Below are positions 1 through 64,000 of a DNA stretch of 64,000 bases, in pieces. The notes under the pieces are model-generated. The model was not told the origin of the DNA. It saw only the letters and a list, made by a program, of their open reading frames with translations, and made no database searches. Source of the stretch: Schizochytrium sp. TIO01 (taxonomy: Eukaryota; Protista; Bigyra: Labyrinthulomycetes). Numbering within the stretch: position 1 is the stretch's first letter; each line of letters opens with the position of its first letter. Made by a program: the position numbers and the translations under genes. The DNA is taken from contig SMSO01000014.1 in the NCBI GenBank assembly GCA_004764695.1, positions 3,777,648 through 3,841,647 of the forward strand, in the 5' to 3' direction.

Positions 1-3000
1 ATGATAAAGTAGGTAGGTAGCTAGGTTGAAGCCGGTAAACGAGCGATGTAGACACAGCCTGTCAATACTTGTTTTTCGGGTTAAGCAGCTAGCTGTGGCA
101 AATACACAAGCCTTCATTATTAATTAATTCATGCTTTAGCACGTTTTATTTCTGCACGCGCGGAGCATGATTATGAGTGTTCCCTATGCACACACCCAAC
201 CCGAAACCCGCCCTTTTTTCGATACTCACTTCTGGCTAGCTAACTACGGTTGAGCTTTATTTCTCTAGAGCTGAGGACTGATTTGAGGAAGACTTGGAAT
301 GAGAGGTAGTAGCCAACTGCATGAGCAGGAAGCATTCGGACCGCTCGATCGTTGCGTAACTCAACACCCAAGGACAAACTTGGACTTTTCCTCAATTGTA
401 CGACAACTCGAACATTAGAATTCGTCATAGAAGTAGACTTACAGTTGGTGATAGCACTGAAAGAAGTCCCAGAGAGTGAGCTGCGCCCATCTCAATCTCA
501 ACTTGTGCAGTACATAAATTTTTAAGCTTACCTGCAATGCCATTAGTATAGATTTGCATTCTTCATCACTCCCCCTAGCCAAAGGCAAGCCCTTCAAACC
601 TTTTACCTTGAATAAAACCCAAGCCGGAACATCGTTCATTGATTCTCCATTCTTTTAATATATTCTCCTGTACAACACAACTTTTCAGATTTCGCGGTAT
701 GATTTCCAAAAGAGCTGCATAAAAACTGTAACTCAGGTGGTGCAGGAGTTCTTTTCTCCGGAGAGTTTGATTTCATCTATACCATGTCAACATTGTAGGT
801 ATCTTCTCCGCAGTATTTCTATTCTGACTGGAAAGCAAGATATTTCTTTTGATGTGAGATTCATCTAGTCTCGAAGTTCATCACCACTTATTCTTCTCAA
901 CATATTTTAAGATTTAGGCTCATGGAACAGTACTTTCGACGCTTTCGCAGAAGCTACCCGAACGTATGTTGCCAACATATTGAAGTGTGTGCAATATATT
1001 CAAGTCTTTTTCTAGATGCGGAGAACCTTCCCATTAGAAATCGCGTGAAAGCTTGTAGCAGAAAATCCAAAAGTACTTGTAAGAACATTGTTAAAAAACT
1101 TTTAATTTCTAAATTCCATCGTTCGTTCGCAAGGTTTCTCATGAGGTACTACCTGGAATGGTGAATCTGGTAATCGAGACAAATACAAGTTCTATGCAGC
1201 AGGTTTTTACCTAGCAGCTGTCATTACCATCATTATCAGATCTTCAAGCTTTAATTTATCGGAAAAGTGCTTAAAGCTCATTACCAAAGTAAAGGGTTAA
1301 TACAACTTCATACTGTATCTATTACGCTTTTCTATCGCAAGCACCGAGAAGAGCCCGCCAACTCTACCTTTTGATACTTGTGGGAGGTTCTCATCTCCGA
1401 CTTAGCAATACCTGTATGCTACAAAGTATTCAACACGACCTGCTAGAATCACGACCTGCAGCAGCCATTTTTCAATTTTCTTTTAATTTCCGCAATTCTT
1501 TCCATCGACGAAAGGCTTCAGAAGGCCAGCAACGAAACTGGAGGACTTTTCGGAGACCGCAGGTTCAACTCGTTTGCGAGCTCGCGGGAAATAAGACGCA
1601 CTAGTAACTTGGGCACTAAAACATGACAAATCTGCACGTGCGCGGTGGTACCTACTATGGACAACAACAGTAAACACTCTCTAGTGAGCAGGTGGGTGCA
1701 AGACAGCTCCTTCGCATCTGATCAAATCCCATGTCTTCAACTCGAGCAAACAGCGGGCGAGTGATCTTTTCCCAAGGGCGACCTGTGGCTGGCTCGCTTC
1801 GCAGACCAAAAAGGTGCTACAATTGAAACATTTTTTTATTTTATTTTTTAAAGTAAGCAATCTCTTTTATAGCCTTTCATTTCCTCCCTTTTCCCCCTTT
1901 TAATTAACATATTGTATATATTATAAAAAGCTTTAACGATTTTTTATTTTTTTTTTTAATATTTAATAATATTACTGTTGTAAGTAGTAGTTAAGTTTTT
2001 AGAAGAAAAAGGCTCTTTGAGCTTCAATTCGTTTCTTAATGAAATTCTGCAACCATTGATTTACCTAGTAAATAATATTACAGCAAAAGTTTTGAAACGC
2101 GATACCAAGAGATGTTGGGATTGTTCGTGATGTCTTCCGTTGAATGTGCTGCTATCCTCCATCGAGGGAAAGATCGATATAAAGGACGTGCAAGCAGCAT
2201 TCACTCAAGTTGATCTCCGATTCGATTCGCGATGACGCCTGCTTGGCCATGCAGATGGATGCTCTCTTCTAGCTTGGTGAAAATGTATTAAGAATCTCAT
2301 CAGCATCATTTTATGGTCAGAGGGACAGAGGTTATATTGTGGTTACCTCCGTGAAGGAAAAAAGGAAAATCAGGAAAAGAAAAAGAGTGGCAATCGAGCG
2401 GGCATCCAAAAGAAGAAAACGTGCTGCCCTAAGCGAGAGAACAGGAAATCTCGCGCGAGAGTGGCAGCACTTTACTCAAAGACACCCTCTCCCCGGCACC
2501 AGTCGTCGAGCCGACCCATATCGGATAAGAGGGAAGACCATATGACATCAGCATATAGCTAGCATGCCAGGTCAAGCTCAATGCCTAAGCTATGTACCTT
2601 CCTCTTAATGATTATTACCGCCAACATCTCTCGGTTCTCTCTGTATAAACCTGCTGTATATATAAGCCTACTTTTGCCTAGTAGTTTCCTCTTTTTCCCT
2701 TTTCCTTTTTTTTTGGATATCGCTGCCATAGGTAGCAATGAGAAAATGTCAAACACGAAACATGATTTTAAAATAAAAAATGATCTTAATATGTTTTTTA
2801 AATATCAGATAAGAATAAGCGAACCTGGATTTAGCGAAAAACTGCGGAGCGAAACTGCGAACTTCTCTCGCTTTTCTTGGAGTTCTCCTCAAATTAAAGC
2901 GCCAAACTCAGTGAAACACAACGTATTGTCAGAACCAAACCAACCTCGGATCATGCAGAGTCATAAGAATGTACGTAACAGCTCATCATAACCTACCAAG

Positions 3001-6000
3001 CGTAAGTGGGGATACAGAAAGACAGCTCTTCCAAGGGTTTTGCAGCCACGACGGTTCAAAGCGAGACGACACCAGCTCTGCTCACGGTTGCTAGCCAGAA
3101 AGATGGCCGTAGTTGTTTGATAGTACGTACTAGTTGCTAGCAGCACAGTAGGCTAACATCGTACGTAGTGCTTGCGCCGGCTCGCCACCCTAGCTTGCGT
3201 TGGAGGTGGAGGTCTGGGGCGTTCGAGCATATATATGCTCTTGCATATCGAAAAGATCTTCGACGTAAGTCAATCAATCGCGAAGAGTAGGTAATATCTT
3301 TGCAGTTTGTGAAGGAGTGTAGATCACAACTCCCATCCAGACTTGAGGATTACATCAGCTCGCTGCGAACCAGCTGCGAAGAGAATGGACGAAACAAAAC
3401 GCGCCGCCTGCTTCTGCGTAAGCTCGATTGAAACTATAACTCTTCAAATCGGCAGCCAAAAGGTTTTCCTTTCTTTATCTTCCCTCTCTGCTGCTGAGGT
3501 AAATAAAACTTACCTTGAGAATGATAAAGAGAATAAAAGAATCTTATGTACAGAGGGCAGGCCCTATATTCATTTTTTAATGGAAGCGGCCCCAGCACTT
3601 GGAGATCCAGGCGATAAGCAAGGAAAGATCTTTACCCGAGGATGTCGCACGGACTCACAGCTCATTTGCGCTGTTATCAAAGCATTAGTGAAGAAGATGA
3701 AAGCTATCTTGTTGCCGGTTAGTGGAACGACTACCACTACACAATTTTACATTTTATGATTATATACTATTTCTTTTTTCTTTTTTCTTTTTTTCTTTTT
3801 AAAATTAAAATAATACTATCTCTTATAATTATGATGAGGAAAAAGGAGAACAAGCATGAAAGGGTGCAATGAAGAGAGTGGAGTGGAATCCAGCGCGGTG
3901 AGAAACCAGGAGCGAAAATGCATTATCAAAGGTATACCAGGATTCAAAAAAGAGTGCCTCAATAAATCAAGAACAGTAGGTACCAAGTCTGATCAAGAAA
4001 GAATTGACCTCCAAGTTGCCATATGTGACGTGTTAGGTATACTTTACATAGCTGATAAGTACTAATAGTATTCTACGCACCCACCAACTTGAGCGCTTTT
4101 GTCTTCGAGTTAGAGCTTTTAGGCAGTTTAGACGCTCGTAATTACCACATTTCCTTTTAATCTCTGCACGCCCTTTTTGAAAAGACGTGTTTTCCCCTTA
4201 TATAGTAGTGATCATACTCATGATCATCGTCCGGATGCATCTATGTTCGACTTTCATATGATGGATTAATTCGTCCACATATTTATATAACATGTGTTGC
4301 TTCTCTCTTGTCTTTTTCTCAGAGAAGAAACCTAGTAAGTATACAGGATGTCTCTTTTCTTATTTATTTGTAAGCAAAACTTGAAGAATTTTTGATGCCC
4401 TGACTTTGAATTTGTATGGTGAAACTTTTTATGAATTAAATTTACGACAACACATCTGGTGAGCAGGACGGCTTCGAGTAGGGATAGTAATGTTATGTCA
4501 TGATGCCATATGTAACTTGTCTCCTTCCTTTCTTTTAGCAACCTCCTCTTCTTCGTTCTGCTGCTGCTTCCCCGAAGGAAAACATTTCTCTGCCACTAAC
4601 TAACCAAACATTAAAAAAAAAAAAATAAAGAAACAGATATATAAAGGGTATTGCTGCGTTTCCAAGTCTCTTCAACGCTTTATCCTTCTTTATACAAAGC
4701 AGAACATGATGGCTAAAAGCTTTCCTAAAGTTTTTAACCAAAAACTCCTTCTCAAACAAAGCAGGCTGAGAGTGACACTTATCCGCATTCTTATATATCG
4801 GTCGGCCCATTACTACCTGCTTCCATTGCACCCTCTGTTTAGAGTTCCTTCGACCTAAATCTTCAAGTGCATAATAACAAATAGCACTCATCGTCCATCG
4901 TGATATAGGAACCTGCTCTTCAAGTCCGCACCCAGCTCTTGGGGATAATTTTCCGCTTTGCTACCACGAAAGAGCGTTGCAGTTATATTGCCAGTAGCTA
5001 TGAACGCGCGGATTGTGTGGCGTGATAAGTCAAAGACTTACAAATCAGCCAGCTCGGCTCCTTCGTAATTATCTGAGCTTATTATATGATATATTTGTAA
5101 TATGCAAATCTCAAAATGATCTTGCGGAATGATTTACATATAAGCTTTCAAAAAGCCTGCAGGTTCTACTGCAATTAAGCGACCTCACCCACATGCGTGA
5201 ACATGTTTCATCGTGAGAAGCCAACAAGTGACGCGATGGTGAAAAATGCCGTGCAAATTCAACGCAAAGTCTGTCTAAAAGCTAACCCAACAATCTGAGT
5301 GGCTACCACTCATGTGTAAATGCAACCCCTAGCAGGTAATTATTTGATGCATCTAATGGTCAATCTATGGATCGTTTGCGTGGGGTTAACAGCTTCCGCG
5401 GACAGTATTGCTACGTTCCTTGCACAAATTACTAAAGCAAATAACAGACTATCGGCTTTAACCTTTGGAACACCGATTGTTCACCAATGATTGCAGAGAG
5501 ACGCCTGAAGAAAGGATTTAACTTTGCTCGTTGAATTTGCAATGCACATTATGCTACCTCGCTCACGTTTGTGCAATTGCTCTATAGCGGATCAATCTCT
5601 TCATCCATGACCATTAAGAGCACCAAATCAAAGATTTTTCATGGCTGAAGTAGATGTCCCTCTCTATTGTTTTAAAGTAATGGGCCTGAATGAGAACAAG
5701 CACAGTCACTATAACTATCACCGATGGATGCGCTCCTCTTTATGATATTATTTTACACTTCACGGGATTTCAATCAGGGAAGATATTTTCTGTTTTGTTT
5801 TTTTCTTTCTTTTTTTAAATCTTATCTTATCTTATTTTCTGTTAACCTTGAAACTTTTAATTTTAAAAAATGTGTGCTTTACGTCTTAATCAATATATAA
5901 ATGTTCCTACGAACACCCCACCCCCCCCTTTTTTTTTAAATATAAAGTAGGTTAATTACAAGGGAAATATGAGGAAAAGCCTAAGTATGTAATTTGATAT

Positions 6001-9000
6001 TTAGCTGTGCTCTTAGCTGAAGTAAAACATCATCACCTTAGTATACTTTGGTTTGTTTGCAACTCTAAAAAAAAATATAGGTTTACTTACTAAGAAATTA
6101 AGAAATGAGAGTGGAAATAGTAGAAAATACTTCAAAAATGAAGTCATCATTTTCTTATATTCTTCAGTATTTAATTTAAAATAAAAGACATTTAAACTTT
6201 GAAAATAAAAATAAAATGTTAAACGCATGGCTCATCATCTCTTTGACTTCATTTAAAAAAGCAATTATATGTATAGATGATCAAAGTAGTCGCCTCTATA
6301 TCAAAATTACGATTAAACGTCTGCGACAAGAAAAAAATATAAATCTTAATAATGAAGTCTTTATCTTTCGAATAGTTGCTGGGTAGAAGTGCTGGTAGTG
6401 TTACTGCTTAAAGTGAGGTGCGCACTATAGGAACTATGCTTCAACACGCATCACTTGGACCTTATAGTACGTAGTGTCATCCTATTCTAAAAGCATCAAA
6501 ATTTTTGGGTGGTTCTCCAACATTACTCGTTTTGGGCACAGCTATTGGAGAAGTGAACGTGCACAATGTTGAGCTTGTCTTGCCGTTGCTCCATTTCATG
6601 AATTAATTGTCATATACAATTCATGATCATAGTTATTAATTTCATACGCATTTAAATAAAGCAACCAGTATCAGAAGTGTCGTGGTCGAGATAAAGTTAA
6701 ATTGGGCTCAAGCATCTTGGTAGTTAGTTAATTGTCGTTAGCAAAGTTCCCAAGTATACACTCCCATATCATCACCCAGCCCTTTTTGCGCAAATTAATG
6801 ACATCATCCTATTCACCTTAGGTACAGTGTGTTTGATGATTATTCGTAGCAAGTCTTTTGAAAAAAATGTAAGTTAGTCGGATAATAATGTGTTTTCCCA
6901 CCACCATCTCTTTGGTTGTATCGAAGTTTTTACTATGAATACTAATATCTCCGAACAGGGATTCTGCACGCGCGGTACAATAATTCGATTCAGATTTATG
7001 AAAGGTAATAAGTGGAGTTGCGAACTACAAGTTGCTGTTTGATTTGGCAGCTTCATCTCTTGGAAAGTTCAACACGGTTATACTTCCAAGGTGAGGCATT
7101 GCTGACAATCTGACAGCTTACATGAGAACAGACAGCACTGTCAGTGCTTTAAAGTGTTCTTGGTGCGACTAGTTCATCATCTGGAATTTCTGAGTTCAAT
7201 ATTAATAGAACAAAAGGCAACTTGCAATTATTCTATGGATTGAATGTGCTTCACACAACAAATTACGGTATAGTGTCTCTATCTCACTTTTTCTTTCCGA
7301 CGGCCTCAAAGCGAACAGGCAGTTGCAGTGCACAGCGTTTTACCATTAAATCAAACGTGGCAATGTGAATAGGCGCAATAAGCAACTCTATACAATCTCT
7401 TTCTGCTCGAAGGGCTGCACCTACTTGCTAATTTTACTCCAAGTCAGCATCGCCATGTTTAGTACCTTGATAGGGTGAAAAAAGATGCAGAAGAAAAAAA
7501 AGTGAGACTTATAGTACCTGATAGACCAAATTAGGTAAAACTATTCTTATTTTTTCTAGTTCTTCACAGGAAATTGATCCGTGCGGATTGTTTTCCTCCT
7601 CGGAACTCTTTGAAAGAAATCTCGGTTTTTCGTGAAAATGAAAGGTCACAGGGAGAGGGTGTTGAGCAGGTATGATAGGCGTGGTTACGTAGCCTTTCAC
7701 AGGATTTGATCAGATAGAATGAAGTCCTCAATATTTATTGCACCAGCGCTCTGCAAGAACAGGAGCTCCTCTGGTATGAATTATTCAGCATAAAACCCTT
7801 TCGAAAATATTGCATGAACCTCGCCGCTGTAGATTTATGAAAAGCGTGATCGATAGTGAGTTCAACACGGTGCATCCAGCAATAAGCTAGTAGCTGCCAG
7901 TAGAAGCAGACAGAATGGCAAACTCGGCTACTCAATAACGGCATTTCCCGCGTTTGCACCTTTCCCGCTTGAGCGCACGCATAATTTATTAATTAGGTCT
8001 GCTCACCTTTACTGCACTTCAACGTGTTTAATTCAAAGTGCTCGAAAATCAATTGTATTTTCAAGCTTTTTTCTTCCCTCTCTTTTTTAAACGCAAGCTC
8101 GCAGACAAGGAATGTGCACCATTTCTTAAACAATAATTGCTCCTACTTTTGGTCATGTGAGCGTCATCAGGTCGCTAGCTAAACTTGGGCTCCACAGGGT
8201 ATATTTATCTGTTGATAACTGACGCGCAATAAATCAGAGATGAACATTTTGCTTTGCAAATTGCAGCTTGCACAACAATGTAGAGAAACTTCGTGCCAAG
8301 CATTTGTTCAGATAGGAAAAAAGGAATCAATGTTCTACCCTTGTTGTTGTTGTGTACCATTTGCACGTGTAGTGCTTGCCAACATAATCCAATCAAAGCA
8401 AAAGCGGATGGCTAACTCATCACACTCTTTCGATTGGCTTTTTTTTTCAATGTTCTTTTGTTTGAGGCAAAGTTTTTCATTCATGTATATATATTTTAAA
8501 AGTGTAAATTTCCCCTACCTACACTCAAGGTTTTGCACACATTACTTTCAACTTCCATTAATCTTTATCTATGTAGCTCTAGCTAAGTATGATAGTGTTT
8601 TTTTGTTTGTGTGGTTTTTTATTGAAGAAATAAGCGAGCACGCACAAGTGCAAAAGCAAGACAGCACGTGAAGGTGCGAGACAACTCCAGCTTCTCCAAG
8701 CTCCAATCGCTCACCGATACTTGTTTCAAAGAGGTTAGTTATCATCACTTGTTGGCCGAATGGATCGTGAGCCATGGCTTTCTTAAGAAATTGCAAAGTC
8801 CAACTTGCTCAACCTGATGAACAGCAAAACACACAGCACACAACTTGAAGGAATAAGCAAAGAACAATGGTGTTTTGGTCCGCTAATCCCCTCGCTGTCT
8901 ATTGAAAATAGTTGATAGGAAGACCCCCCACCCTGTTAGACCTGTTAGATGTCTGTATGATTAGCATTACCTAGCATATTAGGTATTGCCGCTGGCAGTT

Positions 9001-12000
9001 TCTACCAAGTCTCGACAGTGAGTAATGATCCAATGCGTGGAGTCGACTCTCCTCGTTCTACCCCAACTCGTCATTCAACTGCCAATAGTGCAGGTGAAGG
9101 AGTTCCAGACAGCGAAGCACGCGATCGCATTGTTCTTTTAAACCTCTATACTATGCTTTACCTATATATTGTTGTGCGAGCCGAAATACACACACGAGAT
9201 TCATTTTTTTTCTTGAAAAAGCATATAACTAAAAGTTCATATTCATCCAGGTCCAACGATAGGTGTATAGCCGCTCGCACGTGAATCTTACGGCAACTGA
9301 GTTCCAGGAACCGTTACTAGTTGTGAATTGACGGACACACGCAAGTAGATCATCGATAGAAGGCTGGACCCAACGTCATGCTGACTAAATGGTGGCTGGA
9401 CGGGCAACTACTTCCATTGAGTTTCGATTGCAAAGTCTCTCGCTGTCAAGGTTGAGATTCACATTTCAATTCTGAGGGGGGGTGGCTCTTCAGCGCCGAA
9501 TAGCAAAAGTGCGCTGTGCACAAGAAGACTAAGCTACTCTGCTCTAAAGTATAAAACCAAGAACATGAAATTGGAAAATATTGTTCACATAGGTAGACTT
9601 TCCTAAATCAAGATCATGGACTTTGCACATCAGCACCGAGCACCTCCGCGAGGTCCGTATGCATGAGCTGCACGTCGTTGTACTGAAATGCGCAGAATCG
9701 ATTCGAGTTGAAAGTTTTGGCCTCTTTACGACAACAGAAACGACAGACGAAGGATCTGACGAGAGCATTAGAACCATTGATTTATTTGGACTGAAGTAGT
9801 AATACTAGCTAGATAACCTATCTACTGTTAAAAATTGATTACACTTCAGACTTCAGAGTTCAATTTGGGTGTTTGAGCTACTTTCGATGTGTTGAAACCT
9901 CCAACCCCAAGCTCTTCCAATGTGCAGCGCACAAGTTGAAGTTGGCTATTCGACAAATAGGGTGTCGAAGCTAGGATCAATTCAGAGAGAGAGGGATGAA
10001 AACATTGAATCGAGATCAAACGCACAAGCTGAGGCCGTTAGCACTGGGGCACGTGTTCATCTAATGTCCATTACCGAGCACCTACTACAAGTACCGCAAA
10101 CATTTTGAACTTGTTGCATGCCATAGAACCTTTTGTCGATGTTTGATACACACGTGTTGTCTACCTCTTCAAGACGCTCAATTTGAAATTTCTCCACATT
10201 CTTTTTAAGTTCTTATATTCGCTCGTCTAGACATCGTTTCTCATCCTCTACTATCTGGAGGTAGGTTTGCAGGTAGTACGTAGGTCTGCTGCGGAATTCG
10301 AAGATGCAAATTTATCTCTAGGCTGTTCGTAATTTTTTTAATGTAGTTCATGATTGGTTGCCAATCCAAACTTCATGAGTACCGCGAAGCATCTTTTGAA
10401 TATCTCTTTTGTAATGACTCTTTGCATTTGCAAACGAAGCTCTTCAGGACCTTCGCAGTATACCATATAGATGCTCACTGCCCAAACTCGAGTCCACGTC
10501 ATTCGCGAGTTGTTTTGGAAATTTCCAAAACACATCACCCTGCAAAAAGCCATTTAGTACTCGCAGCGTATTAAACTGATCTTCCGGGCCGCTTCGGCTC
10601 TAGTAAGAAAATCGTGGAGTCTATGCCGCCTCGCATTCGAAGCACTTTATTGCAAAATAGGAGTATTCATAGCCACCAAAGGAAATAGGAAGCACTCTGT
10701 TTTCGTCTCCCTATTTTCCTAGGTTAAGCTAGATAAGGGGGAAGAACATGCCATTGCAACTAAGCAAATAAATGCTGCTCTTCAACACGTACTGCTCTGA
10801 CGCGCTACAGACACTTTTATTTCTCGCGGTTTTGCCATATTTTCTTTATTATTTTGAGAAATTGAATCAAGATCCGCCCATTCCAATTTTTCTCATGTTT
10901 AATTACGCTATTTTTTCTAATATTCTTAGGGCTGCACGTGCCGCAAAATACTATTCGTCTAATATCATGATACTATTTCATCAAAGAATAAGTCACTAAT
11001 TTTGCAAACCACTGTGCCAAGGCAATGTAGCTTTAGGCCGTCAGCAAACCGGCGAGCGAGTGATTTGCTCTGCTGTCCACCTGTAAAGGCACTTGTCTGG
11101 AAAACAGTGGCACTTCCCGGACAGCAGCTTGATGCATTAGCTTTTAGGTACTACACTCAAATAGCTTAGTACACACCTCTCTTGAAAGTTTCATCTGCTG
11201 GGTGCGCTATACCGAAATTGTGGTCGAATGTTATGATACAATTTCTCCAATTTTTCCTTTTATACCATGGAACATATAATTATTTCACTAATTATCACTA
11301 GTCGTGCTGGGTATAAAACGAAATATTGGAAATTTTCAAAAGCCGGCTGTATACTTTGATATTCTCACCGAGCAGACATTTTTCTGTGAGGATTGGGTGT
11401 TTCTGTTACTTGACCAAGCAAAACTAGTGTTCTTAGCATTGAGAACAGAATAGCCGAATGGTGAAATCATTTCTCTGGACCAGCTTTTAGCAAGCCAGAG
11501 TAGATTCACGTCTATTAGATTGCAAACAAGACTTACTTTAAAGCTTACATCCATTCAGCTGCGTTCTCTAGTTTCAAATCATTTGACTTGCCTCTGCAGC
11601 TATTCTCACAGACAGTTCAATCAACGTAGAATTACCAGAATTTATACAAGCTTGTCCCAACAATGCGTGCGATTATTTTAAAAGTCACCTTGATGTTCAA
11701 GTTGAACTTCTAGGTTTAAGGGGATAGCTAGTGAAGGATTAAAAGGGTGGCCAGGAATAATAATCAACAAATTTCTAATATTAGTGATCAGAGGGGACTT
11801 ATTCATATCATTTTGTTGGAATTTGGCTAATCGTAAAACTAAGCCTTTCAATCCATTTTCTTGGGTATGACAAGTCCGTGAAGTACATTTTCTTGAAAGC
11901 GTCGCCACAGAGATCGCTTACACAAGAGTCGTAGAATTAAACCATGCAAACCATATTCCATGTTGAACTAAATCTATATCAGCGCATAAGTAACTTGAAG

Positions 12001-14148
12001 TCTGAAGCTTATCTGTGTTAGTCTTTAATTCTGGCTCACATTAATATGTCGCGTTATCAAAGCTTTTTTCTACCGTCAATTCTGTCTCGACTAACACAGA
12101 GGCACCATGAGGACGTGCACATTATAATAAACCTTTCTGAAGATCAAGCTGACTCAGCTCTTTAAAATTTAAACGCCAAGAACAAGAACGGATTTCATGT
12201 AACCATTCAGGTTTCAGCAAATTGGAGAGTGTATCAAAGCAAACGTCCGAGACTTCTGGGGATATCACGCATTACTAGGTCTGAGAATGTTCTAGTTTTA
12301 GCTGGCCCAAGTTCAAGTTGTACTTACAAGTGCATTAGAGTCTGCGTTTGACAACAGTTGGCCTTCCTAAGACAAGGACGAAGGTATATAATTTCATCTT
12401 AATATATGCTGTGTACCTGTCACTCATGTCTGTTGGTATTGCCCAGTGTCCCTTTTAGAGAGCACTTTTATACTTTTGCTCACCTCCCGACCAAGATCCA
12501 GTTCCAGGTTATTTACGACAATTGAAAATAAAATGAAAATTGTCGCAGGATTGAGTGTTATACGCTTTGCGCACACCATTAAAATTTGGAACTTTGCGAG
12601 CTCGCAAGGCTCGTGGTGAAAGCAATTCACGCTCAATTTCGTCTCTAAACTGCGAACGTGGTTATCTGAACACTCCATCGCAACATAAGGCTAAATATAA
12701 GAAGCGGTCGCTCAGACTGGCAAAGACCGCTGCAAAGAGGCAGTTTCCCTGGTGGGTGCGCTTTGCGCAGATGCGCATTGAACCAGCCAAACTCTAATTT
12801 CCCTCATTCAGGCTACCAAGTCTTCGATATCCTATTAAATGCTTAAGTCATGGCGAGTAGGTGTGAGTTGGCAATAATGCTAATGATGTGATCGATACCG
12901 AGGATGGCTCGTTAAGAGTTTTCTTTGAAAATCCCTCCAGAGTCTCAGGCGCAATGGACGAGTAGAAGTTCATGCCACAGAATCATTTGAAAGAAACTCT
13001 CAACCTCTTTGTTGTATTTCCCCCATCCCTTTCATCGACACCTGAGCTAATTATTTATTCTTGCAGTTGAAGAGGGTTCGGGAGAAACTTGGTGAGCACA
13101 GAGAAGACTTGAGCAACCATGTGGTTGTACCAAAAGATGGAAGTTAGAAAGTGCTAAACGCAGGGATTCGGGTTCTGAAGCTGCAGAATGATCACTCAAG
13201 TGCGCATCTCACTCGCCCTATACCCTCGCTCGAAAGCCAAATAGCGTGAGTTTTTAAAGTACATCAAACTTATCAGTTCCTAGTTCCTTTTTTAAAATTA
13301 AATTTTAAAATTGAATATTATTTATTCTTCGTTTACTAGTACCTTACTCTATATATATATTAAAATAATTTTTTAAAATCACAAATTTTCATGTACTATT
13401 ACAATGATTCCAACGATATGTGGTTTCCTCTAATACGATTTTTTTTTATGTGCTGGAGAAACTCTATCATTCTCACTAAACCAATGTGATTCGATGCTTC
13501 ATTTCCCAGAATAACCTTTGCATATTTACGGCATTTCTCTCCATCAATTATATTCTCAAATTTATGCATTCGCAGCGATACGTTACCCTCTCTACTTCCC
13601 GCGTTATGACCTTTCTCGTTGCTGGCTTCCTTTATAAGCTCTAAGCTCTATTCTATAGCATGAGATAATGATGAATTCTACGACATCATATCAAATACAG
13701 AGTCTCTAGCATAACTGTAAGAGACTGATTCGAGAGAGGGACCAAGTCGAGCGATGTATTTTAATTAAATTATTCGTGAAAGGACTTCTCTAACCAACGC
13801 TATCTTTTCATCGTTGTGATTCATCGTAGTGAACCACAAAAGAATTTGATGTTTAAAGTTGCACCTTTTTACATATCAGCAATATTAGTTAAGCCTAAAG
13901 AATCGTGGATAGTCTAAAAGTATTACATTTTGATTTTAAATTAGTCTTTATAAATGTTGATCCATAAACTATTGAAACCTCGTATACTCCTCTAATGGCA
14001 GAAGGGAGCACTCAGATGGCTACATGCCCATTTTTGCATCACCCTCAAATGACTCTTGTTCATTTCTAAAGATTCAACGAGCCGGACTAATAATGGTGTC
14101 TAATCAATACTCTACCACCAGGAATGAAATTTGTAAAAGTTGAGGCAA

Positions 14149-17100
14149 TTAATTACGTTGTGGAAATCGAGCTCGAAGGTACAAGGTTGCGAGCACAATT
14201 GGCGCGTGTGTGCCCACTAAATCCACAGAGAGCTGCTGCGCGGTGGGTGCACCTTCGTTTGACAGCGCAAGCCGGCCTTGTGCGATTGACATCATGCCAC
14301 TGCCACGCTCTGAGCTATCTTCCTCACCAGCGTCTGCAAGACTAAGTCGAAAGACAACCTCGCGCGCGCGGCTTAATTCGCGGAGCTCATTTACACGTGG
14401 ACTCTGTAAAAACGTTAAAGTTTCGTCAATTCTTAATGTCGGAGCCTGTTCAATGCCTGACCCAGCCCGTGGTGGTAGTCTTGCTACTGGGCCAGAGCCC
14501 AAAAACTGCGCCTCCAAATGCACCTGCGTTCGAGGTCCTGGAGGCGAAGTCAGCTCGTCTGCTAAGGTTGTTTTCACCTTGAGATTTTCAAGTGTAAGCA
14601 CAACACTATTAGCTTCTTGAGCACGTCGTGGCTGTCCAAAGAACCACATCTCTGCAGAATCATCGTGCCTGGAAGAATCTCCCATGTCTTGAAACGCAGT
14701 GGCTTCCGCATCATTTAAAGCCGAGGTGGTCGAGTGTGGTGATGGTGACCTCAACATAACCTTCTGTGTCCTCTTGCTATCTTTTAATTCCTCCTCATTA
14801 TCGCTGTCAAGCCCATGACCTAGCTCATTATCATCCAAACTAGTACTGCGGCTTGCATCACTCACACTGATTGGTGATACTGCCATAATTGGGCCAGCTA
14901 CCAAGGCACTTTGCTTTTGTACGCAAAGCTCGGCAGACACCTCGTCCAGCTGATCGCGGAATTCGCCCGTACTGAAGGTCCCCAGTGGGGAGATCAAAGA
15001 GTCGGAGGATACAAGTGATGGTCGCCCCGTGCTGACAAGGCCCTCCTCATCCGACATTCCTCCAAGGATCTCAACCTCGTCTGAGGATTTCTTGTTGGTT
15101 GTCGAGCGTCGATATCCGTCGTCTAGTGAGCCGATTGAGGATGGACTTAAGTACGAGTCATCTGCATTATCTTCTTCGTCATCTGAGCTCAACATTGTCT
15201 GTACCGGTCGAGTGATGGCGTCTTCGGACGAGTACGAAATACCACTTCTTGGGCTCAAAGTTGAACGAATGGGATACCTTACAGCATCATTGATATCATC
15301 TTCTTCGTCATCTATATCTTTCTTGACAAGAAAACTATCCGTTCCACTATTAGTCAAAGGATACGTGCTTCTTGCAGTAGCCATAATGCCTTCCTCTGGT
15401 TCATTCAATTCATCAACACTAGATTGAGGTGAGTTCAGGTCCGCTGTGTGTTCTGTTTTATTGTGCTGGTGTGAAGTACTTTTCGGCTTTATCATTCCTG
15501 AAGGCCTTGGTTGAGAGAGAGTATTTTGGCTGCCGCTTGCACTCATAGTAAGCTCAAGGCTATTTTCAGCTAATGGAGAAGCGGCATCAAGGGTTGTTGT
15601 TGGACTAAGCTGTGAAGATTCCACTACAGGGGACCTATCATCAACCTCGGATCCCCCCGATTGTCTCGTGGGAGGATCAAGGGCATTTGGCTTCAAAATT
15701 TGTTGACGAGAAGCTTCTACTGCCTCAGGATACATGTCCATGAAGGCGCCCATATCCCAATCTGCTTGTGAGGCCATACCCATAGCAATCTTGGAATCTT
15801 GTGCTTCATTCTCGTGGCGATTTTGCTGGGAAGATTTGAGTGCATTTTTCAATGGTTTATGCTGATGTGCGATAAAACTATCAGTACTTTCATTTTCTCC
15901 TTCCTCGTATGATTTGTCATGACCAAAGCCTTCGCCAGATAGATCTGAGAGTTCATTATTTATTCCCCCGCTTTCTTGTAGAAACGAATGTTCTGAAATC
16001 TTACTAATTTCATTTTCATCTTTTTCATCTTCTTCATCTTCAAATACATGCTGCCCATCTCCATCGACAACTCGATCTCCCTGGTCAGATGCCAGACTTC
16101 CTTCATCCTTTGGGTTGTGCATTGAGGATTCTCCAACGCGATATGATGATGTCGTAGTGATCTCAGCGTTCCAGGCCTCCTCGTGTTCTTCATCTTCAGA
16201 AAAATTACCGTTGCTTTGATGATCATCACCCTCACTCTTGTACTCGCCAAGGTCTTTATCATGAAATTTGTTTTTAGATTCTTCGAAACCAATGTCTGAA
16301 TGCTCTGTATCAAAAGTTTGATCCTTAGCTTGAATAAGTTCCTGAGAATCTTCTGATTTTCCCTCCATACGGTCATCACGAAAAACATCGTGTTTCATTT
16401 CCTCATCATTGATAACGTTGCTCTCGTCCATTGACTGATCAAACGATAATTCACTCTGGCTGTTTAAACCTCCCCCTTTATGAAGATTTCCCTTTAACTC
16501 TATCCTGCCTTCGTCATTTTCATAGATGTCTAAAGAATCATCGCGCCAACTTTGGTTTGAAGGGGAGGCTATTGAGCACTGTTCTACTTCTGCATACGAA
16601 GTGCTACCCTTATCGTGGTGATCAATATCTAGGTTTAATAGGTCACGGTCACCAACTGTTGCTTCCCACTGGTTCACCTCTGTTCCCTCCGACACAAAGG
16701 ATGACATAAAAGAATGGTTTGAATGAAGTACGCTGTCATCGACTACATCTTGAAAAGACTGCTCCACTTGGTTTCGTGAGTTGTCAGCATCTTGAGTCTC
16801 TGAGACAACTTCACTCCGTTGGTCTGCTTGAAGCTCTTTTAAAATATCTCTTCTGATTTCATGAGATTTTAGATATGCTTCCTCGTCATCACTGGACTCC
16901 AACATCGAACTTGGGTGGTAAGAAGCTTTGGTCTGGGGATCTATGCCATGAGGCGAGCCTCTAGCATAATTGCTGGAGAATGATGCAATGCTCAAATCTG
17001 AGTCCTGATTCGAAAACAAGTCACCCCTGGAATTTTGACGGTCCTCAGACATCGTTGTTTCATGCCTTACAATATCAGCTTGCTTACCTTCATTGAAGTT

Positions 17101-18279
17101 GAGAGATCCATCCAGAGAGTCAAACAGACTTAAACTTTCACCTTCATGGCCTTCACTCATTATAGTGAATTCTTTTTGCTCAGCAAAAGAAGATTCTTCT
17201 GAGTCAAGGCTCAACCTTGAGCGATGGTGTGCGAGACCTCTTGTGCCGCGGTGAGATAAAACTGCTGTCTCGTCAACCTCATTCAGTTCTGCAAGAGCTT
17301 TCTCTCGAGCGAAGGCCTCGTCGTCAAGACTAATGCGGACCGTGTCTTCGTTGTCAGAATCTGTGTCTGAATTATGTCGAGGGAGAATTCTGTCAATGTG
17401 TTGCAGCCCCTCACTATTGATTGACAACCTTGACGTATGCAAAGGCAGTTTCGTGGGGTTTTGAATTGAGCCGCTAGCATTTGCATCTTTCTGTAAGCGA
17501 GCTAGCTCTGCCTCTGCACGAGCGAGCTTTTCACGTAATGATGAGGCCTCGGCAGCCTCCTTGCGAAAGTTTGAAAGGCGGCACTCCATTTCCTTCATCA
17601 TTCTCCAGCTTTGTCTCAACTCTTGTTCCTGCTGTTGCGACTTTTCGTTCTGGGTAATTTGTTCTTCCTCAGTTAGTGGGGAGGGTTGTGGCTTCACGCG
17701 GACTGCAACGCTTCCATCATTTTGAACGACTAGGCGATCTGCGAGATCAGGTCTCAGAACCTTGAGCGTCGTATCGTACTGAGAAATAAGATCATCTAGT
17801 TTCCCTAGCTCTCGCTTCAGTAATCTCTTTTGCTTTTTCCGCTCGGTAAAACGCTGATGCATGTCCTCTAACTCGGCGAGTCCATAATCCACATTGTCTT
17901 GGATACCCCTGGTCTTTCGAGCAAGAATATCTTGACAATGAGAAAGATACTGGGCAGAGTACTGTGCAACCTGAAAAGCTTGATAAAGCCTCCTATCTTG
18001 ACAAAGGGTGTCTGCCTCTGCGTATCCATGGTTAGAAACAAAACAGGCAATTTGAAGCAAACATCGTTAGACAGTGTTCTGTTTAAGCTTGAATCCAGTC
18101 AACTTACCCTCATTGTCGAGGGCTCCATATAAGACACTCCCGAGTGTTTTGCCCAACAACCTTTGCGCCTTTTGTGCAGTTCTTGCCTCCTCGAGTCTTC
18201 GTAAGTCAGCACCTTGCACTGCTCTCCAGTCCACGCGCCGAAAGGGCTCAACAAAAGTGAAGTCCTCCTTGGGCTCCAT
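14149..18279 (-). CDS. Dzip-like (Iguana/DZIP1 N-terminal domain) coiled-coil protein with long acidic linker and C-terminal C2-like domain; 2 exons (18279-18108, 18017-14149)
   Basis: Splicing joins ORF 18067..18336 to ORF 14149..18060 in frame: MEPKEDFTFVEPFRRVDWRAVQGADL...LDNE-E-ADTLCQDRRLYQAFQVAQYSAQYLSHCQD. The F.F..R.VDWR and FQ.AQ...QYL.HCQ motifs match the Dzip-like N domain. A coiled coil follows, then ~900 aa of S/D/E-rich low complexity, then a beta-rich C-terminal domain. Confidence 0.8.
18018..18107 (-). other. Spliceosomal intron (90 nt) in the Dzip-like gene
   Basis: Minus strand: donor G|GTAAGT at 18107, CTAAC branch motifs, acceptor ACGCAG| at 18018. Removing it deletes the in-frame stop and keeps the frame (phase 1). 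Confidence 0.85.
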
Positions 18280-18761
18280 GGTGACGATCTGAGTTCTAAA
18301 ACCCTTTAGACAACAGAAGCGTCTACAAAGTCTCAAGCTTGGACCATATGAACTAGTGGTAAACCTTGGGCTTACGTGGCTGATTTCTAATGTTTAGAGG
18401 TCCGCATGTGCTTCTAAGTAACGTTTAGCTGGTAGATAATGATTTGAGTTGTAGTACAAATGGTTTGGTACTAAGAAGAGATTTACTATTCTTTTACATA
18501 GCAAGTACCGCTAGGAGTCCTAACGTAAGGAGGGGTCGAAAAGGACCGTTGAAATGATCCATCAAGTCAGAGTGTCTTTCAGATAAGGGAACTTGACCAC
18601 AAGTGTGGCAACTATCATTGAAATACCTATGGATAACAGCCCTACCATGACACGTAGAGCGATAGACAGCATATTGCTTAACAATGAATACATACATTAC
18701 CATGAATTGGTAGCACATGTGCTAGTAATGAACCACAGCAATTCATTTTCGGTGTACAAGA
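18280..18761. promoter_or_regulatory. Probable bidirectional promoter region
   Basis: Only ~480 bp separates the divergent starts of the Dzip-like gene (-) and the K+ channel gene (+). No specific elements identified. Confidence 0.45.
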
Positions 18762-21700
18762 ATGGCATACGATGCTGAGGGCGAGCGATATGGATGTAAA
18801 ACAACACCGCAATCTATAACAAAAGTACAACGAAGTCGACCGTCGCAGGGCAGGCGCGCTTGTGCAGGGTTGTATATCAAACGACAGCTTAACTTCGAGA
18901 AGACAGCCAGCGAAAGGAATAGCAGTCTGAGAGGTTTTGCCAAAACTAGAACGACGCAGCTTAGCACATGCTCCAAGACGATGAGCATGGGTAGCCTCAT
19001 TGAGAAGGGTTTGCATGATAAAGTTTCCAAGAATGCTGAGAAAGGATATTCATCAAATCTTGTTTTAATTAGACTCTTAAATGTCCCTTTTGATGGAAAA
19101 GGACATCAAGCAAGAGCGAGGCGCCGCATTTTAGTCAACCCGCGTGTCTCTGTGTTCTACATAATAAATATTATAGCAAGTCTGATTTACTGCTGCTCAG
19201 GAATTGAAACGTATGGGGCAGCATGCCATCATCTAACAGGGAATCAAAGCGAGTGTTTCTGCGAGAGTCTTAGGGACACTGATTCGCGCATGGGCCTGAG
19301 TGATCTTTCAATTACTTTAGAAGACACCCAGAATTTGACTTGGCCATCCACATACTTCGGCAAACAAGAAAGTCTCTACCTTGTTGGAGATTACATTTAT
19401 TACGCAACTCATGATTCTGAAAGTGGGCGCACGGTGTTTGAAATCTGTCTAGACGGATATGGAGACATCAATTTTGTTTCTGCAAGAACACAAATTAAAA
19501 GTAGAGAAGGCCATTGGCCAATTGGTCCCTTCAAGAGCCGCAAAGACCTCTCATACGCTTATTTGGATGTAGACTCTGATTCACTCAAAGTTCAGAGGTG
19601 GTTTCGTTTGTGGGATCTTCTTGAAACATTTGCTGTTGACCAAAATTCCTGGACCAAAGATTCTTACGATAGAGATATAGTGTTACTCCGGCAATCTATA
19701 TCAAACCCTAGTATCCAAAACATATTTACTATACGCGGAGACGAAACGACAGTTACTCGCCAACCACGCTTCAGCAAGTATCTATTCAAAATTCTTAATG
19801 AAACAATTGATGATGCTGTTGTGTCACAGCCAGCCATAGCTGGTCGATATGTGATATACAATCAGGCGCATTCTGAGACAGGTAGAGTCTACACAATGCT
19901 TCATGACCTTGAAACAGGCTACATTCAAGCTTTAGGGGGGGAGTCACTGATGTCTCATACAAAAAATCAGTATCATGCACGAATCGTCCGCCAAGGAAAC
20001 GCCAATTCAGATATCTACTTCTCAGCATGGATTGAGGCTTCAAATGCAAGTTTGTCTCTTGACCGAGGCATTCTAATCAGCGAAGAGGATGCGGTACTAT
20101 TTTTAATGCAGCTCCCAGAATGCAGAAAACTTAAAATTTCTGCGCAAGATCTTGCCTCTGAGACTATTCAAGTAGGCTCTATATATTTATGGAATTATAT
20201 TCTGACGTCGTCGCGGATATTTTTCCATGTCTGTACAACAGAGATATATACCTCAGAGACGGTATGTCAAATAAGGACCTGTAATTTAGGCTCATGTGTT
20301 TCTTCAATGAAAATAGCTTTGACAACAAATTCTGGTCAACATGTTCGATTCCAAGATGCTTCTTCAGAATATCTTTTATACTTTCTCGGAAGCGAAATGC
20401 ATGCTATCGTTGACTCTCACAACGCTCCAATAGGAGAGGTGCCTCAACACGGATGCAAGTTTTCAAATAGCACGGTAAACTCAAACCTCGTTGCCACAAC
20501 TCTTTACCATGACATGGTACTGCTCCTCTACCAGGACGGCAAGCTTTATACTTTTGACTTGGACAAAGATAATGACGAAGTTATTGACGTGTATGACATG
20601 TTCCCTTACGACGGAACTGAGGCTTTTGACTCCGATAATGACGGCATTGGAGATTCGCATGATATTCTTAACTTTACATCCCACGCATGTGCTTCGTCTC
20701 AAGAACTTCGTGCTTGTCTTAGCGACAATGTAGTTTTGTATCTTTGCTTTTCGTTCTGCTACATTATTCTTTGCACGCTATGCCTTAGAATTGTGTTTGC
20801 CACGTGGAATTACCTTGAGCATATATCTCAAACAATTCATTATGAGGTCTTTGTAAGACATCAAGAAGAAATGATAAAAGAGACCGCAGATCGTGCCGAA
20901 GCCGCTTTGAAGCAAGAGAGCGATAGGCACAAGGCCAAAGCGAACGACCGTCTTAAACGAGTTGATACATTATCCTCTGTTGCGGCATCGTTGAGTACAA
21001 AAGGAAATGCAATGGCTGCTACACAGCAGGCAATGGCTGGCATGCAATCCGCCCGCAGTGCTACGAGCAAAGGTGAAAGTAATATGAGCCTCGAGCCCTC
21101 GCGAGATATTTTAGTAAGGTATAGGCGCTCACCAGAGATGTTTGAATTGAAAGAAGTTGCTAATGATATCCTCCGAAATCAAGAGGACGCTGAAGCTCTT
21201 ATACCTATCTATATGCAAAAGTGTGCAGGCCTAGTCAGTCTGGTCATGAGAGATTCTCATAAATGGTCCATGATAGTTTCAGATTTGATGCGTGCTTTCC
21301 TTGATGTGTTGGCTGTCATCAGTGTTGTATTATCGTTCATTCCTTTATCTTATCAATTTGCATACCGCATGGACCCTGCATCACTAAACCTTCTTGTTCG
21401 ATTCCATTGGCTTGAGTGGACCATTTCTAGTATCTTTGTAGCACGTTTTTTTCTCAGTAGGAGACAACCGCTTATTGTGTCTCAACACTCCCCTTCACGT
21501 ACTGCCCTCTGGTGCGAAATTCTTGCTCTTATCACTGTCCCACCTGGAATTAAAGAATACATGAGTGACGCCTTTATGGTGACTCAGATATTGCGATGCC
21601 TCATCATTTTTCGAGTGTATCGTGCCTACTACAGAGCCTTCATGGAGCGCCGATTAGTCAACATTCTCATCAACTCTCCGGAGTACTTTCTAACCGTACT

Positions 21701-23792
21701 TATCCTGGGTTTCATGGTTGTGTGTGCTTTTGCGGTTGCCCAATTTGAATCTGAATCTGATCCGGAAGGTTTAGCAAACTTCAAAATCTCCTTGTGGTTC
21801 TCTGCTGTGACAATTACAACCGTTGGCTACGGTGACTATGCTCCTCTAACGCAGCTGGGTCGTACCCTCAGTATTTTCATGATGATATTTGGTGTTGGTC
21901 TCGTAGGTACAATATCTGGGTCTGTTGCCAAGGCCATTCAGACTGTGGGGTCAACAGAGGAGAAAGTAAAGCAACTAAAGGCTGACAATCGAATGCGATT
22001 TGAGCAATATAAAGACGTCTTTGATATCAGCTCGCTAACATACAACCCGGTCCTCATGTCGATTGCGCCTATATTCATACGCGGAGATTTACTCACGCGA
22101 GCCTTATCCGCAATGCACAAAGGTTCACCCGACCTCCCACGCTCACTCACGTCAATTGCGATGCGAATGAGCTCTACAAGTTCTGGGTCGGCGGTACATA
22201 GACCCCTATCCTCTTCAGGGTCTTCTGCTACGGCAAGTTCTACATTTTCGAGCAGATTTATGAACGGCACACAAGCTCCAAAACCAAAGCGAGCATTTTT
22301 CCCAATCAACCTGGGTGTTGCAGAGCTTGTCGCTGTGAATCCGCAGTGGAAGGATGAGACGTCATTGGCAGAAGCTGCTAGCCGAGTTCCTCCGAGGCGT
22401 CGTGCTACAGCGATGGATAAATTCATGGTCCACCTTGCTGATCGCAGCGGTTCGTGTCCACCAAAGGTTCGAGTTCTTCTTCTTCTACAGTCTTTTCAGC
22501 TTGATTCTCATCCAAAGGTACTCAACTTTGCAGAGTTTGCAAATTCTCTTTGTAAAATCATATTTGAACCACTTCGTCAGAACGATTCTGTTCTCGAGAG
22601 AAGCTTTGCTCTTGCAAGTGATGTAAAGCAACTACAGAAAGGCGCAAAATCTTCTCAACAGGCATTGCCAAACCTTGATAGATATAGTATTCGTGATCCA
22701 CTAGACCAGAAACTCGAAAAGATGGAGGAATTGCTATCAAGTCCTCAATATGGCCTGCTAAAAAGAGTAGACTTTGCTCTTCTCTTAAGCGAACTTACCC
22801 TAATAGTTCTGGAATATGAACGCCTGGAAATGTCTCAATGGGCTTTTCGAAATTTACGCCCCAAAGAGGGCGTTACTTTTCCTAGCCCAGAGCACATTTC
22901 GAAGGAGCTTTACAATGATGTGCAGCAATACATCTCCACCCTTGCAGACGAAGATCGACAAATGACACCTAATGAGTTTGTGGATCATCTTGAAGCTGAA
23001 GCAGGAGTACAAAAGCCTGGTGAACCTCAGAACAAACTTGCTATGCGAATTCGCCGAGCCCTTGAAAAGGTCAAGTCCGACAAAGATCTTCTCAATGGAG
23101 CAAGAGAATCTCAAACTAGGGACTCACAAACTGAAGGAGGTCAGCGTACCTCGAACTCAGGTGGAAATGTTCCGCAGTACAGACCCCCACAATCACGTCG
23201 TAGATCTGTACTCACGCGAATTCTTAACGTTAACCCTAACTCCCGAGAAGCGTCTGCTGCAGTTGCACCAGTACCCGAGGGTATCCAGATCAATGCTCTC
23301 AACACTCCAGATAACGCAATGTCTCCATTGCGACATATTGCAATGAATGCGCGCGCACGCATTGTCAGAAGATCGATTTTGGACGCGTCTGGAAATATGA
23401 GCTCCATGGTTGCAAACCTCGCCCTGAAACCAACTAACATTGCAGAGAATACAAGTGACATACTCAAAGAAGGTCAAAGGCCTAGTGTAAATCAACTTAA
23501 AGTTCTTCCGAGAGAGAAAGTGGAGCGAGAGATCGAAGAAAGTTCTCTGACAGAGTCTGAGGAAGAAGATGCAACCAATAGCACTCAGCACAGTCTTGAC
23601 ATCGCAATAGAAAGTAATAGTGCTTCTGACCTCTGTCTAGAGACGTTTCGGCAAGGGGGTGACCAGGAGTCCCATGGTGAAGATCAAAACAATGGCGATG
23701 CTAGCAGTGACGAAGGCCGCGTTGCCAATATTAATGTGGCTGCGGTACCGTTTACTACAAGTAATAAAGAGTCTGATGATTATGATAAATGA
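18762..23792 (+). CDS. Voltage-gated (6TM) potassium channel with large N-terminal extracellular domain and TSP3-like repeats
   Basis: 1676-aa ORF. Pore signature SLWFSAVTITTVGYGDYAPLTQLGR (TTVGYGD at 21816-21836). S4-like ILRCLIIFRVYRAYYR; S1-S3, S5 and S6 hydrophobic segments present. Two extra TM segments (~19146-19196, ~20730-20810) flank a ~500-aa domain ending in DLDKDNDEVIDVYDMFPYDGTEAFDSDNDGIGDSHD. The true start may be a later Met (18981/18987). Confidence 0.9.
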   Translation: MAYDAEGERYGCKTTPQSITKVQRSRPSQGRRACAGLYIKRQLNFEKTASERNSSLRGFAKTRTTQLSTCSKTMSMGSLIEKGLHDKVSKNAEKGYSSNLVLIRLLNVPFDGKGHQARARRRILVNPRVSVFYIINIIASLIYCCSGIETYGAACHHLTGNQSECFCESLRDTDSRMGLSDLSITLEDTQNLTWPSTYFGKQESLYLVGDYIYYATHDSESGRTVFEICLDGYGDINFVSARTQIKSREGHWPIGPFKSRKDLSYAYLDVDSDSLKVQRWFRLWDLLETFAVDQNSWTKDSYDRDIVLLRQSISNPSIQNIFTIRGDETTVTRQPRFSKYLFKILNETIDDAVVSQPAIAGRYVIYNQAHSETGRVYTMLHDLETGYIQALGGESLMSHTKNQYHARIVRQGNANSDIYFSAWIEASNASLSLDRGILISEEDAVLFLMQLPECRKLKISAQDLASETIQVGSIYLWNYILTSSRIFFHVCTTEIYTSETVCQIRTCNLGSCVSSMKIALTTNSGQHVRFQDASSEYLLYFLGSEMHAIVDSHNAPIGEVPQHGCKFSNSTVNSNLVATTLYHDMVLLLYQDGKLYTFDLDKDNDEVIDVYDMFPYDGTEAFDSDNDGIGDSHDILNFTSHACASSQELRACLSDNVVLYLCFSFCYIILCTLCLRIVFATWNYLEHISQTIHYEVFVRHQEEMIKETADRAEAALKQESDRHKAKANDRLKRVDTLSSVAASLSTKGNAMAATQQAMAGMQSARSATSKGESNMSLEPSRDILVRYRRSPEMFELKEVANDILRNQEDAEALIPIYMQKCAGLVSLVMRDSHKWSMIVSDLMRAFLDVLAVISVVLSFIPLSYQFAYRMDPASLNLLVRFHWLEWTISSIFVARFFLSRRQPLIVSQHSPSRTALWCEILALITVPPGIKEYMSDAFMVTQILRCLIIFRVYRAYYRAFMERRLVNILINSPEYFLTVLILGFMVVCAFAVAQFESESDPEGLANFKISLWFSAVTITTVGYGDYAPLTQLGRTLSIFMMIFGVGLVGTISGSVAKAIQTVGSTEEKVKQLKADNRMRFEQYKDVFDISSLTYNPVLMSIAPIFIRGDLLTRALSAMHKGSPDLPRSLTSIAMRMSSTSSGSAVHRPLSSSGSSATASSTFSSRFMNGTQAPKPKRAFFPINLGVAELVAVNPQWKDETSLAEAASRVPPRRRATAMDKFMVHLADRSGSCPPKVRVLLLLQSFQLDSHPKVLNFAEFANSLCKIIFEPLRQNDSVLERSFALASDVKQLQKGAKSSQQALPNLDRYSIRDPLDQKLEKMEELLSSPQYGLLKRVDFALLLSELTLIVLEYERLEMSQWAFRNLRPKEGVTFPSPEHISKELYNDVQQYISTLADEDRQMTPNEFVDHLEAEAGVQKPGEPQNKLAMRIRRALEKVKSDKDLLNGARESQTRDSQTEGGQRTSNSGGNVPQYRPPQSRRRSVLTRILNVNPNSREASAAVAPVPEGIQINALNTPDNAMSPLRHIAMNARARIVRRSILDASGNMSSMVANLALKPTNIAENTSDILKEGQRPSVNQLKVLPREKVEREIEESSLTESEEEDATNSTQHSLDIAIESNSASDLCLETFRQGGDQESHGEDQNNGDASSDEGRVANINVAAVPFTTSNKESDDYDK

Positions 23793-23900
23793 ATAACTTG
23801 TATTTATTACAGCCATGTTTCGTGACATAATTTTGGGGGATGTAGTTTGAGTCGCAACTTCACCTAAAATTCAGAAAAACAAATTTATAGACTTGATAGA

Positions 23901-26900
23901 TCAATTGGTTATATGAAGAATTTCATGCAATCGTAACAGCTTTTGCTTTAATTGTTCTACATATGTAGAATGCGGACCTTTGGGCATGCAAAGACGAAGG
24001 AGCTGGCTTAAGCTGCTTTCAGCTCGAATAAGAATTGCCAGCGTTGGCGAAAGCTTGGGGCCTTGCCTCTCCAATGCTGATTGAAGCTGCTTGAGCCTCT
24101 GTTGTGAAGGAGTATTTTCTAATACTAGGGCACGAGCAAGTTCATGAGTGCCCTGTAGATCCTTCCCTTTAAGTAAATTCATATATAGACGGACCTGGGC
24201 CTCCAAAGCTCTCTGCATGAATCCTTCGTTCTTTTTGTCGCGAGCCATATCCAGAAGTTCAGCAGCTACATTTCCAATAAATTCTGAATCGATAGAATTA
24301 TGTATGGACATTTCAAAGGTATCAAGAAGTTGTGCGAGAATTTCCATACGATTCCGTTGATTATTACCCTTAACCTGAGTATTCTCAAGAAGACTGAGTA
24401 GAACTTGTTGAGCCTCATTCGCTCGGTGAAGCTCACAGAGTAAGCGGGCGATATTTTGAGTTGCACGTTGCTCGTCTTCCCATCGTTGCGCGGCGATTGC
24501 AAACTTGAGATGCTGCTGATGCATTTCAAGAGCTTCCTCAGTCTTATTCTGTAACTCCAGTGCCCGACCTAGAGTGGCAAGACATGGACCGACTCCTGTT
24601 TGCGCTGCTCTGAGAGACGAATGGGGCTTATCAGTGTTCCAAATTGGCTTGTCATCATCTTCAGCACTACTGCTTTCCGAACAACTTGTAGGTGATTTCT
24701 CTTCGGGTAGAGACGTCGCCACTGGCAGGTCAACAGCATCTTTATTGAAAGAATCTCCAAGGGCATAGGCTGTAGCAAGCTCTAATCGATCTCTCTCGGT
24801 CAGCTCTGCCCCAACCCCATCGCCTACTTGAAGTTGTAACTGGGCCTTTGCTGCCAGAATATGGCAACGTACAATAACATGCTCCTGCGATGAATTACAG
24901 AAGTTGAGAAGTTCTTCAATAGTTATGAGAGCTCCGTGAAGATCTCCTTGCAAACGTTGCAACGCGACGATTTCACGGAGAACTGCCATAACTAGATTGC
25001 TATTCTTGAGCTTAGTTTGTGCAAGATTTAAAGCTTCTTTGAGATCTTTGAGAGACTTCTGTTTCTTGCCTTGTTTAAAGAGGGTAAGGAATGTACTAGC
25101 TGTCTCGCTTGCACTTGGCTGGCTATCGGGATAATTTAAGGTAGTATCTCTTGAAGGGGTTTCTTGACTCATTGAAGAATGTGTGTCTGTTCTAGCTTGC
25201 AACTGCTTAGAAGCAGAACTCACTCGTGACTTACTCGGAGAGCGCATTGTATTTTTCTCAGAGGTATGAAAGAAACAATCCTCTTTCCATGATGCACCTT
25301 CTTTCTTCTCGTTTGTCGAGCTGCGCTCTTCTTGATTGTTACTTGGACTGATTAGCAATTCATTGCGGGTAGCTTCATTTCCTACTTGATTTGCTGTCTT
25401 CATGAGTGGTACTTTATCAGCCGAGTTATTTGTTTCACTGTCACACAAAGTCCGAAGAGGAATCAAGTACTCTTTATCTGCATATTCTTGCTCTTTTCGG
25501 ATTTTGCATAGTAGGATATCGAATTTCCCTTGTATGTGCTTTCGAATCGAACATATATCGGAAGCAACTCTCACTGCTCGGATCGATGCACTCGGGGGGC
25601 GTCTACGAGAGTGGTCATGCTTCCTAATGTTCAAATGACGAGGGCTCATAACTAACCCCTTCGTTTCGGCAAAGTCACCAAGGCATGAAGTAGTTGAACC
25701 CGAATTCCAAATGTCAACCAGCTCCTTCTGTTCGTAGGCATCTTGGTCCTCAGCAGGGACCTCGCCCTCAGGTGCCTTTCCCGCAGCAGAGATAGTGGCG
25801 ACTCCATTTTGAAGCGTAACTCGATGATTTCGTTTACCGCTATCTGCAGAAAAGGTAATGTGAGGCCTTCGATCTTCACCAAACCTTGCAGCATGGCGTT
25901 TAGCACCTTCGCTCGCTTCTAATTCGCGACCCATCGATGTGACAAGCTTCATGGAATCAAAATTCTCACTAAAGATGATTTTCCCCTGGTCATCATGCGG
26001 AAATCTAGACCGAGGCCATCTCTCTAGCATAGTCTGCTCCTCACTACCTGCCTCCGCATCCAAGGTAGCGTTTTCTTCGTCACCTGAATGCACGCTATTC
26101 CAGAGCGTGAAGCTATCTGTTGTACTATTTGAATGCTTGCTCATATGCGATGACCTACTTGGAGACTTGCTTAGTGTTTCTAAAAAGTTTTGATGAAAAT
26201 CTTCTGTGAATTCATTCTGCATTGTTAAGTGGAACACCGATGCTGACGATGAATTATCTTCGTGAGAATTGCTGCAAGATTCGGTTAAGTCAGAATCCTT
26301 GGACTGTCTTCTTGAGTGACTAAAGCTGGCTGTGTCAGCTTCTCCATGATTAGGGCTATTTTTTTGCCATGGGGGGCGTACTCTCTCAGGATGCTCTTTA
26401 AGTAGGCGGGCTCGAGCTCTTGGTGACTTTAAGTGACTTCGAAACCGAGGGCTCGGCGACATCGGCTTATGAACCCCTGTATGACCAGTATTTGGAGAAC
26501 CCTCTTGTTGTAAAGTGCGCAAGGACTCCGCAGAGCTTCGAGTAGTCAGGTACGATGTAGAGGTCCCAATGTCTGCAATTACGTCAAGGAAGTCCTGCTC
26601 AACTTGATTGCGAAATTCCCGTGGTTGATCTTGACGAGATATTGAAGAACGACGTGCGTTTGGACTCCAAGTTTTCTCAATAGCCTCTTTGAGCTCTACG
26701 GAATGCTTTCGTGTAGCACTGGCGTTCGCCTCCTGCGCTCGTTCGTTGTGCGTTAAGCTCAGTAGAGCCCCCCAAACTGTCTTGGATGCGTTTGTGTCCG
26801 CAACTTGTTGGGTAGCAAGACGAAATTTTTGATTGTGAAGCAACTGCTGTGGTGTTGGCTGACTCGATGAAGAGCCTCTTTTGCCTGATCGCGACTTTCC

Positions 26901-29408
26901 GCTACCTCCACCTTGCCCCCCCGCTCGCTTACTCGTAGGAGCTGTAGTTGAACCAGCTAGCAGGGCTTGTCGAGACTTAAACTCAAATTTTGTACGGAGA
27001 ACTCGAGCATCTGAGCTCAAGTCACACGCAGCTGGTTGATAAATCTCGTAGACAATTTTCAGTCGCTGAGAAACGTATCTCTTGATTTTTCCTTCTGGGG
27101 AAATGCCTCGAGAGGACCGGCTCCCATCTTGATACCATCGAAAATCCATGTGAGCTTCTCCACCGTGGTCAAAGTGGGCTTGGTGAAAAAGTAGCTTCTC
27201 AACTGCGTTGTGAAACTGTGCAAAGGAAAGTTTTCCACGATTTTTAGTGGTGCAAGGTGCGTTGATTACTTTGGCTGAATTTAGCAAAAGCACCGAATTG
27301 TTAGCCTGTAGCCGCTTCGCTGCGTCCCCAGGTACGCATGTGTCCTCTCCGGGATCCGCAGATGACATTGCAATGTTTTGAATGTCATGCCAACGTAGGG
27401 ACTTAAAACAGGTTGAATTACGCACGAATAGATGGAAGGACTCCCATGATATATATTGCATTCCTAGTGGGTCATCACGTACGGCATAGCTCGTGAACAC
27501 ACGACGAAGCTGCTTGTCGAGAGTCTCTTGGACAGCAGGCAGTTGATCATCAGACTGCTCAACAGGACTCGTATCAGGTTGGATCAATTGTTTTTTGAAA
27601 ATTTCTTGATATTTGTGACTCATCAGAAGAAGGAGACTCTGTAGTTTGCCTCCTGCGGTGACTAGCTCGTCTGCATCCTCAGCTTCGTATAGGTTAGCAA
27701 GTGATGCCCGCGATTGTGGATTGAGAATAACGCGGGCAAAGTCCGTCATAAGTACCATAAATTCTGGAAGTGAGAAGAATGTCGCGTCGATGATCTTATT
27801 TTTGGCCTCAGCCTCTCTTAAGAATTTGTCGAACTTTGAAAAGCGAACATGACTCAAATCTCCCAATGTATGCCGTATTTGCAGTGTTGTATGCTGAATT
27901 CGACGGGTCTCGACCTCATTCCCTTGATAAAATAGGCGCAGAACTCGTTCAATATGTCCCATGGATTCCACTGGATTGACCATTGCAATATCCCGTCCAT
28001 CTTCTTCGCACATGTTGTCCAGCTCAGCAAATGTGGGTGCTCGGCGTTGCTTTTTCCTTTTGGACCCAAATGAAATTAGAGAAACTTCATCTTGCGGGAA
28101 TTCATCATCATCATCAATCTCCTCATTTGTATTGTTTTGCTTTTCGCTCGCGACGCCCATATCCATTGTTGCAACTCTCATGAAGGCAGAGCGTAGTCTC
28201 AGCACTTCTTCCCAATCACGCTCTATACGAGCCCTTTGACAAGCGCGACAGCGATTCCCATTCATTCCTGCATTTGGAAAGAAAAATTTACAGCTTTTGC
28301 TACATGTTTGCTCGCCCCATTGGCCTTGGCGATTATTGAAGAAGGAATTCGAATAACTCATGTACGTTAACAGTCCAGGAGAGAGCATAAAGTCTTTCAG
28401 AAACTGGACCATACCAGCATACGAAAGACCAGAGCTGGTTTGCCCCTGCCTTTTCGAATAATCAAAAGGAGAATCATATTGGACCTTTTTTGAATTAATA
28501 CTTCCCTGGGCCTGTCCACAATTATTCGAAGTTTCTTGTTGGACCATGGACTCCCATGACCTTATTTGATGAGACAGTCTGACCTTTTCTGATGTTGAAT
28601 AGTAGACATAAAGGGGCTTAAAAACGTCTTCGTGCCTAACGAGAGTACGCACTATTTGTGGATAAAGTAAACTCTGACCACTTCTAGTAGAAACCCCGGA
28701 AGTTCGTGTGGCTTCCATATTTTCAACAGCTAGGCGAATCCGCGAATTTAATAGTCCTTCTAGCTTATCATAGCCTAAAAGCGCAGCAAGATGAATGAGA
28801 GCCTTTGCGAAGTCATCTCGGAGAAGCCATTTCATTTTGAGACGTTTCATACTAGACAAATTTTGTTCCGATGGCACCTCAGTAGATGTGGCAGGATTAA
28901 CATTATTCTCGCTAAGTCCAATTCTTGTTACTTTGGAAGCATGCTCTTCAAATATACCCACGGCTGTTTTGATTGTAACAACATTTGAGAGTAGGGAACA
29001 ATCCCTGCAGAAATTGAGAAAGTAGCCCAAACGAAGTCCATCTTTGGAACTGGCAAACACATAGTCTGGAGAAGTACGAGCACACTCGGCGGCCAGTTCC
29101 TCCACGATAGAACCAAAAACCTCCTTTTCGGGCATATGTTGGAACATCAAGTAAGCCGTACGACGCTTTGATTCAAGATCGCATTGGATTTGCAAAATGA
29201 ACTCAAAGATGGCATCCACTGACCACTTTTGTGTGAGTTCTCGCAGAAACTTTACGCGAGGGACAAGCTGCTGAATAGCAATTGCTCGACGTATTGCCCT
29301 TTGAATGATCACAGCACTCCTCTTATGCTTCAAAGATGGGGACGAATACTCGCGAACATAAGAGTCCCTTTGTAGGCGGAGACGTGCAAGAAGCTTGGCT
29401 TCACGCAT
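23901..29408 (-). CDS. Large protein with IQ-like motif, p25-alpha/EF-hand-like repeats and C-terminal TPRs (possibly flagellum-associated)
   Basis: 1835-aa ORF. IQ-like SAVIIQRAIRRAI. p25-alpha-like FLNFCRDCSLLSNVVTIKTAVGIF...FAKALIHLA and LRRVFTSYA...ISWESFHLFVRN...LSFAQFHNAVEKL. TPR-like CLATLGRALELQNKTEEALEMHQQHLKFA. The frame stays open upstream to 29498, so the N-terminus may be spliced or longer. Confidence 0.7.
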   Translation of the reverse strand: MREAKLLARLRLQRDSYVREYSSPSLKHKRSAVIIQRAIRRAIAIQQLVPRVKFLRELTQKWSVDAIFEFILQIQCDLESKRRTAYLMFQHMPEKEVFGSIVEELAAECARTSPDYVFASSKDGLRLGYFLNFCRDCSLLSNVVTIKTAVGIFEEHASKVTRIGLSENNVNPATSTEVPSEQNLSSMKRLKMKWLLRDDFAKALIHLAALLGYDKLEGLLNSRIRLAVENMEATRTSGVSTRSGQSLLYPQIVRTLVRHEDVFKPLYVYYSTSEKVRLSHQIRSWESMVQQETSNNCGQAQGSINSKKVQYDSPFDYSKRQGQTSSGLSYAGMVQFLKDFMLSPGLLTYMSYSNSFFNNRQGQWGEQTCSKSCKFFFPNAGMNGNRCRACQRARIERDWEEVLRLRSAFMRVATMDMGVASEKQNNTNEEIDDDDEFPQDEVSLISFGSKRKKQRRAPTFAELDNMCEEDGRDIAMVNPVESMGHIERVLRLFYQGNEVETRRIQHTTLQIRHTLGDLSHVRFSKFDKFLREAEAKNKIIDATFFSLPEFMVLMTDFARVILNPQSRASLANLYEAEDADELVTAGGKLQSLLLLMSHKYQEIFKKQLIQPDTSPVEQSDDQLPAVQETLDKQLRRVFTSYAVRDDPLGMQYISWESFHLFVRNSTCFKSLRWHDIQNIAMSSADPGEDTCVPGDAAKRLQANNSVLLLNSAKVINAPCTTKNRGKLSFAQFHNAVEKLLFHQAHFDHGGEAHMDFRWYQDGSRSSRGISPEGKIKRYVSQRLKIVYEIYQPAACDLSSDARVLRTKFEFKSRQALLAGSTTAPTSKRAGGQGGGSGKSRSGKRGSSSSQPTPQQLLHNQKFRLATQQVADTNASKTVWGALLSLTHNERAQEANASATRKHSVELKEAIEKTWSPNARRSSISRQDQPREFRNQVEQDFLDVIADIGTSTSYLTTRSSAESLRTLQQEGSPNTGHTGVHKPMSPSPRFRSHLKSPRARARLLKEHPERVRPPWQKNSPNHGEADTASFSHSRRQSKDSDLTESCSNSHEDNSSSASVFHLTMQNEFTEDFHQNFLETLSKSPSRSSHMSKHSNSTTDSFTLWNSVHSGDEENATLDAEAGSEEQTMLERWPRSRFPHDDQGKIIFSENFDSMKLVTSMGRELEASEGAKRHAARFGEDRRPHITFSADSGKRNHRVTLQNGVATISAAGKAPEGEVPAEDQDAYEQKELVDIWNSGSTTSCLGDFAETKGLVMSPRHLNIRKHDHSRRRPPSASIRAVRVASDICSIRKHIQGKFDILLCKIRKEQEYADKEYLIPLRTLCDSETNNSADKVPLMKTANQVGNEATRNELLISPSNNQEERSSTNEKKEGASWKEDCFFHTSEKNTMRSPSKSRVSSASKQLQARTDTHSSMSQETPSRDTTLNYPDSQPSASETASTFLTLFKQGKKQKSLKDLKEALNLAQTKLKNSNLVMAVLREIVALQRLQGDLHGALITIEELLNFCNSSQEHVIVRCHILAAKAQLQLQVGDGVGAELTERDRLELATAYALGDSFNKDAVDLPVATSLPEEKSPTSCSESSSAEDDDKPIWNTDKPHSSLRAAQTGVGPCLATLGRALELQNKTEEALEMHQQHLKFAIAAQRWEDEQRATQNIARLLCELHRANEAQQVLLSLLENTQVKGNNQRNRMEILAQLLDTFEMSIHNSIDSEFIGNVAAELLDMARDKKNEGFMQRALEAQVRLYMNLLKGKDLQGTHELARALVLENTPSQQRLKQLQSALERQGPKLSPTLAILIRAESSLSQLLRLCMPKGPHSTYVEQLKQKLLRLHEILHITN

Positions 29409-30339
29409 TGTGCTTGTGACAGCGGTCTCCAGACATCGACGACCAAACTTTCTGAAGCAAAGGTAGCACTCCCCTTTTGCAAGAAAGTCACTAGAGATTT
29501 ACTCCTTTAGTAACGTGGTTAGCACTGGCCTTTGCCCCTGGATGACGGAGGTCGATGAAGGATCCTCTCCGCCTAAGCACGATGGTGCTCGTAAAATCAC
29601 AGATTCACCAAAGTACACACCTGTCCGTTCCTTTGGACCATTAAAAAAAAATAGACCGCTTACTGAGACCTTTATTTATTTATGCAGATAGCTATCTGCC
29701 TAGGACCCAGGTATCCGGGTAAGAGAAAGATGAGGAGACAGTGATCCCTCTCGAAAAGCAAATAAACGTTGCAGCGCAGCGTTCAGGAAAGGTACATATG
29801 AGCTCTATTCTCTACACAATATATTATCAGGTTACCTGTGCTGAGCTTGGGCTGGCAGCTAGTTTCGATTGGCGCAGGTTCTGTACTTTACCAATTTTAT
29901 GTTTACAAATTAGGATTATTTACCTAAACCAGTTACGCCTCGCTTGCCGTGACCCTTCTCCGTTGGTCTCGAGCATAACAACTAACTTGAGCTCCCCAAA
30001 AGCTGCTTTGAGGGTTAATTTCCCAGCACTTCTGTTTAGCTTACGTTTGTGTAAAACTAGACCAACTGTCACCCAAAGCGGATTTACTTCGCCCTTCGAC
30101 AGGGCGCTGATTTATCAAACTGAGCTGTCAGATTCTATTCTTCTTCGGCTTAAGCACAATAAGACTGTCTTGTCACCTTTTTGGCAATACGAATCTGGTG
30201 CGCTTTCCTTTGAAGAGGATAATTGCATTCATACTGGCTCTGAAAACTTATTAGCAAGTCGTGTGTATTCATTGATACATTCTGAGTCAGAGAAGACGGA
30301 TTCAACCCTGATCCGTTTTGCACAAAACAAGAACTGGAC

Positions 30340-30413
30340 GTAAGGTTGTTACCCCTTGCCAGAGCTTTGCAAGGGCTGTCTAGCTTCTTTTAAAACTTTC
30401 TAACTGCAATTAG
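30340..30413 (+). other. Candidate 5'-UTR intron of the APC7 gene
   Basis: GTAAGG donor at 30340, CTAAC branch motif at 30400-30404, acceptor TAG at 30411-30413 (alternative CAG ending at 30425), just upstream of the APC7 ATG. Confidence 0.4.
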
Positions 30414-30484
30414 TTTCTGAAACAGGTCTCTGTGAGATCCAAGTAGAACAGCTCCAGCGAGCAAGACGAAGAACGCCAGAGGAA

Positions 30485-32218
30485 ATGAGCAAACCGCATG
30501 TCGATGAAATCTCGCATCTGCAGACCCAGGTGGCAAACCTAGCTGCAGCAGATGTCTTCGACGATGCGGAGCTTCTTGGCACAATGATGTTGAGCAAATC
30601 CTCCAAGAATTCGTCGAGACTACCGCAAGTGGGTATGGGCTCCCACCTGGAGTCACTTCTAATCTTTGCTGATTTGCTGAAGAGGCAAAGGGAGTTTAAA
30701 CGGGCCATTGACTTCTATAAGCAGGCTGCCACGGTACATTACAACTTGAATGTGAAGGTCATTGACGTGAACACCCCTCTGTTAGCAGAAACCTCCCGTC
30801 AAAGTGTGGTATCAGCATCCTGTGGAAGTAAGGAAAATGAACGAAGAAACTCACAGACGATTGATCTCGAAGTCTTGTCAGCACAAATCCGGTTTGCAAT
30901 CGCACGCTGTATGTGGGAGCTCAAACATAAGCAAGGTGCACTCAAAATGCTAGAGTCGATTAGTTCAAAACACCGCAGTGCACCAATCTTGCTGTGGATG
31001 GGGAAAATCTACGAGGCATGCGGGATGGACCGTCCCACTGTTGGGGCTTTGCGTGATGCCCTGCGATCTCAGCCTTACGCCTTAAGCGCTATTATTACGT
31101 TGCTGCGGCTTGGAGTGAACTCCAACGACGTTTGGCAGCTCTGCCAAACGAATACTCTTCATACTGACCAGGGATGGCTGCACCGCTTCATCGAGGCTCA
31201 CGGCCTTAAGTCATTGAATCAGCATCGCCCTGCGCTACAAAACTTCCAGAAACTGGGACAAGAGCTGCCAAACAATAGGCATATTCTCGCAAACATGGCA
31301 GACTTGAATATGCAGACCAACGATCCGAATGCCGCGCTTGCTCTGTTTCGTATTGCACGGCATGCGGACCCGACCTCGCTTGACCAAATGGATGTATATG
31401 CTACAATCATACATGAATTGGGCGATGCTGCGCTCCTGAACAGACTAACACGGGAGTTAATGGACATTGACGAAGCTCAACCAGAACCTTGGCTTGCTGT
31501 TGCTATGTTCTGTGATTTGAAGGGAGACGCAATGAGCGCGCTGAAGTTTGTTGGCAAAGCTTTAGAATTAAACCCTCAGCATGTTTGTTCTTACCACTTC
31601 AAGGGGGCATTGCAGCTTCGCATGAACCAGCCTGAGCTGAGTGTCTCGGCTTATTACAAAGCATATTCGATCAGACGTGATTTTGCTGCTTATCGCGGCC
31701 TCGTAAATGCATATTTGGCCATTCCGCGTGTGAGCGACGCTTTGCGAACCGCGAAGGAAGCTCTGCAGCTCATGCCGAAAGACCCTAGAGCAGTTCTTCT
31801 TGTTGGACGAGTTCTTGCACAAACTCCTGGAGATGGTCGCAAAAAGGCAAGCAAAGCTTATTTGAAAGCACTCAAATTAGATCCGCACTGCCACGAGGCC
31901 GCCACTGCGCTCGCTGATTTGTATATTGACGAGCATCATATGACTGATAATGCAGATCTAACTCCCGCAATTGAAGTCCTGAAAGAAGCTCTGCAGCATT
32001 GTCCACGGGATTCTCTACATGTTAAATTGGGTGATGTTTACGTTGTCCACGGCAATCTATCCTCTGCTTGGACGGAATACAATGCTGCACTGAGCATGAA
32101 CTCCGAAAATGTTCTTGCACGGGAAGGTATCGATCGTCTTGAGCGTTTAATGCCATCACAGGATGGCGAGGAAGGGGAGTTTGAGCTGGAAAACGAGTCT
32201 TCCGAGCCCGACTTGTGA
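30485..32218 (+). CDS. ANAPC7: Anaphase-promoting complex subunit 7 (TPR protein)
   Basis: 577-aa all-TPR protein with APC7-type motifs: ALKMLESISSKHRS, LRSQPYALSAIITLLRLGV, MDVYATII, LNRLTRELMDIDEAQPEPWLAVA, AYRGLVNAYL, LHVKLGD, AREGIDRLE. Acidic tail. Confidence 0.85.
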   Translation: MSKPHVDEISHLQTQVANLAAADVFDDAELLGTMMLSKSSKNSSRLPQVGMGSHLESLLIFADLLKRQREFKRAIDFYKQAATVHYNLNVKVIDVNTPLLAETSRQSVVSASCGSKENERRNSQTIDLEVLSAQIRFAIARCMWELKHKQGALKMLESISSKHRSAPILLWMGKIYEACGMDRPTVGALRDALRSQPYALSAIITLLRLGVNSNDVWQLCQTNTLHTDQGWLHRFIEAHGLKSLNQHRPALQNFQKLGQELPNNRHILANMADLNMQTNDPNAALALFRIARHADPTSLDQMDVYATIIHELGDAALLNRLTRELMDIDEAQPEPWLAVAMFCDLKGDAMSALKFVGKALELNPQHVCSYHFKGALQLRMNQPELSVSAYYKAYSIRRDFAAYRGLVNAYLAIPRVSDALRTAKEALQLMPKDPRAVLLVGRVLAQTPGDGRKKASKAYLKALKLDPHCHEAATALADLYIDEHHMTDNADLTPAIEVLKEALQHCPRDSLHVKLGDVYVVHGNLSSAWTEYNAALSMNSENVLAREGIDRLERLMPSQDGEEGEFELENESSEPDL

Positions 32219-32466
32219 GAAACTTATCCTAATACTCCAATGCACGAAGCACGAATTTCCAATAGTATTCCATTTTAAACTCATCTGACAGACATTAGAA
32301 TTTCTCTCAATCTAAACTACACAGAAAAGAAATTTTGTATTCGATTTTATTATAATTGCATGCATGTCTTTTACATTTGATTGCGTGACATAATTATCTA
32401 CTGGCTAGCCTTTCGCCATACCACCTTTGCAAGTAGAGATTTATTTTTGTTGCTATTATTGTCAAC

Positions 32467-32487
32467 GCTGCTGCTGCTGCTGCTGCT
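32467..32487. repeat. (GCT)7 microsatellite
   Basis: gctgctgctgctgctgctgct lies between the convergent 3' ends of APC7 and the next gene. Confidence 0.9.
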
Positions 32488-32677
32488 TCTGATGTTGTTG
32501 TTTTCATCTGAAACCATGCATTGGCTTGCCTTGCGGACACGGTTTAGAAAAGACGCACATGTCGGTGTGAAATCCATTAGGTTGGGCAAAAACTCCTTCC
32601 CTTCCAAAGCGAAGACTGATTATCATGTAGTACCTAGGCGACATTTTCACGTTTTGACTCACTTGAGAAAATGTGGC

Positions 32678-33301
32678 TTATGATATTTGATTAGTATTAT
32701 GAAGTTCGGTAACGAAAAAGCTGTTTTCAGAATCAGTTTGCGAGTTTTCTTGAAGAGACGACATACTTGGTGACTTCTTCAATGAACCCTTCTTTTTTCT
32801 AGAACCAGATCCCGCCCCAGATGATTTGTTACCAGTTCGTCGAGAAACAGTGGGCACTGGAATGCTCACAGCACTTCGGCTGGCGGCAAGGATCTGCTGA
32901 CGAATTTCTCGGTCTTCTTTGATTCTTTGGAGTCTTTCTGCGCGACGAGCTTTTTCGAGCATCTCAATTCGCTTTTGTTGAACTCGGTGACGCATTTCTT
33001 CCTCTTCTTTGCGCCGCAAAGAGTCTGCCCTTTCCGCTGCTTTGAATTCCTGTTCGATAATAAAGAGTTTGGATTTGTTTTTGTCCAAATTTACGACACG
33101 CCCATTCCCGTCGATTAGTCCATTTGCATATAGATGTGTTTGTACGTTTTTGCTACCAAAAAAGTTGCGCAGGTTTGAATCCTGAAGAGCGCTGTAGTCT
33201 GGAAGCTTTTCATTTGTGAAACCAAGATCGAAACCGAGCTCACGAGATTTCATAGCTTGCTTTTGTACCCGCTTGCGCGAAGCCTTCCCACGCGACGCCA
33301 T
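32678..33301 (-). CDS. Small basic coiled-coil protein resembling the N-terminal module of ERICH3/FSIP2-type ciliary proteins
   Basis: 207 aa. LPDYSALQDSNLRNFFGSKNVQTHLYANGLIDGNGRVV matches, as recalled, the Y.SL.D..L..YF......HL...GLI...G pattern at the ERICH3 N-terminus. It is followed by a charged coiled coil ending ERLQRIKE. Confidence 0.6.
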   Translation of the reverse strand: MASRGKASRKRVQKQAMKSRELGFDLGFTNEKLPDYSALQDSNLRNFFGSKNVQTHLYANGLIDGNGRVVNLDKNKSKLFIIEQEFKAAERADSLRRKEEEEMRHRVQQKRIEMLEKARRAERLQRIKEDREIRQQILAASRSAVSIPVPTVSRRTGNKSSGAGSGSRKKKGSLKKSPSMSSLQENSQTDSENSFFVTELHNTNQIS

Positions 33302-34628
33302 GATGCTGATAGTTTTCGTTAGTTTGAGAGTTGATATTCACCTTGTGAAAGCGTCTTCACGAAGAATTTCGAAATGAAGAATTGCTTGGCAGTGTCACTT
33401 TCACAGCTGCGAACTTGAGTCTCAAATCCTGAGCTCGATGCCCAATACGCTGCGACACTTTGCACAGTAGTGCCCAATGATCCTACCACGTTGATGCAGG
33501 CTGATTCGTTCCTGTTGCCGCAAGTTGAGATTTTTTGAGCGCCAATGCTAGTTTATCTTTGTAGTTTGAAATGCCAGAGAATATCAACTTCGGTATCGCA
33601 GAGCGCACACCTAGCGAGAACAGCATTTCCGCGTTCACAACAAAGAAAAAGAGAGAGAGAAAAAAAGTTAGTCTCAATCATGATAGTCCGTTTCGCTCAA
33701 TTTAGGGGAAAAAAAGGAAGAAGAAAAGTTAGATACGAAAAGATAATCTACAAACCACAAATTGAAAATGCATCAGCAGCATTCTCAACCTAGTGACATA
33801 TCATAATTTTTGCGGAAGAAAGCTCATAGCACCTATAGTAGATTAGCAATTCAAAGTTGAAACTAAACTCCAGAAGTGCACACCTAACGGACTAAAAATT
33901 TTTGAGTCAAGGTTGACTAATGATTTTTTAAAATCATCATCACATAGTACTATAATTTGGAAGTGTTGGCCTTGCCCTCTCGAGCCTAATATTTAGGTCT
34001 GCACAGGAACCTGAATGATGTAAGATATACCGCCTAAATGCGCTTAAATTTTAATTTCAATTTTATTTTTAATTGCAGAAATAGTCGATAGAAATGGCCA
34101 CACACATTTAACACGGGACTTACATGCATGCGCGCCCGCCCGCCCGCCCTTTTAAGCTCTGAAATGTAGTGTTTCCGATTCTAGGAAACTTTCAATGGTA
34201 TGATTCGATAAAGTTTCCCTTTCTTCTCCCTCGGTTGGTGATGTCAAGGTAGCAGAATCTCAGTTTCCCTTCAAGGGAGTGTAGCGAGAGCGTCAAGGAG
34301 CGATTTTTCCTGTTAATAAGCGGTAGCTACAGAGGAATGCCTTCAAAAGCCCTCTTTGAACACATTTCAAATGCAACATGCAGGAACATCTACTGGGGCT
34401 AAGCCGTCACGATAGCGTTTTGCTGTTTTTAAGTTTTGATTTATTGCAGAAGCAAAGATCGGGTTGCAAGAACAATGCAACCTCGGTTCAATAATAGTCA
34501 TCTGGAGAAAAATGCACTAAATGTTGGAATCCTAAAGATCCAAACTGCACAACTATAGCATATCTTGTTCTAAAGAATTTATCTACATATTTGCAATCGA
34601 TAATATGAAGTGAATCATTGCATAAACT

Positions 34629-36980
34629 TTAATTCTGCCCGATCTGTTCATTGCATATGCCCAACATTGGTACACCCTTAAGAACAGTGCGAAGATATAC
34701 AAAGTCTGCGGCTATATTTAAAACCCTCTCAAGAGGAGCTGCCAACGCACGCTCATCTCCAAGCGTTTGCAAAGTGATTCGTAGTGTGGTCAGGTTTGGG
34801 GGGGGAGCCACAACAACTTTCAGCGTAGTCGGCAGAGATGCAAGTGGCTCACAATGCTCATTTGCACAAAGAAGGGATGTGCTGTGCTTTGACATGAAGT
34901 CAAACGGTGCATTAAAAATCTCGACCTCGATTTCCATACTTTCGCCATCTTGCCCTCGAAGGTTGTTTAAACGAAGTTCTGCAACCTGCGGAGCGACACG
35001 AAATTTTAAGGGACCAGTTAGAGTATTTGACCACATCTGACCATCACTTCCAAACGCAGCGGCAAAAATTTGAAATTCTCGACTACTTCCGACCTTATAT
35101 GGATCAACATAGATTGTCGAAACAAAATTGTCAAAAAGAAAATAGCACTGCGGAGGTGGGTAGCTGAAGTTACTGTGGCCGTACTGGAAGCAAAGTTGTG
35201 CACAGGCTTGACTCGAGATAAACTTTTGGATATCAACTCCATGAATTACTTTCAACTTTGTCGTTAAACCTAAGTCTGGGTGCACATTCAGAACTTTCGC
35301 ATCACTCGTCATCTTGATAGAATCAGCATTAAACTCAAGTGACGACACCTCTGTTCGAATATACGGTGGAGGGTACTGGTGTCCCACCATTTGAAATGGA
35401 CTTGCCTGTGCCTTGTTTGAAAGTGTGCAACTAGAACTTTCAGACAATGGGTAACCCTCTTGTGTATTTGACTTTTGACTACTTTTATCATCCTGAAGAA
35501 CTATCCATGTAGTAGTTCTATATGCTATGATTGCACTTCTTGCCCAGGCCTCCATAAGAAACCAATCAACTGGTTGCGGCATCCCAAACTCACGTAGAAG
35601 CGTAAGTAGTTGCTTTGCTCCTCGTTTTCGAAGCATATAACCGTAGGTTCCGCCACCTTCGCTTCTTGGTCGGCTAGGAAAAGCTTCAACGCCATCCCAC
35701 ACTGGAATTCGAGCCTCGTAACTTGGATGATCTGTGAATCCTAACATGAGAATGTCCCAGCGAGGGTCAGAGTGTACTAGAGAATGGCCAGGTCCACGTC
35801 TCCAATAATTGGTAATGCCGTCGGCAAATTTTGAATCATCTTCGAGAATAATTATAGCATCCAGGTCACCTAAGTCGCTTCGCTTCGCAAGCTTTGCCCA
35901 AAGAACAATATGGGATAAAGCACAACCCAAGACTCCACGGCGAAATCCATGCCCCTCATAAGGGTTTTGCACGGGGAATTTGTCTGTTTGAAATAAGGCT
36001 CGGCGTTCCGAAGTCAAGGCCGCTTCAGTTTTCCCATTAATAGCACGAAATCGTTGAGGTTTTGGCCAGACTTGGTCAAGTCCTGCATTATGAAAACTTG
36101 CAGAAAACATAGGCCAGCGTTTTGCATAATCTTTATCCATATTAGCCACATAAACATTAGCTAGTTGGCCAATCCGGCCTTGAGAGTTCATATTGGTACC
36201 ACCCTCTTCCGTGTTGAGCCTTGGAAGCAATGCTAGGAAACCACCTTGCTGCAAGCTATCAAAACCAGCTGAGTGAAAATTTTCTCGCATCTCATCGGAT
36301 ATCTGCCCAATAATTATCATTTTCCCCATGGGTGAAAGCCATTGACCTATCATTCTGAAGTCTAAGTCTGTGACTAGTTTTTTGTCGAGCACAAGTACTC
36401 GAGGACGGCGCTTCTTGAAAAAACTTTTTGTAAGGATTGGTTGCCCAACTGTCATACACCGTTCACCATCCAGAATGTCAAAACTATATTCTTTTTCATA
36501 ATATGCATAAGGTGGTTTATCTTCTCGTAATCCTGAATTACTTAGTTTCGCAAAAGAAATGACTGGGGAGCAATCGTCCTTCACATAGACACAATCAAAC
36601 GGTTCAGAGAAACCTGGGTTCTCCCAAAAATGCTGAGCTTCTTTTTGGCGGAATAACACCACCTTTCGTCGGCGGCGAATCATCTCTGCTACAACTCTCG
36701 CATCCAAAGGAGATACTTCAGTAAACGTTTCTGCGAAGCGCAAGATCTTTTGCTCCTCCAGTTCCTCAAAATCTCTAATCCTAACGCCCAAAAATATTGT
36801 CTCGTTCTCAAATTGAGGCAGCAAAATGCAAGAAACTTGATCACGGACACTTAAGAACGGCATAAACAGCGCAGCATCCTCTTGTTCTTCAGCACTAGAA
36901 TAGAATTTCACTGATGCATCCCCTATGCTACAACAACTTAGCAGCACAACAAACACTAGGATCTTGGAGATTCGTCGCAT
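34629..36980 (-). CDS. Glycosyltransferase family 25 protein with signal peptide/anchor and extra N- and C-terminal domains
   Basis: GT25 motifs: VYVANM...KRW, RFRAING, GVLGCALSHIVLW, IILEDD, WDILMLG, TYGYML...GAKQLL, PVDWFL. Likely start is MRRISKILVFVVLLSCCSIGDA (ATG at 36980). Confidence 0.85.
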   Translation of the reverse strand: MRRISKILVFVVLLSCCSIGDASVKFYSSAEEQEDAALFMPFLSVRDQVSCILLPQFENETIFLGVRIRDFEELEEQKILRFAETFTEVSPLDARVVAEMIRRRRKVVLFRQKEAQHFWENPGFSEPFDCVYVKDDCSPVISFAKLSNSGLREDKPPYAYYEKEYSFDILDGERCMTVGQPILTKSFFKKRRPRVLVLDKKLVTDLDFRMIGQWLSPMGKMIIIGQISDEMRENFHSAGFDSLQQGGFLALLPRLNTEEGGTNMNSQGRIGQLANVYVANMDKDYAKRWPMFSASFHNAGLDQVWPKPQRFRAINGKTEAALTSERRALFQTDKFPVQNPYEGHGFRRGVLGCALSHIVLWAKLAKRSDLGDLDAIIILEDDSKFADGITNYWRRGPGHSLVHSDPRWDILMLGFTDHPSYEARIPVWDGVEAFPSRPRSEGGGTYGYMLRKRGAKQLLTLLREFGMPQPVDWFLMEAWARSAIIAYRTTTWIVLQDDKSSQKSNTQEGYPLSESSSCTLSNKAQASPFQMVGHQYPPPYIRTEVSSLEFNADSIKMTSDAKVLNVHPDLGLTTKLKVIHGVDIQKFISSQACAQLCFQYGHSNFSYPPPQCYFLFDNFVSTIYVDPYKVGSSREFQIFAAAFGSDGQMWSNTLTGPLKFRVAPQVAELRLNNLRGQDGESMEIEVEIFNAPFDFMSKHSTSLLCANEHCEPLASLPTTLKVVVAPPPNLTTLRITLQTLGDERALAAPLERVLNIAADFVYLRTVLKGVPMLGICNEQIGQN

Positions 36981-38594
36981 GGTAAGGATCAGTCTAGTCT
37001 CCGCAGCCTCTTTCCAGTTTGCTCGACTGGAAACAAGATCAGGTAGCAGTATCCTCGGTTTGGAGCATGGTCTAATATGATTATCAATCAACATCTACTC
37101 TCAGGTTGAGGGCAATCTCCCCGACAAGAATCTTGATTGCCTGAAACGACGCTGTTGCTAAGTTTTGGCTTCTGGGTCCTTTCGTGTTGTCCCGGAATTC
37201 CGGGAGCGTCAAGGTATTTTTAATATTGGCTAGACAGTAGTGCGCTTTGAAGAAGCTTGCTGAAGATCGTAGTACTATAACATGATTATAGCCCAACGTA
37301 AATCAATACTGTAATAAATTACGCGAGGGTTGCCAAGAGCAGGTCGCCTTGAATTTTTCGTTTAGATGGTTTTTATACACCTGGTTCCCTTTTTTCCCAT
37401 TATCATCATCAGGACTTTGTGAATCCTATGAACTTAAAACTATGTAGATGGATAATCAGTTAGATGGTAACTCGCTAAACTTCTGGCCGACAGAATATCA
37501 GGACTCCAGAACAAGAATGCGAGATGCTTGAAACTCTTGGCATTTAGTCAACAAGAATAATTGGGGTCACTGCTGACTAACTGTTTTTGCGTTATCGCGC
37601 CATGAAACCAACAAACCAGCCAGGCAGTGATCAGACGACCCAAACAACTCCCCCGAGATGAGCATGCTCTGACTTTTCGGCCCTATTGTCGCGTTGGTTC
37701 CTGGCAACCCTGCAGTAGTTCATATGCACTATGTGTAAAAGTCAAAAGTGCTGAGGGCTTCGAGTTAGTCAAGTTAACTTATCAAGTTGTCGTATTTATT
37801 TACAGCAGTCTTTATCTTTAGTGCTATTGTCTTCACATGAATTTCTATCACTAACCTTTATACTAAGTAGCTACTACTCGTCTAGTTTTAATCCCTCCTA
37901 TGGTAAACAAATAAGAATACTGTAATTAATAAAAAGAAGTAACTAGGGCTCTGCTGTGTAATACTATAGGACATCTATCTATTCTATAAGAGGTAGGTAA
38001 TGAATTACGAGTTGTGATCAGAAGCAAACTCTGATTCAAGTAATTTTTTGCCTCGTCTGCGTGCGTTGGCGAGGCCGCCGTGCCTCGTGTCTCGAGCACG
38101 CGTCACGTTCCGTCAGACCCGTAAACATTGCCGTGGACTCCAACGAGAGTTGCTAGGTGAGGGAACGCGGCAGCTTTCGGCGTAGCAGGTTCTTAAGGCT
38201 CGAATAATCAAGCAAGGACCAGCTTTGGGACTTGGGCGAAAGCCTGGCGCACGAAGCCTTGGCGGCGACAGAACCGCAGTACTCACTTCACTCGTGCCAT
38301 CGCGGCGCTTCGATCGTGCTACCGTGGTAGTGACGTCTTTCTCTGTAACAATTTCGCATTCCATTTGTTGTTTCTTAGATATCGGTCCACGTTCTTGAAA
38401 ACGACAAGCGTATCATCATCTACTGGAGCCTTCATTATCACAGCCCAACCACTTGACGTCTGACCATATCTTCTGTGACTAAATATAAGAGAATATCAAG
38501 TCCGTTCAGTCAAAAACCTGGCTTTCAAGCGCGCGGGAGCATACTCTGTGAGTTATCACTTTAGAAAAAATCGGTCGTCAAAAGGACGAGAGTG

Positions 38595-39920
38595 ATGGCA
38601 TATCTATTTGATTTGTGCTGTGGAAGCTCAGATGCCCGGCATGCAGGGTCTAATGATGAGGATGCAAAAGTTTTTTCAGCATACGGAGACCCTCCTCGTC
38701 GAGGTAGCAATCATGGTCAGACCCTGCAAACAGGGGTAAGACCGTCACTACAGAATCCTCTGCATAGGCACACCGACGCTGCAGCAGGAGGGGAAGATGA
38801 GCTGTTTAACGAGCTGGCATTCGAAAATGTCTCGGCTCGCTTTAAGAACAAACGTGCGAGTGATAGATATACGAAAATGCTAATCGAGGAACAAGCCCAT
38901 CTCGATGAAAATGCTTTACTTTTGGAAGAGCGACAAATTATGATGCTTGACGAGGAGGATAAAGAAATGGATATATTGCTGGAAAACATGGAGGCAGAAA
39001 GTCGAGCTCTTGATGAGGAATCTCGCATGCTTCAAGCTTCCATAGAGAACATTGAGCACTTGGACTCAAACCAGACCTCTGACCTGAAACGTATGTCTGG
39101 CCTTTCCCACATGACTGGTTTCAGTAACCGGGTCTTGGACTTACTAGCTGAGGTAGATATTCCTCCCCCACCTTCACATCCTCCTCCGGACGATGCAAAC
39201 GTAGCCGTAGTGCCAACCTCCACCACATTGTTTGATCAGGACAGCGCTCGTATGCAAGAATTAAATGTTTACTTAGCTATGTCTGACGATGAGACCGGTA
39301 CTGAGGTAGAGCAGTATGGTGGACCGGAAAACCATACAGTATCACAATCGTACTTACAAGCTGGTGTCAACTTTTGTTTTCAGGGAAATTATCTTCGTGC
39401 CAAAAAATGCCTAAAGATCTGCGCGTCATTTGCCTTACATGAGGGTGATGAAACTATGCTTGCCCGTGCGTTGGGTAATTTAGCTAACGTCTACGAATCA
39501 ACGCATCGGTCTGCCAAGGCATTAGCCTTATATCGTGTCTGCATTGATATTCTCCGAAAGAATGACGATTTCTCGCGTGAACGATTTGTAGTCACCAATG
39601 CTCTCTTGTCTTGTGTGCGCTTGCATAAGTACGAAGAGGCTCTGCAATTTGCTGAGAGACAGATAGAGATTTTACGAGTTCTTCAAGCATTCCCAGCCAC
39701 TAATAATGTGTCCAAGCTCAACAATAGCTGTAGCTCATCTCATCCAGAGGAGGACATCATTACTGATTTCACTCAGCAAATACAAGACGCTGAGAGTGTT
39801 GTTACAGCGCTGCAAAATACTCTCCGGGCCGGTGATGATGGTTTCTTTTATGATTTAGAATCCCATGGTCGGAGTCTTTATGCAATCGAGACAACTACTT
39901 CCATTCACTCTGTAAACTAA
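38595..39920 (+). CDS. TPR-containing protein of unknown function with acidic coiled coil
   Basis: 441 aa from the ATG at 38595. TPR-like ARALGNLANVYES...ALALYRVCIDI and YEEALQFAERQIEI. N-terminus MAYLFDLCCG; proline patch PPPPSHPPP. Confidence 0.75.
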   Translation: MAYLFDLCCGSSDARHAGSNDEDAKVFSAYGDPPRRGSNHGQTLQTGVRPSLQNPLHRHTDAAAGGEDELFNELAFENVSARFKNKRASDRYTKMLIEEQAHLDENALLLEERQIMMLDEEDKEMDILLENMEAESRALDEESRMLQASIENIEHLDSNQTSDLKRMSGLSHMTGFSNRVLDLLAEVDIPPPPSHPPPDDANVAVVPTSTTLFDQDSARMQELNVYLAMSDDETGTEVEQYGGPENHTVSQSYLQAGVNFCFQGNYLRAKKCLKICASFALHEGDETMLARALGNLANVYESTHRSAKALALYRVCIDILRKNDDFSRERFVVTNALLSCVRLHKYEEALQFAERQIEILRVLQAFPATNNVSKLNNSCSSSHPEEDIITDFTQQIQDAESVVTALQNTLRAGDDGFFYDLESHGRSLYAIETTTSIHSVN

Positions 39921-40144
39921 ATCTTTTAAGTTCCTATTTTATGCTTACCTCGTTCCCCGTAATAGCTAAGTCCAAACAAGTCGCGTATCTCAAATTTCGA
40001 ATAAATTATAATCTAAAAGATGGGGTTACTTATTGCAGTCTTGCACAAATATGTATATATGTATCTATAAGTGCCATACACGCACCGCATCCTTTAAAAA
40101 ATTATGTACTAGTATGCTAAGGACTGCATGTGGTAAGAGACACC

Positions 40145-40630
40145 TTAGAGATCGCACTCGGGGAAAGCAAGCTGCGACATATCGTGGACGATATTCTTGA
40201 TGTCACGCATAAGCGCTGCCGGGTTGTGTTCGTCCATGGCAGCCTTAGCAATCTCATACGGAATGCGGACGGCAAGATCGATCACCTTTTCAGTGCACAC
40301 GGTCTTATCAGCACAGCAAATTGCGCCTGCGTTGATGTTGTAGCCACTAGGGCACGGATCAAAGCAGACGGGGCCCTCGCCGATGGCATCGACCGTGGCA
40401 CAGGTCTTGTAGCAAAAGCCCATCTGGCGTTCCTCGTCTAGCGTGCAGTTGCCGAGGTGTCCGAAGCCTCGGTACTCAACCCTCTTCCAGCATGCAGGTT
40501 TTACCTCATCTTGAATAGGGCCACGAAGCTTAGTAGAAGGAACACCCTCCTCCACGACGAGCTCAGAGAAGCGGCCAAGAGCGCAGTTTACCATCAGCGC
40601 GAGCACGAGTACGAAAATCTTACTCATCAT
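40145..40630 (-). CDS. Small secreted cysteine-rich protein
   Basis: Signal peptide MMSKIFVLVLALMVNCALG. Cys-rich core CWKRVEYRGFG..C...FCYKTC..GEGPVCFDPCPSGY..GAICC...C. GC3-rich codons suggest real expression. Confidence 0.8.
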   Translation of the reverse strand: MMSKIFVLVLALMVNCALGRFSELVVEEGVPSTKLRGPIQDEVKPACWKRVEYRGFGHLGNCTLDEERQMGFCYKTCATVDAIGEGPVCFDPCPSGYNINAGAICCADKTVCTEKVIDLAVRIPYEIAKAAMDEHNPAALMRDIKNIVHDMSQLAFPECDL

Positions 40631-42637
40631 TTTGCTCCAACGGTCACCCAAAAATTGAAAAGATCTTTATACTAAGTCGACAAAGCGCACAAATTGGCGA
40701 ACAAATAAATTCATGACGATCACCATGACACCGTCGTAGCACACGTAAATCCCAATGAATTGTGATAGTTCCCAAAGTTAGTCCTGAGGTTGATTCATAA
40801 AAAATGCAGAACGACAATGACCCTAGCTTTCACCTTTCATTGAACCAGACTTGGATTCAATGAAACAGGAGCGCCTTTCTCGCTGGGTATTTCCTGGATA
40901 CTTTACTTCACCTGGATAAGCTGGTTATATCCAAATCCTGATTCATAAAATCGTTTGCTACTATCTTTCCATCCGCGTCCAAGAGAGCTCTACTTGCAGG
41001 GCGGGTTCCAAGAGCAAGAAGAACCGCAGGCAGCACAGACATGAACTAGACTTACCAAAAACGAGGCGGCTTGAACACGGGTAACTCGGCTTTCACAAAG
41101 ATGCAGACGTTGCGGGATTGATCAAGCCTGGTCGGAGTTTGAACTCTCTCGGCTTCGTTGGATTTTCTTTTCTGTTCTTTCACGTTCTTTTCCGTCAACC
41201 CTACTCTATACTAATAATAGTACGTACCAATTCATTAATTTTATTTATCTATTTTATTATTTATTCATTGAAAATACTATTAAGGCCTACTAGTATTGAT
41301 CAATTTTTATTTTTATTTAAAGAAAAAAACTTTTCCTGAGGAATAGTCACAGATACTATCATGTAAATATCGCTTATTGTAGAACCTGTGATGATGAAGT
41401 TTTTTTCTTGTTTTCTTTTTTCATTTATAGATATTATGTATAAGTTGTGGACAATGTTTTTATATTAAGAGTTTGGGGACTCACAAAGCAAAACCACGAA
41501 AGAAGACCAGCGATGTCATTACAGAAGGCGGGATCACCAAAGAAACGAAAATCGACTGGACATTGGAGGTATAGAAGCGAAAAAGCTTGATATTTTTCTT
41601 GTGTAGAGATTTCGACGCACATAAGTATGTATCTACCTGGATGCATGATTAGTTGGTCACTACAAACAAAATTCGGTTATCTTTTCTTTAACCCACAAAC
41701 TGTTGACAGCAATAGAATTGTGTTACACTTGGGGTTTATTAATGGACAGTGTGGTAATGCAAACGTGGGCTTGTTGTCATTGCTGTTAGTTAATCTTAGG
41801 GTCAATATTCACATTAACTGGGAAACTATGTAAGGCCAAGGAATTGCAGAGGCGTTTTTATGCCTCTTCCTTCCTCGTCACATTTCACATTCTTTAAGAA
41901 CAAAGACAACTTAGACATGTTCTAAAGAACCAAATTTCAGAACAATAACAACCCATCAGGACAATTTTGACATTTAATACAAACCACTTTGACTTCATCG
42001 AATCATCGAATCCCAAGTTATGTCCAATATCTCATAACCAAACTTTCTAACTGATGAAATTAAAAAACTTGCACGATCTAAATTGTGGATTCAAGCGCAG
42101 TCTTGAATGCTTTGCTCATCGCAGCCAATGCTATTCAAGGATGCGTGTAAATTGACATTTCACCATGAAGAAGCGAAATGGCCAAGGAATCATCGTCATG
42201 AAATATAGCCACGCGCTTCACATCGCCTAAACAAACAGTTTTCGCATCCCACTAACCAGATGTTTAGTCTATCAGCTTACACTGGAGAAAAGCACTTTCT
42301 TTATTTTCTTGCTCTTCGACTTATCGCATTTGTAGGTACTTAGATATCAACTTGGCCCTCGCAAAATGTCTGCTTTGGAAACTTTAGATTTCAGGTGTTG
42401 GAGAGAACTTGGAGAGAGGACGCCAAAGTGTTTACTTTTTACCATGACAATGACTGTGGTTCTTTACTTATTACTAGTACGGTAATAATATATATTTCTC
42501 TAAAAAACCATTAGGAAAAGAAGGGAATGAAAGGAACGAACGAACAGACATTTTCCTGACACAACAACTTTCGAAGACCAAATCACCTATCCTTCTGCTT
42601 GGTGAGGGCCGAGACGGCATCGGAATGCGCTGGGTCC

Positions 42638-45277
42638 ATGTCGGTTCTGCCTGTGGACGTGGGTGGACGCGTGGAGGCATCCTCAAATTCCTTTGCGCCT
42701 GACGAGGAGGCCGAACGGCGAACTGCGCAACATATTTCTCATGATAGCGAGTTCTACCAATGTATGAACGCGAATGAAGACAACGAGAGCGGCGCGAGAA
42801 ATCAGGGGTTTACGAGACTCGAAGAGTCTCGACCTTCGAAGCCGTGGTGGGATTGGCTGCTTGGAGATGCACGCCGAGAATACCATGCGAGTATCAGCGC
42901 TGGTCGCCAGAAACCGCGATCTGCAGCAGCAAGCTTTTTTGGACACGGTGAAACTTGGAGGTCTGGGGGCTACTTTGGAGTCGCAAATAGCGAGCAAGGT
43001 CAAGGCCCAAATAGCAGAGACTTTGCTTATGAGGGAGAGGAGGATGAGGACCTTTGGGTGGCACAGAACAACTTGGACGACTTTTTTACAAGGGTGTACA
43101 GCTACTTCGTTGAGGGAGGCTTTGCATGCATTATTACAAAGGGTATTGTGAATGTAGTGACCTTAGGTTTTACAGTTGTGTTCTCAACCTTCCTGCTTGG
43201 ATTTGTAGACTGGGCTAAGCTTATGACATGCAAAGATGAAACCACATGTTTCGCTTTCGGAGAATACGTCACTACACTGGGCTCGCATTCCTCATGGGTC
43301 TTCAGAGCGTTTGTCGTACTCTACTGCGTCCTCTTCTCGTTGTACTGGACCTGGTCCGTGACATCATTTCTATCGAGTATCAAGCGCCACTGGGAGATTC
43401 GGTGCTTTTATGTGCGTCGCCTTGGCGTCACAACCCGACTTTTACAAACCATGGACTGGTCCGAGGTGGTAGATCGTATGATCCAAGTACAAGAACGTGG
43501 TGAATACCCCATTCAAATTAATGGTAGCAGCTTCACAGCCAAAGATGTGATTATGCGTATTATGCGACGTGAGAACTATATGATCGCCATGATGAGCGAG
43601 TCTGTCTTACCGGTGGGGACCAGCTTGTATGCTCGCGACTCATGGTTTCTTGGAAAAAATCTTGAACTCATGCTTGATTTAACCATATTAGAACCTCTTT
43701 TTGACGAACAGCACAATCTTCGTCGGCATGATCTAAACCCCAAGGCTTTGCAACGCCGATTTAAGTTCTTTGGATCGCTTTGCCTTCTTCTCGTACCATT
43801 CTCGATCGGCTTTATGTTCATATACTCATTTCTGAAATATGCAGAAGAGTTTCACTCTAAACGGAACTACCTTGGACCACGCACGTGGTCCCCCTTCGCG
43901 TTGTGGAAATTCCGCGAATTTAATGAAGTAAAGCACCTCTTCTCTCGTCGTACTGTTGCTTCAATGAAGCATGCTGACTTGTACATTCGACAGTTCCCTA
44001 CACCACTACCTACAGTGGTGGCTGGTGGCGTTTCATTTATTGTTGGCGCCTTTGTAGCCGTACTCATGCTTTTCACTCTCATGGATGAAAGTATTCTTCT
44101 TCACATTACTCTTGGTGGCCGTGATCTGGTGTGGTACATTGCAATTTTCTCGGGTGTCTTGGCGATCTCCCGCAGCCTTGTACCCCCTGCGGAGGAGTTA
44201 GTATTCAATCCAGATAAAGCAATGCGTCGTGTGGTCGCTTATACTCACTTTCTTCCCGACGCATGGCGATCGCGCACACATACTTATGATGTGCGTGATA
44301 ACTTCAGTGACTACTTCCAATATAAAGCGGTTCTTCTGTTGCGGGAGCTACTTGGTATCTTGACTACTCCTTACATATTGCTTGTTGTCCTTCCTCCGCG
44401 CGCTCAACTTATAAGCGAGTTTATCCAAGCCCGAACTGTTAGTGTTGATGGAATTGGAGAACTATGCATCTACTCGCTCATGGATCTTAGTGCCCATGGT
44501 GATCGTCGCTATGGCTCCGAAGGCAATCGTGTGGACACCGACCTTGGAAGATTTGTTAGGGTGGATGGTCATTCGGCTGTCCGAGCTGACGGAAAGCTTG
44601 AAAAATCATGGTTGAACTTTCGTCTGAGCTATCCCAACTGGCAAGACGACCAGGCTGTAGATCCTTCACTCGATGACCGACTTGCGGCTTTCCAGCGGGA
44701 AATGGTTAGCACCTCTCTTATGCGTTCACAGAAATTTGGAGATGAAGAAGACACCAGTCACTTTGCTTCTCCGCATCAAGCTGCAGGATTCGAGTCATTT
44801 AATCGTAGATCTCCAAGTTCATCATCTGTTTTGGACTCCTCACAGGAACTTCATGATCAACGCCATAGACTGTCGATGTCAGGTTCCTTCGCAGCCACAA
44901 CGGCTGCAATTGATCTTGACAGAAAACGTCGAGAACGTTTGCACTCACGCAACCAGGGAAATGATAGTGTCCACTCTCGAGCTTACAAGCCACTGTACAC
45001 AGCCGCAAGTACAACACGCCAGCTTGGAGAAACAGCTGACCATGATTATTTTGGTGCATCGGAAATGGCCATTCTTCCTCTTGACACTTTTCGTTATCCA
45101 AGCGCAGAAAACTACTTTTACTGGCTTGAAGAGTATCGAGATAACCTTGAAGAACCACAACCCCCCTTACCAGCTACCTCAATGCCACCTGAGGTACATG
45201 CGCAGCCAAATACAGAACGTGCACAAGCCGGCACGGCGGTCGAAATGACACAGTCATCATCAGTATCTAATAAGTAA
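42638..45277 (+). CDS. ATG9: Autophagy-related protein 9 (lipid scramblase)
   Basis: ATG9 motifs: NLDDFFTRVYSYFVEGGFACII, RIMRRENYMIA, LGPRTWSPFALWKFREFNEVKHLF, YIRQFP, YTHFLP, VDGIGELC, GKLEKSWLNF. First ATG is at 42638 (the ORF track starts at TTG 42599). Confidence 0.97.
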   Translation: MSVLPVDVGGRVEASSNSFAPDEEAERRTAQHISHDSEFYQCMNANEDNESGARNQGFTRLEESRPSKPWWDWLLGDARREYHASISAGRQKPRSAAASFFGHGETWRSGGYFGVANSEQGQGPNSRDFAYEGEEDEDLWVAQNNLDDFFTRVYSYFVEGGFACIITKGIVNVVTLGFTVVFSTFLLGFVDWAKLMTCKDETTCFAFGEYVTTLGSHSSWVFRAFVVLYCVLFSLYWTWSVTSFLSSIKRHWEIRCFYVRRLGVTTRLLQTMDWSEVVDRMIQVQERGEYPIQINGSSFTAKDVIMRIMRRENYMIAMMSESVLPVGTSLYARDSWFLGKNLELMLDLTILEPLFDEQHNLRRHDLNPKALQRRFKFFGSLCLLLVPFSIGFMFIYSFLKYAEEFHSKRNYLGPRTWSPFALWKFREFNEVKHLFSRRTVASMKHADLYIRQFPTPLPTVVAGGVSFIVGAFVAVLMLFTLMDESILLHITLGGRDLVWYIAIFSGVLAISRSLVPPAEELVFNPDKAMRRVVAYTHFLPDAWRSRTHTYDVRDNFSDYFQYKAVLLLRELLGILTTPYILLVVLPPRAQLISEFIQARTVSVDGIGELCIYSLMDLSAHGDRRYGSEGNRVDTDLGRFVRVDGHSAVRADGKLEKSWLNFRLSYPNWQDDQAVDPSLDDRLAAFQREMVSTSLMRSQKFGDEEDTSHFASPHQAAGFESFNRRSPSSSSVLDSSQELHDQRHRLSMSGSFAATTAAIDLDRKRRERLHSRNQGNDSVHSRAYKPLYTAASTTRQLGETADHDYFGASEMAILPLDTFRYPSAENYFYWLEEYRDNLEEPQPPLPATSMPPEVHAQPNTERAQAGTAVEMTQSSSVSNK

Positions 45278-45599
45278 TTCTTTATTTCTTTATTTTAAAA
45301 CAACTATGTGAAACGCAATATATCCACAAGGTGGGTTTGTTAACCCCCAATGTGCCATCTTGAGCCACTCTCTTAATAATTCTTAAAAATAAAATAGCAT
45401 AATATCTATAAGTACCATTATATGGTCATTAGTGACCAGGCGCCATTCTTTAAATGGCCGTTGTTCATAACAATAATACTGATTGCTGCGCTCAGAAAAT
45501 CGGAAACTAATGTACAAATTCTAAGAGGGGTATTCTGTTTTTCTGTTCGAAGGTACTTGGGCATTCTAGGTCGGAGTTCTCCAAGGAGTTAAAGTCAGC

Positions 45600-48500
45600 A
45601 TGGATCCTCCAAATAGTTCACCGACCAAGGCTGACAGCAACACAGAAGCACTGAATCTGGAACCTAATGAGCTCTCTTCTCAATCTTTACATATGGCATC
45701 ACTGAATACGAATAGCGATGAGCAAGCCGCACAAGTCGCCCTAAACAAGATTGACAATGAGAAGCACAATAGCGGTATGGGTAACATTGAGGCGGAAGCC
45801 AGAGATAACGTGGGAGACTGGAATGAAACTACTGATGGGATTAAAGGGATTCCTTTGGAAGAAAGCTCAGAATCGAATGGAGAAAAAGTCAGTGCCAATC
45901 TTTATCCAGATTCTTCTTTTTTACATGACTCCCTTTCAACTACATTCGAGAGCGGACAAACTTCTTCTACATCTCTCAAAGTCGGCGATGTTGTCGAGAT
46001 ACGTGTAAGCATAGATGCAGAATGGTGTGCAGGCAATGTTTGCGCCATTTATGAGGATGGATCTTACAGGGTTCAGTCTACCAATGGTGAATACGTAACT
46101 CAGAAAATTGGAGACTGTCTCAGACTTTGTCAAAGAGCATCTTCACAAGGAGATGTCGCCCCCATTGAAAATGACCTTCCTGAACGGGAAGTTAACTTAC
46201 TGAAAGCAGAGGGAAGCTCAATAGAAAAGTCATTAGACTTGTCTTTTGTTAAAGCAGAGCTCGTTCAAGGATCAAAGGTAAAAGTCAAGCACCCGAAGAC
46301 AGATCTTGATGCGCAAGCAACAATTGAGTGTGCGCATGAGGATGGCACCTTCGACATCATTTTCAATGATGAAGAAAGATTGACACATGTGTTAGCTGAT
46401 TCTATCAAATCGTTGTCACATCACGGTGCCAGTACTACTAACTTTTGCATAGGCGACCTTGTCGAATGTAATTTTGGAGGTGAAGGAAAGTGGTCCGCCG
46501 CCACAATATCTGAAGTGCACTCGGATGGGTCTTATGATCTAATATCTAATGACGGATATCGAGAGGACAACGTTCAATTAGTAAATATAAGACACAGTTT
46601 AGCAAAACAAGAGAGCTTAGATAGTGACGAATCATTTTGTCAAGGAGATAAAGTTGAGGCAAGATATTGTGGGGGAAAGAAATTTTATTCAGGTACAATT
46701 TCTAAGAGAAACCCCGATGGAACGTATGCAATTACTTACGATGATGGTGACATCGAGTCAATGGTTTCAAGAAACCTTATACGACGTCACGCTCTTAACA
46801 TTCGCACCAAAGATGTTGATACAGAAGTTCTTTGTGAAGGAACGACTATAGAGGGAAACTTTCTTGGCAAGGGTCGTTGGTTCCCCGCAAAAGTCTCTCG
46901 CGTTCGTGCAGACGGTACGTACGACATAGAGTATAACGATGGCGATATAGAAAAAGGAATCATTCGAGAACGGATCAAAGTTATAGGTTTACCAAGTCAA
47001 GTGTCTGTGACTAGCAACAATGACGAAGCAAGCAAACTTCATGAAGGAACCAAAGTTGAAGCTCAGTACAAAGGCCGTAGTAGATTTTATCCAGGCAAAA
47101 TCTCGAGAGCACGTTTGAATGGCACTTACGATATCGACTACGACGATGGAGAAAGGGAAACAGGCGTTGCGCGAGAACTGATCAGAGTGCCAGGCTCGTC
47201 AAGCATAGTGTCTGTGACAAGCAACAATGACGAAGTTAGCAAACTTCATGAAGGAACCAAAGTCGAAGCTCAGTACAGAGGCCGTAGTAGATTTTATCCA
47301 GGCAAAATCTCGAGAGCACGTTTGAATGGCACTTACGATATCGACTACGACGATGGAGAAAGGGAAACAGGCGTTGCGCGAGAACTGATCAGAGTGCCAG
47401 GCTCGTCAAGCATAGTGTCTGTGACAAGCAACAATGACGAAGTTAGCAAACTTCATGAAGGAACCAAAGTCGAAGCTCAGTACAGAGGCCGTAGTAGATT
47501 TTATCCAGGCAAAATCTCGAGAGCACGTTTGAATGGCACTTACGATATCGACTACGACGATGGAGAAAGGGAAACAGGCGTTGCACGAGAACTGATCAGA
47601 GTGCCAGGCTCGTCAAGTAATAGCCCTGAATCCAGCAATAAATTTGGTAAAAACAAAATTTGCAAGGGCACAAGGGTTGAAGCTCGATATAAGCATGGAA
47701 GCAAGTACTATGCAGGTGAAATATCTCGAGTACATTTGGATGGGACCTACGACATTCTCTATGACGATGGAGATAGAGAGAGACGAGTCGCTCGAGATTT
47801 GATTAGAACGATAGGTAGACCAAGAACCATATCTACTGACAGTGAAGGAAATAGCGGTACTTTCAGTGACAGTGACAGTGACAGTAACGAAGATGAAGAA
47901 GGTAGCTTCCAACAAGGAGATAGAATAGAAGCTCGATTCAATGGTGGCGGCAAGTACTATCCTGCGGTTATATCTCGAGTACATTTGGATGGTACTTACG
48001 ATATTAACTATGACGATGGTGACAAACAAAGGGGCGTGGAACGTAGCATGATTCGAATTGACAAAAAATCAACTTTGAATAAAGTTTATGACCAGCAAAA
48101 TTTCCAGGTTCTAGCCGAGGGTGTCCCGGTAGAAGCTCCGTGCAAAGATGAATCAAAACTTAAAAAAGGAATCATTGATCGTAGAAATGCTGACGATACA
48201 TACAATATCAGATTTGATGACGGTGAGTTTGAAGTTCGAGTTGACCAACAAAGTATTAAAGTCATTGCTCCTCAAACAGAGCAAAGTATAAATTTCGCAC
48301 AACGTAACGACGTTCAGAGATCGAATTTAAAATCAGACCAATCAGGTATTTTATCATTACCTTCAGAGAATTTAAGTATTGAACGATCTGGTTCCGAACG
48401 AGATTTATATTCGAAATATACCACGCAGGAACGCTCGCATCAAGCAAAGACACGGCAACGAGAAAGACTGAACAACGTGAAAATGAGAAACTGTCTGGAA

Positions 48501-51500
48501 CCAAGTTTGCGCAGTCGAACGTCAGACGAATCACGGGAGCGTTATAGTAGAGCAGATACAAGTAGAACGCGCAATCGAATCGCAGATAAAAGTAGAATGA
48601 GGAATCGAGTAGAGGACGACGGTTATATGTCAAAAACAGAAGCAGACGCTCAGTCTGCGAGAGAACAGGAAAATAGAGATGCAATCATGGAAAAATTAAA
48701 AACTCTTCATGTTGAGGACGCAGAAAACCTTCTCTACGCGTACTTATCTATGGATGAGAAATCATGTGAGCAAATCTTTAACCGCAAACTTGATTCTACG
48801 GAACAGGAACAGGAAAACACGGAGAAGCTCAACGGAAAGCATTCTGCCTTTGCTGCTCGAGACTATCCAGATCACATGACCATGCTCATGTATGCTGCAA
48901 AGAAAGGTCATCACAATGTTGTGAGATTTCTGGTCAGGCACGCAACCAACCCAGATGCTCGCTATAATTTAAAGGTAAATTTAAAGGAGGCAACACGGGG
49001 ATATTCAGCCTTAATGCTTGCAGTAGAGGGTGGACATGTTAAAATCGTCAATGAGCTGGTCAGATATCGGCTTCCTTTGGAAACTCTAAAAATCAATGAT
49101 CGTGCGTCTCCCTATGCTTTTATTCCTCAAATAAAACCCCGGGAAAAAGCTGAAAATAGAAGTGTTGCACAGACAATAACCTTGCAAAATCAAAATGAAA
49201 CTGCTTTGCATATCGCGTGTGCACTTCCAGAGGAGCAAGATGAGATTGTGAAGCTTCTTTGCTCTCACAAAGCACTCACAGACATTGCTGATGCTCGAGG
49301 CTTTACACCTCTCCACCATGCATGTATTAGAGGTCACGTTGCAATTGTAGAATATCTTCTTAATAAAGGTGCCAATGCAGCGATCAAAACCCATGAACAA
49401 GTAAGTCCGCTTCATTTGGCGGCCCAATACGGTCATGGACTTATTGTCAAACTACTCTTAGAGAAAATCTCGCTGCTTGTTGACACTGAAGATTGGAAAG
49501 GTCAGAGTGCCCTCCATCTCGCCTTTGAAAGATACTTCTACTTAAGTCGCCTTTGTTGGAATACAGTTAGTCTTTTCAAGGATCAGTTCAAAGATTTGTT
49601 TACAGAGGAGGATGCAACAGACGCCGACAGACCTGATCCATATTTAGAAGAGGGATTTTACTCTAGCCATATAGGAGGTGAAATGTCAAATCCTAAAGGT
49701 TCTGGCGATGAAATAGGTCTACAAGCGGGGATCATGATGACAAAGCCTACAAACAATAAAGATGAACAAACAGCCAAAGACCTATTATATCTTCTTGGGG
49801 ATCATGGAAATCCTCCACTTGTAGAGAAGAAAGAGATGAAGGAGGAGACCAACACCTGGAGGAATAACATTTTCCGAGAGGCTCGGCTCCCGGTTGGAAT
49901 CAACGATAAAATTCGTCCAATTTTCGAGAGAATGATTGCGTCAGGAGAACGTCTCTATGATTCTAGACCTCGGCCAGCCTCATGCAAGTTTATGGTAGAT
50001 ACCGGGGTCCCAGCGATGCTACTTAATCATTACCTCCCTCGGTTATGTGTTGAAGTTGCTAATCTACCGGACCAGGAGAAGGTGTTACGTGTAAAGAGTG
50101 CACTGGGGATTAAAAAACACACTGTCGATGTCAGCCGACTGTGCCGCCAAAGTGCTGAGACAGAAGAGATGCCTAATACTTATCCGTTTTATAAGCATGA
50201 GTCTGCAGATCTTCTGCTTTTCAGTGAACTTCAAAATCCCAACAACAAAGCAAAACTACGCGAGATTGGCAGCGCACGTGTATTCTCAATGAAGGCTCTT
50301 AGTGGCCTTGAGAACTTGGAGCAACTACTCTTTGCGATTGATAGCCAGAACTTACTGATTAAGTGCCTCCTCGATGCGGGTGCCGACATGAGCAAGGAGG
50401 ACAATCGTGGCACTCCAGCATTCACCAAGTATGCACAGGATAGTTGGTTCGATGCAAACGAACAAGAAATGCAACGAATTCGGGACTCGCCATCAGAAGC
50501 AGGTCATGATGCAGAAATATTCCTGGATAAACGAACGCAACATGCGGTGCATCAAGCATGGGTGTCAAATGGCCGCCGATGTTATGCGCTATGCTTGCTA
50601 TTCATGTGGATTGCTGGATTACTTCTCCTGACTTGGGTAGCCTTGAAATATAGTGGACGCGACTCTTACGAAGCCCCATCAATGCAGGCAGCGATCCGGG
50701 AACGCATTGGCAGCGATGAATGGGACGAATATGAAAGTAAGAGCCTAGAGGATGTTGGAAATATTGCAGAATGGCAGCAGTATCTCGAAAACGTTTTTGT
50801 AAGTTCTCTCTGGGAGACAAATCAGACGTACGTGGATGCTCAAGGACAAATCCGCAATGTCGGAAATCATGGGCCTCTTCTAAGTGGCCAGCTTGGCTTG
50901 GTTGGGCGGCCGAGATACCGTCAGCTTCGGACGCGGTCTGATGCGTGCTTGAACGAGAATCCTTCGATTATCCCTCAAACAGAGGATTTCTGCTTTTCTC
51001 CATACACGACGCGAGTATACGGGTCTCCTTTAATTTCTGATGAAGATCGTCGGGATCTTTTATGCACATTTAGTAATGGAACAGTCCTCCTGCTGGAATG
51101 GGCCGAGTATCAATCCTACCCAGTACAAGGTAGATATGGTTACTATAGAGATGGAGGCTTCAGCATTGATTTACCGTCAGACTATGAAGAGGCAATTTCG
51201 CTTCTTCATGATCTGGGTAATTGTAACTTCATTGACCTCAACACTCGCTTTGCTGCACTTGAGTTCACCTTGTATTCACGATCACAAGGTTTGTTCACAT
51301 ATGGAACAGTGTATCTTGAACTGACGACCACCGGTATGATTTCACCTGGGCAAAAGTGGCGAACTTTCAAAGTTGTTAGCTATGCGACGCACCAGGATCT
51401 CAAGGATATCTGGGCAGAGGTACTTCTTGGCGTTTTTCTTCTTTGTTATTTTGCTTCCGAAGTATGGAGTATGTTCCAGCCTTGGCCTGAGATGAGAGCT

Positions 51501-52505
51501 ACTAAATCATTGCGGGCATCTGATGGCATTATAAGCAATCAATTGGTGAGCTCTAAATACCCTGCCTTTTGGTATCCCTCGATGAGAGAGGTAAGGCATC
51601 ACGGCTGGGAAGATGAGAGCAATGCTCAAGACGCGATTTTGCTATTTCGATTCCGGAAAAATTGGCCTGTTTACCTTCGGAAGTCATCTTACATAATTCC
51701 ACCTTACCTTTATGATGGCTTCAACTTTGTCGATGTTTTCGTGATGGTCGTGGTGATGTCGCTCATTAGTACGCATTGTCTCTTAGTGGTCCAAGTCAAT
51801 GTAGCAGCTCCTTCGTGGTATGAGCTTGCAGCGTCAAACATGTATATTGACGTGTCTCATTTTCTCTGGTTGTCAGCTTGGCGACAGTATCTCTTGGCAA
51901 TTACAGTTTTTCTCTTTTATATAAAAACATTAGAGTACCTCCAGGTAGCTCCTTGGCTTACTATTCCCATTCTAGTGATTGGAGGAATGCTTTCTCGTCT
52001 CGCAGGTTTCTTTGCAATCTTTGCAGTTTTCATCATGGCATTTGGTTTATTCGATTATGTGCTGTATGGTATGGAGTATGAGCCTGTGCAGTCGGTGTGG
52101 CGTGGAATTCTCGGTGCATTCCGGGCTTCCTTAGGCGAGGTTGATTTTGACGGTAAGATTGAGACAGACCAAACTGTTGGCGTTGTTATGTCTCTTGCTG
52201 CTGCTTCGCTTCTAGTCATCCTCCTCCTCAATCTTCTTATTGCTATCATGAATGAGGCTTACGAGGAAATCAAGGAAACAGCTGAAGCTAGATGGTGTTA
52301 CAAACAATTTTCGGCCTACCTTGCTCATCAGCGTAGGGAGACGATGGGTTTTAAGTTTCAGCTTCCGTTTCGCTACCTACACAGGTTGTGCTGTACAAAG
52401 CAAAAGCTTCTCAAGTTCGATGTCGTTGTAGATGAAAATAGAACTGGTAAGATTACGGTTGTTGTTGGCAGAAATGGGCACGCACAAGTTGTCCCCGCGC
52501 CATAA
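45600..52505 (+). CDS. Tudor-repeat / ankyrin-repeat / polycystin-2 (TRPP)-like cation channel
   Basis: Uninterrupted 2301-aa ORF. 11 Tudor/Agenet-like units (G.KVEA.Y.G...YYPG.ISR...DGTYDI.YDDG), ~45975-48265. 6-7 ankyrin repeats (e.g. GFTPLHHACIRGHVAIVEYLLNKGAN), ~48870-49525 plus ~50350-50420. PKD channel ~50580-52280 with GRPRYRQLR, FIDLNTRFAALEFTLY, FNFVDV, pore FRASLGEVDFD and S6 LLNLLIAIMNEAYEEIK. Confidence 0.9.
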   Translation: MDPPNSSPTKADSNTEALNLEPNELSSQSLHMASLNTNSDEQAAQVALNKIDNEKHNSGMGNIEAEARDNVGDWNETTDGIKGIPLEESSESNGEKVSANLYPDSSFLHDSLSTTFESGQTSSTSLKVGDVVEIRVSIDAEWCAGNVCAIYEDGSYRVQSTNGEYVTQKIGDCLRLCQRASSQGDVAPIENDLPEREVNLLKAEGSSIEKSLDLSFVKAELVQGSKVKVKHPKTDLDAQATIECAHEDGTFDIIFNDEERLTHVLADSIKSLSHHGASTTNFCIGDLVECNFGGEGKWSAATISEVHSDGSYDLISNDGYREDNVQLVNIRHSLAKQESLDSDESFCQGDKVEARYCGGKKFYSGTISKRNPDGTYAITYDDGDIESMVSRNLIRRHALNIRTKDVDTEVLCEGTTIEGNFLGKGRWFPAKVSRVRADGTYDIEYNDGDIEKGIIRERIKVIGLPSQVSVTSNNDEASKLHEGTKVEAQYKGRSRFYPGKISRARLNGTYDIDYDDGERETGVARELIRVPGSSSIVSVTSNNDEVSKLHEGTKVEAQYRGRSRFYPGKISRARLNGTYDIDYDDGERETGVARELIRVPGSSSIVSVTSNNDEVSKLHEGTKVEAQYRGRSRFYPGKISRARLNGTYDIDYDDGERETGVARELIRVPGSSSNSPESSNKFGKNKICKGTRVEARYKHGSKYYAGEISRVHLDGTYDILYDDGDRERRVARDLIRTIGRPRTISTDSEGNSGTFSDSDSDSNEDEEGSFQQGDRIEARFNGGGKYYPAVISRVHLDGTYDINYDDGDKQRGVERSMIRIDKKSTLNKVYDQQNFQVLAEGVPVEAPCKDESKLKKGIIDRRNADDTYNIRFDDGEFEVRVDQQSIKVIAPQTEQSINFAQRNDVQRSNLKSDQSGILSLPSENLSIERSGSERDLYSKYTTQERSHQAKTRQRERLNNVKMRNCLEPSLRSRTSDESRERYSRADTSRTRNRIADKSRMRNRVEDDGYMSKTEADAQSAREQENRDAIMEKLKTLHVEDAENLLYAYLSMDEKSCEQIFNRKLDSTEQEQENTEKLNGKHSAFAARDYPDHMTMLMYAAKKGHHNVVRFLVRHATNPDARYNLKVNLKEATRGYSALMLAVEGGHVKIVNELVRYRLPLETLKINDRASPYAFIPQIKPREKAENRSVAQTITLQNQNETALHIACALPEEQDEIVKLLCSHKALTDIADARGFTPLHHACIRGHVAIVEYLLNKGANAAIKTHEQVSPLHLAAQYGHGLIVKLLLEKISLLVDTEDWKGQSALHLAFERYFYLSRLCWNTVSLFKDQFKDLFTEEDATDADRPDPYLEEGFYSSHIGGEMSNPKGSGDEIGLQAGIMMTKPTNNKDEQTAKDLLYLLGDHGNPPLVEKKEMKEETNTWRNNIFREARLPVGINDKIRPIFERMIASGERLYDSRPRPASCKFMVDTGVPAMLLNHYLPRLCVEVANLPDQEKVLRVKSALGIKKHTVDVSRLCRQSAETEEMPNTYPFYKHESADLLLFSELQNPNNKAKLREIGSARVFSMKALSGLENLEQLLFAIDSQNLLIKCLLDAGADMSKEDNRGTPAFTKYAQDSWFDANEQEMQRIRDSPSEAGHDAEIFLDKRTQHAVHQAWVSNGRRCYALCLLFMWIAGLLLLTWVALKYSGRDSYEAPSMQAAIRERIGSDEWDEYESKSLEDVGNIAEWQQYLENVFVSSLWETNQTYVDAQGQIRNVGNHGPLLSGQLGLVGRPRYRQLRTRSDACLNENPSIIPQTEDFCFSPYTTRVYGSPLISDEDRRDLLCTFSNGTVLLLEWAEYQSYPVQGRYGYYRDGGFSIDLPSDYEEAISLLHDLGNCNFIDLNTRFAALEFTLYSRSQGLFTYGTVYLELTTTGMISPGQKWRTFKVVSYATHQDLKDIWAEVLLGVFLLCYFASEVWSMFQPWPEMRATKSLRASDGIISNQLVSSKYPAFWYPSMREVRHHGWEDESNAQDAILLFRFRKNWPVYLRKSSYIIPPYLYDGFNFVDVFVMVVVMSLISTHCLLVVQVNVAAPSWYELAASNMYIDVSHFLWLSAWRQYLLAITVFLFYIKTLEYLQVAPWLTIPILVIGGMLSRLAGFFAIFAVFIMAFGLFDYVLYGMEYEPVQSVWRGILGAFRASLGEVDFDGKIETDQTVGVVMSLAAASLLVILLLNLLIAIMNEAYEEIKETAEARWCYKQFSAYLAHQRRETMGFKFQLPFRYLHRLCCTKQKLLKFDVVVDENRTGKITVVVGRNGHAQVVPAP
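47001..47617 (+). repeat. Three near-identical 207-bp (69-aa) in-frame tandem repeats, each encoding one Tudor-like domain
   Basis: Units start at 47001, 47208 and 47415 with GTGTCTGTGAC. Copies 2 and 3 are almost identical. Copy 1 differs at a few positions in its first ~72 nt. Confidence 0.97.
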
Positions 52506-53089
52506 TAAGTAGCAGCACCTCGGTCAACGTAGTGTCGGGTTGTACTACATTTACACATCAAATCTTGCCTCTGGTGCTGCCTAGTTGCTGGCGCAGATCG
52601 TTTTTTCGTCCTACATGTTGCGAGATTTTATCTAACTCCATAGCATGGTAAGTAAAGTAGTACCCAGTCTGGCTATTTAGACCTGTGCAGGGGTGACCGT
52701 GAAGCGAATTCAGTTAGTGATTCTTAACCTTTAAAGAAACAATACAGACTAATTAAATTCGAAGAGCAGAGCAACCAGAGTAACACAAACGATGCGATGT
52801 TTAGACCAAGTAGTACAAGCTTTAAAAAAGATTCCCCAAACAATCTTGTCATTCTATTTACAATGTAGACATGGCGGGCGAGAAGCTACTCTATAGTCCT
52901 CAGATTTGCGTGGTCGTATCAGACCCATGAAGCGATTAAAACACATCGAAACGCAAAAACAAACATATAGCGTTACGGAATACCTTTCAAGTTGTCACCA
53001 AATCTGGAAAAAACTATGAACCTCAGGAAAACCAAGCTAGAGTGATGAATATTGCAATCTTATTGCCAGTTGCTCTTGACCTTGTATTT

Positions 53090-53121
53090 TGCACGCATGC
53101 ACGCATGCACGCACGCACGCG
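53090..53121. repeat. GCAC/GCAT microsatellite
   Basis: tgcacgcatgcacgcatgcacgcacgcacgcg. Confidence 0.85.
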
Positions 53122-53606
53122 CCACAGCCTCCTTCTTGGATCCCTGCTCAAACATACTGCGATAGACTTCTTCGCAAACACCTCAAAGAAAGACCTGCCT
53201 GCATTGCTTGCGTGTAATTCCTTACGTCATCACGATGATATTCCCTTGAAATCCGCGCTTCTCCATCTTGCAAGACCGGAAGGACGTTACGCCGAAACCA
53301 CCAATACTATCCAGTATCAGAAACAGTTACAAAACCGAACTGTGGGCCAGAGAACCGAGAGCATTTCGGGTCCCTTTGACAGGATTTCAATGCGGCTCTG
53401 CAATCTCTCAATCGATCTATCGACGGCTCTAAACTAAGGCTGCTGGAGCGAAGCGTGCCTGACAGCGGCGAGCGTCGCGAGGCTGCCATGGATGGCGGGA
53501 CTGGTGACAGCCTGACTGCTGCCGGCGTGGACCTTCGTCGGTTGGCGAAAGGGGACGACAGAGAAGAAATGGTGATTTGCTGTGAGATTTGTTAAAGTTT
53601 GTTATC

Positions 53607-53640
53607 GTTTCTTTGTTTCTTTGTTTCTTTGTTTCTTTGT
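53607..53640. repeat. (GTTTCTTT)4 repeat
   Basis: Four perfect 8-mers start at 53607, 53615, 53623 and 53631. Confidence 0.9.
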
Positions 53641-53890
53641 TGTCATTCTCGTTATGTATTATAAATTTCAATTTAAAAGAACAAAAAGAACGAACAAAAC
53701 AAAAATCATTACGTATCGTGAGTGAATGGAGTGAAAGGGAAAGTTTCTGGGACCAATTAGAGACCAAAGCGAAGACAAAAACCTCAAACCAGAACGGACT
53801 CGAGCGTGCAAGCAGGCCAAACAACGCCAGTCCACGCACCCAGCAGCGCTTTGAGGAAAGCTGGTAATTTGCGGGCGCGAGGGAGTCAGA

Positions 53891-53930
53891 AAGCAAGCAT
53901 GCAAGCATGCAAGCATGCAAGCAAGCAAGC
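53891..53930. repeat. GCAAGCAT / GCAA microsatellite
   Basis: aagcaagcatgcaagcatgcaagcatgcaagcaagcaagc. Confidence 0.9.
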
Positions 53931-55048
53931 GTGGCAAAGAAATGCGCCCTGTTCATAACAGCTGTGAAAATAAAACAAAACAGAAATAAAATATTACTAT
54001 ATGCTGTTATTTTTATTTGTCAGTTTTGTAATTGAAAAGATCGCCAACAATTTTCTTAATGGCGGATAATATGGAGAAAGAACTCGTAAAAAAGAAAGAA
54101 AGAAAGCAGGCTTTCCTTTCCTGCAAAGTGCGAAAAGAGAAATGAAATCAGAGCAGATACCATGGACACATTTACATTGGAGGAGCATTAACCTGGGCAT
54201 GATAACCTACAAACTCGAGGAGGTAAACAAAGACATGTTTTACATAGGTCCCTGCTGCATCGTACTTACTTTCCGCAAATAACCGCTCGGTACCTGGCGC
54301 GTTCATCATGCTTTGCTTGAACCCTATTCATTTCTATGGGCCAAAAAGAAAAGAAAGAAAGAAAGAATGAATGAAAGAAAGGAAGAGATAGAGAGAATAA
54401 GGATTTCTAAGGAAGAGCGGAAAGGACTCCGTTTGATTTATTGAAGGAAGGACTTTCGTTGCCAGGCTTAGCAATGACGTCTGCGCCAAACCCGATCCAA
54501 TCCGTCAGCGTGGCAACGAGGGGAGGGCTGTGCTCGCTCGGCGGCTCGCAGGTTTACTGACTTGGCTGGTCGCTTGGACTCGGAGGCGAATAGTCAACCA
54601 ACAAGACCAACTTGGACTTGGCCATTACGGGGTTGACTGATTATTTCTGTGCTGTTTTTTTCATTGGAGACGGCACAAGAACAGGCTTGCCCAGACACAA
54701 GTCCGGCACCAGGGCAAACTGCTGAGACAACGCACGGGTGTTGATTGGGGGATACTGCTTGGAATACATCTGGACGACTGCGAGCTTGTGCGAGAAAATT
54801 GCGTGAATTCTTGTGCTGTATTGGTCTGCGGAATTAATTGAGGTCCAGGATCTTTTGGGTCCTTAAGTAGTAGGTGGTACCTACCTACAATTTGCTACAT
54901 CATTATCGTTGGCCACGTTGAGGATATCCAAGAGGAGTTGGCTTGGGAGAGCTTCGTATTCGGAGGAGAGGGAGTTTCAGAGCGAAATCATTGACTAAGG
55001 TTTTAGATTTGTGCAAGAGTTTGGGTTCTAGGAACTGGAGCATCCATA

Positions 55049-55741
55049 ATGCCGGCTACTATGGACGAGGAGGTACGCTTTGCGGTGCTGTCCATTTGGC
55101 GCGCCTTTCGCAATGGCCTGTTTTACGGAACAAAAATCAGGCTACCGCATGCACTAGTCATGACGCTACTTTTTAGGCGTAACAGCGATCTCAAGAAGAT
55201 GATGGACCCAATTGCTCGAATGACATGGGAACATTCACGAAATCTGGCGCTCTTCGCTGGTTTTTACAAGATCCTCTTAGCCGCAGCGCGTTTGGTTCGC
55301 GTGCGGCTTGGAGATCGCCTTGAAACTCCTCCGGGTGTGCCTGTGACGCAGCTAGATTCATTTTTGTCCGCAGCATTGGTGGGCCACTTTGTGTGGGGGC
55401 GTTATTCCTCGGTCAATTCGCAGATTGTCATGTATCTGCTGAGCCGTGTCATCTTTGCCTTTTGCCATTTGCTAGCAGAAAAGGATGTCCAACCTTTTGC
55501 GTCTGTGACCTTTAATGAAGCCTATCCGTGGTTGGCTTCATTCGTTTGGGGCTCAGTATTGTGGCTCTATGAGTACCACCCTGAGAGGCTGCAGGCCTCG
55601 CTCTTTAGCTCGATGGACTTTCTCTACCACCAAACAAATGAGTGGGAGACCGTGGAGGACTTCTTGCCTAGCCCGGCCACCGCGGGCATCTTTGTATACT
55701 TGGTGTTGCGTGCTCGCCAAATGGTGCGAGGCAGCAAATAA
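55049..55741 (+). CDS. PXMP4: Peroxisomal membrane protein 4 (Tim17/PMP24 family)
   Basis: FRNGLFYGTKIRLPHALVMTLLF, TWEHSRNLALFA, SSVNSQIVMYLLSRV, VWGSVLWLYE, LQASLFSSMDFLYH are diagnostic PXMP4 motifs. Confidence 0.95.
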   Translation: MPATMDEEVRFAVLSIWRAFRNGLFYGTKIRLPHALVMTLLFRRNSDLKKMMDPIARMTWEHSRNLALFAGFYKILLAAARLVRVRLGDRLETPPGVPVTQLDSFLSAALVGHFVWGRYSSVNSQIVMYLLSRVIFAFCHLLAEKDVQPFASVTFNEAYPWLASFVWGSVLWLYEYHPERLQASLFSSMDFLYHQTNEWETVEDFLPSPATAGIFVYLVLRARQMVRGSK

Positions 55742-55967
55742 TAATGATCCAACCATCTTTTCTACTTCTACTTCCACTGCTTCTAATAATACTAATTTTA
55801 CTTATAAATCGCATCCATATTATTTTTTAAAGTCATAAGTCTACACGCTTAATTTTAAAAGTCTTTGAGGAGCCCATTTCCTAAAAATTTGCGAGCGAGG
55901 AAAATCAGAGTTTGTTGTTGAATTAATGCATGTTACGTTTTAGTAAGTTTGGCATGATCAGTGTTGC

Positions 55968-57845
55968 TCAAGTATGGGACAGGTAAGATTCCGAGTGCCG
56001 CGAGTTGGGAGTATGCGGTGAGTGATTTGAGGGATCAATGACGCTTGCACGACTATGAGACACACCCGAGTGAGGCGAAGGTGCTGAATCCGGATCGCGA
56101 ATAAGCATTGGTCTGAGGAAACGATTTTCAAAGCGCTCCCAACGGGTTGCGACACCCACAGTTTCGGCTGTACCCTTTTCCTCCATGTCATCCCCATCCT
56201 CTAATTCGAAGGATGTTGCAGGCGGTCGAGTAGCCGGGGTAGTGCTTTGGAGTTGGCTCGCCGCGTGCCCAAACGGGTTTTCATTCCCCAAATAATCATC
56301 TTCAAGGCTATCAAAGCTCGCTCTTGAGTTGCTACGAGACAGATCCGTAAGCTCGACTTCAGTGAGGCCATGCTCATCAGTACCTTCAACAATCACCATG
56401 GACGGGTCAATGCGAGCAACATCACGGTGCGCCTCTGAAATGAGTTTGTGCTCCTCGTCGTAAGGAGAAGGAATAGGGGAGCGAGCCGCGCGGTCAACGA
56501 GACCAAAGCGAGTTGACAAACATCTTGTGCTACCACCAAAGAAGAACACTGTAATGAAAATAATAATTGTGGTGGCAGCCTCAAACACCTGACCAGTGGA
56601 CTCCTTGGTGAGCATGTTAGAGGAGGATGCAGCAAGAGCGAATGCCATGCCTCCTCGCAAGCCGGACCACCAGAGCATGAAAATTTCGCTGCAAGAAATC
56701 CGAAGTGCACGCTTGCGCCCGATGTTACCTAAGATACAGAGTGGGACAACACTAGCAAAACGAGCCACCATGCACGCAAACATCCCAGCAAATCCAAACG
56801 CGACAGAGCCCCGACTCCAGTTTGCATCACCTGTGAAAATGGCCATTCCAAGATAAATGAAAACAAAGGTTTCCGCCATGTGAGCGAGGATGTGGAAGAC
56901 TTCTGAAATAAACTTTGAGGCATCGACAGACAAGTTGTGGCGTGTGAAAGACCCCATGATGATGGCAGTGAAGAGCATGCTTACGATACCCGATATGTTC
57001 ACGCCCTGCGCCAATGTATAGGAAAGGTAAGGTAGCGTGATGGCAACTGTGCACTCGAGCTCACGCAGGTTGACATCCCAGAGGCGGAGCCACTTGAAAA
57101 GAATAGCGCTACCAATGCCCATAGCAATGCCCATGAGGGCAGATCCAAAAAGATTGATGATGAAGTCAGTGACAGCGTCCATTACGGGCTGCGGACTGGT
57201 AGAATCAAGAACGTTATTCTCAAAGAGGACCAGGGTACGGTAGAGCACGATTGCGACAGCATCGTTTAGGACGCTCTCTCCGAAAACGAGAATGTGCAAG
57301 CCAGGTTTGACGCCAATGCTTTGGAAAACAGCAATCACTGTAACAGGATCTGTGGCGGAAATGATGGCGCCAAAAACAAGACACTCAATCCAACTGGCAG
57401 TGTAGATGGCATTGCTGCTGTAGGACGAGAGCGAAAACATAATGCCGCCCACAACGAAGGAGGAAATGAGCGTGCCAAAGATTGCGAGTGCAAGAATAAG
57501 GAAAAAGTTGCCAATGAACATGTCACGGCGAATAGTAAATCCAGATTCGAAGATAATGGGCGGGAGCAAGACGATGAAGAAAAGGTTCTCGTCAAACTCC
57601 GTCAGCTTCTCAACAGCTGAGATCATGCCAACATGATCGATCGTGCGAATTAATCCACCTATTACCATGCCCAGCATCAACAGCAGGCCAGCCTCAGGAA
57701 CAACTGATTGTTGCAATTTACGGGACACATAGAGCAAGAGTTGCGAGAACAACAGCGTCGCTATGAAAACTAGCAGCGCCAAGAACTCGATCTCCTCTGT
57801 CTTTTCCTCCTCCGTAATGGAGGTTGTGTTAGGGGCCCGCTCCAT
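55968..57845 (-). CDS. Na+/H+ exchanger (CPA1 family, intracellular NHE8/NHX-like)
   Basis: FFIVLLPPIIFESG, FGAIISATDPVTVIAVF, LVFGESVLNDAVAIVL, AETFVFIYLG, WWSGLRGGMAFALA; ~12 TM segments and a cytoplasmic tail. Confidence 0.95.
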   Translation of the reverse strand: MERAPNTTSITEEEKTEEIEFLALLVFIATLLFSQLLLYVSRKLQQSVVPEAGLLLMLGMVIGGLIRTIDHVGMISAVEKLTEFDENLFFIVLLPPIIFESGFTIRRDMFIGNFFLILALAIFGTLISSFVVGGIMFSLSSYSSNAIYTASWIECLVFGAIISATDPVTVIAVFQSIGVKPGLHILVFGESVLNDAVAIVLYRTLVLFENNVLDSTSPQPVMDAVTDFIINLFGSALMGIAMGIGSAILFKWLRLWDVNLRELECTVAITLPYLSYTLAQGVNISGIVSMLFTAIIMGSFTRHNLSVDASKFISEVFHILAHMAETFVFIYLGMAIFTGDANWSRGSVAFGFAGMFACMVARFASVVPLCILGNIGRKRALRISCSEIFMLWWSGLRGGMAFALAASSSNMLTKESTGQVFEAATTIIIFITVFFFGGSTRCLSTRFGLVDRAARSPIPSPYDEEHKLISEAHRDVARIDPSMVIVEGTDEHGLTEVELTDLSRSNSRASFDSLEDDYLGNENPFGHAASQLQSTTPATRPPATSFELEDGDDMEEKGTAETVGVATRWERFENRFLRPMLIRDPDSAPSPHSGVSHSRASVIDPSNHSPHTPNSRHSESYLSHT

Positions 57846-59777
57846 ATTGCCAACTCAAGTAAGATCAACAAACCCCTCGCAGGCCGCAGCGCCTACCAAC
57901 GCCGCTCTGAGACCAAACGAGGTCGGTTTGCTGCCGCCGAGTCGGCTTCAAACTGATATTCTAATACAACCAAATCATTGAAAGAGAAGGCAAGTGTGAG
58001 TGAGAAAACTTTGAAAGCAAATTTTTATTCTTAAAATAAAACAAAGCTAAAGCAAAAAAAATAGACCTCGTAACAGAAAACAAGTTTAACATGAGGAACG
58101 CCAATTACGTACTCATTTATTCATCTATCCATCCGATACTCTACTCGAGGTCGTTTTTTAAACTTAGGGACTTCTACTTCTCGAAGAAGCAGACATTTCT
58201 ACTTTACTCTAAAGTGATAGCAAACGCAAACTTGAAGGTACAGCCAATAAGTTGCTTCTCTCTCACACGTGCATTGGAGTTCGCCCTAAATTATTTTGTA
58301 CAGGGTCGAGTTGTTCTGTTCTCTATAAAGACGGAACGCTTGGTCTCGTCTGGGGGTCAATCATTCAATTTTAGGACGTCATCTTGGGCTGCTGCTACTA
58401 CGAACTGCAGAGCATATGACAAGGCTGTAGTCGAGGATGCGATACCATCCACCTGGGACGATAGATTAGGGAGAATGAAAGGAACAAAACAAAGCTACCC
58501 GACTCGGCCAATCTGGGATTTACAAGCCACCCTGTTTCACACAAAACAAATCAAAAGCAAGACAACAATAATGGCGCAGGAATGCTTTATATTTTAATTT
58601 AATAAAAAAAAGGGGAAAAAAGGCCTATTTCTGATTTAAAGGCGTCAAAAGTCTCGCTGATTAGCGCAGAGTCAGCTTGAGAAGCAAAGATCATTGGTTT
58701 CGCGGGTGAAGTTTTTGGAGGTAGGGTCGAGGGGTAGGTAGGTCAAGGCAAGGGTGAAGATTCTTGAGGATTGAAAAGGAAACAGATTGTTGCAATGTTT
58801 GTGCAGATGCGAAGAAGGAGGTGCCTTCTTAGTGGATCTTGAACAAGCTGGCAAACATGTCACACACCCTGCTCGAGACGATTGTGTGCAAGCAATTCTG
58901 CCAACTATGCCTAGGAGTTGTGAACTTGTGATGATGTACTGCCTTTCTCCCTCTCTCCCTCGTCTGACGCTGTTTTTGCAGCCATGAAAAGTTATAAATG
59001 AGAGCAAGTGACGACCATTGTTGTTTGGAGAAATTAAGATGGTTGAAAATTTGAAGATATGCAGGAAAGCGATGAAAAATATTCAAAGCGAACTTACGAT
59101 GTTTGATGCAATCCCAACAAAATGTCGGGAATTCCTAGTAGTGATGACAGCTTTCTAGAGAGGTACCTACCTACTATTTATTCAAAATGAAAAAGTCGAA
59201 CTGGAAGGTATATTTATATGACATGGTAGCGCAATTTTTGATGAAACGTAGTAGTCAAGACTTCGCTTACAAAACACCATTGCACGCAGCCAAAGAATCA
59301 AATTTATTTCAAAAGTCGAGTATACTTCACTTATTTCCGTGAAAAGAATTAAAAAAAAAAGTCTGTGGCATCCTTTCACAAATATGATTTCGTTCGGTGA
59401 GCGGTATACAGAGAGGCTAAAAGTCTATTGTTCAGAAATAAGCCTTTTAACGTATCTGGCATTCTCTTTTCCAACAAGCCCTGTGCAAAAATCAAATCAA
59501 GACAAGGCCCTAGCTATATAGGATTAGTGAGTGACGAGACAAAAAAAAGATCACTTTGGAAATTTTACGCGTTGGATCAATCAATGTGATAAAAAGAACC
59601 GGGACTAGATAGATGCCAACATAAGGCAGCAATAGTGGTTTGCATATTTGTTTTTCTCCTAAGCCACCGCAATTAAGAAAGCAGAGGAGAGCTGTGGTAT
59701 CCTATACCATGTGTCGGTATATGGTTTGTATGGTTTTGTTAGGATGATACGGACTGGACGAATGTTGTGTGAAACAT

Positions 59778-61595
59778 TTAGCCGAGCCATTCGGAGAAAA
59801 AGTCGTTACCCTTGTCATCGACAATGATGAAGGCAGGGAAGTTTTCGACGCGGATCTTGTGGACGGCCTCCATGCCAAGCTCAGGCATGTCAATGACCTC
59901 GACACTCTTGATGGCCTCCTTGGCAAGAATGGCGGCGGGACCACCAATGGAGCCAAGGTAGAAGCCACCGTGCTTCTTGCAGGCCTCAGTGACCATCTTG
60001 GAACGGTTACCCTTGGCCAACATGATCATGGATCCACCGTTGGCCTGGAAGAGGTTGGTGTAGGGGTCCATGCGGCCAGCAGTGGTGGGACCAAAGCTGC
60101 CACTGGGCATACCCTCGGGGGTCTTGGCGGGACCAGCGTAGTACACAGGGTGCTTGAGCATGTACTCGGGCATACCCTCGCCGTTGTCAAGGCGCTCCTT
60201 GATCTTGGCGTGGGCAATGTCACGAGCCACAATAAGGGTACCGGTGAGGCTCAAGCGGGTCTTAATGGGGTACTGGGAGAGCTCAGCAAGAATGTCCTTC
60301 ATGGGGCGGTCGAGGTTAACCTCCACAGTCTGGGCATCGGCCAAGTGGGAGTCAGTGACATCCGGGAGGAAGCGGGACGGGTTGGTCTCAAGGCGCTCGA
60401 GGAAGACACCATCCTTGGTGATCTTGGCCTTGGCCTGACGATCAGCAGAGCAAGAGACACCAAGACCAACGGGGCAAGAAGCACCGTGGCGGGGAAGGCG
60501 AATGACACGGAAGTCGTGGCAGAAGTACTTTCCACCGACCTGAGCACCAATGCCGAGCTTACGGGTGATGTCCATGATCTGCTGCTCCATTTCGATATCA
60601 CGAAAGGCACGGCCGTACTCGTTACCGGTGGTGGGGAGGTCATCGTAGTAAAGAGCCGAGGCGAGCTTGACGGTCTTGAGGTTCTGCTCCGCAGAGAGAC
60701 CACCAATGACAAGCGCACCCTTGTAGGGGGGGCATGCAGCGGTACCGAGCTGGAGGAGAGAGTTCTTGACGAAGTCCATCATCGACTTGGGGTTCAAGAG
60801 TGCCTTGGTCTGCTGGTACAAGAAGGTCTTGTTGGCTGAGCCACCACCCTTGGCCATGAAGTGAAAGCTGTACTCACTGCCCTTGGTGGCAAAAAGATCA
60901 AACTGCGCGGGGAGGTTGCATGCAGTGTTCTTCTCGGTGTACATGTCGAGGGGAGCGACCTGGCTGTAACGCAGGTTGGTCTTGGTGTAGGTATCGTAGA
61001 TACCGTGGGAGAGGGCCTTCTCGTCCTCACCATCTGTGAACACGTGGTGTCCACGCTTACCCATGACGATGGCAGTACCGGTATCCTGGCACGAAGGCAG
61101 AACCATCTCAGCAGCCACCACAGCGTTCTTGAGGAGCTGGAGCGCTACAAACCTGTCATTGTCAGAAGCCTCGGGGTCGTCAAGAATCTTGCGCAAGTGG
61201 CCGAGGTGGGTGGGGCGCAGAAGGTGCGAGATGTCGTGAAGAGCAGCTGCGGAGAGCAGACGGAGGGCCTCAGGACCCACCTGGAGACCCTCCTCGCCGT
61301 TGGGGAGCGTGAAGGTTTTGACGTGCTCGCTGGCCTCATCGAGGCGGTAGTACGGGGTGTCAACAGGGTTGGCGTGCTCAAAGAGCTCCTGATAGACGAA
61401 GGGAACCGGGGCAGCCTTCTTCTTCATACCGGCCTGAGGCACGGCGTGCGCTCCGGCGTGGTTCTTCATAACGACTCCCTCGAAGGAGCTTGATGAGGAC
61501 GCCAAGCCGCGCATGGACATCATCTTGATCGACGCAGAAGCGCCGCGGGACCGCGGGAGGGCACGGAGGCCCATAGACGCAGCAGCGAGCGTCAT
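59778..61595 (-). CDS. Fumarate hydratase class I (Fe-S dependent), probably mitochondrial
   Basis: [95 protein letters not shown]. The R/S/A-rich N-terminus from ATG 61595 resembles a mitochondrial presequence. Strong codon bias. Confidence 0.97.
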
Positions 61596-61737
61596 GGTAG
61601 CAAACACGCGCTGATTCACGCAAACAGTGAAGAGGCAGCGAGAGACGCCAGCGTAGCCGACTTTCTCCCAATCCGAATTTGAATTCCTCTCAACCTCGAA
61701 TTCGCTGCTTTTGCAAATTCAATTTTCAGTCATTCGA

Positions 61738-61762
61738 AATCAATCAATCAATCAATCAATCA
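61738..61762. repeat. (AATC)6 microsatellite upstream of the fumarase gene
   Basis: aatcaatcaatcaatcaatcaatca. Confidence 0.9.
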
Positions 61763-63084
61763 CTTTACTCTTATTTATGCATTTATCCTAAATTAAAACT
61801 TCCTCAAAACGAGACCATAAAGTACCTACCTACACCAAACCATAGTACTACTCAGACGTATCTCTTTCTGTCTTTCTTTTCTTGGCTGCTTCGGACATAG
61901 ATACCTACAAACATTACCAGCTCAACTAGCCAGGGGTACTCCTATCATTATACGTATATACTCCTACTGCCAGGCGAGGTGCTCAAGTCCGAAGCTAATT
62001 CACATTCTTTTGAGGACTTGCGAAGACTGCGGCCTCATATGCTAAACCAGTAGCATACCCTATTAGATTACGAAAGTGCGTAGTAGGTAGTACGCATAGT
62101 GGTGCGCTAAGGGGCCCTGGGGGTTCGGTAAGGGTCGCTAGAGAGCGCTACGAGTGCCGTGGATTTGGTCGTTTAGTTCTATGTCTTATCCTTTCGAGGT
62201 TTTGACGCAGAGCTGTGAAACTAGATTGCATTGCAAAGCACGAGGTACCGAGGCACATGCATGCGTAGGAACAGAAGGAGGGTGAATGAAGGCAGCTTTC
62301 CAGGCCCTGGAGCATTTGTTATGCACGGCAGTGACGATACAGATGGCGGCCATAAACTGCAGCGGAGGAGCGGTTCAAGCTAGCTAAGTCGTTTGCTGTG
62401 CGCGAAGGTGGGGGTGACTGCTATGGCAAAGGGTAGGAGGACACTAGAAACTCTGACTGCGTAATGAGCTTATTGGTAGAATTGGGCAGAAGAGAACGGT
62501 AGGAGTCGATAGGGCGTCAGTAGGGAACGCCTGTGCACAGAAGGACCCGCGCAGGTCCTCTGCAAGACTAAAGTGCGAATCGTACCGGACTGAGCCTACC
62601 CCTGCACGTATATACTGTTATATTCCATGGTTAATGTTAGCAGTGCGCTCGGTCGGGTAATGGAAAGCTATAAGCTATCGTCCGCGAAATACATATTAGG
62701 GGTACTAAAGGACTAAGCTATGGGGGGCAATGTAGAAAACCAAAAAGAGACCTAAATGATAGACCAGATAGGGGCTGAAAGGCGGAAAAGGAACCAAGTT
62801 GAACAACTCTGCTCAAAGTGGTTTCTGTTGACGCAGGGTTAATTTTGTGGAGAGAGATTACTCTGGGAGATACAAATACAGCTAACTTGGAGAGATTGCA
62901 ACACATGGCTACCTAGTCGCACGTTTGATGGACGCAAAGGCATGTGTTATCCTACAACTTTGGACTTTTTGCTTTGGGATAGCAAAGTCAAATCTGGGTA
63001 CTCGGAAAATCGGATGACATTATAAGCGCCACTTGATCAGATAACACGCCTACCAGAAGCAAAACGAATAAGTTATTCTTCAAA

Positions 63085-63149
63085 CCAATAACTAACACCA
63101 ATAACTAACGCCAATAACGAACGCCAATAACGAACACCAATAACTAACG
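63085..63149. repeat. 13-bp minisatellite x5 (CCAATAACTAACR / CCAATAACGAACR)
   Basis: Units at 63085, 63098, 63111, 63124 and 63137. Confidence 0.9.
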
Positions 63150-63607
63150 TTAAGCTGATTGACTCAAAGCTATTCCACATTTCTCTAGCCGCGTGAGGAC
63201 CACCTAAATTGGCATTGGTAGCGGATGTTCCCACACAGATATTGGAGATTGAGACTGCGACCCAAGATATGTATGTGGCTTCAGGCATGGATAAGTCAAA
63301 TGAATCCTCTGATTTGAGGACTTCTAAATGCCATGTCCTGTCCTCTTCACAAGAATACCTTTGGATGCCAAGCTATGACAGTCAGTTTGTATTGTAACAG
63401 CGACTATAGTTTTGCGCTTGACGTGCTACTGGAGCTTTGGTATGCAAGCTTATATATTTCGGCATGCATGGTGGGCTATTTGGATTGACTGTGCCGCAAA
63501 AAGTCCCGTTTTTATTTCTTTGCTTACTCGATATTACTATCATTGAACGATGTACCTGTATTATATGTTGTATGTATGTAAAGGACAGTTTGCTGGTATT
63601 CTGTTGT

Positions 63608-63689
63608 ATTCTGTATAGTACAATATTTGCATTCTGTATAGTACAATATTTGCATTCTGTATAGTATGATATTTGCATTCTGTATAGTA
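63608..63689. repeat. 23-bp minisatellite x3.5 (ATTCTGTATAGTACAATATTTGC)
   Basis: Units at 63608, 63631, 63654 (CA>TG variant) and a partial unit at 63677. Confidence 0.92.
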
Positions 63690-64000
63690 GGTTCAAGAAA
63701 TACTAGGCAATAGAGTGATATGAAAAAACAGAAAACAATAAAAATCGAAGTAGAATATACTTTGGAGCCCTGACGTGAACGCAGAGCGCTTTGGCGAAGT
63801 CAGATAGGTTTCGTGTTGTGGCGGGTACCCTTAAAGCTGCTAAAGCGTCCTCGAGGGTTAGAGGCGCCAGGGCCAGAGGGAAGAGCTGGAAGAGAGACCA
63901 ACGTTTTCTCGTTCGAACGTTCGTTCGTTTGTTCATTCGCTCGTTTTCTCCCACCGCCATCTTCTTCTTATTATTATTTCTTTTGGCTTTTCTCTCACTT

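What the first reader, a model, noticed from the sequence alone, without database searches (positions are those of the whole stretch)
45600..52505. Single polypeptide joining an 11-unit Tudor array, ankyrin repeats and a polycystin-2-type channel
Seen: one stop-free 6.9-kb frame carries 11 Tudor/Agenet-like repeats, an Arg/Ser-rich linker, ankyrin repeats and a complete 6TM PKD channel. Established: Tudor domains typically read methyl-Lys/Arg or bind nucleic acid, and canonical TRPP channels have no Tudor domains. Inference: this may be a cation channel tethered or gated by a multivalent cytoplasmic reader array, for example one binding methylated axonemal or cytoskeletal proteins. I do not know this architecture from characterised proteins. 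It is the best candidate for an undescribed system in this window.
Basis: partly seen in the sequence, partly recalled or inferred. Interest (0 to 1): 0.85.

Follow-up and report, generated by a model that had tools for sequence, protein, structure and literature searches.

The report
Polycystin channel carrying eleven Tudor domains
One uninterrupted gene in a marine thraustochytrid-like protist joins eleven methyl-mark-reader (Tudor) domains and ankyrin repeats to a polycystin-2-type cation channel; I found this combination in no other protein, and whether it is made as one protein is still unproven.

Summary
Window 45600-52505 (+) is one stop-free ATG-to-stop frame of 2301 codons. It encodes 11 Tudor units (residues 125-903), an Arg/Ser/Glu-rich linker (904-1090), ankyrin repeats (1091-1331), and a polycystin-2-type channel with a TOP domain and six membrane helices (1661-2224). 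The linker has no stop in frame, against 5-15 stops in each of the other five frames, and 0 of 20,000 shuffles stayed open. So the two halves belong to one coding frame.

Both halves come from families that shuffle domains freely:
- Tudor arrays occur across stramenopiles, fused to EF-hand, PUB, SAM, deaminase, TBCC, kinesin or kinase domains.
- Ankyrin-polycystin channels of protists carry other arms, such as kinase, WD40 or glutaredoxin.

None of 118 Tudor-array relatives has a channel. No channel relative listed or scanned has a Tudor domain. In this genome, only this one of about 20 polycystin loci coincides with a Tudor array.

Most likely the array is a flexible, multivalent cytosolic anchor that places the tetrameric channel on a methyl-marked scaffold. 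That role is inferred. The run data (contigs from runs only guessed to be RNA) neither prove nor exclude a single transcript.

The scan noted this same stretch twice, and other polycystin fusions in this genome, but not this architecture on other DNA.

Verdict: new variant of a known kind, interest 0.55.

The parts
45600..52505 (+). Whole ORF, 2301 codons plus stop; no intron needed
45600..45971 (+). N-terminal Ser/Asn/Glu-rich low-complexity segment (res 1-124), no domain hit
45972..48308 (+). Array of 11 Tudor units (res 125-903), each about 50 aa of barrel plus about 15 aa of Ser-rich spacer; units 4-10 (res 345-835) keep the full aromatic-cage pattern
47000..47617 (+). Three 207-nt tandem copies, 98% identical (Tudor units 6-8): very recent amplification or gene conversion
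48309..48869 (+). Arg/Ser/Glu-rich linker (res 904-1090), open only in this frame; no similarity to any paralog or homolog fetched
48870..49592 (+). Ankyrin-repeat domain (res 1091-1331), shared with the Labyrinthulomycete ankyrin-polycystin relatives
49593..50306 (+). Variable insert (res 1332-1569), mostly not conserved in homologs, probably disordered
50307..50570 (+). Conserved helical pre-S1 region with an ankyrin-like motif (res 1570-1657)
50580..50648 (+). Membrane helix S1 (res 1661-1683)
50754..51374 (+). Polycystin (TOP) domain between S1 and S2 (res 1719-1925)
51408..52271 (+). S2 to S6 with pore (res 1937-2224); Pfam PKD_channel covers res 2034-2224
52131..52139 (+). Selectivity-filter motif Leu-Gly-Glu (res 2178-2180), aligned to Leu-Gly-Asp of PKD2L1
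52272..52502 (+). Cytosolic C-terminal tail (res 2225-2301), no EF-hand or coiled-coil hit

Best explanation
This is a real, intron-free gene for one subunit of a polycystin-2-type (TRPP) non-selective cation/Ca2+ channel.

Shown or following from homology:
- The single frame and all its domains.
- The topology. By homology to PKD2, the roughly 1650-residue N-terminus faces the cytosol.
- Tetramer assembly, inferred from the family.

The N-terminus carries ankyrin repeats and, on a roughly 190-residue flexible Arg/Ser/Glu linker, a beads-on-a-string array of 11 Tudor domains. Seven of these look competent to bind methylated lysine (less likely methylated arginine). A tetramer would display 44 Tudor units, 28 of them with intact cages.

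Inferred:
- The array does not conduct or sense ions. It acts as a high-avidity anchor that docks and clusters the channel on a methyl-marked cytosolic scaffold.
- That scaffold is plausibly the one used by the paralogous giant Tudor-array proteins of this genome, which carry EF-hands, SAM and PUB domains.
- Cation or Ca2+ entry and the Ca2+ sensors would then sit at the same spot.

My odds: architecture encoded as one CDS about 0.9; the long form is actually made about 0.65; anchoring role given that it is made about 0.5.
For: One frame:
- One stop-free frame, with the linker open only in this frame.
- 9 of the 13 strain differences seen inside the ORF are synonymous. About 20 further differences lie in the roughly 800 nt after the stop.

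Channel:
- Pfam Polycystin_dom and PKD_channel.
- phmmer to PKD2L1 5z1w E 5.4e-24 across the TOP domain and S3-S6, with LGE aligned to LGD.
- Even a low-confidence model matches only PKD2/PKD2L1 first (5k47, E 3.3e-16).
- Six hydrophobic helices, none in the first 1657 residues.

Tudor array:
- 11 units. The unit model has pLDDT 89.9, and its best structural matches are methyl-lysine readers: PHF20, MTF2/PHF1/PHF19, 53BP1, SGF29.
- The profile aligns FYP..DGTY.I.Y.DG to PHF20 and SGF29.
- Cage positions are kept in units 4-10.

Context:
- The Tudor arrays of the four paralogous giants in this genome that I scanned sit with SAM alone (C33), EF-hands (C31), EF-hands and SAM (C24), or EF-hands and PUB (C3).
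- Across stramenopiles they sit with EF-hand, PUB, SAM, TBCC, kinesin and kinase domains. That fits a targeting or scaffolding module.
- Contig X1 record 2 (48392-50491) runs from inside the linker into the ankyrin part. Short contigs also lie on the last Tudor units in three runs.
Against: - No run is on record as RNA, and contigs cannot show transcript starts.
- Word depth over the Tudor part is 0-4.5 against 7-32 further 3' in all four runs, with a rise at about 48400-48700 in three of them. This fits 3' bias on a 7-kb mRNA, but equally an internal start giving a Tudor-less channel.
- No ortholog with the same architecture was found, so conservation cannot vouch for function.
- The channel part sits on a long branch (0.99 changes per site).
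- No ligand is known for any member of this Tudor-array family.
- I judged the cage from sequence only, not from model geometry.
Confidence: 0.4

Rival explanations
1. The Tudor array is a sensor that gates the channel. When it binds a methylated partner, or is released from one, the change passes through the linker and ankyrin repeats and alters open probability. The channel would then report the methylation state of a structure.
For: The array sits on the same cytosolic arm as the ankyrin repeats, and in other TRP channels that arm couples to gating (established knowledge for TRPN, TRPA and TRPV). Seven cages are intact. The nearest clusters in the ESM Atlas are ankyrin-gated TRPs: NOMPC, TRPA1 and pyrexia.
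Against: About 190 residues of low-complexity linker, plus a further 240-residue insert that homologs do not share, lie between the array and S1. That is a poor transmitter of conformational change. The Ser-rich spacers between units also suggest flexible beads. There are no functional data.
Confidence: 0.15
2. The locus mostly makes two products. An internal promoter or start in the linker gives an ordinary ankyrin-polycystin channel like its paralog. The long Tudor-bearing form is rare or absent.
For: Contig depth is 0-4.5 over 47650-48400 and rises at about 48400-48700 in X1, X5 and X6. In-frame Met codons lie at residues 962, 1000, 1010, 1030 and 1051. All relatives work with 290-460 residues before the ankyrin repeats and no Tudor.
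Against: The linker upstream of those Met codons is open only in the coding frame; 0 of 20,000 shuffles stayed open. That is not expected for an untranslated leader or a promoter. Contigs do lie on the last Tudor units in X1, X5 and X10. Depth also steps up at different, more 3' places in each run, as 3' bias would give.
Confidence: 0.2
3. The Tudor array is not a methyl reader. It is a general protein- or RNA-binding, self-associating scaffold. Together with the Arg/Ser-rich linker it drives condensate-like clustering of the channel.
For: The linker is Arg/Ser/Glu-rich. First-reader notes describe RS segments and patterned linkers next to Tudor arrays in other giants of this genome (untested). 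Units 1-3 and 11 lack the cage. Some Tudor and Agenet domains bind nucleic acids or unmodified partners (established knowledge).
Against: Four aromatic positions plus an acidic one are strictly kept in seven units. Those units otherwise differ by 40-60%, which points to selection on the cage itself.
Confidence: 0.15
4. The fusion is an assembly artefact, or a very recent neutral or decaying fusion without function.
For: The architecture is found in one species only. There is a 98%-identical internal repeat and a long branch on the channel part.
Against: Twenty runs from eight studies hold at least half of the sampled words of 47700-52900. Contigs of other strains cover most of the linker-ankyrin junction, with 48392-50491 in one piece. 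6.9 kb contains no stop or frameshift, and the strain differences are mostly synonymous. The assembly is chromosome-scale, 37 contigs.
Confidence: 0.07

Closest known systems
Polycystin-2 / PKD2L1 (TRPP channels of animals; PDB 5k47, 5t4d, 5z1w)
   Same: Six helices, a TOP (polycystin) domain between S1 and S2, a pore loop with Leu-Gly-acidic filter, and a cytosolic N-terminus. These are the best sequence and fold matches.
   Different: No C-terminal EF-hand or coiled coil was detected. The filter has Glu instead of Asp. The N-terminal arm of about 1650 residues carries ankyrin repeats and 11 Tudor domains, which no solved or listed TRPP has.
Ankyrin-polycystin channels of Labyrinthulomycetes (own-genome paralog at G000 C24, identical to P0002; Hondaea P0001, P0007, P0009; Mucochytrium P0004)
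   Same: Same ankyrin + pre-S1 + TOP + pore layout, 38-51% identical over about 680 residues. The tree places the window gene, weakly (81/78), beside its own-genome paralog.
   Different: They have 290-460 residues without any domain hit ahead of the ankyrin repeats, and no Tudor. The window gene has a long branch and a unique linker and insert.
Stramenopile Tudor-array proteins (e.g. Phytophthora P0012, Pythium P0015, Aureococcus P0019-P0023, brown algae; own-genome giants on C33, C31, C3, C24)
   Same: Same unit type and tandem arrangement, 30-48% identical over most of the array.
   Different: Their partners are soluble domains: EF-hand, PUB, SAM, deaminase, TBCC, kinesin, kinase, ankyrin. 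None of the 118 listed has PKD_channel or Polycystin_dom.
Oomycete PKDRR proteins (polycystin channels fused to ryanodine-receptor domains; PMC7399828, PMC4820453)
   Same: A precedent in stramenopiles for a PKD2-type channel that has gained a cytosolic domain from another signalling family.
   Different: There are no RyR domains here. The paper does not mention Tudor at all.
NOMPC/TRPN and other ankyrin-bearing TRP channels (functional analogy only)
   Same: A long cytosolic repeat array on a TRP channel that tethers it to the cytoskeleton. These are the nearest clusters by protein-language-model features.
   Different: They lack a TOP domain, and sequence matches to the TRPM, TRPC, TRPV and TRPA families are about 20 orders of magnitude weaker than to TRPP. 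In NOMPC the tether is the ankyrin spring itself, not reader domains (my knowledge).

Membership tests
TRPP / polycystin-2-type channels | S5-pore-S6 region matching the PKD_channel model above its curated cut-off | tested here: met
   PF08016 61.1 bits against a cut-off of 22.4, res 2034-2224; 66.3 bits in the genome scan
TRPP / polycystin-2-type channels | Large TOP/polycystin domain inserted between S1 and S2 | tested here: met
   PF20519 57.5 bits against a cut-off of 23.6, res 1719-1925, flanked by S1 (1661-1683) and S2 (1937-1959); aligned to the TOP domain of PKD2L1
TRPP / polycystin-2-type channels | Closest solved relatives by sequence and by fold are PKD2/PKD2L1 rather than other TRP subfamilies | tested here: met
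   phmmer E 5e-24 (PKD2L1) and 2e-18 (PKD2), against 1e-4 or weaker for TRPM7, TRPC and TRPV. The top 40 Foldseek matches are all PKD2/PKD2L1, although the model is of low confidence, pLDDT 59
TRPP / polycystin-2-type channels | Acidic selectivity filter Leu-Gly-Asp | tested here: inconclusive
   Leu-Gly-Glu at 2178-2180 aligns to LGD of PKD2L1. The own-genome paralog has LGD. The acidic character is kept, but the effect on selectivity is unknown
TRPP / polycystin-2-type channels | Cation conductance as a tetramer | not testable with these tools
   Needs electrophysiology
Tudor ('royal family') methyl-lysine/arginine readers | Barrel of about 50-60 residues made of antiparallel strands | tested here: met
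   AF2 model of unit 6 from the 11-unit alignment: pLDDT 89.9, four strands plus a short fifth element. TM 0.84 and rmsd 1.6 A to PHF20 Tudor 2 (3qii)
Tudor ('royal family') methyl-lysine/arginine readers | Aromatic cage (about four aromatic residues, often with an acidic one) | tested here: met
   At sequence level only. Units 4-10 have Y/F (strand 1), [FWY][YF] (strand 2), Y-[DA] and Y-[DN]-D-G (strands 3-4), aligned to the FYPA...DGTY.V.F.DG region of PHF20 and to SGF29. Units 1-3 and 11 fail. Geometry was not inspected
Tudor ('royal family') methyl-lysine/arginine readers | Binding of a methylated ligand | not testable with these tools
   Needs peptide arrays, ITC or pull-downs
Stramenopile Tudor-array family | Homology of the array as a whole to the tandem arrays of oomycetes, brown algae and pelagophytes | tested here: met
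   118 proteins in all. In the top third of the list, E-values are given as 0, with 32-43% identity over 79-100% of residues 120-900. Own-genome paralogs reach up to 48%
Oomycete PKDRR channels | RyR (ryanodine receptor) domain on a PKD2-type channel | tested here: not met
   No RyR or RIH hit at E up to 0.1
Group-1 ankyrin TRP channels (TRPN/TRPA/TRPV/TRPC) | Transmembrane core of that group, without a TOP domain | tested here: not met
   A TOP domain is present, and core matches to TRPV1, TRPC and TRPA1 are E 5e-4 to 1e-2 only. Ankyrin repeats alone are shared

The most novel reading that the evidence does not exclude
An ion channel whose position, or even whose gating, is set by protein methylation. 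The 28 intact cages of a tetramer would read methyl-lysine marks on a cytoskeletal, flagellar-base or membrane-skeleton lattice. The EF-hand-bearing Tudor-array giants of the same genome would bind the same lattice. Together they would form a self-contained 'methyl-mark-addressed' Ca2+ signalling patch, a coupling of the methyl-reader and ion-channel worlds that has not been described.
Probability: 0.12. Interest if true: 0.85.

Novelty: new variant of a known kind. Interest (0 to 1): 0.55.

Why it matters
TRP and polycystin channels are placed and tuned by their cytosolic arms. How polycystins are fixed at particular sites, cilia included, is still poorly understood.

A channel that carries its own multivalent methyl-reader array would be a natural experiment. 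It would link protein methylation outside chromatin to the local placing of a Ca2+-permeable channel.

It also draws attention to a large family of Tudor-array proteins found across stramenopiles, in oomycete pathogens, brown algae and bloom-forming pelagophytes. I found no paper on this family. Its frequent pairing with EF-hands suggests a role in Ca2+ signalling.

Thraustochytrids can be transformed (my knowledge), so the idea is testable.

If the long form is not made, the locus is simply one more ankyrin-polycystin paralog.

Tried and rejected
- Search for the same architecture elsewhere. I searched with the channel region at full-protein length, the Tudor region at full-protein length and the ankyrin-channel cut-out. 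I also ran an exhaustive HMMER search of 1.84 billion representatives with the channel part and Pfam scans of 12 long hits. None has Tudor plus channel. The window's own protein is in none of these sets.
- Metagenome contig scan with a two-paralog alignment: 309 pattern matches, none confirmed.
- ESM Atlas: only ankyrin-TRP clusters.
Own-genome context replaced this in part: the paralog on C24 has a PX-domain gene upstream. Hondaea P0001 (2724 aa) has DUF389, EH and PX domains ahead of its ankyrin-polycystin part and so looks like a merger of neighbouring genes with the channel.
- Transcript test. The look-up of sequencing runs gave no run on record as RNA. The single read-laying run (5651 nt, beside the 207-nt repeat) gave only Logan contigs, so there is no verdict on transcript starts.
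- The linker, the N-terminal 124 residues and the 1330-1560 insert were searched against all fetched loci and proteins: no similarity. The junction cannot be traced to a donor gene.
- Literature: no paper joins Tudor with polycystin in protists. 'Polycystin' mostly matched Polycystinea (radiolarians).
- A strictly flagellar role for the Tudor arrays is rejected as the main reading, because the family is rich in Aureococcus.
- Channel model: pLDDT is only 59. I used it for fold class only.
- Complex prediction was not used: no specific partner is claimed.
Full report
**1. Observation**

The window holds a single ATG-to-stop frame at 45600-52505 on the + strand, 2301 codons. The open frame extends only 10 codons above the ATG (2311 aa). 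The upstream gene is a separate ATG9 homolog ending at 45277. So the N-terminus is bounded unless there is an upstream exon.

- several Tudor-type models: Tudor_5 E 3.9e-42, SGF29_Tudor 2e-26, Tudor_3 2e-22, Agenet 2.5e-18
- ankyrin repeats: Ank_2 2.7e-33
- Polycystin_dom, 1.8e-15, residues 1719-1925
- PKD_channel, 1.3e-16, residues 2034-2224

An iterated HMM built from one unit finds exactly 11 units between residues 125 and 903.

A hydropathy scan gives six membrane segments: S1 1661-1683, S2 1937-1959, S3 about 2040-2065, S4 2098-2116, S5 about 2119-2155 and S6 about 2192-2220. There are none before residue 1658.

**2. One coding frame or two genes?**

The 561-nt stretch between the last Tudor unit and the first ankyrin repeat (48309-48869) has no stop in the reading frame. 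The other five frames have 5 to 15 stops. None of 20,000 shuffles of it stayed open.

Base composition and third-position GC run on evenly through it. No in-frame stop, frameshift or splice junction appears in contigs of other strains.

Of the 13 strain differences that fall in the part of the ORF I laid, 9 are synonymous. The roughly 800 nt after the stop carry about 20 differences. Both halves therefore look like coding sequence under constraint, in one frame.

Transcription as one molecule is not shown:
- No run is on record as RNA. The 14 'RNA?' runs are guesses and are kept as contigs.
- Contigs cover 48221-53300 end to end in X1, with neighbouring pieces overlapping by only 18-24 nt, so no single piece spans it. 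One piece runs from the linker into the ankyrin part (48392-50491).
- Short pieces lie on the last Tudor units in X1, X5 and X10.
- Word depth is low there (0-4.5) and rises towards the 3' end.
- A rise at about 48400-48700 in three runs fits 3' bias on a 7-kb mRNA. It fits an internal start equally well.

I had one read-laying run and kept it under 6000 letters, beside the 207-nt repeat.

**3. The channel half**

phmmer against all PDB chains gives PKD2L1 (5z1w, E 5.4e-24) and PKD2 (about 2e-18). It aligns the TOP domain and S3-S6. Other TRP subfamilies score 1e-4 or weaker.

The filter reads Leu-Gly-Glu (2178-2180) where PKD2L1 has Leu-Gly-Asp. The own-genome paralog has Leu-Gly-Asp.

A model built on eight sequences is poor (pLDDT 59). 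Even so, all of its top structural matches are PKD2 or PKD2L1 (5k47, E 3.3e-16).

By homology, everything before S1 is cytosolic.

**4. The Tudor half**

Units are about 50 residues of barrel followed by Ser-rich spacers. Units 6-8 are 98% identical at DNA level (3 x 207 nt, 47000-47617), so the array is still changing.

A model of one unit is confident (pLDDT 89.9). It superposes on PHF20 Tudor 2 (TM 0.84, rmsd 1.6 A). The next matches are MTF2/PHF1/PHF19, PHF20L1, 53BP1, SGF29 and LBR, which are mostly methyl-lysine readers.

The unit profile finds the same proteins by sequence, and the alignment covers the cage-bearing strands.

Units 4-10 keep an aromatic residue at all four cage positions plus an acidic residue, although they differ by 40-60% elsewhere. 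Units 1-3 and 11 have lost two or more positions.

**5. Relatives and origin**

The best channel relatives are Labyrinthulomycete proteins (Hondaea, Mucochytrium) of 1300-1560 aa with ankyrin + TOP + pore and no Tudor. This is my own evidence that the genome is thraustochytrid-like.

The genome (64 Mb, 37 contigs) has about 20 PKD_channel loci. Only one is a close paralog: C24, 1514 aa, 51% identical, no Tudor. P0002 is that paralog from a public assembly.

In a tree the window gene sits weakly (81/78) beside this paralog, on a long branch. I read it as a lineage-specific duplicate that gained the array.

The array's nearest kin are other arrays in the same genome (up to 48% identity). They lie in giant ORFs of 2279-3220 aa that carry SAM alone, EF-hands, EF-hands with SAM, or EF-hands with PUB. 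None of those loci coincides with a PKD hit.

Across the 5.8-billion-protein set, the array finds 118 long proteins from oomycetes, brown algae, xanthophytes, pelagophytes and others. Their partners include EF-hand, PUB, SAM, deaminase, ankyrin, TBCC, kinesin, kinase and Roc/COR domains. None has PKD_channel or Polycystin_dom.

An exhaustive search with the channel part found many ankyrin-polycystin channels with long arms. The 12 long hits I scanned carry kinase, WD40, glutaredoxin or nothing recognisable, and never Tudor.

Metagenome and ESM Atlas searches added nothing. The linker and the other low-complexity parts match nothing.

**6. How it most likely works**

Shown: one frame, a TRPP-type core, cytosolic ankyrin repeats, and 11 Tudor folds of which 7 keep cage patterns.

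Inferred: the subunit tetramerises like its relatives. The tetramer then hangs 44 Tudor beads on long flexible linkers. Such a floppy, multivalent arm suits avidity-based docking more than force or conformational coupling.

So I favour an anchoring or clustering role on a methyl-marked cytosolic scaffold. The EF-hand partners of the sister arrays hint that the same scaffold gathers Ca2+ sensors. The gating, two-product, non-reader-scaffold and artefact readings are listed as rivals, with tests.

One relative pairs the array with a TBCC (RP2-type) domain and another with a kinesin motor. But the family is also rich in Aureococcus, which to my knowledge has no flagella. A purely flagellar role is therefore unlikely.

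**7. Comparison and novelty**

By every sequence and fold feature I could test, this is a member of the TRPP family, and its units are Tudor domains. It is not a PKDRR protein (no RyR domain) and not a group-1 ankyrin TRP.

Polycystin channels with borrowed cytosolic domains are already described in oomycetes (PMC7399828, PMC4820453). Earlier notes of this scan list DEP-, RyR- and ankyrin-polycystin fusions in this same genome.

The new element is the partner: a methyl-reader array on an ion channel. I found this in no database or paper.

I rate it a new variant of a known kind, interest 0.55. It would rate higher if the long protein and a cage-dependent partner are demonstrated, and low if only the short form exists.

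Noticed in passing
G000 C24:4086599-4091143 (L015:3600-8144); L015:165-2501: Closest paralog of the channel (1514 aa: ankyrin + TOP + PKD, no Tudor), with a PX-domain gene just upstream. Hondaea P0001 (2724 aa: DUF389 + EH + PX + ankyrin + PKD) looks like a gene model that merges the syntenic neighbours with the channel.
   Followed up: partly
L025:278-8494 (C33), L026:417-7310 (C31), L027:83-9745 minus strand (C3), L028:375-7214 (C24): Four giant intron-free ORFs (2279-3220 aa) made largely of the same Tudor units, joined to SAM, EF-hand pairs, PUB or SAM_PNT domains. They belong to a stramenopile-wide family, often mis-named 'cytidine deaminase', on which I found no paper.
   Followed up: partly
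P0167, P0213, P0145 (one search hits): Protist polycystin channels with other long cytosolic arms: kinase + WD40 propellers + ankyrin (2578 aa), kinase + ankyrin (2169 aa), ankyrin + glutaredoxin (1969 aa).
   Followed up: partly
window 42599-45277 (+): ATG9 homolog (PF04109, E 4e-143) directly upstream of the channel gene, separated by a 322-nt AT-rich spacer.
   Followed up: partly
window 55968-57845 (-), 55049-55741 (+), 34629-37094 (-): Na+/H+ exchanger, a weak Tim17/22/23-like protein (below the Pfam cut-off), and a family-25 glycosyltransferase. These are ordinary neighbours with no evident link to the channel.
   Followed up: partly
window 52505-53430: Contigs of all four runs continue past the stop codon into the roughly 920-nt spacer before a convergent 175-aa ORF (53429-53956, minus strand, no Pfam hit). 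Strain differences are about ten times denser here than in the ORF.
   Followed up: no
window 60001-62000: Local GC rise to 0.555 (the window mean is about 0.44), with overlapping long ORFs on both strands (59769-60839 +, 59778-61619 -). Not examined.
   Followed up: no
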